Shown here piece by piece: positions 1 to 64,000 of a stretch of 64,000 nucleotides of DNA. Position numbers and translations under genes: made by a program. The stretch lies in assembly GCA_010093605.1 (NCBI GenBank), contig MU004195.1, positions 1,193,566 through 1,257,565 on the forward strand. Reading direction: 5' to 3'. Below the pieces are notes generated by a model. It was not told the origin of the DNA, searched no databases, and worked only from the letters and a program-made list of their open reading frames with translations. Position 1 is the first letter of the stretch. Each line of letters begins with the position of its first letter. The stretch comes from Lophium mytilinum. Its lineage: Eukaryota.

Positions 1-218
1 CGAAGGCGGAGCTTATGGACATTGTGTCTAATCCAACATCTCACACACCAGATGATCTTGTTACTGCCCAGTTTGGTATGTGGTCAGCATCTGGTTCAAC
101 GCGCGTACCGGAAGAGAAGGCTGCTGCTCACAAGGAGAAGTTTTTCGCGGGTCTCCAGTTCCAATCGATAGAGGAAATATTATCGGCAGTAGAGAAAGAC
201 GCTGAATTTGTAATGTAG
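1..218 (+). CDS. 3' end of a gene entering from outside the window; possibly an NmrA/isoflavone-reductase-like oxidoreductase C-terminus
   Basis: Frame is open from the window edge to TAG at 216-218. The tail (..HKEKFFAGLQFQSIEEIL..) loosely resembles fungal NmrA-like protein ends; the family call is weak. Confidence 0.4.
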   Translation, partial: KAELMDIVSNPTSHTPDDLVTAQFGMWSASGSTRVPEEKAAAHKEKFFAGLQFQSIEEILSAVEKDAEFVM

Positions 219-1030
219 TCGATCTTTTTGCTCATATTGTATGGACGGAATACAACATCAACTCAAGGTCCCAAACGAGTTTCTGCCAGTCCTCTCACAT
301 GATTCTATCATAAAACCCCTAATCTTGAAACCCCAATCCGTCATAACAAACCACGCCCACATCTAAGGCCCTCTCCCTCTCCAACCCTTGGTTACTCCTT
401 CACAATCGCCGAAACCACCACCCCATCCTCGCTCCCCCCCAACTCAACCCCGCGACCACCACCCCGGCCCATGCCACCCGATTCTCCCCCCAACCCCTTC
501 CCATCACGATCTCCACTCGTTTCTAGAGCACATCAACAGCAAGAAGTAGAAAATGCGCTCTGATGAGCTCTGACGTGAATTTCTACATTCGAGAACCTTT
601 TCAAGATGCTCTAAACCTCGATATGTTCCAAGCTAATCATAGTAGTGTACCTAATAGTCACAAACCCTCCCCAAAATCTATTTTCTTGTGCCCTAATTCG
701 CGCTGTCCTCCAGCCTATCCTTCTCGATCAGGACATGGCTCCAACTCTTCTGCATCTGCGTTACACCCGCGTGAGGTGCCTCAATAGTACTTCAAGAATC
801 CGAGCAAGATTCCATTTCCAAAGCTTCTGAATTAGGTAGTCCGAAACTTATTTAGAAACAATGTTTCAAATCTAGCTGCAATTACAATCCCAGCGTACCC
901 TGCTTTGCCGCCGTCTGAAGTCCCTCAACACATCGGGGGAAAATTGAGCAAAATGCTTCGGAGCATCCGACATACAAAGGTATCGAAAGCCGTGAATGCA
1001 CTCCCATTATACAGCTTCCTCTAAAAGTAC

Positions 1031-2566
1031 TTAATGCCCACTCGTCGACAAAATAAACGTCTTCCTCCCCTTCCCAGCCCAAAAAACCGCCGCATAAATA
1101 ATAACAAACACGATAACACACGACACATAATTCATAGTCATAGCCGTCGTAGGAATATACGCCGGGAACGAGTAAAACACCAACGTCAGCAGCGTCCACC
1201 CAATCGTCACGCAATTCGCAACCGGCCCAAACCTAGGCAGCCAGAACGGCCCGGGCGTGATGTTCTTGCGGCCATGTATAAGCAGCGCGATCACACAGGC
1301 GGAGTACGATAGGTATTGCAAGAGGAGTCCGCCGCCGATGAACGCGTTGAAGGCTTCCGTCGATCCGAGGTAGAGGCAGCCGAGGATTGCGACCCACGCG
1401 CAGGACCATAGGTGGGCCCAGATGGGTACGTCGAAGGGTTGGCTTGCTACTAGAGAGAGATGACGGCTGAACGGGAGACCTTTGTCGCATGCGAGGGCCC
1501 AGGCGAGGCGGGATTGCCATGTCTGTATGGAGACGCCGGCACATAGGAAGTTGAACGCCATCAGAGATTCCAGCGCGATGGCGCCCTTCTTGGATCCGAG
1601 ACATTGATAGAAAGCTTCGAGGCTGGGTAGGCCGGTGGGCGTGGAAACGATGTCGTCTAGGTTTGATACGGAGAAGAAGGTAGCGATGGCAATTGGGAGG
1701 CAAGTGCCGACGCCGAGCGCGACAGTCCACATGAGCGCTTTAGGGATGTTTTTCTGCGGCTCTGGCACCTCGTCGGCGAGATGCGTGATGGAGTCTATGC
1801 ATGAGAAGCCCCAGTTCGCGGCTAGTAAGCCGGTGAGGAAGGCGATTCCATCGCTCCAGCCTGAACTGTTCTCGTACGCGACGAAGACGAACTCTGCGGA
1901 TTGTTTGGTTGGGGAGGCGACGAGGACGGAGATGAAGATGGTTATCGTAGCCGCAACAGCGACGACGAGGTTGGCGAGCGCGATCTTGGGAAGGACGCGT
2001 TCCACGCAGTTGAAGATGGCGCAGAAGATGTTGGTGCATTGGTACCCGACGAAGACCATCCATCGATCAATAACGATATCCGGATAGTTCATGGATATCA
2101 TTCCAATCACCATGAGGGGCACTGTAAGCATGGCGGAGGCGCATGTCACTACGGCGCCAGCCCAGCTGAGAAAGGCGACGAGATAGGATAGAGGGCGTCG
2201 GTAACGCTCAGGCGTGAGTCGGGTCATCCAATGGAACTGTCCACCGGCATGGGGGAAAGCGGACGAAAGCTCGGCGAGGGAACACGCAACGCAGGCAGAG
2301 GCCGCGGCCACGACGATGGTACCGTAGATGAATAGGGGAGCGCCTCCGTTAGAGATGCCCGCTGCTAGAGAGGCCAAGAGAGTAATGGGCGCATTGCCGC
2401 AGGTAAATGCAACGGCAAGTAGACTCCAAACGCTGAAAGCCTTCTCTTTGATTGTGTTGGAGGCATAGCCGACCTCGATATTGGATTCGCCGCCGTCGCT
2501 CGAGAGAGCTGGTGTCGCCTTGGATGTTGATATCTCCTTGGTCAGGGGCTCGAGATGGACAGCCAT
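1031..2566 (-). CDS. APC-superfamily amino acid/choline/GABA permease (HNM1/UGA4-like)
   Basis: Intronless, ~511 aa from ATG 2566, ~12 hydrophobic segments, family motifs SLAELSSAFPHAGGQFHW, HLADEVPEPQKNIP and SRLAWALACDKGLPFS. Confidence 0.92.
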   Translation of the reverse strand: MAVHLEPLTKEISTSKATPALSSDGGESNIEVGYASNTIKEKAFSVWSLLAVAFTCGNAPITLLASLAAGISNGGAPLFIYGTIVVAAASACVACSLAELSSAFPHAGGQFHWMTRLTPERYRRPLSYLVAFLSWAGAVVTCASAMLTVPLMVIGMISMNYPDIVIDRWMVFVGYQCTNIFCAIFNCVERVLPKIALANLVVAVAATITIFISVLVASPTKQSAEFVFVAYENSSGWSDGIAFLTGLLAANWGFSCIDSITHLADEVPEPQKNIPKALMWTVALGVGTCLPIAIATFFSVSNLDDIVSTPTGLPSLEAFYQCLGSKKGAIALESLMAFNFLCAGVSIQTWQSRLAWALACDKGLPFSRHLSLVASQPFDVPIWAHLWSCAWVAILGCLYLGSTEAFNAFIGGGLLLQYLSYSACVIALLIHGRKNITPGPFWLPRFGPVANCVTIGWTLLTLVFYSFPAYIPTTAMTMNYVSCVIVFVIIYAAVFWAGKGRKTFILSTSGH

Positions 2567-2838
2567 TGGAGCAGGAATCTTCAAGCTCAAAAAATGGAAG
2601 ATATCAAGAGAGGAAGAAAGAATTGCCTGGGAGAAAGTCGAAGCTCGAGGTACAGCTCATGGTGCAAACTCAAACTATAAAGGATCTGGAAGTAGGGCGA
2701 GGCTGACGCTGCTACGATATATCCCCGTATAAAGCCGTCGACATAGCGATTCAGCGATAATAGCGAAGATCGTAGACACTGGAGGCATCCTAGAAGTCGT
2801 GACTATTTTTCAGCCACGGCATAGTGGCAGTCTAGTCA

Positions 2839-3088
2839 GATAAGGGCGGGTGCAGTGCTAGCGTGTCGTGCCTGGCTGTAGGTCCAGATCAGTATGCGTT
2901 GCGCTTGCCATGAGATACCGTACAGAGATAAGCGCGGCTCGAATATTCTACGGTGTTCATTCTGCTTAGCCTTGACTCTAAAGTGACGCACACTGTTAGG
3001 CGGGAATGTCGCCGAGGGCTTGGATGCAGGTCCACATTGATGTGCGGGACCAAGGAGTGCAAGGGACCCGAACCAAAGATAAGCGCGG
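2839..3088 (+). promoter_or_regulatory. Three GATAAG-N-GCGG elements upstream of the permease
   Basis: GATAAGGGCGG 2839-2849, GATAAGCGCGG 2927-2937, GATAAGCGCGG 3078-3088; HGATAR core plus a CGG triplet. Confidence 0.5.
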
Positions 3089-3309
3089 TTCGAAGAGTGG
3101 GTTCGTTCTCCTTAGCTCGAAGGTAGTTCTAAGTGGCTCGCTAACGCGTCGCTAATAAACACGCTAAACCTAAATAGAACGTATAAGGTCCATGGGCTTT
3201 TTACGGCTTAATGAAGGAAGACATTCGTATCCCGGTGCTTCTAATTGCTATCTGATAGACTACGCTGCATACCCACTACCGCGTTAGTTTGGAGGATAGC
3301 TGATATAGA

Positions 3310-3810
3310 ATCAGAAGAAACAGGACAGAAAAACACCTCCCAAATTACACCGCGTGCACGTAATATTTGCGGCATTGGTGGACCCAGCCAGGCGCTCCCG
3401 GCCTATCTGAATTTGAAAATCACGGATGTTACGTTCTAGAAGGCACAAATCAGACCCAGTAGGCTTCAATTTTGAAGGAAGACCGATTTCGAGGCCAGAG
3501 CAATAGGCATGTGAAAACACCCCCTAAATCATACCACAAGTACATCAGTTTTGGGGGCTTAAGAAACCCAGCGAACCGCCCCTGGTCTATTGAAATTTCA
3601 AAACTGTAGATGTCACCTTCTGCAACGTTTGAATTAGATCCCCTACGGCTTCATATTGGAGGAGTGCTGATATCGAAGCTAGAACAATAGGAACGTGAAA
3701 CGCCCCCCAAATCACGCGACATGCACATCAGTTTTGGGGGCCTAGGAAACCCGGCGAGACGCTCCTGGCCTATTCGAATCTCAAAATCATGGGTGTCATA
3801 CATCTAGAGA
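3310..3810. repeat. Degenerate tandem repeat, 3 copies of ~184 bp
   Basis: Recurring AAACRCCCC..AAATCA..CATCAGTTTTGGGGG..AAACCC..CCTGG.CTAT..AAT.TCAAAA blocks starting near 3331, 3515 and 3698. Confidence 0.8.
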
Positions 3811-3812
3811 CA

Positions 3813-5898
3813 CTACAGCTTATGACACAATGACTCTACCAGCGTAGATTTGTTTATCGCCTGGGTGGAGCGCGGCACGTCGTTGCTAGGATTCTGTGTG
3901 AAGAAGGAAGACGGCTTCAGACTAATCGACATCATCTCCTGAGGCATGACCGGAAAGTCTAAATCATCGAGCAGTCAGTATTTATCGGAATACAGCAGCA
4001 CAGATAGCGCAAGGAAGAACCTACCTTCTGGTCTCGGCACATGTGTCAATCCGAATGAGTGCCAAAGCACCACATCCGTGTTCTTCACATCATCGTCTCG
4101 CGTGGCCCAAACACCCAGCCCAGTATCGACTCTGCTTTGATTCGTGAACTCGCCTGCAGCATACAGCTCGTCCTCCTGGTACTTTGTAACCCAGATTGGC
4201 TTGGACGCGAAGAGTGCGCGTTTCGCGTTGAAAGTGTTCGGCTTCATGATCATCATCTGCGAGGGCATGGCGTGCAGCTTGTAGGCTACTGGCTTGCCTG
4301 AGACTTCATTGAGGATGGACGGATTCTGGATTTTGTACACGCGGGTTTTTTCGACGTCGAGGGTGTAGCCGCCGGCCTTGGTGATAGTTGTCTCTGCAAC
4401 CTTGAACGCACATCCGAAAGGGTCTTCATCCTCGGGACCGGCGGGTACATGATCTTCGTAGATGACGGTGTTGTCATGACCATCAATGGCCGGGTCAACG
4501 CGGATGTTAAACAGATGTTGATGGTTTGCTGCCATCACGCCCGGTGCGACGTTCGTGCCCCATGGAACTTTGGTCCCTTTCCGAATCGGCATGGTACTAA
4601 CAATTCCAGTGGCCCTGAGCTCAAAATGGATGGCCGCAGCCTGGTCGAGTATGAAGGCGAAGATGTACTCGTAATTCGCTACAGTCGCTGTGCATTGGAC
4701 AACTAACTGACGATTCCGGACGACAGAAGTGGTGCCGGTCCGGAAGTTAGTGTGTTTCCAGCCAATGCCAGCATCAACTTCATGCATGCACACTACGTTG
4801 GGCATGGCAACAACATTACCGTCTGCGGCGGTGCGATAGCCGTCGAAATATTTGATGCTTCCGAGACAATCGCAGCCGAGTTTCAACGAGTTCGACATCA
4901 TCCCGAGCCCAGCGTCACCGAGGTCGAAAGCTTGTTTGCGGTGGTATGGGGTCCGTGGATCACCGTAAGGGACTGTCATCTCGCTGAAAGATAAGCGGTA
5001 GAACGTGTTTCGGCCGTCATATGTGACGTTCTGGAGAACAGGACCTTCTCGCATCGTCCAACCAAGGTTGAACTTCCATTTCTGCCAGCTGACATTCCTG
5101 CCGTCCACTTCAAATGAGGGCCCTTGGGGTTGCTGCACCTGAAGAGGTTTGAGATCGGTCCGGAAAGGGTCTTTCAGTAGATTTGCTGAATATTCAACCG
5201 CATTCACGGGTTCCCACGGCCTGGTGGTTTCGGCTTCAGTTCCGTCGCCCAAAGGTAAGTGATCTATCCAGAGCAGCTCTTTAGTGATGGCATCGAATAC
5301 AGGTGAGAAGGGGGCGGGCAAGGAATAGTGATTCGCCTCGGGGTCATCGTTGAGAACAATGTACACATAGCACTGGAAGAGCCGCCGACGCTCAGCAGAA
5401 TCGTCGGTGCCGTATGCCCAAGGGTCATTCACTATGCGAGCTCTGTGCGATGATTAGCTCACATATCCTTTTTCTTCTTGAACATCAATCGTACCCTTTT
5501 GGAAGCTTCAATAGCTCGATCTCCTTGAGTACGTCCGGATGAGTGTTACATGCATGTTCGACCTCGGTCCACTCATCGAAATCTACGGGTCCTTGTATGT
5601 TTTCAAGACTCGTGACAGTCTCAACTTTCCCGGCGGTAACATCGACGCGGGCCTTGTAAAGAAGGTACGGATCCGATAGATGGAAGTAGACTCGAGCACG
5701 TCGGGGCGGAGCGGGAGGCAACGCCCTCCCGAGTCGTTCGGCCTCTAGGTACGGGATAACCTCTGCCTTGGGACAGTCGTATATATCGACGAGCTTGAAG
5801 CGGAGCTTCTGGTCTGAGTACTGAGCGCGCAGGACCTCTACAGCTCTACTAATCTCCGCCGGAGAAATTAGGTCCAGAGGGTGTTTGGTGGGTGCCAT
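3813..5898 (-). CDS. Copper-containing (TPQ) amine oxidase, 3 exons (introns 5443-5494 and 3959-4024)
   Basis: N-terminal HPLD motif, TPQ consensus VANYEY, Cu ligands HQH and the HVPRPEDFPVMP motif reconstituted across intron 2; ends ..LCHKL*. Confidence 0.95.
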
Positions 5899-6115
5899 TG
5901 TGACAAAGAATGTGAGTGAACGCAGGAAAGTGCTGAATCGAGCGCACCGGAAAAGACGAAAGGTTTGATAAAAGCTGAAATCGTGGTAGAAGGTTGCGGA
6001 AATTTGGTTTTATAGCGTTTCCAAACAGTTTGTGCTTAAGGAACCGCGTCCTACTTCCTTCTCCAGGTTAACCTGATGGCCGTACCCGGGCAGCTCGGAG
6101 TACCCATAGTCTCGC

Positions 6116-6328
6116 GACAAGGGCGGTTAAGGATACATAATACTCATGACCCATTCAAAAGATTGATGTCCCGACACGGACTACAAGGGTGGGGCATGAC
6201 TGTGGTGGTGATGATCTGGATTCGTCAAGGAGAGATGTACAGTAGCTGATAAAGGCGGCTACACCCTTGCAGCATATCGGCCACCAACGCCACCATAGTT
6301 TGCATTAGCGGCTGTACGATAGCAGCGG
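6116..6328 (+). promoter_or_regulatory. Three GAYA-N3-GCGG elements in the divergent amine oxidase/dioxygenase promoter
   Basis: GACAAGGGCGG 6116-6126, GATAAAGGCGG 6248-6258, GATAGCAGCGG 6318-6328. Confidence 0.45.
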
Positions 6329-6591
6329 TTAGATACGTAACTACCCCAGGAACTCTGCCGTGAAGCACATCTGGTAAGCTCGGGAGTAAAACGCCCCTCA
6401 CGATTATCGCGCTTCGCGATGGCCATTTGTCTCCGCGGCCATGTTCCCTACCCGAATCCCCTACCCGTCAGTTGTGAGGCTATATAGATTCCCATTTGGT
6501 CTCTCCGTTATCTTTAATTATCCTTGATAAAATCGAAACCCTTCTTTCTAGTACTCTTGATATTCCATTTCATACAAACTCCACCAGCATC

Positions 6592-7619
6592 ATGGCACCC
6601 AGCGCGATCGATCCCACTCCCATCTCCGTATCCACCACAAAACATGCACCCATCGAAATCGACAGCTTCGACGCTGCAACGGCCAACGTCGACTCGATTG
6701 TGCAATCCATGATCAAAAACGGCGGCTGCTACATCCGCAACATCATCAGTCCCGCTGACGCTGCCGCCATCGAGAAAGACGCCCGCCCCTTTCTCGGCTT
6801 CGACGAGGGCTGGAAGCCAGACTTTTGGCCCAAGGAGACGCGGCGGGTTAACGGGCTCGCTGGGAAATCGCGAGTTTTCATGGACAAGATTGCTTCGAAC
6901 CCGCTCTACGAACAAGTGGCGGCTGCGTTCCTGACGACCAAGAGTAAAGCTTGGATCGGGAAAGAGCGAACCGAGTCGACGTCGCACCCGCAGCTTAACA
7001 ATACGCTTGTGTTCTCGATTGGTCCGGGTGCTAAAGATCAGGACCTCCACCGTGATGATATGATTCATCATAAGCAACTACCTGCTATCACGCCGGAGCA
7101 GTATACGTTTGATCGGGATATGGCTATTGGGTTGTTCGTTGCGGGTAAGAAGACTACGCGTGAAAACGGAGCGACCAGGTTTGCTCCTCGCTCCCATCTG
7201 CAAGCGACTGAGACGCCACCGCCAGAGGAGTCGGAGTGTGTATATGCCGAGCTCGATCCCGGCGACGGATTCTTTATGCTTGCGTCTTGCTATCATGGTG
7301 GGTCTGCCAATAAGACCGAGAATGAGGAGAGGTTGCTTTACGGATGCTTTATGACGAGGGGTTGGTTGCGCCAGGTACGTTATCACGATCCCGAGATTGT
7401 TCGTTGGAGCGTAGACTGACACTCTTGCGTGCGTAGGAAGAGAACCAGTACCTCGCCAGCCCGCTCGAGAAGATCAAAGAGATGAATTACACGCCGAAGC
7501 AGCTGAAGATGATGGGCTACAGCGTTAGCGAGCCGTATTTGGGCTGGGTAAATCTCCAGGATCCTCTCAAGGTGGTCATGGGTGTCGAGACCCCGGAGAA
7601 GGATACGCTTGGCTTTTAG
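6592..7619 (+). CDS. Phytanoyl-CoA dioxygenase (PhyH)-family Fe(II)/2-oxoglutarate dioxygenase, 2 exons (intron 7375-7436)
   Basis: HxD (LHRDD), distal His (CYHGGSAN), NGATRF and GWLRQ|EENQYL joined by a GT-AG intron; TATA-like TATATA near 6481. Confidence 0.92.
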
Positions 7620-7949
7620 GCACATGATGTATATAGAAGGGCATTTCTTCCTGGTTGGCCCAGGCCCTTGCCTAACGTCAGTTGAGATTTCAATAAACAT
7701 CAATTTTAACTCACCGTTCTGCTCGACTCTCATGGATCTTCAGCTAGCCTCGACGTTCCTTGCGCTGCAAATGTCACCTCGGAAGTTCACTTCATTTCTT
7801 GTGCGAGTGACGAAGCTTTGCGTTGTCTTAAAATTTCTCATAGCCCGAGAAACGGCATCCATTTGGGCGTGCTGGGCTTCAAGAGCGCCTTGGAGACAGC
7901 TCTCTCATCAAATCAGCAGAATAGTTGATGCGATCAGAGCGGGAACTCA

Positions 7950-9545
7950 TTAAACAGTCAACACAACCAAGTTCATCTCCTTCATGACCACTTCAAATGC
8001 TGCCATGCCGTTCTGATGTCGCGAACTCGCCCATAGGGTCTCCAAAACCTGCAGTAATTGCTCAAAGCAAGTCATCCGCAACGTTTGGCACATTCCGGTG
8101 ATTCGTTGCCGAAGTAAGTCTTGATGCTCCGGCCGTGTGGCGCAAGACCCGAGTACCGCAAGCGGCCAGGTCAATGTCGTGAGAATGGGAGAATCAAGCG
8201 GTATGTGATTCAATTCGTTACCCGCGATGCTCAACGCCTCATCGATGACCCGTAAGATGTCCACAGGCGCCCGAACGAAGATGGCGAAGGATGTATAATG
8301 GAGTATGATAAGTGCTTGTTGGTAGATTTTGCCACCACGGGAGGTGTCATCATGGACATCTTTGGTTGGTTTCCACACAAGGATTTCCTGTAAGAGAGAA
8401 GCAATCGCTGCCTCTTTGGAACGAAATTGAGAGTGACTGGTATCGTGCGCAGCTTGTTTCTCATTTGCTAATTGAAAAATCTGAGGTATCAACTCGAACA
8501 GGTCGCGCGCACAGCCGAAAAGAGGTCCAGTGTGGTCTCTTGGCAAATATGAGAATAGCAACTTAGAATCCTCGTAAACCAGTTGGTGGTAAGGATCACG
8601 CCCTAGAGGGACGCTAAGGAGTATGGCAAGGTAAAGATAGAGCTCGGTGATGAGAGTGCGTAAGCCGGTATCATGTTTTACGGCTGCGATCGTGATCCAC
8701 TGGAGTATGAGAGCACGCGCAGCCTTGAGGTGATGCAGCGTGTTCGAGTTCGTTTCCCCTTTCACAGTCTATCACGCGACGCAGTTGTCAGTGACTAGAT
8801 ACATCCTTCGAGGATGAGAAGGGAATCAAACCTCTGTCAAGCACAGAAACAATATGGCGACAATGAGTGATAGTGCATTCTCTGGGTTCTTTCTGTATCT
8901 GGTGAGCCCGAACTTGAGGCCCCGAATAACCAAAATTTCATGCGTCGGCGCCAGCGTTTTGACATCTGCGGATGCGTCGGATTGCTTGCAAAGATGGGCG
9001 CCACTTAATGCCGCGACTCCCTGCATTATCAAGTCGTCGGACGCCGCCATTGGCATGATATGGGTGATAAAGGGGTTGACTTCGTCGTGCAAGATAGATA
9101 TAGTATTTGCAGTCTTTCTGAGATAGAACTCGCACAGCATCTGGAGAGCCGGGGACACAAATATCACGGGAGGGCTTCGCACGCTCAATAGCGCCCGTGT
9201 CTCTGCTGGAGATGTAATGGCGTGCGACCGGTCCTCAAGTATCGTCGTTGGCTCAGCTATAGTACTGAATATTGCGTCGCATTGGCTGGCTGTTTGGGCA
9301 TCCGGGCAGGTAATCCTTTCGACTCCATCTCTATTACTACCATTCCCACTCTTCTTGTTCGGCAATGGCCAAGTACAGATGAGGAAGTTCCGTTCGCAGC
9401 CTTCGCATGTTGGTTTGACCTCGTCACACTTCTTCTTTCTCAGCCGGCAGCACAGACAACCAACTCTCTTTCTCCTGTGCTTCACTTTCACTGGCGAGGC
9501 GTTCATGTCTCTGCTGGAGAAGGGTTCGGCCAGGGCTGACTCCAT
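7950..9545 (-). CDS. Zn(II)2Cys6 transcription factor with a C-terminal fungal-specific TF domain (intron 8769-8831)
   Basis: CLCCRLRKKKCDEVKPTCEGCERNFLIC zinc cluster; NPF..I.PMA and LTWPLAVLGSC segments typical of Fungal_trans_2-type regulators. Confidence 0.92.
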
Positions 9546-10040
9546 GACATCAAGTAGAGAAGGCTGTTACGTATTTACTCGACGTACGAGCCGGCTTCCG
9601 GGATTTGAGGCAGGGTTCTTCAACCTACACCTAGGTAGGCGGCAGTCCGTGCAGTATGCGTGCATATGCGGGGGAACCTCAAGGTTTGGGAAAAGAATAT
9701 GGATGCGGACAGAGAAATGGGGAGTGCTCAAGATCATGGAGGTCGCTATCACTCGAGTGGGGTACTCTAGCTTATCATGCCTCGTCGAGGTCATTGGGGG
9801 ACCTGACCCCGCTCGATAAACGCGCTTCGAGGGCCGGCCGACCATCTAGAAAAAAGCATGCATAGCCGAGTGCGGCTATCGAGTAGTTGCATGCACATAC
9901 ATACATGCTCAAACGTCGTTCAATATGTCTAGGCCGCAATGAGTGGTATCATGCGGTATATGAGCGACATGCTCCCGCCAACATAGTCAATGTAACGGTA
10001 ATCGTATTGGACCTTATTTTGTGCTCAAGGTCTTTATAAA

Positions 10041-10992
10041 ATGTCACCGATAGAACCCCAAAAAGCTCTGGTTGGAAAGACCGCGATTGTCACTGGCTCC
10101 TCGAGGCACGCGTAGCTACATTCTCTTCTCTAAGACGTAGGACTGACAACAAAATAGAGGCATTGGCGCTGGTATCGCAATTGAGCTGGGCCGAAGAGGA
10201 GCCAACGTTGTCATAAACTACACAAGTCCACGGGGCGCAACAGCCGCACAACAAGTGGTCAAAACTCTCGAATCTGGCGGCAGCAAAGTAGCTTCCGTGC
10301 AAGCCAACGTAGCAGTCGTTTCAGATCTCCAGAAGCTTGTTGATGCTGCGCTTTCGATATCTGAAAACAAGAAGATTGACATCCTCATCCACAATGCGGG
10401 CAGCGGCGATGACTGCTACCTCGCAGATATGACTGAAGACTTCTACAAGAAGCAATCGGACATTAATCTTAAAGGTTCTCGACTTCCACGATAGCGGGTT
10501 GAACTCATGCTGATATCTTTCCACTGAAGCTCCTATTTTCTTGACCCACCTCTGTCTTCCTCACCTTGCACAAGGAGGTCGTATCATCCTCCTCACGTCT
10601 GTTTCCGCACGCCTTGGAGTCCCACAGCAGACCGTTTACGCTGCCACGAAAGCCGCCCTGGAGAGTTGCTGTAAGGTCTGGGCGACGGAGCTTGGCCGGA
10701 AACATGGAGTGACAGTGAACTGCGTCGCGCCGGGGCCAGTCGCAACGGACATGTGGTGGGATAGCGATCCGGCACTCCTCGCAGACTTTCAGCCGATCAT
10801 TGATTCCACCCCGGCAGCTGCACGGGTTGGAGAGGTTGCAGATATAGTCCCGGTTGTACTGTAAGTATCAACCTCCCCAGTGTATCAGAGCGCGTTGCTG
10901 AGCTCGTTGATAGATTTTTGTGCTCGGAGGAGAGCCGATGGGTTACTGGAAGTGTCCTCAGTGCAAGTGGAGGCATGACATTCATTGGGTAA
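10041..10992 (+). CDS. Classical short-chain dehydrogenase/reductase, 4 exons
   Basis: TGSSR|GIG across intron 10106-10157, HNAG, catalytic YAATK, VNCVAPGP, C-terminal WVTGSVLSASGG; further introns near 10474-10529 and 10861-10913. Confidence 0.9.
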
Positions 10993-11126
10993 TAAACGCT
11001 GAGAGAATCTGTTGCCTCTTAGTCGAACTGAAGTTGAGGAGGGGTTATTTCATTTGTCATATATAGACGGATAGAATCGTGAGGGTATCATTTGGATAGC
11101 ACTAGAGAGATATCAGCCATAGAACC

Positions 11127-11801
11127 TCAAACCGCCTTCTTCGCCTCCGCCACCCTCCTCGTCTCCTCTTCCTTGACCACCTCATCAAACGTCCAACTCG
11201 ACGTCATCCCCCCCAGAACATTCCCCAAACACCACTTCCACCACACCGCCGACCCAAACGGCACATTGTACTTATGCAACTTCGGCACCAGAACCAACGC
11301 CGTTGACCCAACGTGCACACACATTGTTTGTATCACGAAGAAAGCCGGTATCCCATACATCCACTCCTTCCTAACCAGCCCCAGCAGGTCTGTATACAGG
11401 TTCCCGCCCATGAACAGTATCCGCACCGTCGGCCACACCAGCACCTTCAACGCGCCCCACAGCGCTACTTTGAGGGTCTTACCGCGGGGCAACCTGTATT
11501 CGGTGATGGTGATGCTGCTTTTGCCGGATTTGGGGCGTAGGCGAGACTCCGCGGCCATCTGGTCGAGGCGGGCGCCGGCGTCGGCAAGGGAGGGGAGGGG
11601 TGGCGAGAAGGGGATCTCGCGCGTAGAGTGTAGGAGGTATGTTTCTGGGGTGCCGTTTGCATAGTTGACTGTTATGGAGGTGGGCGTGAGGGCCGTGACG
11701 AGGATCGAGTGGGCGTCGAAGGCGGAGAAGAGGTGGGCGAGTATGGTTGAGATGGACGCTTTGTGGTCGGAGTTGAGCCTGGGGAGGTCTGGAGATACCA
11801 T
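11127..11801 (-). CDS. DUF2470-like protein with C-terminal membrane segments
   Basis: 224-aa ORF with LNSDH..SI..IL.H and IPFSPPL....A.ARL..MA.ES patterns resembling fungal DUF2470 proteins; hydrophobic C-terminal half. Confidence 0.65.
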   Translation of the reverse strand: MVSPDLPRLNSDHKASISTILAHLFSAFDAHSILVTALTPTSITVNYANGTPETYLLHSTREIPFSPPLPSLADAGARLDQMAAESRLRPKSGKSSITITEYRLPRGKTLKVALWGALKVLVWPTVRILFMGGNLYTDLLGLVRKEWMYGIPAFFVIQTMCVHVGSTALVLVPKLHKYNVPFGSAVWWKWCLGNVLGGMTSSWTFDEVVKEEETRRVAEAKKAV

Positions 11802-12929
11802 CGTGGGGTTTTTGTGCCTGTAGAAGTTTTGGGTGTTACCGGGCCGTCTAAGGCGCGTTGCTGTGATGGATGCAGTGGGGGAGAGTTCAGGTGGAGGTCC
11901 GCGTCTTCAATTCTACTATCTGGGCGCTAAAATATTACTACTGCAAGGGTAATGGCTTCAAGCCACTGCTGTACTATATCTATGCAAAGGTGGTAAATGT
12001 TGAAGAGTTCTAACTTTCATGCAAAAGGTTGTTATGTTCAAGGTGCTAGATTCGGTGGTGGTAGGGAAATTACGCCCCTACGCCATTTACGTCCTAGCTG
12101 GCTTTTCAATACGCCATCCGGCGAGTACACTCCATCCTAATCCTCTCCACCTTCCCCTCCATGCATCGAGACTCACCTACGATCATCAAAAATGGCCCTT
12201 CCAGATCCCATTTACTCTTCTACGCCCGAGTAAAGAGAGTTTTAATTTGAGCGAAGCCAGGCTTGTGGCACCAGACACATGAGCAAACTTAAGCTGATTG
12301 TTGGATGTCGACTTGCAAGCCTGCTAGATGCTCACGCCCACGAGCGTTTCTATCGCAAGTAAAGAGAGAAGCTATGTGTGATCAACTACTATCAATACTG
12401 AACTGAAACCTCCAAGATACAAGGTACCCTATCCTGACAAATCCACGCAAACCAAACCTCTACGCTCGTTGGCTTCTGCGGGCTCATCATGGCAAACTGG
12501 AGCGAGTCCGTGCCCAAACTTATGGCCTAGGACTGTAGCTTCAATAACTTGTTCTGGAGGGTCTCACCTCCCGCTTGTACGTACTAGTCGCAAGTTTTTA
12601 TGGAATGAACCGTAAAAGAGCAATTTTGACCACGCAACATCTATGCCGCGTACATCCGGGTTGATAATCTCCGACGTTGAGACCGCAGGGCCTGAATCAG
12701 GCAGTCGTCAAAACCATGAAAACGAGCTCAAGCTCCTCCCCTCCAAACTACCATTCGTCGGTTACAAGTTCTCACGAAAGTAACCGGACAAACAAAAGAT
12801 GACTATGCGCGGCGTACCCTCTGCGTCCCCATAGCATACTGCATTGCAGCCTTAAAAGCAACAACCGAGACTAAGCCGCCATTAGGGGGATAGTGAGGAG
12901 CCGCTGAGGGACGTCCCTACACGCGGTGG

Positions 12930-13680
12930 GCATATTTGTTACTTAGAGGATGCAATCGAACCGCGTGAGACAGGTTTTGGCAGACGTGGATGGGACGCGG
13001 CGTGCACCTAAAGTAGTTTCTTTTCAGCCGTCATCGACTGACAAAGAGGCCCGAAATCAGATTGATGGAAATAGAATACCCGAAATGCGGCTAGGGTGCT
13101 TCGTGGAGGAGCTGGTCACTTAAAGTTACTTAATTGACCGTGTGAGAATAGTCTTAGTAGAAGTGGAGGGGACGCGGCGTACACGTGGGGTGGTTGCTTT
13201 TTTAGAATTTATTAACTAGCAAGGGGATTCGAAATCAGGTCAACGGAAATAGGATGCGCAAACGCGGCTGGGGGGCTTCCTTGAGGATCTGGTTACTTAA
13301 AGTCACATAATTGACCGCGTGAGAAAAGTTCAGTAGAAATGGAGGGGACGCGGCGTGCCATCAAATGGCAAGGAGACCTGAATCAGGCTAATGGAAATAG
13401 GATGCTGAAAACCGGCTGGGACTCTTCCTGGAAGATCTGGTTGCTTAAAGTTACATATTTGACCGTGTTGAGGCGAATTTTCGTAGACGCGGAGGAGACT
13501 CCGCATAGTTACTTCTCGAAATCCGATTGACGAGCCGAGGAGCTTGCAATCAGATCGTTAATTTTGGGTTGTTGAAAGATTGCTAAGGCATCCCTGGCGT
13601 CGATTAGTTACAAGAAGTTACAAGATCAACCGTGTTAGACTAATTTCGGTAGACAGGGCGTGCACGTCGTGTGCGAGTGT
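12930..13680. repeat. Degenerate tandem repeat, ~5 copies of ~150-177 bp
   Basis: Anchors GGACGCGGCGT at ~12993, 13170 and 13346, degenerate at ~13495 and 13655; recurring TTACTTAAAGT.AC.TAATTGACCG.GTGAGA and AATCAG...A.GGAAATAG. Confidence 0.85.
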
Positions 13681-13751
13681 GTTAGTTCGTTCGTTGGAGT
13701 TAGAGTATTTCATTCGAAGTACGGGGAGTGTGCAACCTGCGTGGTTCTATT

Positions 13752-14685
13752 TCAGACATTCTTTAGCTTTTTCATACCCCCCAATCCGGACCGATCTCTC
13801 AAAATGTAGTCCTGTCACACCTATTAGCAGACATCTCCTGCAACGCTCCTCAAGTCTACTCACCGAGACCCAGTCGGGTAACCATCCCACAGTCCAAATC
13901 AATGTACTCAACGTCCCCGCCCATATCTTCCCGGTCTTCCCATCGACAAGCTGCTTCACCACCGTCTCCGCAAAAACATCCGGCGGCGTCCCACTCTCCT
14001 TGTTCGCCACACCCGTCACACTTCCCTGTATGTTCTTCAAAACAGGCTGATAGTACGAGTCTTCCGGTAATTGAAGCGGCGGCACACTATTACTATACCA
14101 CTGGCTCTGAATCATCCCCGCCATAACGCTCACCACGCCCACTCCCAGCGGCTCCAGTTCCAGTCGTAGCGTGTCGCCCCATTGCTGGATAGCGGCTTTC
14201 GACGCGTTATAGATAGTCTCATAGGGGTTCCAGGCTTTAGCGGCTACGCTGGCGATGTTGACGAGCGTGCCCTGGCCTTCGATCAGGAGCGGCATGAACG
14301 CCTTCGTCACCATCAACACGCCCCAGAAGTTCGTCTCGAATAATCGTCTCGCTTCATTCATTTCCATGTCCAGCCATGGCATTACTGTCCCGACGCCGGA
14401 GTTGTTGACAAGATAGCCAAGACCAGCGTGTTTTTCGGACGCCAGGGCTTCGCGCGCGGCGACTACCGCGGCTGCGATGCTGTCATCGGATGTGACGTCG
14501 AGTTTGATGGTGGTGACTGAAGGGAGAGAAGTGAGAGCGGGGTCGATTTTAGAGACATTGCGAGCTGTAGCGAGGACGTAGTAGCCGCGCCTTTGGAAAG
14601 AGAATGCGAGAGCAGAGCCGATGCCGCCGGCGGAGCAGCCGGTTATGAGTACGCTCTTTGGACGGGAAGAATAAGAAGGGCCCAT
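13752..14685 (-). CDS. Short-chain dehydrogenase/reductase, AYR1-like
   Basis: ITGCSAGGIG, NNSG, FETNFWG, YNASK, LRLELEPLGV; short 3' intron (GTGAGT..CTAAT..ACAG) before the last exon DYILRDRSGL..KNV*. Confidence 0.9.
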
Positions 14686-15369
14686 ATCTCTGAGCAACGG
14701 GGGCGTAGAAGGAAAGCGTAGGGCTGAAGAAAGATGGGAGGGACGCTCTCAGACTTTTCTATCGCTTGAGGATTTTAGAACAGGGAAGGAAAGGGCCAAG
14801 ATTGCAACAGCTATGGACAAGAGAATCGTGATGGAAGACTATAACCTTATATACTACATGCTGACAGCATGCCCGCTTTATATAGCCATTGATTACCTGA
14901 TTTTAGGCCCCTCCACTCGACTCTAAACTTCTCACTCGGGCCGACTTACCTATTTCAGAATGCGCTCATGCAGCTGCCGTCAGCAGAGCCTAGCGATAGG
15001 CCAAAAGAGCGATCAAGTCGCCAGCATCGGATTGTGCGAATCATCCTCGTCTGCTCAGAGTTAGAGGATGTTCTTGTGCAGTTGATGAAGAGATTCGGGA
15101 GGTTGGAACACAATCCTGGTCATTGTGGACGCTAATCCAGAAGGAGCTGCGGTCACGTGATACTGATAGGTAGAAGGCTGCAAAAGCTTTGTTGTCTGTG
15201 GGGTGTGACAGCTTTATGGGACCTCACAAGAATTCGTGCAGCGATGCCACCTTCAGCAAATCCCCGATTGTGGAGGTGTGGAGAAGAACTAACTTCGAGA
15301 GCCCCCACTATGAGCCCTGGTGGGCTTTTGGATTTTAGAATACGAGGTAAAGGGCAACGCAGTGAATTT

Positions 15370-15630
15370 CAGACTACCTTTTGACGTAGCTAATAATAGC
15401 TGGGGCACCCCTTACAGTGCTTTTTAGTGAGCAAGGGTGGAGCCTGAGGAGTGCGAAATCCGTATGCCTAGAATCGAAGACCTAGTGCTGTATGGAGAGA
15501 ATACGTTGCGTCAACGTACAGGGAATCAGGCTACCCTTTGACGTAGCTGATAACTAGCTGGGGCGCCCCTTACAGTGGTGTCAAGCGAGCAAGACTGGAG
15601 CCCGAGAAGTGCAATGTCCGTATATGGTGG
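15370..15630 (+). repeat. Two ~158-bp copies of the repeat family that forms the arrays at 31-37 kb
   Basis: CTACCYTTTGACG..TAGCTGGGGC.CCCCTTACAGTG...AG.GAGCAAG with cores near 15406 and 15564; matches CTACCTTTTGACG..GCTACTCCT.ACAGTGGTATCAAGCGTGCAAG at 35.0 kb. Confidence 0.75.
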
Positions 15631-15904
15631 GAGCTGAAAGGACTTAGGCATGGGACTTTGCTCTCTTCCAGCAACGATCATCATCATGCACCAGATCGAT
15701 TACTCTTCTTCGGTCATCTTTAAAGACTCTCTCCATCGTAGTCTCATTCAGTCATTGACACTACAATATACCCCTTCACATCATCGGGAAGAAGAAAGAT
15801 TGCAGTTCATCACCGCTCCCTTTCCTCCCCCACTCCACCACGCGAACTCCATCGCGGCTCAATACAACTGGTTTGTTAACCGCCCCCATAAGCTGGAAGC
15901 ATTT

Positions 15905-16230
15905 GAATTTTTTGATCCACCACTCCATCCTTGGTGTTGAGAAACGTTTCTGATCCACCACTCCTCCACTCCATAAGTTCTCGAAATCGCAAATGTTGAT
16001 CCACCACCTCCTCCAAGAGCACCCCTCCAGAACGACTGAAAGGCGGTTTTATCCGCCACTCCCGCTCCTCCATAAACCTCGTCGATATGGCGAGTTGATC
16101 CACCACCCAGCACACTCCCACACAATTCCATCGTTCTCGAAGGAAGCCAGTTTGATCCACCCCCCTTCCCCACTCCTCCACCACTCATTGGCGTCTACCG
16201 TCTTCTTGGCTTGATCCACCACCTCCACTT
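15905..16230 (+). repeat. Minisatellite-like array: 7 copies of TTGATCCACCAC at 39-59 bp spacing
   Basis: Cores near 15912, 15950, 15996, 16049 (degenerate), 16095, 16152 and 16211. Confidence 0.8.
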
Positions 16231-17002
16231 CATTGACGTTACGGACGTGCCCTTTTCGACACACCGCCACCAGAGGAGCCGTCATCATCGTCGCTCGGTG
16301 ATTTCGACTCCATAGCATGCGCCTCGCGGTCTTTTCGAACCAGCCCCCTAAACTCCCTCCCATGTCTCTGAAGACTGCAGAGCGGGGAGCCGAGGGCTTT
16401 ACATACTCCCAGTAGAAAAGATTCCGCGCAAGATTAGTCACCGGCACGTGAACCGCACGTATTCCGCACGACCCACGATATCTCAAAGCTCACAAGATAA
16501 GACGGGGATGTCACGCGCCGTCGTCACGTATCAAGATAAGAGAAATCGACGAATCGGTCGACTAAATGCTTTGGACGTTATATTTCTACATACTTTGACA
16601 TTGGCATACTCGGTCCTCGAATCCTGATAATACAAGCGCGGGCTAGAAACGTTGGCATGGTGAATCATTCCCCCCTCTCTGCTGGTGTTGGAAGCGTACA
16701 AGTGATGGTAGCTAGGAAGGAAAGGAGGAAGGGAAGAGACGGAACAAGCGTGAAAAAGAAATGAGGGACTGCGGTGGAGTATTCGTGATGTCGTATTCTT
16801 TGGTGATGAGGCGTAGGAGGAAAGGTATGGGAGGAGAAGCTCGAGAAAGATAGTGGCGGTGAGCGAACGGAGTATAAACAAAAAAAAAGGGAAGCCGAAT
16901 AGAACGCCCAAAGTCAATGCCACATATCAGACCTCCAGGCGCCGTAGAAAAGTCCACTTCATGATAATGATACAGGCCTCTGTCCATCACCTTAATGCCC
17001 GA

Positions 17003-19268
17003 CTAGATCCACCCCCCTTCTTTAGGCGGACTCCTCGCCATCGTGCCCTCTCCCAGCCCGACTCCCTTTCCTGTCGGACTCCTCACCGGGCTCCTCACGC
17101 CTTTCTCCTTTGGCGACACAACGCTTGCCGGACTGACTGGATTCATTCTTAGCCCACTTAGCCCCACTGGCTTCAGCGGTGGCGGCACTGCACTCCCCCT
17201 TGGCGTAGGCGGAAGTACCTTATTCCTCGCCGCCTGCAGATAACTCCCGCTATTCTGCGGCGTGATCATTGAGAACGCCGGGCTCACCACAGCGGGAGCG
17301 GGTGCTTGGGGCGGCTCATTGGTCTGCCTCGGGAGATCTACAACCGAGTTTGAATTTGAGTTGTTGGAAGACGAGAGGTCAGAGGGTGCTTGGATAGGTA
17401 ATCCGAGGGATTCAGAGCCGCTGGAGTCGTTCGACTCGTTGCGGCGGAGGTTGCCCGGTTTCTGTGACTGAGGCATGCGTGTCGAGGTGATGAAGTCTGC
17501 GGCAGCAATCGCGGCCGGGGCGACAGAGAAGCGGAGGCCGATCTGGACGGTGGCACTGCTGTCATTACTGTCGTCGCGGCGATGGCGTTGGGTGGAGAAG
17601 AGCGGGGGTGGGGGATTCAACCACTGGAGAGAGGCTTCGTGGACGTCGGTTACCGAGGGGGCGGTGCTCATAGCGGAGGCAGCAGTCTGGCGCTTAGCGA
17701 TTGAGGAGAAGGCGGGCTGCTTTGAGGCAGAGGGAGGGGTGTAGATCGTGGCTGGGAGACGGGGTATTTCTTCTGCACGAGTAGGGAAGAGGGAATAGCT
17801 CGATTTGGCGCGTTTGTGGCTGAAGTTTGCTGTGAAGCGGTTGCCCTCTGCTGAGAGGGGCGCTGGTGGGAGTGGCCATTTCGATGGATCGACTCCGCGG
17901 GGGGTTGGGGTCATCGGGCTTTTGACTGACTGTGGTTCCTTTTCGGGACGGTTGTAGTAATCCATCTCTTCTGGTTCACCGTCCATGCGTTGTTTTTCGC
18001 GTACAAGGCCATCCTGGCTAGCCGGTCGGTTCATCATTGGCCCGCTGATGTTCATCTCGAGGTCGCTTGGTCCGAAGAAACGTAGCTTGGGACGTTTCTG
18101 CCATGGAACGCCAACTGGCTTGATGACCATTCGGCTCGCATTCACGCGAAGGAATAGGTGGATAAAGGAAATGAAGATGCCAGAACTGAACAACGGGATT
18201 TCTGCGATTCTGCCAGTAGCGAGAGATTCGTCTAGATCGTGACGGCGTACTTGAATGTGGAATGGAAGGATGAGTGCCTGCTGAGGTTAGACATGAACAC
18301 AAGGGACTAAATGTGGAGACTCACGTATACAATCGTGGCTGCGCAAAGGTAGTAGCACATCCGAGAAGCTGCAATCCGCTCGTTCGGATCCACATTGATG
18401 CTTCGCATGAGTTGCATACTGATAACGGCAGCGAGAATAAGAAAAGCGAAGACAAAGACTACGATTATGACCAGAGTAATGAACTCGTAGCGAATGGGAA
18501 ACCAAATCAAGCTGCCAATGCAGTGATCCGGGCTCGCCCAGACGACCGTCGGAAGGAAGGTGAGAATTAGCAGAAACGTGACGACTCCTAAGCAGATCCT
18601 CGTCGTCCATCTGCTACGCGGAGCAAACCGATCAGTTCTGAGACCTCTGATTGCCACTTCTGCCCCGAAAACTATATGCAAATATCCTAGGAGGAAGAGG
18701 GCTGCAAATAAAGGTCAGCAATGCAATACTATTGAAGCCATGTCTTTTGTTTTGTCCTACCAGGATATGTGGCCATGGCAATGCCCCTACATCCTCTGAT
18801 TACAAGACTATCAAGGGCAGTGCTCTGCACCGTTATGAAAACAATATCCTGTATTGCGATTCCCGAGGCGAGAACGAGGGGAAAGACTTCGGCAGGGTGT
18901 ACGTTAGTTAAGAAACCGAGCTTTCTATACAATGTTAGCTTAGCCGATGGAGAATTGTAAGGTACAAACCTCGGTCGTAAAGGAACTTGATATGCTGCCA
19001 CTCGTCGAGCATCGTTCAATATTCGTGCAATCATCAACAACACTAAAGCCAGACTGAACGCTCCCAGCGTGACGTGCATTGTTCTCAAGGTCTGTACTTG
19101 AGCTAGCTGTAGGCTCTTGATCACCTGCTTGGTATGGTTCGTCTTTGGCCACGTAGTGCCCGAGTTTGCAAGTGTCGAATTAACTGTTCCGTTCGAAGCG
19201 GCCTTGATGACGGAGTTCTGGCCTCGCTCGACGAGCTCGGCGACGACGGCAGCGCCCCATCTTTCCAT
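17003..19268 (-). CDS. Multi-pass membrane protein with a long Ser/Pro-rich cytoplasmic tail (GPCR-like topology), ~4 exons
   Basis: Consecutive ORF segments 19268-18970, 18930-18760, 18690-18325 and 18280-17003 separated by GT..AG introns; ~7 hydrophobic helices and a disordered tail with SSATVQIGLR. Confidence 0.8.
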
Positions 19269-21118
19269 ATTGTAGCCGCGCTCGAGGAATGTGCAAGAAG
19301 GAAAGGACTCTCGCTGAGGACCAGCAGCGGCTAAAAGAGTGAGAAAATTAGGAAACCATGGAGACAGAAGACTGATGAACGTGAGAAGAACACCCGTTCA
19401 ATTGTCAGACAAAGGCCAGCTTGGTTGAATCTGCCAGCAGTGAGTAGAACGAAAAGAGCGTCAGAGCATGAAGGCTGTCGGCCAGCAACACCATATGAGA
19501 CGGCAAAAGGTATATGAGGAGCGCCTGACTTGAAGGAGGGTAGCAGAGAGTTTCGTGACAGCGGTCCTGCGGCGTTTGCCATTCCAGTAGCTGCGCGGGA
19601 AGCATTAGCACCGTCCAGCCTAGGTGATGTCAGTTCCGAAGTGGTGGGCGCTAGGTCGAGAAAGGGTTTCAAGCTCATGCAAGTCCTGGTCATGGTGGAG
19701 GGCCATGCTGTGCGGGTGAAGGAGACCCGGCCGAGGGCCGCAGCATGCTGCAAGCCACCCGCCATGTGGTAATTGAGCCGTGCTGTGTCCATGCTGCGAG
19801 GCTGCTACGTACCCGCGCGCGACGACACGGCGGGCTCCGATGGTAGCAAAATGAGGTCGTCAGTCGAAAAACATTAGTGAAGGAATCCGCCCATGCTACT
19901 TTTGCTTCCAGCATGCTTCTCTCGGGGTCTGTAGAACAGCTAGTGCTCGCCGCCCCGCCCTTGAAAACTTGAAAAGTCTGTTTGGGCAGCGGCTGGTGCA
20001 GAGGTGGCGGTTGCTGGAGAGAGGGGAGGTGGGGGAGCGCCTTCAGACGTCTTGCGGTTTGGGATTGCAGCAGACAGAAGGGTGAAACGCGTGGGACGGC
20101 AGACATGGGACGAAGCGAGAACTCGGAACGGCAAAGACTCAGACGGTAGCGAACGCTTGTTCAGTATGCATAATATAGAGCGGACATATGAGAAGGAAGT
20201 AGAAGCAACGCCGCGCGTGCTGGATAGACATTGGATGGAATGATATTGGGGATGCTGGAGCAATCCCCACTGGCCGTCTGAGCGAAGGCGCCCAGGCCCA
20301 GATACCAAGCTCGTCCCGGGCGCGATCATAGCAGCGGTAATAATAGCGCTGAGTCTAGAGCGTGAAGTCTGGCGTAAATCTTGGACGTGCGAGGATGACG
20401 AAGTGGACGGTGATAGCTAGTGTTGCAAAAGGTGAACGTCCTTCAGGACACTCGCATCATCTTCGACGCCAGTGGCTGGAGAATGCCGCGCTGTCGTCGC
20501 GTCACGGCTGCAAGACCACCTGGCATTCTCATGATGGACCCTCGATAAGGCCTTCTCGGAGTGCTGGTGGTGGGATGCGTGGCGGGGTGTGTGAGGGTTG
20601 AGGAGGTGGAGTTTCAGGGAGGTCAATCGCTCGTGTGGAGAGGCTACGGAGGGCCCCTGCGTTTCGGAAGCATCAGCCACCTGGGCATGCTTCACCAACC
20701 ACGGCGAGTAGGTAATCTCATTGCATCTTGCTCCGCGAAAGAAGGCTGGCAGGGCTGGCCGCTGAACTAATATATCGGATGCTATCCGAGAAGATGCATT
20801 GGACAGCCCTGACTCGAATCATTCTAGAATACTATTCCAGTAGGTTGCCACCATCCCGCTCTCCGCAACGGATGACAGGTGTTTGCATATCACAGTTTAG
20901 GAAAACAACCGGCCGATGCCAAAGATGCCCCTTTATTGAACTAGTCTGATAGCTGCCACTGCAATTATGCTTTAGAAAGGTAAAAACGGAACAAAGAGTT
21001 GGGTATCATGTTGAATCGCCCATCACTTGATGCTCGAACAAGTGATTGCTTTTGAAGCCGCCGACGCTACTCAATGCCCAATGCCTGTATTATGCTATCC
21101 TCTGCTCCCTGCTGCCCC

Positions 21119-22587
21119 TTAGGCCGCCTCTGCATAGTCCTCGAGGTAGGCCACAAGTTTCTTTGCGCCGTCCAAGGACACGGCATTATCTGTCAATTGA
21201 TAGCGGGTTAGCGCATCTGATGTTGCTGGCGACGCCTTTCACGTGTTTTGGGGCTGTGAATGTTGCAACCAATGTCATGGATTCGGTGAACGGGTGTCTC
21301 ATAGTCGAGGCAACTGCCAGAAAAGTCGTAGGGCATGCTATCGCTTATGATAATGAGATTGAGCCACTTACAATTGCTAGCACGAATTCCACCCACGCTC
21401 CGATGCCCTTTGAGACCCAGCAGCCCTACTTTCTCAGCTCCGGTCAAGAACGCTTTCTCCTTCTCAGCGTCACCCCCGTTGACTCTGAAGCAGATGTTCA
21501 TCCGGCTACGGGCTGACTTGTGCGGCACTACGCGGTACACCTCAGAATATTTGTCAAGAACCCCATATATCATTGCTGCCTTGTCGTTCGAGACCTCTTC
21601 CTGACCGCTGATCTTCTTGACCCCGTACGTTGACTCGAGCCCAGACATGACCTGACCAGCGATCCAGACGTCGAAGATCGGCAGCGTGTTATACAGGCTG
21701 TTGTTCTTCGCAATAGTGGGCCAATCCAAAACAATCGGGCCCACAGGCAGCCCCAACGCCCTCAGCAGCTCGGGATCAGCCGTGGCAGAAGCCGGTGGGA
21801 GCAGCGATTTCCGTAGTATGACAATTGTTATCCCGGTGTTGCCAATGTTCTTCTGGGCCCCGCCGAAGATGACGGCATACTTGCTCACGTCGACCTTGCG
21901 GCTGATGAAGTTGGACGACATGTCTGCGACAACGAGTGGCGCGTTTTCCTCTTCAAGGCTCTTCGGGAATGCCGGGAACTCCACACCGTCGACGGTCTCG
22001 TTGTCGCAGAAGTAGGTGAACGCAGCTTTTTTTGAGGGGGTCCACTCCGACTCAGGTGGGATAACGCCAAATTTGCCGTCGTTCGCTTTCCTCGAGTCCA
22101 CAGCTACGTTGACATGTTTAGCTCCTACCAGCCTCGCTGCCTCTTGTGATGCTTTTAGTGACCACGATCCCGTTACTAGGTAGTCCAGCTTGAGCTCTTC
22201 GGCGACCTCTTTCTGCAGCCTCTTAAAAACCGCATCACCCCACGTTTTCACGCTTCCTGAGCTGCCAAGCTCCTGCTCAGCTGCCTTTACTCGTCGCTGT
22301 TCCACCCAGATTGACACCAGATTATACACGACTGCGCTGAACTCGCCACTGCCGCCGCTTTGTAGAAACAGGATCTCGTAGTCTTCGGGGATGTCGAGGA
22401 GCTTTGCGAGAGAGGCTTTCGTGTTGGCTAGGATCTCGTTGGCATCGGGAGAGCGGTGGGAGATTTCGCAGATGCCAATGCCTTTGTCTTTGTAGTTGAG
22501 GAGGACTTTGGCGGCTTCTTCGAGTACGTTGGTGGGGAGGGGCGCGGGGCCAGCGCCGAAGTAGTGCACGTCCGAGCGGGCTACCAT
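21119..22587 (-). CDS. SER1: Phosphoserine aminotransferase (intron 21190-21371)
   Basis: FGAGPAPLP, EISHRS, DMSSN, GAQKNIG, GLKGHRSVGGIRASN|YNAV; last exon ends EDYAEAA*. Confidence 0.97.
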
Positions 22588-22970
22588 AGTGTCAATTGAG
22601 GTTATCTAGGTGTCTGAGTTGTAGAGATAGCGATACGACTAGATAGAGGCGTTAATGAAGGTGTGAGGGTCGATGCGGAATTTGCGTGGAGGGATGAGAT
22701 GACTCCATCACGAAAGCCGACTTCGGATGCAAACAAATGACGGGGAGCTAGCAATTCCGCGTGACAAGCAATGGATTTTGTCATAGCAAATGCACCCCAC
22801 ACTCAAATCGCGGGGCAACATAGAAAGACTTTGCTGGCCAATTGCAGAGGAGCAATATACGTGACGAGATTGACGCCGATTCGGAGGAGAATTGCGGCTT
22901 GGCAGACACCCCCGGCCGAAGAATTTCGAAACTCAACACCACGAGTCTGTCACTATATGCCACTGTCCGG

Positions 22971-25539
22971 ATGGCGATGACAACACGCGTGGGGAGGCTG
23001 CTGAGCCGTCGCACAACTCTGGTAAGCCCCAAACAACTCCAATTGCACCCTCGGCACCGGCTAACAACCACAGTTTCGACCAAGCATACCTTTCCGACCG
23101 GCCGCCGCATATATACGGCCATGGACCGCTATCCGACAGCTCTCTAAGACTACATATGGCTTAGATAGCCCCGACGTCTTTCCCTCCATGAAAGACGGCC
23201 CCGGTGCCGACTTCCTCTCAACCTTCCAAACCACGACCACTATTCCTCAAACTCTCACCGAGAAGATCGTTCAAAAATATGCGGTCGATATCGCGCCTGG
23301 GAAGACCCTCAGATCCGGAGATTATGTCTCCCTCAAGCCACACCGATGTATGACTCATGACAATACCTGGCCGGTGGCTTTGAAATTCATGTCTATTGGA
23401 GCTTCCAAAATCGACAACCCAGACCAGATCGTCATGACTCTAGACCACGATGTTCAGAACAAGAGCGAGAAGAACCTCACAAAATATCGGCAGATTGAAG
23501 AGTTTGCCAGAAAGCAGGACGTCCGCTTTTACCCTGCTGGCAGAGGCATTGGTCATCAAATAATGGTAGAGGAGGGCTACGCTTGGCCCGGGACCCTCGC
23601 CGTAGCTTCTGACAGCCACACAAACATGTACGGAGGCATTGGATGTCTGGGCACGCCAGTGGTGCGGACCGACGCAGCGAGTATCTGGGCAACGGGCCGG
23701 ACCTGGTGGCAGATCCCACCTGTGGCCAAAGTGAACTTCACAGGAACTCTACCTGAAGGAGTCACAGGGAAGGATGTCATTGTTGCGCTATGCGGCCTGT
23801 TCAACAACGATCAGGTTCTCAACCATGCCATCGAGTTTACTGGAAGTCAAGAAACGCTGCGCAGTCTCCCCGTTGACCACCGGCTAGCTATCGCGAACAT
23901 GACCACCGAGTGGGGCGCTCTTACTGGTCTCTTCCCAATCGATTCTGTACTTCATGGGTGGCTGCGAGCAAAGGCCACAGAAGCTGCCATGTATGAGTCC
24001 GAGTCACAACTTATCGACACTAGTGCGAGCAAGCAGTTCCAGCACTCGGAAATCGATAAGCTTTTCAAAGCTACCGGAATCGCAGGTCAACAAACTGGTC
24101 CCATCTTTACCCCAGCTCTCAGCGCGGACAAAGGTGCAACTTATGCTAAAGAGCTCTTCCTTGATCTCTCAAGTCTTTCGCCCTACGTGGCAGGTCCGAA
24201 CTCTGTCAAGGTTGCCACACCTCTCAAGGACCTTCAGGCGCAGGATATCACTGTTAACAAAGCTTACCTCGTTTCTTGCACCAACTCCCGTGCTTCAGAT
24301 ATCGCATCTGCTGCCAAAGTATTCAAAGACGCTGCAGCAGCAAATGACGGCAAGATTCCGAGAGTCCCTTCTCACGTGAATTTCTACATTGCCGCAGCAT
24401 CGCTTCAGGAACAACGTGCCGCTGAGGAACAAGGAGATTGGCAAGTGCTTCTTGAAGCTGGAGCACAGCCTCTCCCCTCTGGATGCGGACCTTGCATTGG
24501 TCTCGGCACTGGGCTTCTGGAGCCAGGCGAAGTCGGTATCAGCGCTAGCAATCGCAATTTCAAAGGCCGTATGGGCTCCACAGATGCCAAAGCATATCTA
24601 GCTAGCCCTGAAGTCGTAGCGGCCAGCGCACTCTCGGGAAAGATATCAGGACCCGGATGGTACGAACCACCCGCTGATTGGGCCGGTGTGCAGCTCGGAG
24701 AGGGCGACGGCATCAAGGATGAAGACCGCATGATGACCATCGAGGATTTGCTCGAGAAAGTCATCAGGCAAGCAGACGAAATGATCGAGTCTGTCGAGCC
24801 AGCCGAGACCTCAGCCGCTTCCAACATACCACCAACTCCCGAGTCGGAAAGCCTCACGACCATCCTCCCTGGTTTCCCTGAAAAGATCGGCGGCGAAATC
24901 GTTTTCGTGGATGCTGATAACATCAACACCGACGCCATCTACCCGGGCAAATACACGTACCAAGACGACGTTCCCCGCGACGTCATGGCCGAAGTGTGCA
25001 TGGAGAACTACGACACCACCTTCCGCTCCACCGCCAAGGCCGGCGATATTCTCGTCGCTGGTTTCAACTTCGGGTGTGGAAGTAGCAGAGAGCAGGCCGC
25101 AACCGCAATTCTCGCCAAGGGAATCCCACTCGTGGTTGCTGGCAGCTTCGGGAACATATTCAGCCGCAACAGCATCAACAACGCGCTTATGGGCGTTGAG
25201 GTGCCAAAGCTCACGAACCGTCTCCGTGAGGTGTTCTCGGAGAAAGAGGTTTCGTCAAACCAGCAGGACATCACAGAGCCAGAGAAGAACAGCGACTCGC
25301 TGGACTCGCCGAAACCGGGCCCGGTCGCACAGCCTGCGCAAGCTAAGCAACTGACCCGCCGGACCGGGTGGACGCTGGAGTGGGATGTCAAGCGGAGTAG
25401 GGTCAATGTCCAAGAAGGCCCTGGAGGTGAGTCGTGGAGTGTCAAGGTTGGCGAGCTACCGCCGAATGTGCAAGAGATTATTGCGCTTGGTGGGTTGGAG
25501 AACTGGGTCAAGAACAAGATTGGGATGGGTCAGGCCTAG
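22971..25539 (+). CDS. LYS4: Homoaconitase, mitochondrial (intron 23022-23073)
   Basis: Arg-rich presequence, [22 protein letters not shown], Fe-S ligands SCTNSR and [15 protein letters not shown], swivel domain [11 protein letters not shown]. Confidence 0.97.
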
Positions 25540-27192
25540 ATGAGACTAGTGGAGTGTAAAACAAAAAGGTGAGGTCGGCTGGGGTCAAAAGGAGGATGCA
25601 TGTAGTTAGATTTTGTGCTTGTACATAGTATACCCACGTTTCATTTCAGCATCTCGTTTCTTGCGTTTGTCAATGGTACCAACTCAAGCTTATCATTTCT
25701 GCTACCTCCAGGGGCTCCTCAGGCTCCTTCCTACCCCCGCCAAACTCAACAGCCACAGGCCCGATCTGAGGGGCGCGAGAAGGAGTCATCACCTCAGCAT
25801 CCAGAATCTCCTAATGGGTTAACAACAGAGTGTTTTGGATCGTAATAAGGAACATCAGGTCAAGGAAGAATGAATGTTTAGTATTGTCTTACAATCGACA
25901 ACAATAGGTGTGTAGTTAGGAGTTGATGAAGCTAAGTACAGAAGCACGAAATGCGATTTCCTTTTTACAAATATCGGCTCACAGTATTACATAAACGGCG
26001 GTTCAGTCGAGGCTTGATATTGGAAGAAATGGAACGACTTTAGAGAAGGCTAATGATAATCGCTGAAGGGGCGAACAGATGGTCCGTCTTGTATGGGTAT
26101 CGATGTTATGGCTTCCACCTCTAGATACCCTGTCATACGACAGTTTTGTGGTCAATGCCTCCCCCACTAACTGTCACGAACAGTAAATGCCTGGGCCGTC
26201 GTTCTTTTGAGCTGTTTATAGAAATTTTCCAACTTAGTGTAGCTTTATAGTCCTAGCCTTGAAAAACGATAAGGGCCTACTTGTAAGTCTGTTTTATTAC
26301 GGTCATTGTTTTGCGACCTCGGGAAAATTGGATGTTGTAATAAAGTTCGTCCACGTGTCGAGGGCTGGTGCCAAGGCAAACATCGGACTTCTCCGCGCCC
26401 CCCACAACCTCCCAGCCTCCTTTCCATCCCGTGTCACCTCAGAATGCACACCTACACGCTACCCGCGAAAACTTGGACGTACCCCAATAGTATTTGAAGA
26501 ATGGTCAGTATTACCCGCTGAGCAGTACTGATTTATTGACACACTTTAGAACAGCCCCGACGTCGGTCGTACAACAACTGCAACCAGGTAATACTTAAGC
26601 AAGCTGCGTATACGTTGGTCGCATGGAAAGCAAGCCTAGCAGGCAATCGGCAATAGTTCTGTTAGACAGCATGCCGATTAGTAGGTGGCCCCATCGGTGG
26701 GACTCTGGATCTGTGTTGCGATTGGCTCTATCATAACTTTCAAGATAGCATTTCCTTTTCCGCTTCAATGATAAGTGCAAGACACTAGAAAGAAGATCTG
26801 AAAACCCCTCCATTTCATTCGTAACATGAGTCTATGGCTACGATAACTTCCGAATTGTGATTCGATACGATGATACCTAACCCAAATCAAGCCTATCATT
26901 TCAGAGGGCCTTCCCTTCAACACACTCCCCGTTTACGGCTTGACGAAGCCGGCAGGGGTGGTCTCACTCATCCATCTGTTTTTCTGTTGGTATGTACCAA
27001 ATCCTGGCTGTATCGACATCATCGACGAGCTCGACATGCTCGTTGCAGCGCTACGCGCTTTCCCGCACTGCCACGGATCGACAAATAAAACACTCTCAGG
27101 CGGGGTGTGGTGACTGTGCAGACTCTTCAGTCCATCGTTCGAGTAATGTATGTATCTCCATATGCGGCATCTATACCAGAGCCTCTGGCGTA

Positions 27193-27263
27193 CGGAGTCG
27201 ATCCATCTAAATGGCCACTCCCACAAGCACCCCTCTCCGCAGAGGGCAACCGCTTCACAGCAA
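27193..27263 (+). repeat. 71-bp inverted copy of coding sequence from the gene at 17003-19268
   Basis: Reverse complement of 17827-17897 with 4 mismatches; encodes GVDPSKWPLP(P/Q)APLSAEGNRFTA. Confidence 0.95.
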
Positions 27264-27873
27264 TATACAGTTCAGATCGGTCTCCAAAACCATTGCGAAT
27301 CGAGATGTCATTTCCACACGTCTGATTCAGCGCTTCCGGAAATGGCATCCTCCTTTTCAAACCCCCGCAACCTCCTGGGGCGCCCGAAGCCGTATCAACC
27401 CCCCAAAACGATCGCACGAGAATATACGATTTGAAGCGTCTGGAAAACAGTTGCAAACAGACGCCGAAGGAACTACGCGGAGGGGCCCCTAAGTGGGCAT
27501 GCTTTCTGTGCTTAAAGGTATATTTCATGCATTGATCAGTAACTACGTTGTGGGCTCGCTTGCGCCCTCTATGACCGACGTTATTCACTGGAACTCCCAG
27601 CTTCCGGCTTTAAGCGCGGTGCCTCAATCGAAATCCGTGATTCACCATTTTGCTGGACCGAGCACGTCTGACCTGCTGGCTTTCACACCCGCGGCTTTCC
27701 GTTCCCGCACAAAGTCTCGACCTCACAACTCACTACTCCCAGCTCCTCGCGCCTACACAACACACCACACCTTCAACCACTTCACTACCCTGCAACCTCA
27801 TCACCCACCACCTTGCTCCGACCTGTGTGTGCCTCCATCGATAGAGCTCCCCTGACTCGTCTCCTTAGCAACA

Positions 27874-30756
27874 ATGGCCGGTGTTCAGCGTCGCCAGCGC
27901 GCTGGCTTCGTTGGCGCTGCCATTGATGTCGGCCCGTCCATCCTCGCGGCCGTCGGTGGTGCGATCGGTGGTGGTACTGCCTTGACATTCCTATCGCCAT
28001 TTGGAAAGGACACGTCAGATGAGCCGACATTCGATCCATCGCTACGTATCCAGCAGCAAAAAGCGTCAGATACTCCTCTTTCTGAGAAAATCTTACGCGA
28101 TGACGCCATCTTTACGGTCACTTCGTTCACCGCTCCCTCAAATGCTTCCTCCTCCGCATCGATATCCGCGAATCCATCCCTGTCAACCTCCTCCGATACG
28201 ATACCATCCCCTCCGACCTCTCAAAACTCTTCGTCCCCTCCACTGCGCTCTGGAGTAGCGTCGACGATCTCCCTCAATGATGTCGCAGGCTTTCTTGGAG
28301 GGGCCAATGTCAACAGCGAGACTGCAACGGCTCTCGGCCTTGTACTGCTACACCGTTATGGACCTTCCCTCCTGACTCGCATACCAGGTTTCAAGAGCAC
28401 GAAGATGAAGGGGCTCATCAATGTAGCGGCCTCATTCATACCACAATTTGCCACAGCTAATCCCCAGTTCTATCTCCTGGACAGATACCTGAACCTTGCC
28501 GAAGAAGGATACAAATACGCCTCTGGATGGGAAGATGCAGTCGTTGTGGACCTTCGCGCACAGCTGCAACTAGCGAAGGATGAGTCGATAGGTCTGAGAA
28601 AACTGTTGGACGATGCAAATCTCGATCACGGACTCATCCTTGCCCGCAAAATTGATGATTACCTCCTAGATGTCGAGAAACTCGAGCAAAATCACAAGCT
28701 AGAAAAAGACGACCTGACGACGAGGTTGAGGAACGAGATTGCGAGCCGGCTGGAATCGCAACAGAAAGCTGCGGCCCTGTATCAACAGGTTCAAAGAGAG
28801 AAAGACGAAGCGTTGAGTGAGATCACCAGTTTGAAGCGTGGCGCCCAGTCTCAGAATGACGAGATAGTCTCTCTCAGAAAAGAGAATGCTACTCTTGCCC
28901 ACAAGAACGATTCGCTCCGCCTTTGCCTTCAGACTGAAAAGGAAGGTCGGGAGGCCGATCTTACCAATCATCGCGCTCAACTAGTCTCTAAAGACTCAAA
29001 GTACGAAAATGCTTCGCTTCAATTCCAGTCACAACTCGAAGCTTCCCAAATGGAGATCTGTGCCCTTAAGTGTGAAGCGGAGAAACTTCGCTCTGCGAAC
29101 GCAGCTCTGGAGTGTAAGGTCAACGCTTCCACGACTCAGATTGAACAATTGGAAGCGGATCGCAAGAAAGAGAAGACCATGAGCTCGCTGGAAGTTGAAA
29201 AACTCCAGGCTAAACTTGAAACCACCCAGCAGAAGCTGACAGATGAGATTGCGCGTTCGACTAAAAGCCGCCAGACTTTAGAAGAGGAGCGCACGGCTCG
29301 GAAGCAGGAAGCAGAGGCCAAGGATAAGGACGACGAGGTTTCTAGGCAGCTTCTCGACTCTAAGGACTCCGAACTTGCCGAAGCCAAGAACGAGCAGGAT
29401 ACCCTTCGAACCAAGTTGGAGAAAGCCTCCGCAGAGCACGAGAAAGACCAAACCTGCTTTACAGCTAAGACTAAAAGTCTCATCTCAGATGCTGAAAGAC
29501 TCCTCGAAGACAATCAACGTCTCAGCAACGACTTACGCTCCTCTTTCGAAAAGCACGAAATCTCTCTGGGGACCGTAGTCAAGCAGCATGAAGATGTGTT
29601 GGCGCAAATACAGCAACGCCATAAGACTGAAGTGGCTGACCTCTCTTCGAAGATTCGAGATACCCAGAAAGAGGCTGAGGCCCTGAAGACTGAAGTCGAT
29701 GAGTCGAAGGCCGAAATAACTAAGGTCAGGTTAGAGAACAAAGATCTCGAAGGCGAGTACAAGAAGCTGAAGGCAGAATACGGCAAGCTCCAGGGAGATT
29801 ATGCTGGTGCCCTCAAAGAAAACGGGCCAAAGTCTCATGGCAAGGCCGCTCTGGAAGCACAGAGCTTCAGCCCAGGCCATTTCAATATGCCGGATCTTAG
29901 TCCTGTCGTATTCCACCCGAGCAGGCAGCTGCAAGAGGCCCAAGACCAGGCTAGGCAGCACCAAAACTTGGAAACCCACCGGCAAAGCGTGGATGCGCTG
30001 CTACTCAAGTTCACGAAGTTGTTCAAAGAGATTCATCAGCTAAAAGCCTTTCAGAGCAAGAAACAACAGGCCAATCAAATTGACAAGCGTCGAAACCTAG
30101 TATCTTTTACCCCCGAGGAGTCATGGCAGCTGGGACAACGGTTGGACGATGAGACCAAGCTACTAAAGGCCGTCTTAAGCAACATATTCGCTCCCATCAT
30201 TGGGCTAAAAACCGCTAGCTACTTTCGAGATGTGATTGAAGGGTTCAGCCATTTCTCAAAGGCAGCGGCCGAGGACCTAGCGTACAGCCATGTAGAATAT
30301 AAAGAAACAAGGGACAAGCGGAACGTATTGACCGGTCCCCAATGGCATGAAATTCTCGATACGCTCAAGAAAAGGAAAGAAGAGTTCTTGAGAGACCAGT
30401 CTATCCCGAAGGAGGCCTTTAGTCAACTGCAACTGGTACCTGTTACGAATTCACGCACGAAGAAGCCAGGAGAGGTCACCAAGCCGGAGGTGACCGAGCC
30501 GGACTTTACGAATCTTCCCTCAAGTCAAGAGTTAAGTCAGTACGTGTCCACAGACAGACCTACCCTTTTTACAGACATTCTGGGTCACCTTGGCGTGCCG
30601 GCCAAAACGATTGCGGCGAAGGAGGTCTCCAAGCGGCTGGAGGAAGTTGCACATAAGAAGCGAGAGCGTAAGACTGGAAATTTAATCTTCACGCTCAAGG
30701 CTGCTGCGGGTGTCGACGTCAAGGAAACATCCGACAAGACCGCCAAAATTTACTAA
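27874..30756 (+). CDS. Orphan protein A (960 aa): hydrophobic N domain, long coiled coil, helical C domain
   Basis: Long intronless ORF, ACAATGG start context, E/K/L/Q-rich heptad middle; homologous to the ORFs at 32446 and 38447. Confidence 0.85.
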   Translation: MAGVQRRQRAGFVGAAIDVGPSILAAVGGAIGGGTALTFLSPFGKDTSDEPTFDPSLRIQQQKASDTPLSEKILRDDAIFTVTSFTAPSNASSSASISANPSLSTSSDTIPSPPTSQNSSSPPLRSGVASTISLNDVAGFLGGANVNSETATALGLVLLHRYGPSLLTRIPGFKSTKMKGLINVAASFIPQFATANPQFYLLDRYLNLAEEGYKYASGWEDAVVVDLRAQLQLAKDESIGLRKLLDDANLDHGLILARKIDDYLLDVEKLEQNHKLEKDDLTTRLRNEIASRLESQQKAAALYQQVQREKDEALSEITSLKRGAQSQNDEIVSLRKENATLAHKNDSLRLCLQTEKEGREADLTNHRAQLVSKDSKYENASLQFQSQLEASQMEICALKCEAEKLRSANAALECKVNASTTQIEQLEADRKKEKTMSSLEVEKLQAKLETTQQKLTDEIARSTKSRQTLEEERTARKQEAEAKDKDDEVSRQLLDSKDSELAEAKNEQDTLRTKLEKASAEHEKDQTCFTAKTKSLISDAERLLEDNQRLSNDLRSSFEKHEISLGTVVKQHEDVLAQIQQRHKTEVADLSSKIRDTQKEAEALKTEVDESKAEITKVRLENKDLEGEYKKLKAEYGKLQGDYAGALKENGPKSHGKAALEAQSFSPGHFNMPDLSPVVFHPSRQLQEAQDQARQHQNLETHRQSVDALLLKFTKLFKEIHQLKAFQSKKQQANQIDKRRNLVSFTPEESWQLGQRLDDETKLLKAVLSNIFAPIIGLKTASYFRDVIEGFSHFSKAAAEDLAYSHVEYKETRDKRNVLTGPQWHEILDTLKKRKEEFLRDQSIPKEAFSQLQLVPVTNSRTKKPGEVTKPEVTEPDFTNLPSSQELSQYVSTDRPTLFTDILGHLGVPAKTIAAKEVSKRLEEVAHKKRERKTGNLIFTLKAAAGVDVKETSDKTAKIY

Positions 30757-31169
30757 AAAAAGAAACCAGCACACACCTGCCCTCGTCCCAGTTTCTTTAT
30801 GGTGCAAGTCATCATATGCAGCCTAACAGCTGTATGTGTTTGACAAAGCAACATAAAGGGATTGGTGGCGAGGGTATGGGAGGCCACCTGACCTAACAGT
30901 TGGGGGCCGCGTGCTGGTTTCACCAAAAATCATCCGGTCTTGTTGGTGGAAAAGGGGTTGTATGAAGTACCGGTATTGGTAGAACTCTCTGTGTTTAGCA
31001 CGGGGTTGGTTACTTTTGCGATGAATCATCTTTCGGTATGGACGGGTGTTGATAGGAATAATGAAGCTAAAATCAAGTCAAAAATCTCATATGTGCTGAT
31101 TTGCACTGCATATGTGTTTCGAACTGTCTAAGCAAACAGATCTGTCTCTGCCTGGCTAAATCCTGCTCA

Positions 31170-32145
31170 CTCGACGCCACTGTAGGGGGTCGCCTGGTCC
31201 AAGAGCAACCAGATAATCAAGAGGTAGTATAATCTGCACTGCTTAAAACTTGACATCATTTTGGATTTTTGAAGTCTTGTCGAGGTACCTCATACAGTGG
31301 TAAACCAGGGGTAAGCGTGGTGGACATGTATTTTGGCTATGCTCGTGCGAGTAAAACGGCACTGTGAGGAGGGGACTGGGTGGGAAGAAGATAGTTGAGT
31401 AAATGGTAGTCCGGTTCCTGCAGCTTCGACTTCTGCATTAGTTCACGGAACTAGAAACTTAGTACACAGATGTTGCACTACTGTAGCTAGGATCTTGCAA
31501 GCGGGATAATACTGTAAGGAGAGGACTAGAGGGTAGAAAGAGAGTTGGGTAAAGGGAAGTCTAATTCCTATAGCTTCGATTTCTACATAGATTAGAGAGC
31601 TAGAAATCTAATACACGAATATGGCACTGCTATAGACAGGCTCTTGCTGGCGGGATAATACTGTAAGGAGTGGACTAGGTGGGAAGGAGACAGTAAAGCA
31701 GAAGGTTGTCTAATTTCTACCGCTTAAATACCGCTTTATTTTCTGTGTTATACTTAGAGACCTAGAAATACAGCCCACATAAATTTTACTAATTTAGCTA
31801 AGCTCTTGCAAGCGGGATAACACTGTAAGGAGTAGCCTGGGTAGGAAAGATATAGTTTAGTAAAAGTTAGTCTAATTTATAAGCTTTAACTTTTATATTA
31901 TATTTAGACAGCTAAAATTCTAGTATATAGATATTGCACTCCTTAGGTGCTATTCTTGCGCGCACGATGCCACGATCAGGAGTAGCCTGGGTAGAAAGGA
32001 GGTACTTAAGCAAAAGGTAGTCTGATGCTGCAGCGTTGTCTTCTATATCGTGTTTGGAGGGCTAAAATCCTAATATATAGGTATCCCACTACTCAGGCTT
32101 TACTTTTGCCCGCTCGGTAGCACTGTTAGGAGTAGCCTGGATATC
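31170..32145 (-). repeat. Left tandem array, ~7 units of ~150-180 bp, reverse orientation
   Basis: ACTGT.AGGAG cores near 31179, 31361, 31511, 31660, 31822, 31972 and 32122, preceded by TCTTGC..GC and followed by ..AAAGGTAGTCT. Confidence 0.88.
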
Positions 32146-32445
32146 CGGTAAATAGTAGCAAGAAATAGTGCTTACCCAGGTATGATCTTCGTTCGTAAAC
32201 TTATCTGCCGCCACTGACCTTATCGATCTAGCATTCACTACTTCACACAAGCACAACACGCCGGACTTTCAGTTTCACCGATTTCCGTTTCCGCACGAAG
32301 ACTTAACCTCGCAGCTCCCAACTCCCGGCCCCTCCATCTCACACACACACACCTACAACCACATCAAGAAACCCACCACTTCACTTCCAGATCTGCGCAC
32401 AAACTACCACCGCACCATCTCCGCTGTCTCTGTCTGTTAGTCACA

Positions 32446-34956
32446 ATGGCGAACGCCAACGGTCCTGGCCGACAAGGCAATGGACTTCCCGCCGCGGCAT
32501 TTCATGTCCCGCCTCGTCTTTCCGCAGCGGCTGGAGACACTGCTGAGCCTGCAGCAGCGTACCCTTTTGGAGAAGAGGCATCAAAAACACTCGAAACTGC
32601 CGAATACCAGAACGGGGTAAAAGCTTCCTATGAACCTCGGCATCAGGCCCACAAGGACACAGCGATAACTAACGAGGACGCGCTGATGACCTATCACAAT
32701 GTCGAGGTTGATCGCATCGGGCAAGAGCTCCTCGCGTGTATGCGTGTAGAGATTGAAATGGTCGAGCTTTGCTTTGAAGCTGATTTGCCAAACCCAGCGG
32801 AATTCAACCAGGAGCGTACAGCGGCAAGGGAGGCTTCCAAAGAAGCGGAAAATGAACTAGCTAAAGCTATAGCTTCTGCACGGGAAGTTTGCGTACGGAT
32901 GGAATCAAGCAAGGTTAAACACAAGGGGTTGGAGCTCCTCAAGAATATTATTGCGGAGCTCACAACAAAAAGACACGATCTGGACCACCAATTGGACAAC
33001 AAAGGGCGAGGGCTTCTCTGGATCTTTTGTGCAGAGATGTCAGTAACCATGGATCTCTACAAACTAAAAGTGGACGACACAGAGATGGACGATCCAGTGG
33101 AGCTTATAGTGGCGAGGGAGGCTTATAAAGAAGCGGAAACTCAACTAGTCATGGCCATAGCTTCCGCACGAGCGTCTTACTCACGGATGGAAACAAGCAA
33201 GGTTGATCAAAACGGGCTAGGGCTCCTCATGGATGCTTTGGCGAAGCTCTCTGCAAAAAGGTGGCAACGGGACCGCCAAATTGAGGTCAAAGATGATCTC
33301 AAAATGGCGCGCAACGTCGTCGAGTATGATCGTATTAAGGGATCTATGGTCGAGTCATTGCGTGTGGAGATCATATCAGCCGAGAATGATCTTGAAGTAG
33401 CGATGAACGCCCCAGTGGAACTCGACCAGGAGCTCACAGCGACGAGGGAGGCTTCCAAAGAAGCGGGAAAGCAACTAGCCAAAGCCATAGATTCTTCGTC
33501 GGAGCTTTGGGAACGGCTGGAAGTAAGCAGCGCTGATCGTGTGGACTTAGATGTCGTCGGGAATGCTTATCTCGAGCTCTTAAACAAACGGAGTGATCTT
33601 AATCGGGGCGAATGGGCGCTCAAAGTGATGAGGAACGCACACAAAGAAGCGCAAAACCGACCAGCCAACGTCATGGCTTCCTCACGGAAGGCTTCTTTAC
33701 AGATGAGTTCCGACGACGAAGTCATCGTCAGCAATCTGAGGAATCAAGTGAAGGAATTGGAAAGCAAAACGGCATCCATCCCTACACTTCAAGCCCGCAT
33801 TGAAGAGCTGGAGAGACAGAACGAGGCCCTGCAAAAGACCAATCAGTATGCTGGTGAAGCCTTAAACGCTGCGAATGAGGAGCACAAGGCTGCCCTGGAG
33901 GCTGCGACGAGCTGGACTGGAGAATGTCAGGGCCAATTGGAGAAGCTTAATAAGGAATATGGGAACCTCCTGAGAGAAAAGGCGCTCACACCGGCCCCGA
34001 ACGGCCCGCATGGACCAACGACACTTCTGCACAGGCAATACGATGGACTTGTCACTCAGTACAAGTCACTGTTCAACGACTACAAAGAGGCACAGGCAAC
34101 GATCCGCACGCTCAGCGCGAAACTGAATTTCCAGTCGGCCACTCAGGATTCAGGTCCCTGGATCAAGCACTTAAGCCTAGAGATCAAGTCAGTCAAGCAC
34201 CCAGATCCGGCGAATGAGGAAGCCTCCACATATCCAGATCCGGCGATGAAAGAGGCCTTCACGAAATTTTCTGAGGTACTCAAGCAAATTGAGGACCTCC
34301 ACCGTACGAATCGTGCGAAGCCAGGCGAGGACAACCAAGATAGAAGGCGATGCCTGGCCACCTACACGCCTAAGCAGGCCTGGAGCATACGCGACAGCCT
34401 CACAGACGTATGCGTTCTGATCAATAATCGCATTTACGTAGATCTTGCTTCCAGACAAGATAGACTCGCCTACAATATGTCAACAGTGATGGGATGTTTG
34501 TGCATGTTAGCAGTCGATGCATTCGAGGACATCGCATACGGCCACGAAGAATTGAGATTAGCCAACGCCACTATGATCAACAATGGTACGTTGACCGTGG
34601 AGAACTGGTTGGCGGCCCGAAAGATCTTGGAACAAGAGAGGGAGAAATATGAAGCCAACCCTGCCTACATCCCGGACCACCTAAGTGGAATATGCGACAA
34701 GGAGGGGAGACTAAGGAGATTTCTGAATAACCTCCCCAGCGACAAGGAGCTGCTGTCTCACTTTGAAGTCCCACTGGTACCGCTGAGCGTCGTCGAACTA
34801 TGCCAAACTCTCGACATCCAGACCGGATCGACCATCTGTGGAGAACTGGTCGCGCGTTTGAAGACATTCCCGCAACTTGAGCAAGGAAAGCAGAGGAAGA
34901 AAGCGGTGTTCTGGCGAAAGAGTGATGCTGGAAGCGAGGAGGTTCCTGGAACCTAA
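32446..34956 (+). CDS. Orphan protein B (836 aa): ~3.5 internal ~100-aa helical repeats, coiled coil, C domain shared with A
   Basis: Long intronless ORF, ACAATGG context; repeated AREA.KEA..QL..AI.S motif. Confidence 0.85.
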   Translation: MANANGPGRQGNGLPAAAFHVPPRLSAAAGDTAEPAAAYPFGEEASKTLETAEYQNGVKASYEPRHQAHKDTAITNEDALMTYHNVEVDRIGQELLACMRVEIEMVELCFEADLPNPAEFNQERTAAREASKEAENELAKAIASAREVCVRMESSKVKHKGLELLKNIIAELTTKRHDLDHQLDNKGRGLLWIFCAEMSVTMDLYKLKVDDTEMDDPVELIVAREAYKEAETQLVMAIASARASYSRMETSKVDQNGLGLLMDALAKLSAKRWQRDRQIEVKDDLKMARNVVEYDRIKGSMVESLRVEIISAENDLEVAMNAPVELDQELTATREASKEAGKQLAKAIDSSSELWERLEVSSADRVDLDVVGNAYLELLNKRSDLNRGEWALKVMRNAHKEAQNRPANVMASSRKASLQMSSDDEVIVSNLRNQVKELESKTASIPTLQARIEELERQNEALQKTNQYAGEALNAANEEHKAALEAATSWTGECQGQLEKLNKEYGNLLREKALTPAPNGPHGPTTLLHRQYDGLVTQYKSLFNDYKEAQATIRTLSAKLNFQSATQDSGPWIKHLSLEIKSVKHPDPANEEASTYPDPAMKEAFTKFSEVLKQIEDLHRTNRAKPGEDNQDRRRCLATYTPKQAWSIRDSLTDVCVLINNRIYVDLASRQDRLAYNMSTVMGCLCMLAVDAFEDIAYGHEELRLANATMINNGTLTVENWLAARKILEQEREKYEANPAYIPDHLSGICDKEGRLRRFLNNLPSDKELLSHFEVPLVPLSVVELCQTLDIQTGSTICGELVARLKTFPQLEQGKQRKKAVFWRKSDAGSEEVPGT

Positions 34957-34989
34957 GTACGTTACCATACGAAGGGTATAGCGATGGAA

Positions 34990-36760
34990 GCCAGTGTACC
35001 TTTTGACGGGCGGGAGGCCTGCTAGAGGGGCTACTCCTGACAGTGGTATCAAGCGTGCAAGGATAAGGAATTAGTAGTGCTATATCCATGTGCGTAGCTA
35101 GCTATAATGAAAACCCAGTGTCAGGTTCTAGACATCCCAAACTAGGCTACCTCGTGACGGGCTGAAGACTTCTTAGGGGGGCTACTCCTAACAGCGGTAT
35201 CACGGGGCCAGAAGTAGGAGCTCTTCAATGGCCTATCCATGCATCCAGTTTACCTAACCCAGAACTATAATAGAAACCCAATATCACGTTCTAGAGAGCC
35301 TAACCTAGGCTACCTGTTAACGAGCTATAGACCGGCTTAGGGGGCTACTCCTAACAGTGGTATTACGGGACTAAAAGTGGGAGCTATGCACTGGCATATT
35401 CATGCATCGACATATCTAACCCAGAATGTCGATCGAAATCCAATATCAAGTTCCAGACAACCGAATCCAAGCTTCCTTTTGACGGGCTAAAGACCAGCTG
35501 GGGGGGCTGCTCCCAACAGCAGTATCACGGGACCAAAAGTAGTAGTTATGCAATGGTATATCCGTACATTCAATCATCCAACCTAGAAATACAACAGAAA
35601 CACACTATCAGATTTTAAACAACTGAAACTAGACTACTTTTTAGTAGCCCGGAGACCTGCAAGCGGGGCACCTCCTGACAGTGGTTTTATAGGATCAAAA
35701 GCAGGCGCTAGGCAATCGTATATCCGTGCATCCACTTACCTATCCTAGAGCTGCAATAGAAACACAATCTTAGAGCGCAGACAGCTGAAACTAGACCGCC
35801 CTTTGATAGACCGGAGACCTGCTAGCGGAGCACCTCCTAACAATGGTATTAAGCGTGCAAGAGTAAGAGACTAGGAGTGCGATATCTATATACCTAGCGG
35901 TATGCCTTAGAGTCATAATAGAAACCTAACACGTAGTTCTAGAAACCCGAAACTAGGCTATCTTTCAACAGACTAGAATTCTACCAGCAGGGCTAGCCAG
36001 GCCACTCCCTACGATGCTATCAAACATGCAAAACACGAAACTTTTAAGTCAAGGCCAACACCATACAAATCGAACTACCTTTGCACCTGCTGGCGACCGG
36101 CTAGCCAGGCCGCCCCTTACAGTGCCAACACCTGTGCAATACTACAGATCACAATGCTACGGTCTACACAACGAAGATAAGACTACCTCTTAGCCGGATA
36201 GCGATTTGCTACCTAGGCCGCCCCTCACAGTGCTATCACCGATGCAAACTACAGATTACAATGCTACGGCCCACACAACGAAGATAAGACTACCTCTTAG
36301 CTAGATAGCGACCTACTTACCAGGCCACCCCTTACACTGCTATAAAGCGGCAAAACCGTAAGGGGCTTATCTCAGGGACAACGCTGTAGAGATTAGACTA
36401 CCTTTTAGTCGGTTAGCAACCTGCTAGCTGAGCTACTCCGTACAGTGCTATCAAATATTCAAGAGGAAGAAAGCGATGTAAAGACTGATGCAGTTAAAAC
36501 GAGACATCCTTTTACCTAGGTAACTATCGACTGGCTAGGCTACTCCTGATAGTGGTATAAAGCGTGCAAGGGTAAGCACTTAGCAGTACTATATCCGTGT
36601 GCACATCAGCTACAATAGGAACCCAATGTCAGGTTCTGGACAGTCGGTATTAGGCTACCTTTTGGCGGACTGCAGATGTACTAGCGGAGCTACTCCTAAC
36701 AGTGGTATCACGCGTGCAAGAGTATGAAACTAGCAGTGCTATATCCGTGTGCCCAACTAT
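34990..36760 (+). repeat. Right tandem array, ~13 units (~162-bp and ~108-bp classes), forward orientation
   Basis: GCTACTCCT.ACAGTG cores near 35031, 35182, 35345, 35507, 35669, 35831, 36002, 36110, 36218, 36325, 36433, 36540 and 36690. Confidence 0.9.
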
Positions 36761-37031
36761 ATGACCCAGTATTGTATAAAGAAAGGCCACAATGTTACAA
36801 GGTACAAATCACGCTGCTATTGCACACGGTGTCAAGAAAAGCAAGTTCAATCTACAATTACATCTATTTTCAGTCCCTAATACTTCCAGCAATACTAGCA
36901 CGCCAGCTCCCAAATAACTCCTATATAGTCCTTTGTAATAACACACAGCTATTAGGCTGTGTGTCGTAACTAGCACCATTTAGGAGTTAACTGAGAGCTG
37001 GCGTGCTACTATATACTCCCACGACGCGAAC

Positions 37032-38447
37032 TCACTTCCCCTCCGCGTCCGCTAGTCTCCTCCTAAGTCCCCGAATCGTCGCCTCCAGGTCCGAAATCTT
37101 CTCCTCCGCGACCTCGTTCACCTCCTCCAGTTCCTTAATCTTCCCCAGAGCGCCCCTCCACGCCAGCTCTTTCTCCTCCAACCGCCTCTTGAGGTCCTTC
37201 AACGCCTCCTCCATCGCCGCGTCCGCAGCCGGCCCAGCCCCTCGCAGCGACCTTTTCAACGCTTCTACCTCTTCTTCCAGAACTTCCACCTCCTCCCCCG
37301 CCCTCCGCAGCGCCGCGTCCACCCCCCTCTTCGCCACCAAAACCTCCTCCTTCTCCCTCATCTCCTCCTTCCAACACTTCTCCAACACAGCCCCATGCCT
37401 CCTCACCCCCGCGCACTCCCTCAGCGTCTCAACAAGTTCCGCTCCAACAGCAACGTACTTCATCTTCCACTCTTTCGCGCTCTTCTCCTGCAACGCCGCC
37501 TGCACCTCTGCGTTGCCAATCCGCGACCGCGCCGCGTCCGCTTCCGCGATGTGTCGCGTATCCTGCACGCGGAGGTCCGCCAGCTCCGCCTCCGTCCGCC
37601 GCAGCGTGGCGGCTTGGGCGGCGACTTGGGCGGTGAGCGTGGCGATTTGGGCCTCGTAGTGGGCTTTCTGGTCCGCGAGCTGGTCTGAGTACTGCTTTTT
37701 CTGGCTCGTGGCGTCGTGTGCAAGACGCAGCGTACCCGCTCTCACACCGCGCCGATACTGCCGGAACGCCTTCTTCTCTCTTGCTAGGGCTGCAGCCGCG
37801 ACGAATGGCAGCAGTTTCGTATCTTCTGACCGCGGGGAGTCCCATCCGGTGACGAGCTTGTAGAAGCCTTCGAGTAGGGTGCATAAGAGGAGTGCGGGGA
37901 CGTAGTACTGCTTGTTGGCGACGAAGGGGACGAGTTGTTCCGTGATGGCGCCGAGTCTGGTGAGCCATTTGCGGGCGGTCGCGCTTCGGAGGCCGGGGAA
38001 GTGGGCGAGGAGAGAGGGACCGTAGCGGGGGATGGCGATGAGGAGGAGGGTGTAGAGCAAGGCTGCGAGGTGGCCTGAGAGGTGGGCGGCTGGGATGGCG
38101 GTGATGGGGAGAGCGTATTCTTGGGTGAGATGGGCCGTAGGGATCGGTGCGGTGGGTGATGGAGATGACGAAGACGGCGGGTCGACTGGAGTAGAGAGGG
38201 ATGGCAGCGAGGATGAATAGGCTGGAAGCTCGACGGTTTCGATCGATGAAGGAATCGGGGTAGTAGAGGGGAAGTCTTCAACGGGGATGGATGCCGGGCT
38301 GGGGTAGTTCGAGGGATCGAAGTCGTTCTTTGGGCGAGTGCCGATGAGGACAGCAGCACCAGCAGCTACGGCGCCGACGAGGGCTGGGACGGCGTTTAGG
38401 ACATCGTCAAGGATGCCGTTTCGGTGGTAGGCGTTGATGTTGTTCAT
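37032..38447 (-). CDS. Orphan protein C (471 aa): N domain shared with A plus a coiled coil
   Basis: Intronless ORF; RYGPSLL..PG..S and EG.YK..GW motifs shared with A; coiled-coil C-terminal half. Confidence 0.82.
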   Translation of the reverse strand: MNNINAYHRNGILDDVLNAVPALVGAVAAGAAVLIGTRPKNDFDPSNYPSPASIPVEDFPSTTPIPSSIETVELPAYSSSLPSLSTPVDPPSSSSPSPTAPIPTAHLTQEYALPITAIPAAHLSGHLAALLYTLLLIAIPRYGPSLLAHFPGLRSATARKWLTRLGAITEQLVPFVANKQYYVPALLLCTLLEGFYKLVTGWDSPRSEDTKLLPFVAAAALAREKKAFRQYRRGVRAGTLRLAHDATSQKKQYSDQLADQKAHYEAQIATLTAQVAAQAATLRRTEAELADLRVQDTRHIAEADAARSRIGNAEVQAALQEKSAKEWKMKYVAVGAELVETLRECAGVRRHGAVLEKCWKEEMREKEEVLVAKRGVDAALRRAGEEVEVLEEEVEALKRSLRGAGPAADAAMEEALKDLKRRLEEKELAWRGALGKIKELEEVNEVAEEKISDLEATIRGLRRRLADAEGK

Positions 38448-38469
38448 GGCGATCTAGAGAAGAACGAAA

Positions 38470-38815
38470 AACTGCCGTTGAGTCGTGTGTGTCTTGGTGA
38501 TTGACTTCGGAGTGACGGCTGTCGAGTTGCGGTCGTGAGTGATCTGACGATTCGCTTTGGAGAGACGGCTGTTGAGTCGAGTGTGCTCTGATTGTTGGCT
38601 TCGCAGAGACGGCTGTCGAGTTGTAGTCGTGAGTGATCTGACGATTCGCTTTGGAGAGACGGCTATTGAGTGGTGTGTGCTTTGATGGTTGACTTTTGAG
38701 AGACGGCTGTAGAGTCGGGTGTGCTCTGATTGTTGGCTTCGCAGAGACGGCTGTCGAGTTGCAGTCGTGAGTGATCTGACGGTTCGCTTTGGAGAGACGG
38801 CTGATGAGCTGTGGG
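38470..38815. repeat. Compound minisatellite of 50-bp and 44-bp units upstream of orphan C
   Basis: GACGGCT cores at 38514, 38564, 38608, 38658, 38702, 38746 and 38796 (spacings 50,44,50,44,44,50). Confidence 0.93.
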
Positions 38816-39371
38816 TGTTTTGGTAGTTGTCGGGTGGAGCGTGTTGTGTTGCGCACTTATAGAAAAGGTGTGTGTGATCTCAGGAGTGAAGTGAGCCGCC
38901 TAACGTCAAGAGTGAAGTTGCGGTCCCCGGGTCTCGTAGACGGAGATCGTTGTAAATACTTCGGAAGGGTAAATTGCGCTGTCGCCTGTAAGTGTCCGGG
39001 TGTCTGCGATGTGTGTCACCTGGTCAAAGCCTTGAAAAGAAGAAAAATGCGCTACATTCACCAGCCCGTACGCAGCAAATCGATTTCGACAAAGAATATG
39101 AGTTAGACACTGCAGCACGATGAAAAAAGCTACACAGGTCGCGAAGTTTTGCGTTGGAGGTTTCTTGCTACAAATAAAAGTACAGTGCGAAAAGTGCTAC
39201 CTTTCTTTGTGTCTCAGTCAATGCCATTGTCTTCTGGACAAAGGGCCAACTAGCAAAGAACGCCGAAGAAGGGAAAACACTTGCTTGGCCGAACACTCTG
39301 CCCGACAGTCAATACTGCCGAACTCGAGCTGGAAGCAGCATGGAAGACTCACATACAACCACAGTCTCTTG

Positions 39372-40445
39372 CTACGCATGCTCTCCTCCAGCCCCCTGAT
39401 CCGGCGGCTCCTGAGTCTGCCGCGCTCTCCTCACCCTCTCTTCCGCAGCCTTCGCCAATATCTCCCTCCGACTAAGTCCCCCAGCCGGCACCTCCCCACC
39501 CACACTACTCACAACCGTACCGCCCCCTCCACCCCCGAGCACAAACTCCCCCCCAGTCCACCCCCCATGATCCATCACCTCCTCCTCCTGCGGCTGATAA
39601 TACTCCTGATTCCCCACACTCCTCCCCCCACTCCTCCAATCATCCCTCTCCACCTCCCTCTCAATCTTCCCACACAAATCCCAAAAATCCCGATCATGCG
39701 GCCCAAACACATTATGCGCCAGCTCATGACACAGCGTCTTCCGTATCGTCTTGTAATCCCTGTACCCATCATACGCATCCGTCCGCAACCGCAGCTCAAT
39801 CACCTCGCCCTGGTTGCGGTTCAGCCCCAGCGTGCGCGACTCGCGCGTCGTGTGCATCGCCGGGTCCATCTCGGTGAGCAGCGGCACCGCGAACTTGTGC
39901 GCGCGCATCGCGGCGCGGATGCCCGCGTCGTCGCGCAGGCGCTCGAGGAAGGCGAGGGAGCGCTCCGGGCGGGGGAGGTAGGGGAGCGGGCGGAGGGTGT
40001 GGAAGGTGTAGGTGGCGTCGTCTTGGATGCGCTGGTTGGAGCGGCCGGTACGGGAGGGGAGTGCAGATTTGATGGGGGAGGGGCGGCGCGGGGCGGAGGC
40101 GGCGGCGATGGAGGCGTTGAGGGAGGAGAGTTCGGCGGCGGTGGAGCCCATGAGGACGATTTTCTTGGTGAGGAGGGTGGTGAGGGGGGTGGAGGGGGCT
40201 TTGAAGGGGGGCTTGAGGAGCCCGACTTTCGGGGTTATGAGGAATTTCTGGTTGGAGGGAGGGATGGATAGGTTTGCAGCGATATATTCCGAGAGGTCTG
40301 CGAGAGTCGCATGGCTCGGGAAGGTAAGTTGTATCGGCTTGCCATGGTGCACTATCGTAAGGTGGGTGTCGTCGCCACTGGGTGGTGTTGAGGAGGTTGG
40401 TTTAAGCTCGTTTTGAGCCTGAGGATCATCTGTCGTAGCCATCAT
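39372..40445 (-). CDS. Ubiquitin-like domain + WLM (Wss1-like) zinc metallopeptidase
   Basis: N-terminal Ubl-like segment (IPPSNQKF, KIVLMGS), LGLNRNQGEVIELRLRT, HELAHNVFGPHD zinc motif. Confidence 0.92.
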   Translation of the reverse strand: MMATTDDPQAQNELKPTSSTPPSGDDTHLTIVHHGKPIQLTFPSHATLADLSEYIAANLSIPPSNQKFLITPKVGLLKPPFKAPSTPLTTLLTKKIVLMGSTAAELSSLNASIAAASAPRRPSPIKSALPSRTGRSNQRIQDDATYTFHTLRPLPYLPRPERSLAFLERLRDDAGIRAAMRAHKFAVPLLTEMDPAMHTTRESRTLGLNRNQGEVIELRLRTDAYDGYRDYKTIRKTLCHELAHNVFGPHDRDFWDLCGKIEREVERDDWRSGGRSVGNQEYYQPQEEEVMDHGGWTGGEFVLGGGGGGTVVSSVGGEVPAGGLSRREILAKAAEERVRRARQTQEPPDQGAGGEHA

Positions 40446-40951
40446 TGTATTTCCGAGGAGCAGTCGAAGCGTAGGTGTGAGAGAGGAGTAGAGGATTCAT
40501 GTTGTAGGTTGAACGACGTTTATGAGGCAGCTTCGTTGGATTTCCCAAGGCTTCCATGCTGTCGTCGTCCATCTCGGCAATAGCCGATTTGTCATCTGCC
40601 AACCCGGTGCCACGACATGAAGTAATCCAAATATCACGTATCTGAATATTAATCGAAATGGTCGAAAAGTAGAATAATATTCTAGATACACGGCATAACC
40701 GCTAGGAGGATTGAGTATCTAATAGGTTTATACAGCTCCCAGTCACCCCAAGAGGCCATCGACTCGACCCTAAAACTGGGTATCAAGAATGCCAGCGAAT
40801 ATAAATCTCGAAGCGAATCCAAGATGAGCGCCTCTTTTGTACCCAAAATGTACGCCAGATAGAATATGCAAGACAAAACGCCGACCTCTATCGTTAAGCA
40901 ATCCAAAACTTTCGTATCGTAGGATGAACTGTGAAATATGAAAGGATTATA

Positions 40952-42134
40952 TCATTTGTCCTCTTTGTCGGACTTCTCTTTCTCGGGCTTTTCTTCTTTG
41001 CTCTTTTCCTCTTCGGCCTTTTCTTTCTCTTCCTTCTCCTTTTCCTGTGCTTCCTTGTACTTGCGCATTCGTTCTTCGTTATCGTGCTTGTCTTTCTCGT
41101 CTTGCTCGGCCGTCTTCTGCCACTCCTTCGCACTGGGGTCCCAGATATGGCTATATAGATGTCAGTTCAAGCACATGTACTACAAGCCTACAATACAAAC
41201 TTACCCTTCATACGCGGTCAGAACTAGGGCTTTCTGCTGATATTCCTCGGTAAGGATCTTGTCATAGGCGTAGGGAATCTTCGCTGGGACGCCTTCGTAC
41301 ACGCTCTCTCTCAGTGGATACAAGTCGGTCGTCTTGTATCGGTGGTAGTTCTTACACACCCAGACGCCGGGGTTGGCGTCCGGGTGGGTTTCGCTGAGTC
41401 CCGTAATATCGATGTAGAGGCCGTTCCGAAGATCGATCCATCTGGCATCAATGATATTCATTCCATCACCTCGCTCGCGCTCCCATATCCACGAGTTTAC
41501 ATCCAGGAGGTATTCCCTCTTCGTTTTCCCATCTTCGGAGACGTAGTGGTTGTGAGTTTGGTTGTACTTCTCGCCCAGATGGTGAAGCGTCGCACCAGAA
41601 ACCTGGGTATCAACATCCCAGTCCCATGGAAGCATCTGCATTGTGATAATCATTAGCTGAGATCCTTCTGACCCTCAAGATTTTCTGATGTACCTTTCCA
41701 TTCCACCACCAGCCTAATAAAGTTCCGTGGGCTATCCAGGTGTCCAACCCGTTTTCTCTGAAAAAGTTCAAGTATGCGCGAATCATGTGGGTGAGGGTAT
41801 CGGTTCGTTCATCGTAATCTACAACGCCTTTGAAGTATCGGATGTCATAATGGCCCATGATATCATCGCCGCTAGGGAGATGGTCAGTAGCTGCTAGTGT
41901 GATTGATCGGACGAAGCATACCCAGGCTCATCTGCAAGAAAGTCAGTCTTATCTTCGAGAGAGAGGAAAGATGCCTGGGAACGTACGGAAGTATTTGTTT
42001 TTCGACTTGTCCTCCGCTCTTTTCACCAGTGAAGCACTCGATCCAGACACTTCTTCGGCCGGCGCTGGGGCCGCTAGCCCCGTCGCAAAACATGACGCTG
42101 TTGCAACTGCTGCTGCATAATGCAGTAATCTCAT
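40952..42134 (-). CDS. LicD/fukutin-family mannosylphosphate transferase (MNN4-like), multi-exon
   Basis: Signal peptide, GHYD.RYF, TWIAHGTLLGWWWNG, PWDWDVDTQV, NIIDARWID..NGLYIDITGL, K/E-rich tail. Confidence 0.9.
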
Positions 42135-43889
42135 TCTCTAATCGGATAAGAACTGGCGTGAAAAGAAACGTGAAGCCCAAGGAGGCAATTCCGCTGATAG
42201 ACTCAAGGAGGAGCGTGTATAAGTGTCGCGAGTTAGAACTAGGGCCGCCGCGAGAATATTCAGTCGTCCACAGTAATCAGATGGCGACGGGGAGGCGGAG
42301 TCCAGCTATCGCAAAGGAGGCGAGGCTGAGAACGTGCGGACGCGTGCGTGCGGAAGGGGTCCGGAGAAGGCTGGGACGGATCGCGAGGGGCGGATACTAG
42401 ACAATTAGGAGGGACGAGGGCTAAACATTAGGGAAGAACAAGCGCAGCAGTAGCAGACGGGTAGGAAGGAGGCTTTTCAAGGCTGTTCAGGGCTGCGGGT
42501 CAGCGCCGGGAGTTTATTATCGGATCCATCCATGTCGGCGCCAAGGCAATCGCTGGCGCCACCGTCTCTTGGGGCAAACGGTCGCGTGCGGGACGCCGAT
42601 CAGGGAGAGAAAGGTCAGATTCGGGTGTTGCTGCTCGTGCCGTCACTGCCGCCCATGCCAGAGCGACGCCTTGTGAGTGGTTACAAGCACCGCTAGGTTC
42701 TCCACAGTGCTCAGGGTTGACGCGGCCTTGGGAAGCTGGCGCTCCATTGACGCGAAGAAGGGGCACAGTCTCCCGTCCCGTGTCTCTCCAGATCCCCTTC
42801 TTCCACCTATAATCTTATCAGACTACGAGGTAGTAGGTCACGAATCACTTGCTCTTCCCCGGAGCCGACTTCAGACGTCCCGTGGGGCACAATACACAGC
42901 CATTCACTCCGCAGTAGATCGGCTCTTGGCGAGTATGTACAGTGCCTCAGGTGCATCATGTTTCATGCCAAGTCTCAACCCCAGCATGCAGACGTCAGCC
43001 TATCTCCATTGTGCTGTTCGCGTCTCACCTTGGGGTTCTGCATTATGAGTGGCGTCTATGAAGAAGTGTCGGTGCGACATCCCCAAACAAACTTGGCTTA
43101 CGTCTTCGCCATGCGCGTCCAACACCCCGCCTCATTTTGTCTCACTCCGACCGGAGAGTACAAAGGCACTACGGCACGTCTATTGACTAGAAGCCGGCAA
43201 ATAGCCGACAGCGGGATGCCTGTGCTGGAGGTCGTGAAGGAACCGAGACATTATGTAAGGAGTATGCTCCGAGCGGCGGGACAGACTCCTTCAGGATTGA
43301 ATTTGGGGCAAGCGATTGGAGAGTAACGAATCATCTGTCTGTGCGGTCGTAAATTCCCGCTCCAGTAAAGGGACCAAATCTGGGGTATGTATGGAGGTTG
43401 GGCCCAAGGATTTTACGTGGCTACCAAGACTTAAGATCGGATGAAGGAGCCGAGAAACTATATTTACATGCTTAGGCCTTCAAAAGGAGCAATGATAGGT
43501 AGGTCATCGAACAGGGATATGCTGTTGATCTGAGATCCCCCTCAGCGCAAATTGGCTTGGATTTCCCTACCACGTATCATCAGAAAATCAAGGTCAGAGC
43601 AGTATACCCATAGGTTTAGTAGCTTGCAAATACTTCACTCTCCCAAACAAATCACTTTATGTTTGAGTGTAGATGAAGTATCCGTATCTTGCAAACGTCC
43701 ACCCGCATTTCGGAAGATGTCCTGTGTCCAGAGTAGGAACATTTTAGCGTCGAACGCCGATGATATGATCGCATCGAATGCCGCTAGTATTACAGAAGAC
43801 TTTTGCCCCGATCCTGTACGAGGACTTCCAAGGTAGTCTAACCCCCAAACGCTGGACCCAACCAAACGCCACCCTAGAAGACAAACTGG

Positions 43890-45461
<1,572 letters not shown>

Positions 45462-46297
45462 GGCGTTTATTTATGGCGAAATGACTGTGGGAGACGCGTG
45501 GTGGAGGAAGATGGAGTGCTTGTGAGGCGCGGCGGAGCTCTCTGCGACGGATCGACGTTCAAAATGTTGCTCAGATGCCAAGGCTCTGGAGCGGCGCAAA
45601 TCAGCTCTTCCGCTCTTAGTTGGAGGCGTTGGAGGCGCCCTTCAAGCCCTAATCTCAACCTCTCTCTTCCCAGACCTGCTGTGACTTGTCCGTCTTCTCT
45701 TCCGACTGCGTCTTCCCGTGAACGAAACCTGTGAGTAGCCGATCCCGCTGCATTTCGGCAATCGGTTGACCGCCCTCCCCAGTCACCGCAAGCCGTAGTC
45801 ACACAGTGCAGACGCGTCTTGTATCACATCCCGCCAGTATTTCTTCCTGGCCGGGCTCCTCTGACTCCTCACTTTTACCAGCGCGAGGGCCCCCGCGTAT
45901 CGATCCCACCGCCATAAGGCTACACCGAGCGCTCCTATCCCCCTCACGCGGCCTGCAGGTGTACTATGAAAGGACAGAAGCGGGGAGGTCGTCCTTTATA
46001 TTCACACCTCACCTGGACACCAAGAGATGGACATCTGGTCAAAGGACAGGGGTCAGTGAACTGCTCTTCATTCGACAGGCTGAGTGGATCCAGTGAAGTC
46101 TGAGATAACAACGTCCTTGGTATCTCTCTTGACCTCCGTTTCGACCTCTTGTGGACACTTCAACCTCAACTACCACAGCTCACGCCTCCTTCAGTAAACA
46201 ACCGCCTCCCTCACCAACTGAACATAATCCCCCAAACCACACAGACGTTGAAGGGCAGGGCGGCGCCCTTCCCCTAGAATTCAAAAATCCTTGGACC

Positions 46298-49011
46298 ATG
46301 TCTTCGAATTCAAGAAAGCGCCCTGGCTCCGATAGCTTTTCACGCCCGGCTGCGTCCGACAAAAAGGCCAAACCAGGCACCCCGCGGAATGGCTCTGAAA
46401 ACGTGAGTCAATTCCTTCCATCCCATATACAGCACGAGATGGGGGAACGATACGAAGCTATGGCTGTCTGGTTCTTTGCCCACTATTTCTGCCCATAGCT
46501 TGCACTCGCCTCCTATTCTAGGGCTGACAGTTGTCGTATGGCATGGTCCAACGGACGGAGCCTACAAGATGTACTTGACTCAAAGTAGTGTTTTCAGTAG
46601 GTACCTTAACAATCACCAAGTACTAACAGTACCCCCTGCAGTATATCTCTCCTCGAAGCCCCGAACCAGACTACTACAGCTCTGAGCCGACAATGGCGCC
46701 GCCGGAACTGACGTCGACGACTCGGAATGCTGCCTCTAGCGGTAATGCGAATGCAAAGTCAGCGCTACCGCATATAAATACTAATAATCCGTCTGCGGCT
46801 GTCGCGCCTCGTTCTGGTAGTGGAAGCTCGACTCCACAGCTGCGAAAAGCTCCTATAGCCCGAATGATGGCTGCTTTAAATGGCTCAGCTATAGCAGATA
46901 CCACGAAGCCACCTATTATACTTGATGCCCTCGCGCAATTTGGAAAGGCATTGGTCGACGTGATGTCAGCACGGGGAGGTGCTGATGCAGCGAAACAGCA
47001 GCTAGTCTATGGTAATCTCCGCATTGGCAAGAAGAGCGGGGACAGGCAGTCTGGGGGGTCGAAAGCTGTTGCCGAAATGTCTGACGGGACCAAGGCCATG
47101 CACTTGATCTGTGTAGAAAAGGAGACAAAACTCCAGGAGCTTCAAGCTGCCCAAGAGATAGCCACTCAGATGCTTGCTTCTGTTCTATCAACGACTAGTC
47201 AGGTCTCAACAAGCACAGACTCTGTATCTGATATGAAGCAAATGCTCGACAAGAAAGACACGGAAGTGCTACAACTTAAGAACGAGATGACTGAATTGTC
47301 GCGCAGCGTTGCAGACATGAGGACCCAGATGCTCAAGCAGAGTCAGATTAATGCGCCCAACAGGCAGAACAAGGTCGGTGAACTTCATTCGGCCGTCGAC
47401 GATCTGACTTCGCGCCACGGAGATCACTCAAAGCGCATTTATGCGCTTGAAAAAGACATCGATAGCTACGAGAAGCGCACTACACGACTGGAAGACGATA
47501 CCGATCTCGCCCGGAGGCGCACCGTGAAATGGGAACAGGACACATACTATGACATGCAAAAGAAGACACAGGATGAAGTGCGGAAGGCGATACCTCTGGA
47601 GATGAATCCGTTTGAGGCTGGGATCCGGAGAGACCTTAAGAAAGTTGAAGGCGACTTTAGCGCTAAGCACAAAAAGTTAGAGGAAGCCCAGTCACGGCAC
47701 GCCAGCCAGTTATTAGCGGCTTGTGATACGATCAAGGGCGTCGACAAGGACGTCACGGCTGAACGAAAGCGAATTACTGATCTCGGCACCAAGGTTGATG
47801 AGGTAGAGAGTCGGTTCGGAACGTTCGAAACCCAGATCTCTAGTCAGGTCAAGGCGCTAGGTGAGCGAGTGACTCAAAATCCTAATGGAGAAGATCCCTC
47901 CACGCCTAAAGATTTCAGTGAGCTGTCGGACGATGTGCAGTCTCATGAAATCGCGATCCAGGCATTACAAAAGAAAGTACATGGTCTGGACGCATCTCAG
48001 CTACAAGACTTCATGTCGACCTTTGAAGACCACAAGAACGACGCTCAAGGTCATAACGAGAATACGGATAAAAAGCTCGAAGAGTTTGAGCAGAGATTGG
48101 TCAAGACAGAGGGCACCGTACAGGAAATGGATAAGAAGCGGTTACCCAACGTTACCTCGAAACTAATTGAGGTACACAACCGACTGTCGAATCCACCACA
48201 ATCGTCGTCTCCCCGCATAACGAATGCCAACCTGAACATGCAGAATGGGGTCTCTTCACCACTTACATCAGGCCAAGCTGCAGAAATCACTGCGATCGAC
48301 AAGACTGTGAAAGACATACAAGCTAGTTACTCCAAAATAAGCCAGTACCTACTCGATATTGCACCAATCCTCCAAGGAGTGGGTGTCCAGAAGAAAGATG
48401 CGGATGAACTCAAAGCCAGAGTCAAAACCATTGAGCAGGACCTGGAGTGTTGCCAAGACGGCATTAAGGATGTGGAGGAGCGGGTGAACAATATGACGAC
48501 TGACGAGCTAGTCAAGGCTATGGTAGACGTGGGCTTGCCTCAATGGAAGTCTCATTTCCCAGCTGCTACCAATTTCCAGGGCGAGGTTGAGATCACTCGT
48601 CGGGAGATCCAAAATATGAAAACCCATCTCGACGCCTTCCACAAGTCTCTTCAGAGTTTTCAGGGAGATCTTCAGCAGAAAGAGGGCAAAATCACACATA
48701 CTTCCAACAGAGCTGAACTGGCCATGACCACCGCTCTACAGGTTACCGGGGATATCGCCAAGATCCAGATCGAAACAAAAGAGAGGACTGCAGAGCGCGA
48801 CGGAAAGGTTGCGTCGTGCGAGACGAGGCTGATGAATGCTGAACGGGGCTTGGGTTCCATCGAGCCCAAAGTCCTACAAATGGAAGCCAAAGTTTTTAAG
48901 ATTGAAAGGATGTCAGACGGCCATCTCGACTCTGTTGTTCATTTGCAGGAAGCCGTCACACGAGTCAACAGTCGACTAAAGAAACCCGCCGACCTCCCTC
49001 CGTGGGAGTAG
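46298..49011 (+). CDS. Long coiled-coil protein of unknown function
   Basis: 772-aa ORF from 46693. An upstream exon 46298-46402 (basic, NLS-like) joins in frame through GTGAGT..CTAAC..GCAG (46403-46641); the 5' structure is tentative. Confidence 0.75.
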
Positions 49012-50347
49012 CACTAAAGCCGACCTCGACACCGTTAGCTCCCTGCCAGCAACGCCTCTATCATCCTTGCTACCCGGGGAATTTGTTTCACAGCATTAGT
49101 CGACATTTGTTGCAAACGACGATCTGTTGTCGAAACGATATGGGAACGCACACGATTGGCATAATTGGCAGGCCTGATGTTTTGGCAGTACTCGTGAAGA
49201 AACAACAGCACAGAATACTGCAAAATCTGACTGCATTTGTTGAACTCTCAAAAGCCTGCTCTACTCCTTCCAGGAACATCAATTCCCCCCTTTCTGGCGT
49301 TTCCTTTGTTGCTCACATCAGCCTTTGCTGTTGCACGGTCTTAATTGGTTTAATGATCGAATTTATACCCCTTATACCTTTTTTCCCTTCTTCTTTGCCG
49401 TATCAATGGCCTGGCGTGGACGGCGCCTTACATATGGAGCGGGTGCATACGGAGTCCGGAATGGCTGTGGAAACCTCATGGGTTGGAGTTACAGGGATGA
49501 GCGAGGAGCGAGTGCGAGGGGTGTACATAAAAATCACAGGAAATGCTCGAGAGTGCTGGCCCAGTTAACTCTACGACATATCACTTCACGAAGAGCTCTT
49601 TAGCATCTGTGAAATACGTCATTTTGGGAGTATACATTTTTTCTGCATTATGGGCCTGACTACAGCTCATTTCGTTTCAGCGGCCTTTGGGCTTTTCTAC
49701 CGGCCTTGAACGTATAGTGAATCCCATCGCTACAAGGATATCTTCTGTGCGTGTAACCTGCATGTATCAGTACCACGCGACTGTCTCAGCATATGCGGCT
49801 GTCCTATATACGTAACACGAAGTCTCCGGAGCACGACCCAAGAAGTCATGCTGCATGATGCAGTGCTCCGAAGGTTAGACAAGAAGCCAAAGATGTCTTA
49901 CCATTGATGCTAGGTAACGCTGCCTAAGAAGATTTGAGATGCTACAGCCTATGGCCGCATACCGTGGCACCGTTGTTAGCGTGCAGGTGGCATCTAGAGT
50001 AAATTACAGTAGTACTGGAAGCTGATAAGAGAGACTCAATTGGCCGGAACAGCCTTTGCAAGGTTCTAAAGCCACGTGTTCCGCAGAATTTACGAGATAC
50101 GCTAACCATAGCATGCATCCAGCGGCTGTAATGTGCAAGCACTAAGAGACAAAAATTGCATTGCCAAAGACCAAAATTACCCAAGCACGTGTCAAGTAGG
50201 TAGGACAGCTCTTAGCGCCGCCCCACTTTCAAAACTCCACTAGAATTCTCCGAGAGCTCTGCGCATCATCTCAACCTCACCAACCACTACACCTCACTAA
50301 CTACTAACCCCCTCGCTGTTCCCCCACCAAACAGCTCAAACAGCACA

Positions 50348-50806
50348 ATGGCACACCCCCTAGGACCCCCCTCAAATCCTCCTCCGCCTCCCCCCACCGA
50401 CCCTCCATCCAAAAACCCCAAACGCTCCTCCCAGAACCCAAAGGTCTCGCACCTCCTCCACGCCTCCACCCTCCGCAATCCCCGCTGGACCTACTTCCAC
50501 CTCGCCTTCGTCCCCACTACCCCAGATCCTCCCGGAGTGGGTGCGGACCTCGACCCCCTCACCGCACGCACACACCTCACAACCCCTCTCGCACAGTTCC
50601 TCGGCACTCACGGCGCGAGCATCAGCATCGACATCCTGAAGATCGAGGGGCGGGAGGTGTGGGTGCGGGTGCCGGCGGAGGATGGGAAGATAGTGGGCGC
50701 AGGGTTAGCGGGGTGGGTTGGGAAGAGCGGGGCGTGGAGGGTGGTTGGGAGGGGGAGTTGGTTGGGGGGGCTGGTTGGACAGGGGGGAGAGGGGGTGTTT
50801 GGGTGA
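50348..50806 (+). CDS. POP8: RNase P/MRP subunit Pop8-like protein
   Basis: WTYFHL, LD.LT....LT..L.QFLG..G..I.IDILK....VWVRVP..D pattern. Confidence 0.75.
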   Translation: MAHPLGPPSNPPPPPPTDPPSKNPKRSSQNPKVSHLLHASTLRNPRWTYFHLAFVPTTPDPPGVGADLDPLTARTHLTTPLAQFLGTHGASISIDILKIEGREVWVRVPAEDGKIVGAGLAGWVGKSGAWRVVGRGSWLGGLVGQGGEGVFG

Positions 50807-51029
50807 AGGGGATTGCGAGGGGAGGGATTGAATATCGGAAATATGGCGGGCAGGACCCAGGTTGGAAGGGCTGAGTTGATTGTACGAGAAGTCGGAGGTT
50901 TGAGATGTCTGAGGTTTAGCACGTGCGATGAGAGGGCGATGGGAGGACGGGAGAGGATAGTAGCAAGGCATGTCACGGTTCTAGGGGACAAAGATGGTTT
51001 GTGTGCATTCCAGCATTTGCAAATGCTGC

Positions 51030-51386
51030 CGCGGGTATTGTTATTGGTAGATGTTTTTGCTCGATGAAGCCCCAGATCTGGCCAACCATCGACGCTATCA
51101 CCAAGTGCGGCCATTGTAAGAGCAGCCGCCGTAACTCGGGGCAGAACACCGGAAAAGAAAAGAAAACCGTGGGGTATTATTTGGTTGCTCAATGAAGCCC
51201 CAGATCTGGCCAACCATTGATTCAGAGCCAAAGCGGCCATAAGTAAAGGACTTTTTCGAGAGATAAAAGAAGATAGGAATTTCGTGTGTGCGTTGCCACG
51301 AGATACAAAGCAGCCGTGGGTATTACTGGTTTGCTCAATGAAGCCCCAGATCTGGCCAACCATTGATCCCTAACCAGGGCGGCCAT
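51030..51386. repeat. Three copies of a conserved 36-bp core containing a 32-bp dyad
   Basis: TTGCTCRATGAAGCCCCAGATCTGGCCAACCATYGA at 51057, 51185 and 51331, each preceded by GGGTATT and followed by GCGGCCAT. Confidence 0.93.
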
Positions 51387-51443
51387 GCGCTTTTCCAAAC
51401 GCCAGTGAAAGCAAATATGAGAGCGCGAGGAGACGATGCGTCT

Positions 51444-53159
51444 CTAAGCCTTGAAGACCTTCTCCAGCTTCTCGAGGAAGATGTCGGCTAAACGCGCGTC
51501 AGTATGTGTAATTGAAGAACTTGGAAGGGATAAGCAAGACTCACCATGATGTTTCTGGAAGATCAACATCGGCCTCAACCGCACCGCTCTCTCACCACTA
51601 CCGCCAACATTCACACCCACCGTCTTCGCCTTTTTCAGCACCTCATCGCGACGCGGGCTGTCCCACGCCAAGAACGTGCCCTGGCCCTTACCCCTCAGAT
51701 TCTGAATCTCGCTCGGGTACGCCTGCGCGAGACGCTCCAGGCCCTTGTACAGGTACTCGCCAGTAGCAGCGGTATTCTGCACCAGATCCAGCCGGTCAAT
51801 CTCCTGGATGATGGCGCGGAAGAGCAGCGCACGCGCTGGGTCGCCCATCCAGGTGTTAAACTGGCGGTACGGCTTGTTCGGGCGCAGCTCGTTATTGCCG
51901 AAGTAGTAGCCAGCAGCCTGCGCTTTCTTGCTGAAGGTGACCATGTCTGGGGGGTCGGTGAGGCCCCAGTGCTCGTGGGCCCAGAACTTGCCGGTCGCAC
52001 CAACGCCGGTTTGCACCTCGTCGACGATGAAAAGGACGTTGTGCTTGTGGGTGAGAGCGCGTAGGCCGCGGAAGAAGGCGGGCGAGGCGTGGTTGTCGCC
52101 GCCCTCGGATTGGATGGGCTCGACGACGACGGCTGCCGGTGGTTGTGGCCATTCTTTGATCAAACGCTCGGTCTCGTCGAGGCAGCGCTGCTCCTCAGCT
52201 GCGTTCTCGGCGGAATACTGGTCGAGTGGGTACTTGGATACGGGGAAAGGGGCCTGGGGCCAGTCGAAAGCGGGGATATCAAGCTTGTGGATGGGCTTGC
52301 TGCGGGTTGTGCTCAAGCTGCCGAAGAGGCGACCGTGGAAACCGGCCTTAAAAGAAAGGATGGAGAGCTGGGGGGCACCAGGGGACTGGTTAACCATGGA
52401 GGATGCGATATCGGTATCACTGAACTCGACATGGGCACCTCCACGCTCGTGCTGCCTCCTCCACATAAAGGCTGCCTTGTATGCCAGTTCGTTGGCATCT
52501 GAGCCGGTTTGGCCGGTAAAGACCTGGTTCAGGCCCTTGGGCGCCACTTTCAGGATACCAGTCTCCAGGATCTCGGCCCAGTCGTGTTGGGGAAAGTTGC
52601 CGAGGGCGGGGCGGTTGATGATAGCGCTGGCCATCTCGGGAGAAGTTGCGGCAAGCAGGAGGGCTGGGTTATTGTATCCCACTGGGATGGATGCGATCTG
52701 GGCGTAGCTATCATCTATTAGACTGAGAACAACAATTGACATCAAAATTCATGCTTACACGTCCAGCAGCACATTGCCATCGAGATCCGCAATGCTAGTG
52801 TTCAAGTCAGTTATTTGTTCTCCCAAAAGAGACAAGTGGCGTCAAACATACTAATTGCCATAGCTCTGATTGTAGTTCGCCATCATGTTCAGACTGCGGG
52901 TGTCGAACACCTTCTCGAGCTTCTCAATGGCAGCCTTGCTCTTCGGGCCCGGGATCGCCGTCTTGACGGTTGGCCCCTTGGGCTCGTCCGGGAAGAATGG
53001 CTGCTCGACGTCATTTGAGATGGTTGCTGAGGCGGCCGCGGAGGCATATTGGCGCTGGGCTGCGAAGGAGACGGCTGGAGTCATCTTCGAGCTCTGGAAA
53101 GCAATTGATCGAGCAGCTACTGGCCGTAGCCGGCTGGCTGTGCGGAGTAAAGAAGCCAT
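51444..53159 (-). CDS. gatA: 4-aminobutyrate (GABA) aminotransferase, multi-exon
   Basis: Mitochondrial presequence, AQIASIPVGYNNP, FHGRLFGSLSTTRSK, EPIQSEGGD, DEVQTGVG, VTFSKK, FNTWMGDP. Confidence 0.96.
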
Positions 53160-54082
53160 TGTACAAACTTCTAGGTGGCGTCCGAAGAGTGGGGTCGTCG
53201 CCCGTCAATGGAGAAGCAGAACAGCACCAGTGAAGGGCAGCTGCTTAATGTGTGAAAGAAAAAGTGAAAGAAAGAAGATGACTGTATGGAGGAGTGGAGA
53301 GGAGTAGTTCTGTAGAGTTTGGAGTCAGCGGGGAGGGGCAAGCAGGCTTTATGAGGGCCGAATGATGATGTTTATCGATAGCTCGCGCCTGCGCCGTTTT
53401 GGCTGACGTGCCTTGTTGGTGGCAGCTCTAGGGCTGCGAGCAAAGCCGATACTAGCCTATAAGGGGGCACTACATGCGACACCAGGGATTCAGCAGTGGA
53501 CATGTCCGTTGTCCGCGAATCGCCCGAGCCAGATCCATGGTAAATCTGCGGCCACACGCTGGGAAGCACAAATCTATCACAGCTGGCGGCGGACACCAGT
53601 AGCCGATGGACGTTGGGATCGGGCACAGTCCGCTGCTGCCAGAAAACGTTTATCACTCCAAGGGATATAGAGCATGGTGTTCACGATATTTCAGTAACAT
53701 TGACTATAGGGTATGATACAGTCCAAAAACCCGAGAATATCTCTGGTCATTGAAGAAGCGTCCCGACGACCTATCGCGCACCCAGCAAAGCACTCAAATC
53801 GAGCCTCCCGAAAGCTCCCCAGATAGTCCTACAAGTGCCGAAGCCGTTTCGCCTAATAGGAAGAGAGATCCAATGCTTAGTCCGCCCATGCAGAAAATCG
53901 AAACGCCTGGTGCTATTAGGTCTTGCAGAGTGAGACCCACTCGCAGCCACAGCCGCGAGAAACTGAAAAAAGAAAAAGAATAAAAATGCTGTTCATCCCG
54001 GGGTCGCAGGCCAGGTGGCGTGATCTCCCCGCATCCACCCTGCATGCCCCCAGCACGTAAGAGGTAACCCGCACGTCAAGCT

Positions 54083-57000
54083 TCACTCTATCGAAGCTGT
54101 CTCTCTATCCTTTCCGTTGCTCTCGTGCTCGCACGATCCGTTGGTCGTCGTTGGTGGAGTCGCAAGCTGCATCGGGCTGTGGCGTCCATTGGTCATTTCA
54201 TAACTCTGCTTGATCCTGTCAGTGACTAGCTCGGATGGCTGTGGAGGCCTTCCGACACTAGACTGACCCATAGCCGGGCCTGTAGCTTCTGAGTCAAAGG
54301 ATTCCGACCCGTCGTTTGTTCCGCCGTATTCGTCTGCGTCCATCTCCGTTGGCATGTCCTCAGCGGGAGGGGGAGGGGGAGGAGGCGGTGGTGCAGGAAC
54401 CGGAGGAGTCTCGGTTCGGAACTTCTTGGGAGAGGAAGCTTGCTCGTCGTCATCCGCTTGTGCGTCAGCCTCGCCTCGCTTCCGCTTCAGGTCTGATGAT
54501 GAACTTGAGGGCGAGATGTCCATTGCACGCTCTCCATCGTCGTCTAGCATACCCATCATCTCATCATCCGAGTCGTCTTGTGCGTGCATTTTTGGGGTGG
54601 GCGCATCCGGTGAGGCATTGTGCCCAGCCGCGCTGCTTGCTTTCTTGCGCTCCGCCCGTGCTGCCCGCTCCTTTTCGCGATCTACCTTCTTCTGTACAGC
54701 TTTATCCATGAAAACCTTCACGAACATCTTGACCGATTTCTCATGTCGGTGTGAGAGCTTAGCCGTAGGGTCCTGAACGCGACCTGACTTGTAATCCCCG
54801 CGAACGAGCTTCTTGGCAACCTAAGAGTATTGTTAGGAGCTCCTCTGATGGTACAACGCGCTGTCGGAGCTCACCTCTTTCGCTAGTCGCTTCAGATCAT
54901 CCTTTTCAAGCTTCTTGCGGTAGTGATCTGTCACAGATTTGACGTGTGGGAAGAGCTAAATTTAGTCAGCATGTGCTTGGACAATACAGTTGCTGGGGTA
55001 CCAACAGTGTTCTCGTAGATTTTCTGCTGCTTCTCTTCGCTCAAGGACCGCCACTTCTCACTCTTCGTCTTTTTCCCTTTGTCTGAATTGTGACTGGCAG
55101 GTTGCGGAGTAGCAGACGCGGAAACGTCCGAGTTTCGGCTGGCATCTTGGGTAATGCTGGCGATGATGTCTTCCAGCTTCTGTTGATGAGACTTTTCTTT
55201 GGGTGGAGGAGGTGGCGGTTGCGAGGCAGCAGTGGTAGGTCGTTGCCATTGAGTCTGGCCATTGGCGCTGTAGTAGTAGACCGTGCCGTTCTCCGCCGTG
55301 GCTTGGAACCAACCCGCTGGAAGTGCGTTGAACGGAGGTGGACGACGGAATGGACGAGGCCCACCAAAGAAGGCAGGGTTTCGTGGTGGCAACCCAGCTC
55401 GCGGTCCCGCTGGAACAGAAGGGCCCTTTGGAGCATCGACGGCGGGCTCTGGGGATTTTGACTTGGACTTGGATCGCTCTCGCGCCTTTTCTCGTCGCTC
55501 GGACCGATCCGCGCGAACAGGATTTTCAGCGTTGGGATCTCTCTTCATGCGAGGAATTCGATAGCCAATCTTTAATTTGCTCCAAGTTTCTAAGAGAGCG
55601 CACGTCCTTGTTTGGACTCGCTCGTCTTCGCAGATCTTGAACTGTTCCATGGTCTCCTCGATCTTGGAATCTTGGATCTTGTTGCGGGTAATACGAGGCA
55701 GCTTTTCCAGGATATCGAGAACTTGCAAGACAACGTTAAAGTCTCCGGCCCATTCGGCTAGGGTTTTCTTAAGAATAGTATAGCCGTGCATTCGGATGAC
55801 GCGATGCCCAACCTTCTCGTCGTCGCTGCGCTGGATACGACTGAGAAGTTTGACCGCGATCCATTTCTCCTTGCATTGCATGAGAGTTGCCATAACTTTC
55901 GTAACGCCGCCTTCTTCGAGAGACTTGGGTTGGACATTATTAACATATTCCTCGTCGTCTTCACCAGTCTTCTTCTTGCGGGGTTTCTTCGCGACCGCGA
56001 CATCCCAGCCATCGCCATCATCGATACCCAAGGCCTCGATTGTGATGTGCGACAACTTGGTGGCACGTTCCGTCTGTGTCTTGCCGCCGATATAGCCTGA
56101 GCAATTTGGCTCGCCACAGTAGCATGGCTGGGGGTCTGCGCCATAGCGATCGACGTTGTAGTTGAAGACAAGTTCTTCGCCCGCTTTGATGTTCCGCTCG
56201 GCAAAGATGCCCATGCGGAGTTTCTCGCCGATCACCCACTTGTCGACAAAGCAGTTGGGGTTGCAGCTGTGATTACAAAAGCGCCCCAGGTTGCCCTTCT
56301 TCGTAGCATCAACGAATTCGCCTTTGCTGAGCGACATGAAGTAAAAATGTTTTATGCCTTCTTCATCGTATTGTATCATGCGACGCCGGAAGTGCTGTTC
56401 GTTGATGACCTCGCCGATGTATTCAAAGATGAACTCGCCCGCCCGCAGATCAACATCGGCGCGCAGTCCGTATCCTTTCTTCTCCGTCTTGATGACCGTG
56501 ACTTTGGCATATTGTTTTAACTGGAATCGCTGGTTCTGGCAGGCAGCGCCGCAGCCGCAGTCTCCAATACATTCCATCTTTGTTGCGCGATTGATACAGT
56601 CCGAATCCTCGCCACAGGCTTCATTGACTCCCGTGGCTTGATCTAAGGCCTAGTTAGCTTTGAACAGCAAGTAGGGGAGGCTTTGAGGTGCATCGAGACT
56701 TACCCCACTCCTCGGAACAGTCGCACTCGAGTGCATGTTCGGTGTTGCCAATGTACTTGGACGAGTATGAACAGTCAGTAATTACCTGGAAGCTCCGCTT
56801 TGCCTCGTCCGTGGCGTCTGGCAACTGGTGAAAAAGTGGCGGAGCTCTGGCTACGACCTTATGCGATGCCGTGCGTGCAAGCTTGGGTGCTTTGCCGGGC
56901 TCCATCTTGAGCGTAATCTCGCCGCCGATGATCTCCTCGTGCTCAGAGGTGGTGTCGGAGGGGGATTGCGAAGTGTTTTGTTTCTTGACGGGGGAGTGTG

Positions 57001-57187
57001 ATGCGGACCGAGCTTTCACGGCCACGGGTGCAGGTGAAGCGCTTCTTCGCGGTGTGGACGAGCCCTCGCTCGATCGCGAGGAGAATTGTGCACCTGCCCC
57101 TTCCCACCCACCTCCTTCCTCAATTTTCATGTCGCGCAGCTCCGGCTCAATGTACGCCGACTGCCTGTCCACCTCATCGTCCGACAT
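54083..57187 (-). CDS. SET2: Histone H3K36 methyltransferase, ~5 exons
   Basis: AWS, SET ([16 protein letters not shown]), post-SET (CYCGEPNC), WW domain (LPAGW..VYYY..TQWQRP), SRI-like segment near 54.7-55.0 kb. Confidence 0.97.
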
Positions 57188-60100
57188 GATCGTAAAGGAG
57201 GGTTGCCGTCCGGGGGTGTGGTGGAGCGTAGAGAGGGTGGAGGTTGAAGCCGATGAGGAACGGCTTCAGAAAGACGCTAAGCGATCCCGATTGCTACAGC
57301 CCGACTGTGGCAACCATGACCCCACGCAACTGAAGACTCCCTGGCTAGACAAGACAGTTGCAGTAATAAGTCGGGTGTATATTGCCAGGTCAAGGTCGCG
57401 AAAATGGCTTTCGAACGAAGGGCATGCGCGAGCGGCAGTCGCAGGGTCTAAGGTCCGTCAAGGGAGCGAGTTCGTAGAGCTCGGAGGTGCAATTGCGTGC
57501 ACAGCTGTCGCGACGGCTTGTGCAGTGCAATGGAGAGGGTTCGGAGGCGGTAATAGCGAGAAAGGAGTGATGATTGCATGCGACATAGGAAATGGAGGGA
57601 GGGTTGGGTCGTGCTGGCGGCGCCTTCAGCTGGAGCAGAATAGGATCCAAGAAAGCATAGGTGTGAGTGAGGGGTGAATTCGAGGAGGTTCTAGGGGAGG
57701 CAAACAGATTTCATATTATGGAGGGCGCGCTTTGTGCTGCTCCATGGCATTGCCCGTCTGTTCAGGTTCTGCGATGGAGGATGCGGCTCGGCGACCATCT
57801 CGGCTGGGGAGCCCCGGCACGCCGACAACTTCATAGCTGTGGAGGCATTCCTTTGTATCGGAGGACCTCTAGATATTGAATATTGTGAAGTAGATCAATA
57901 GGCTTACTACTAGACACCAAGAAACGAAACTTGTTTGACTGGTAATTTGCAATCAACCTGCACTCAGAAGAGACACTAACTTGACTTGAACTCCAAAACC
58001 GCCGCCTTGGCGCTTCCCAGTCAAGTGAAAGGCGTACAGCAAAGAAGACATCGGCGTGCCGGCCAGAGACTTTGATCCTAGGTGATAGGCTTTGGGGAGG
58101 CAATGCCGCTAGCCGAACACTGTGTGCTCTTGCTAGTAAGCTTGCAAGCATTGTTGTGTCCGACCGACTAGAGGTCGTTCGTGCAACCACACTCTGACTT
58201 GGTTCCTGAATTTGCTGAAACTTTCCTAAAGGAGAATTGTGCCTCGTTCAATTGAGAACATCTTGTGAATGTGAGACTTTGAGACTCTGAGTGGGTGAAT
58301 TGCATTCAAGGGGTTCTCGACGGTCACGTGACTCTCAAACGACATGCCTTCAGTATCTTGGCGGATAGGCTCAATTATGGAACTCAGTCGGGTTTACGAT
58401 GGCTTGAGGCTGTATAGTGAGAGTTGAGCAAATTTTACGAGCCAGTATCCGTTTGTAATGACGGTCGTCAAAGCTTACTGCAATCTGACGAACGTTCGAC
58501 CCATATTGATATTACCCCTGAATAGCCTTGGGTCCCCCTAGAGTCGGCATTTCCGATTCTTTTCCTGTAAGTGGGAAAGTGTCAACTTCGTGGCATTGGT
58601 TGTTGTTAGTGGATATGGTTGAAGCTCCCATGGATATGAGTGGGGTCGTGTTCGAGAATGTGGGTACGAAAAGTAAATGTGTGCCAAGACCGCAACTTGC
58701 AAGTTCACTGAACCTTGTCAGGGCAACCACTCTAAATGTCAATGTCAGCTGCCTGGGCACAGAGGCTTGTAATGTAGCTGCATTCAACTAAGTGAATAGG
58801 ACTACAGCTTGTCTGAATATTTAAATGTTGTTGTTTCGTTTACGGCAGACACCCCGCGTCAGGACCCGTAGCGAACCTTGGGACAAGCTAAACGCCCCCG
58901 CGAAGCACACGCACTCTGGCCTTGGCAGCACAAAGATACCTAGCCTGGAGAATACCAGTCTCCTGTGCTCTAAAGTCTAGGACGAGAATCCGACTAGGTT
59001 GCCTACAAATGCAAATCTGTCCTGGACAACATGCAAGCAGGGTGGCGGAAGATCGTCATTTGGAGGGAAAGAACGGAGTATAATACATCACGACTGATGA
59101 TCTGCTTCAGGATCTCTCCTAGGAGCATAAGATTCCCAGTAACATGTCTGCATATCTGATCCCCCTGATATTCCAAATTAAGCGCCCAATTGTGTCCCTG
59201 GAACCTGTTCCTCGACGCGTTTTGACAACAGGTTTCCCATTCCCAATGCAGCTGTTTTATCCATCCGGTGGCCCATTCCACGCTTCCAACACATCCACAC
59301 CCCCGTCTTATTAACATCGGTACCAGCAAGGCCGGCGCTGTCGCTCAGGCCGGCAGTAAGGCAAGACCTGGAATTAGCTGCAGAAACCGCCCCAAGTCAT
59401 AGACGTAGTGTACGGCAGAGAGCGGTCGCTGGACGGCAATTTCCAAAGCCTGGATGCGATATCGGCGGATCCAGCAGCGAATCTCTCTGTTCTCGTGACT
59501 CATAGAATCTTACGAAGTCGGGAAAAGGATCCGTGGGGAGTGCTGCTCCGTGTTCTCCCGATGTCTCCCACTGTTGTTTGGTCGGTTTGTGCGTGAGGGT
59601 GGGAGTTGCGAGGCTGAATCTGTGGGATGGAGGTTCTTCTGCCGACTGTGCAGCGGCACGAAGCAAAGACCTTTCCGCGAGGCTGTCGTCGGTTCGGGGG
59701 AGAGGCTGGTAGCTGGACGCGGGGTCCTTTTAAAAGGCCAACACCGAAGTTCATTCCCCGAACTGCGAGGCCTTTGGGGGCATGATAAGGACAGTGACCA
59801 GCTTTAATTATGTACGACAAAGAAGCCTCGGCAGCCACCGCCGCAAAGGGCCAATTGTGACCCACGCAATTGGGTTTCTCGAGGCGGGCGCCGGCTCTCT
59901 GCACGTTCAAGTGGTGTGCGGCAATCTGAGCTTGGACAGCGGGACGGCCTCTTGCATCCTGGCATGCGGCACCACCAGGTCATCAGGGCGTGTCAACTCC
60001 TCTCCCAGGCCCCTGATTCGCCTGCTAGAGACCGAGCTGCGTCCACCGCCTGGCCTTGGGCGAGGCCCCCGGGCGCCCTTAGGCTGTATCGGGGGCATGG

Positions 60101-61216
60101 AGCTGGCAGAAACCGTGGGGTAACAGGGCAAATTTTCTGGACGCACAACAGAGCTGCAGGGAAAGCATCCATAAAACCGCCGGAGCTCGCCAACGGGTGC
60201 GAGGTGTCCTCATCCTGCATCTGACGATGGTTGTCCAGCCGTTTCGAGGGACAATTGGCAGTGCTGCTTGCCCACTCAGGGGCCGGTGATTTCATTGTGC
60301 CCAGGGCAACTGGAGGGGCTCGCGGCGGTAGGGACACGCTGCGTGGGCCCATTCACTCGTATATAGACACAAAGCGTAGCTTCAAAAGCGCCTCGAGGCC
60401 GCACATCCAAGCGAAGCTGCTGCTGCAATCGACAGCACCGTATGATTTGAAACGGGCCTAGATCAATTGGCAGAGGCCGTAATGATATGTCCCCTTAGCG
60501 TTGACGTGAAATTTTCCCCACCTTCGCTCCTCCCCATTCATAAGGTTGCCTCGTCCCATTTCCTCCTCTTCTTCCATCTCCACCAACACCAACACCACCC
60601 CGCCTGGTAGTCGTTGTGCCGCTGCAGCTTCAGAACAAGACCAGCTCGTAAGTCCATCTTCCTTGTACGCTGCCCCAGCCCTTGCACTGTTCCCGAAGCT
60701 TGTCGACGCGCGAGGCATTGCCGAGCGCCGTTGACAGCATCCCCCGCCCTCTCCCATTCGCCGGAGCTCTTATCAGGAGCATTTCGTGCATCTGGAGAGC
60801 TACCAGCCCAGCCAACCCCAGTCTCGTCTTCTACATCGTCTCGACGGTGTGGGGAGTGCAGTGCTGGAGCGAGAGGCGTGCTGGACGTGGACGGCGTGAC
60901 GCTGCTGTCTGTCGCCACTACCCTCAACTCCCTCTCCCTATCATCCTCCTCTTGCCTTGCTTTTCTTCCTCTACACTCGCTGCCTGACTCTCTCCTCTTC
61001 ACCACACTGCACTGAGATAGCTCTGCTGCTCAATCCACCACCTCTTTTGCACTCTCACTGTGGTCCATCCACCTAACCGAGTCACCAGGCACTCAGCAAC
61101 AACTACCAAGCTTCTCATCAACAGTCGGCACCGAGAGATCCTTCTTTCACACCCTCTCCGACAACAAACTCACTTCGACAATCTTCCAGCCCTCAATTTC
61201 GGCTCCCGCCGGAAGA

Positions 61217-64000
61217 ATGGGGCGAGTCTCTTTCGCCGAAGACAATCAACCTGCCAACGACCTCATCGAGGAGGAGGAGCCACTCAAGGTGTTCCCTTAC
61301 CAGGACACCCCAGAGAATACATCATGGGCTGGTACACTTCCTCTAAAGCAGGGTCTGTATGATCCGGAACTCGAGAAGGATGCCTGCGGTGTTGGCTTTG
61401 CTGCGTGAGTTTCTCCCCACCACGCTCTCGAAGCACCACAGTGACTAACGCACTACAGACACATCAAGGGCGAGGCCAGCCATAAGATTGTGAGCGATGG
61501 TAAGAAGACTCGAAAATCCGTGGGACTTCGGAAGGCTAATCTGTAAAACAGCACGATCTCTGCTCTGCAATATGACCCATCGGGGTGCCGTTGGCTCAGA
61601 CGCCCGTGACGGCGACGGAGCTGGTGTGATGACCTCTATACCCCACAAGTTCTTTCTCAAGAACTTCGAGAGAGAGCAAGGGATCAAGCTCCCAGAGCTC
61701 GGACAATACGCCGCCGGCAATCTGTTCTTCAAGCCAGACCCAGAGACATTGAAGGAAACTGTGGCAACGTTCGAAGAGGTTGCAGATTCCCTTGACTTGC
61801 GAGTGTTGGGATGGCGAGAAGTTCCCCGAGACTCAACCTTACTGGGTCCAGCAGCACTCTCCAGAGAGCCAGTCATCCTTCAACCTTTCGTCGTCCTGAA
61901 ATCGGCCTATGGTGACGGGAAGCAGCCGAACGAAGACTTTGCTCAGAAGTTTGACGAATCCCGGTTCGAGCGACAACTCTACGTCCTGCGGAAGCGGGCG
62001 ACTCATACTATCGGCCTTCACAACTGGTTCTACCTTTGCTCCCTGAGCAACAAGAACATTGTGTACAAGGGACAACTTGCACCTGTGCAAGTATATCAGT
62101 ACTACTTTGACCTTGTGTCTGTGGACTACGAGGGTCACTTCGCATTGGTCCACTCACGGTTCTCGACGAATACCTTTCCGAGCTGGGACCGCGCTCAGCC
62201 ACTTCGATGGGCTGCCCATAACGGCGAAATCAACACTCTCCGGGGAAACAAGAACTGGATGAGAGCTCGCGAAGGCGTGATGAAGTCAGACATCTTCGGA
62301 GACGAGCTCGACTTGCTTTACCCGATCATTGAAGACGGTGGCTCCGACTCGGCGGCTTTCGATAACGTGCTGGAATTGCTCGTCATCAACGGCGTCCTTT
62401 CCCTTCCCGAGGCGGTCATGCTGATGGTTCCCGAAGCCTGGCAGGGAAATCGAGCCATGGATCCGGCTAAGCAGGCCTTCTACGAGTGGGCTGGCTGTAT
62501 GATGGAGCCTTGGGATGGACCTGCCCTCTTCACATTCGCCGACGGTCGATACTGTGGCGCCAATCTTGACAGAAACGGCCTGCGTCCATGTCGTTACTAC
62601 ATCACAGATGATGATCGCATCGTCTGTGCCTCCGAGGTCGGTACAATCAACATTGAGCCGGAGAGGATTGTCCAGAAGGGTCGTCTTCAACCAGGACGCA
62701 TGCTCCTCGTGGATACCGTGGCAGGTCGCATTGTCGATGACGCTGAATTGAAGGCAACGGTTGCAAACCGACACGACTTCAAGTCTTGGATCGAGAGCCA
62801 GCTTCTGACTTTGCCCTCAATCCTGAGTCAATTGGTTGAGAATGGGACTGTTCTGTCGCAAAAGCCAACGGATACCCGTGTCCAGGAAGATCCCCGCCTC
62901 CGAGCCTTCGGATACTCGCTCGAACAGGTCAGCTTGTTGCTCGGTCCCATGGCAGCAGATTCGAAAGAAGCCCTCGGATCCATGGGCAATGATGCTCCTC
63001 TTGCCTGCCTCGCCACGCAGCCCCGTCTCCTTTATGAGTACTTTCGCCAACTTTTCGCGCAAGTTACAAATCCGCCTATCGATCCCATTCGAGAGGCAAT
63101 TGTCATGTCTCTAGAAGCATACGTCGGTCCGCAAGGTAACCTCCTAGAGATGAACGAGACTCAATGCCATCGGATGCTTCTTCCATCTCCTGTTCTGTCT
63201 GTTGAAGAATTCAATGCTCTCATAAATACGCACGTCTTATACCCTGATTGGTCCGTTAAGCTCATTGACATTACATTTCCTAAAAAAGATGGCGTAAAGG
63301 GATACATGGCGGCCTTAGACCGCATTTGCGAAGCCGCCACAGAAGGCATCACAAGCGGCGACAACATCCTGGTTCTCTCAGACCGTGCCACCTCAGCAGA
63401 TCGCGTTCCGGTGTCCGCTCTCCTTGCTACTGGCATGGTGCACCATCATCTCGTGAGGAATCGGTGGCGATCTCAAGCTGCGTTGGTCGTCGAGACAGCT
63501 GAAGCTCGCGAAGTTCATCACATGTGTGTGCTTGTCGGCTATGGTGCTGATGCAATCTGCCCATACCTGGCAATGGAGTGCATTCTCAAGATGCAACGCG
63601 AGGGCCTGATCCGGAAGAAGCTGTCCCCGGAGCAGCTCATTGAAAACTACAAGCACTCATGCGACGGTGGCATCCTCAAAGTCATGAGTAAGATGGGTAT
63701 CTCGACTCTCCAGAGTTACAAAGGTGCCCAGATCTTCGAGTCCCTTGGAATCGATGACACTGTTGTTGATCGATGCTTCACCGGAACCGCAAGCCGAATC
63801 AAGGGTATGACCTTTGAGTTGATTGCTCAAGATGCCTTTGCTCTGCACGAAAAAGGATACCCATCGCGAAGCATCGTCGAAATCCCAGGCCTCGCTGAAA
63901 CCGGAGAGTACCATTGGCGTGACGGCGGAGAACCGCACGTGAATGACCCGACAGCCATTGCCAACATCCAGGATGCCGTCCGAACCAAGAATGACAAGTC
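61217..64000 (+). CDS. GLT1: NADH-dependent glutamate synthase, 5' part (runs off the window)
   Basis: GLYDPELEKDA|CGVGF (Ntn Cys), introns near 61405-61458 and 61500-61551, then HRGAVG..DGDGAG, HSRFSTNTFPSW, HNGEINT, MEPWDGPA, FAQVTNPPIDP, KVMSKMGIST read directly from the DNA. Confidence 0.97.

What the first reader, a model, noticed from the sequence alone, without database searches (positions are those of the whole stretch)
25600..39100. Accessory island with a modular three-gene orphan family: candidate undescribed system
Seen: between conserved LYS4 and WLM genes lie three long intronless coiled-coil ORFs with no family I recognise. A = N domain + coil + C domain; B = tandem helical repeats + coil + C domain; C = N domain + coil. 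They come with inverted repeat arrays, a minisatellite leader, duplicated upstream regions and a captured host exon fragment. The paralogues are highly diverged yet all frames are intact. Inference: a full-length protein plus two partners that each keep one domain recalls effector/inhibitor or sensor/decoy logic, as in fungal allorecognition or meiotic-drive loci. No homology to het, Spok or NLR genes is visible, so the function is open.
Basis: partly seen in the sequence, partly recalled or inferred. Interest (0 to 1): 0.8.

Follow-up and report, generated by a model that had tools for sequence, protein, structure and literature searches.

The report
Split coiled-coil gene family in a fungus
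Three neighbouring fungal genes encode long rod-shaped proteins of a rare, unnamed family, and two of them look like the separated front and back halves of one ancestral gene; nothing seen points to a self-recognition or selfish-gene system.

Summary
A (27874-30756+, 960 aa), B (32446-34956+, 836 aa) and C (37032-38447-, 471 aa) are intact ORFs between homoaconitase (LYS4) and a WLM gene. A and B share a C-terminal domain (BLASTP 4e-11) and A and C share an N-terminal domain (7e-8). No Pfam family reaches its cut-off.

The family is rare but not private to this genome. A profile search of 1.84 billion representative proteins gave 8 hits, of which I accept 6. A has a full-length counterpart in Mytilinidion resinicola (P0004). 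B has a counterpart of unknown origin (P0007, 975 aa) that still carries the N domain. Trees give two old lineages, (A,P0004) and (B,P0007).

C's N domain groups with P0007. C matches P0007 residues 5-394. B matches residues 1-44 and 452-967. So B and C are nearly exact complementary halves of a B-type ancestor.

B gained three tandem helical repeats (dN/dS 0.81-0.91) and lost the hydrophobic N-terminus. It sits between inverted, RIP-like 150-162-nt repeat arrays. A and B share a 90-nt upstream element. RNA contigs cover C and, thinly, A.

My reading is a lineage-restricted family of anchored coiled-coil scaffold or tether proteins with a duplication-and-loss split. The effector/decoy or drive idea is unsupported but not excluded.

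The parts
23188..25539 (+). Left flank: homoaconitase (LYS4)
   Evidence: TIGR00139 at 1236.7 bits. Aconitase Pfam domains. RNA contig depth about 1309.
27193..27263 (+). 71-nt copy of a coding fragment of the ORF at 17006-18286(-), inverted
   Evidence: blastn 94.4% over 71 nt. The translation matches P0006.
27696..27784 (+). Upstream element shared with B, about 90-178 nt before A's ATG
   Evidence: Local alignment z 16.3, 0 of 300 shuffles. The 19-nt core occurs only here and at 32282 in the window.
27874..30756 (+). Gene A (960 aa). N domain aa 1-235: hydrophobic Gly/Ala-rich start, S/T/P-rich linker, conserved core. Rod aa about 236-660. C domain aa about 690-960.
   Evidence: Counterpart P0004: 51% identity in N, 41% in C, 31% in the rod.
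31327..32143 (.). Tandem array of about 150-nt units (5-6 copies) upstream of B, with RIP-like composition
   Evidence: TA/AT 1.75, (CA+TG)/(AC+GT) 0.83, GC 0.416.
32282..32366 (+). Upstream element shared with A, about 80-164 nt before B's ATG
32446..34956 (+). Gene B (836 aa). Degenerate first 44 aa of the N domain. Three helical repeats (aa about 116-420, DNA 32793-33710). Short coil aa 421-560. C domain aa about 590-836.
   Evidence: The identical 836-aa protein stands in the representative library.
34997..36760 (.). Arrays of 162-, 107- and 150-nt units between B and C. They share a 40-60-nt core with the upstream array in inverted orientation.
   Evidence: inverted pairs I1-I3, I5-I7. 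TA/AT 1.61, (CA+TG)/(AC+GT) 0.94.
36892..37012 (.). Hairpin with 41-nt arms, 83% complementary, just 3' of C's stop
   Evidence: I4. A 68-nt look-alike lies on another contig of the DNA run (table 8, record 5).
37032..38447 (-). Gene C (471 aa). N domain aa 1-235 of the B-type. Ala/Glu/Arg-rich rod aa 236-471. GC3 0.75.
   Evidence: RNA contigs cover 36873-37300 and 37333-39508 without an intron-like joint inside the ORF.
38471..38829 (.). 44/94-nt minisatellite in the transcribed leader region of C
   Evidence: The RNA contig spans it with one 94-nt unit fewer (38531>38626).
39372..40445 (-). Right flank: WLM-domain gene
   Evidence: PF08325 at 3.3e-50. RNA contig depth about 790-850.

Best explanation
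A, B and C belong to a small, taxonomically restricted fungal family of long alpha-helical rod proteins.

The ancestral architecture has four parts: a short hydrophobic Gly/Ala-rich N-terminus, an S/T/P-rich linker with a conserved N core, a coiled-coil rod of about 400-860 residues, and a helical C-terminal domain of about 270 residues.

Shown by comparison: two old paralogue lineages exist, A-type and B-type. In this genome A keeps the full architecture.

Inferred from complementarity: the B-type gene exists as two complementary genes. C keeps the anchor, the N core and the first part of the rod. B keeps only a degenerate first 44 residues, the distal rod and the C domain, and it has added three fast-evolving helical repeats. 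The most likely route is a local duplication followed by complementary deletions, which amounts to fission. This happened in a repeat-rich interval whose arrays later suffered RIP-like mutation.

Inferred from architecture only: the N-terminus anchors the protein to a membrane, the rod dimerises and projects the C domain tens of nanometres away, and the C domain binds a partner. That makes the proteins scaffolds or tethers. In this reading C is an anchored stub and B a soluble rod with the binding domain.
For: Family and lineages. The C-domain profile gave 8 hits at E<=1e-3 among 1.84e9 representatives. I accept 6: P0004, B itself, P0007, P0008, P0009 and P0011. A versus P0004 is collinear over N (51%), rod (31%) and C domain (41%). 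The C-domain tree gives (A,P0004) 100/99 and (B,P0007) 100/99. The N-domain tree gives the split (A,P0004)|(C,P0007) at 95/94.

Complementarity. B aligns with P0007 residues 1-44 (59%) and 452-967 (36%, 4e-87). C aligns with P0007 residues 5-394 (3e-20), better than with A (7e-8). C and P0007 align without gaps from the PGL motif to the GW motif, where A and P0004 carry gaps.

Anchor. The best 19-residue hydropathy at the N-terminus is 1.65 in A, 2.07 in C, 1.65 in P0004 and 1.48 in P0007. B has no segment of 1.0 or more there.

Rods. Heptad periodicity is significant.

C domain. The AF2 core is a helical bundle with pLDDT 80-90, followed by a small 3-helix unit.

Selection. All three frames are intact. 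B's repeat spacings of 288 and 330 nt are multiples of 3. Invariant family positions are kept in B.

Expression. A run with canonical spliced joints in flanking genes, so RNA, holds contigs over C at depth about 57-66 and over A at 0.5-3.6.

Shared regulation. A 90-nt element sits at about the same distance before the ATG of A and of B and occurs nowhere else in the window.
Against: No localisation, binding or membrane insertion is shown. The hydrophobic N-terminus is Gly-rich and carries an Asp or Asn, so it is a marginal transmembrane candidate.

The N-domain tree has only 4 taxa and C has the longest branch (1.2), so long-branch attraction to P0007 (0.8) is possible. C is only 25% identical to P0007, less than P0004 is to P0007 (31%).

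C's GC3 (0.75) differs from B's (0.57) and matches the neighbouring WLM gene. Any duplication is therefore old, or C is a separate lineage.

The layout of the arrays does not fit a simple inverted duplication. They lie upstream of B and between B and C, but not upstream of C.

B's repeats have dN/dS of 0.81-0.91, which is compatible with weak constraint.

The origin of P0007 is unknown, so orthology as opposed to paralogy with B is inferred from the tree only.
Confidence: 0.5

Rival explanations
1. C is a third, old paralogue lineage (an anchor-plus-short-rod type) and not a fission product. B simply lost its N domain on its own, and the complementarity is a coincidence.
For: C is very diverged: 25% identity to P0007 and a branch length of 1.2. 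Its GC3 of 0.75 matches the WLM neighbour, not B. Members lacking the N domain occur elsewhere in the family (P0008 with 606 aa, P0009 with 309 aa), so domain loss recurs. No shared upstream element links C to B.
Against: No C-like protein of 259-825 aa was found (none of 8000 scored candidates at E<=0.1). That search is word-limited. C's match ends at P0007 residue 394 and B's main match starts at 452, which is a tight fit for a coincidence. C shares gap-free spacing with P0007 where the A-type carries gaps.
Confidence: 0.22
2. The three genes form an interacting system in the first reader's sense. Full-length A is the active protein. Soluble B competes for the C-domain partner and anchored C competes for the anchor site. 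They act as inhibitor or decoy within an allorecognition, spore-killing or similar conflict locus.
For: The locus is clustered and repeat-rich, and the window's copies have longer branches than their counterparts (A 0.5-0.7 against 0.27-0.32, B 0.67 against 0.46). B's repeats have dN/dS near 1 with the frame kept open. The family is very rare. Short 70-85-nt patches are shared with other loci.
Against: No HET, NACHT, HeLo, kinase or nuclease family appears at E<=1. A-type and B-type genes keep their architecture in other genomes. No polymorphism or presence/absence data could be obtained. Nothing marks any of the three as toxic.
Confidence: 0.07
3. B, and perhaps C, is a decaying remnant. The locus records a rearranged B-type gene on its way to loss, and only A is functional.
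For: B's repeats have dN/dS of 0.81-0.91. B's anchor is degenerate. RIP-like arrays flank it.
Against: B has 836 codons with no stop or frameshift although the repeats have diverged to dS of about 0.6-0.8. By my estimate, neutral decay at that depth would be expected to introduce several stops. B's C domain keeps the family-invariant positions and long identical runs with P0007. B itself does not show RIP indices (TA/AT 0.59). C is covered by RNA contigs.
Confidence: 0.15

Closest known systems
Uncharacterized protein BDZ99DRAFT_497485 of Mytilinidion resinicola (P0004, 1436 aa)
   Same: It has the same three-part architecture as A and is collinear with it: N domain 51%, rod 31% and C domain 41% identity. 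It groups with A in both trees.
   Different: Its rod is about 480 residues longer. It has no described function, and its locus tag occurs in none of the searched papers. Its genomic neighbourhood could not be read.
Unnamed 975-aa protein P0007 from the representative library (source unknown)
   Same: It is the B-type counterpart: 36% identity to B over 557 columns and 59% over the first 44 residues. Its N half matches C (3e-20).
   Different: It is a single full-length protein with anchor, N core, rod and C domain. In the window these parts are divided between C and B, and B has three extra helical repeats.
N-terminally anchored long coiled-coil proteins of the ER such as kinectin and p180 (recalled; analogy only)
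   Same: A hydrophobic N-terminus is followed by a very long coiled-coil rod. The predicted role is scaffold or tether.
   Different: No sequence or fold relation was found. The S/T/P linker, the N core and the C domain are specific to this family. Membrane anchoring is not shown here.
Fungal heterokaryon-incompatibility and spore-killer loci
   Same: The locus is clustered, diverged and repeat-associated, and it holds paralogues.
   Different: None of their defining domains is present at Pfam E<=1. The two gene types are conserved in other genomes.
Gene fission by duplication and complementary degeneration (a general evolutionary process; recalled)
   Same: Two adjacent genes cover nearly non-overlapping halves of a single-gene counterpart: P0007 residues 5-394 against 1-44 plus 452-967.
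   Different: The halves are convergent, not collinear. Both keep the first 40 or so codons. The C-terminal half has acquired new repeats. The ancestral state at this locus was not observed.

Membership tests
The unnamed A/B-type family (P0004, P0007, P0008, P0009, P0011) | C-terminal helical domain with conserved R-x-L, A-W, E-D-I/L-A-Y and L-P-S motifs | tested here: met
   A and B were used to build the profile. P0004 scored 2.7e-176, P0007 3.7e-47, P0008 4.2e-13, P0009 9.2e-13 and P0011 1.6e-6. Four columns are invariant in 7 of 7 rows. C lacks this domain.
The unnamed A/B-type family | N domain: hydrophobic Gly/Ala-rich start with a central Pro, an S/T/P-rich linker, and a core ending in G-W-E/D | tested here: met
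   Present in A, C, P0004 and P0007. B keeps only the first 44 residues, without hydrophobicity.
HET / NACHT-NLR / HeLo allorecognition proteins | HET, NACHT or HeLo-type domain detectable by Pfam | tested here: not met
   No such family appears among all Pfam matches at E<=1 for A, B and C. There were 3, 9 and 7 weak families respectively, all below their cut-offs and none of them a HET, NACHT or HeLo family.
Spok-type spore killers | Nuclease-like and kinase-like domains after a coiled coil (feature list recalled) | tested here: not met
   No kinase or nuclease family at Pfam E<=1. The C-domain model is an all-helical bundle.
Spectrin-repeat proteins | About 106-residue three-helix repeats matching PF00435 | tested here: inconclusive
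   B's repeats are 96-110 residues long and all-helical but give no Pfam match at E<=1. The single-sequence model has mean pLDDT 51.3, too low for a fold search. Spectrin and nesprin rows for the C-domain model reach only Z 5.7-5.9, within the helical background.
SMC proteins | ABC-type head domains and a hinge flanking the coiled coil | tested here: not met
   Only rod-to-rod hits: TIGR02168 at 22.9 and 20.1 bits against a cut-off of 567.
Golgin / vesicle-tether proteins | GRIP, GRAB or other named targeting domain, or a C-terminal tail anchor | tested here: not met
   No such Pfam family at E<=1. The hydrophobic segment is N-terminal, not C-terminal. The functional analogy remains possible.

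The most novel reading that the evidence does not exclude
B and C are not just historical halves but a working split protein, or an antagonist pair, acting with A. Anchored C and soluble B either reassemble through their rods or compete with full-length A for the anchor site and for the C-domain partner. This would give a three-part regulatory or conflict module built from one undescribed family, with a shared A/B upstream element co-regulating two of the parts.
Probability: 0.1. Interest if true: 0.7.

Novelty: new variant of a known kind. Interest (0 to 1): 0.32.

Why it matters
The locus defines two protein domains that no family library, solved structure or searched paper describes. They occur in a very small set of fungal proteins.

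It is also a clean natural example of one long modular gene represented, in a related genome, by two complementary genes beside a full-length paralogue. That makes it usable for asking what the anchor, rod and C domain each do.

It does not, on present evidence, open a new class of fungal conflict or recognition system.

Tried and rejected
Whole genome of the window: not held. Further paralogues and synteny could therefore not be searched.

The sources and organisms of P0007-P0011 stay unknown.

Word-based protein searches. Whole A and A residues 1-240 each returned only P0004. C residues 1-240 returned nothing at E<=0.1.

ESM Atlas. The C domain gave no usable hit. The N domain's best score was 0.77, below the tool's chance level.

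Metagenome scans. The first alignment was too diverged and was not run. The A+P0004 and B+P0007 alignments matched 388 and 380 pattern stretches, and none was confirmed.

Fold searches of the C-domain model. Foldseek against PDB gave 0 matches at E<=1e-3. VIA wide gave a best Z of 8.4 to a designed helical protein, with all other rows at or below 7.0, within the stated helical background.

PDB sequence profiles: best E 0.83 and 0.1.

AF2 of B's repeats from a single sequence: mean pLDDT 51.3, so no fold search was made.

Complex prediction of A's C domain with B's C domain: no verdict (score 0.00, controls not run). This is not evidence either way.

RNA. No listed holder is on record as RNA. 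Run X3 proved to be RNA by its spliced joints, but it has no contig over 31338-34672 (B and its upstream array) or over 35340-36673. A part without cover is no evidence of silence.

A crude count of a/d positions was uninformative. I replaced it with the periodicity test.

Rfam gave only a sub-threshold miRNA-family hit on the hairpin (30.8 bits against 149). No tRNAs were found.

tblastn of all family members against the window at E<=5 found no extra remnants in the intergenic DNA.

The long ORF at 46627-49011 is not related to A, B or C.

Papers. 'Mytilinidion resinicola' gave 13 papers; the 10 listed were seen as titles and abstract starts only, and none concerns this family. The locus tag gave 0 papers. 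'gene fission' + 'coiled-coil' + 'Dothideomycetes' gave 0 papers.

Earlier findings of this scan: nothing by place, sequence or words.
Full report
WHAT IS THERE

The window is an ordinary gene-dense stretch of an ascomycete chromosome. It holds an amino-acid permease, a copper amine oxidase, a Zn2Cys6 factor, a short-chain dehydrogenase, a TIP49 (RuvB-like) gene, a SET-domain gene and glutamate synthase. Homoaconitase lies at 23188-25539 (TIGR00139, 1236.7 bits). A WLM-domain gene lies at 39372-40445 on the minus strand.

Between these two genes lie three long uninterrupted ORFs:
- A: 27874-30756 (+), 960 aa
- B: 32446-34956 (+), 836 aa
- C: 37032-38447 (-), 471 aa

- A and B share only the C-terminal 350 or so residues (E 4e-11, 20% identity).
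- A and C share only an N-terminal region (E 7e-8; tblastn extends it to C74-224).
- B and C share nothing detectable.

The middle parts of A and C and residues 421-560 of B have significant heptad periodicity (z 6.5, 3.9 and 2.9). B's residues 46-420 and the C domains do not. B's residues of about 116-420 are three in-frame repeats of 96-110 residues, 75-80% identical at the DNA level. They are predicted all-helical at low confidence.

ACCOMPANYING DNA FEATURES

- B is bracketed by tandem arrays. Units of about 150 nt lie at 31327-32143. Units of 162, 107 and 150 nt lie at 34997-36760. The two sides share a 40-60-nt core in inverted orientation.
- These arrays, unlike the genes, carry RIP-like dinucleotide indices: TA/AT of 1.6-1.75 and (CA+TG)/(AC+GT) of 0.83-0.94, against 0.54-0.71 and 1.04-1.36 for LYS4, A, B and C.
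- A 44/94-nt minisatellite (38471-38829) ends 24 nt before C's ATG.
- A and B share a 90-nt upstream block, 78% identical. It begins 178 nt before A's ATG and 164 nt before B's (z 16.3, 0 of 300 shuffles). Its 19-nt core occurs nowhere else in the 64 kb (2 matches, 0.07 expected). C's upstream region is unrelated.
- The 'captured exon' is a 71-nt, 94% identical, inverted copy of part of the S/P-rich ORF at 17006-18286.

RELATIVES

No Pfam family reaches its cut-off for A, B or C at E<=1, and NCBIfam gives only rod-to-SMC noise.

Word-based searches of 5.8 billion clusters found one relative of A, the uncharacterized 1436-aa protein BDZ99DRAFT_497485 of Mytilinidion resinicola (P0004). It is collinear with A over the N domain (51%), rod (31%) and C domain (41%).

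An exhaustive HMMER search of 1.84 billion representatives with a C-domain profile gave 8 hits at E<=1e-3:
- P0004
- B itself, so the 836-aa model is on record
- P0007 (975 aa, 3.7e-47)
- P0008 (606 aa, rod plus C domain)
- P0009 (309 aa, C domain only)
- P0011 (86-aa fragment)
- two repeat proteins, P0010 and P0012, which lack the family motifs on inspection and which I set aside

The family is therefore rare but not private to this genome. Members lacking the N domain also occur elsewhere, if those gene models are complete.

THE KEY RESULT

P0007 is a full-length protein with a hydrophobic start, S/P-rich linker, N core, rod and C domain.
- B matches it at residues 1-44 (59% identity) and 452-967 (36%, E 4e-87).
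- C matches it at residues 5-394 (E 3e-20). That is stronger than C's match to A (7e-8) or to P0004 (2e-5).

The C-domain tree gives (A,P0004) and (B,P0007), each at 100/99. The four-taxon N-domain tree gives (A,P0004)|(C,P0007) at 95/94. C and P0007 also share gap-free spacing through the N core where the A-type carries gaps.

So there are two old lineages. In this genome the B-type is represented by two genes that cover almost exactly complementary parts of the single-gene form. B's first 44 residues have lost their hydrophobicity: it has no 19-residue window at or above 1.0, against 1.48-2.07 in A, C, P0004 and P0007. That is what one expects once the anchor's partner region is gone.

CAVEATS ON THE FISSION READING

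- The tree has four taxa and C has the longest branch.
- C is only 25% identical to P0007.
- C's GC3 (0.75) equals that of its neighbour WLM and differs from B's (0.57). The event is therefore old, or C is a separate lineage.
- The arrays are not placed as a simple inverted duplication would leave them.

I put fission by duplication and complementary loss at roughly 0.55-0.6 and an independent old C lineage at about 0.2.

ARE THE GENES ALIVE?

All three frames are open. B's repeats have diverged to dS of about 0.6-0.8 with dN/dS of 0.81-0.91, yet they contain no stop, and the spacings stay multiples of three. By my estimate, neutral decay at that depth should have produced several stops. So the frame is maintained while the residues are weakly constrained or diversifying. 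B's C domain keeps the four family-invariant columns and long identical runs with P0007.

One public run holds the locus with zero differences. It shows canonical spliced joints in flanking genes (23020>23073 GT..AG; 41150>41205 and 41635>41694 CT..AC), so it is RNA.
- Its contigs cover C at depth about 57-66, and 20 over C's 3' end. LYS4 has about 1309 and WLM about 790-850.
- The cover over C's ORF is continuous apart from 37301-37332 and has no intron-like joint.
- The cover runs through the minisatellite with one 94-nt unit fewer.
- A is covered thinly, at depth 0.5-3.6.
- Contig depth is a poor measure of expression, and this is one sample.

STRUCTURE AND MECHANISM

The AF2 model of A's C domain (7-row alignment, mean pLDDT 65.8) has three parts. 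The core is three long helices at pLDDT 80-90 (model residues 75-169). A disordered linker follows, then a small three-helix unit (212-261) before a basic tail. Foldseek found nothing at E<=1e-3. The full VIA scan gave only generic helical bundles (best Z 8.4).

The mechanism is therefore inferred from architecture alone. A basic, then hydrophobic, Gly/Ala-rich N-terminus with a conserved central Pro is a plausible membrane anchor. The rod of about 425 residues would span roughly 60 nm as a coiled coil (0.15 nm per residue, established geometry). The C domain is the likely partner-binding end. This is how N-anchored coiled-coil scaffolds and tethers are built (recalled analogy: kinectin, p180). 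I found no homology to any of them.

No HET, NACHT, HeLo, kinase or nuclease domain appears. Both gene types keep their architecture in other genomes. The one-domain 'partners' derive from a second full-length gene and are not trimmed copies of A. The conflict-system reading is therefore unsupported.

It is not excluded. The window's copies sit on longer branches than their counterparts. The locus is repeat-rich. B's repeats evolve fast. No population data could be obtained. I give it about 0.07, and about 0.1 to the broader idea that B, C and A still work as an interacting module.

VERDICT

The locus holds an undescribed, narrowly distributed protein family and a neat probable gene split. It is of modest interest, and nothing positive supports a new kind of system.

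Noticed in passing
window 46627-49011 (+): A further long ORF (794 codons from stop to stop) with very strong heptad periodicity (z 10.8). It gives only sub-threshold Pfam hits to intermediate-filament and DUF7310 coiled-coil models. It is unrelated to A, B or C.
   Followed up: partly
window 17006-18286 (-): A Ser/Pro-rich ORF (427 codons, P0006) with no Pfam family. It is the source of the 71-nt fragment copied upstream of A.
   Followed up: partly
window 28790-28872: 83 nt inside A's rod-coding part have a look-alike with 4 differences at the end of other contigs in both DNA runs, and A's own contigs break there (table 8, records 3 and 10). A second locus in the genome shares this short patch. 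With the 71-nt patch at 27193, that makes two short near-identical fragments shared with distant loci.
   Followed up: no
window 31164-31257: A short multi-copy element. DNA contig depth in its bin is about 430-485 against about 157-167 nearby, several contigs have loose ends on both sides, and RNA depth in that bin is 129.
   Followed up: no
window 36892-37012: An imperfect hairpin (41-nt arms, 83% complementary, 39-nt loop) lies directly 3' of C's stop. A 68-nt look-alike with 6 differences lies on another 50-kb contig. It may be a small dispersed inverted-repeat element.
   Followed up: no
window 38531-38626: The RNA contig over C's leader lacks exactly one 94-nt minisatellite unit relative to the window, and the ends are not intron-like. 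This is either an assembly collapse or a length variant.
   Followed up: no
window 39595: The high-depth RNA contig of the WLM gene leaves the window's sequence at 39595. Its loose end is not found anywhere in the window. It could be an unannotated splice to an exon outside the window, a chimeric contig or a variant.
   Followed up: partly
window 37001-40000: A local GC-rich stretch (GC 0.57-0.63). C and WLM both have a GC3 of 0.75, against 0.56-0.60 for A, B and LYS4.
   Followed up: partly
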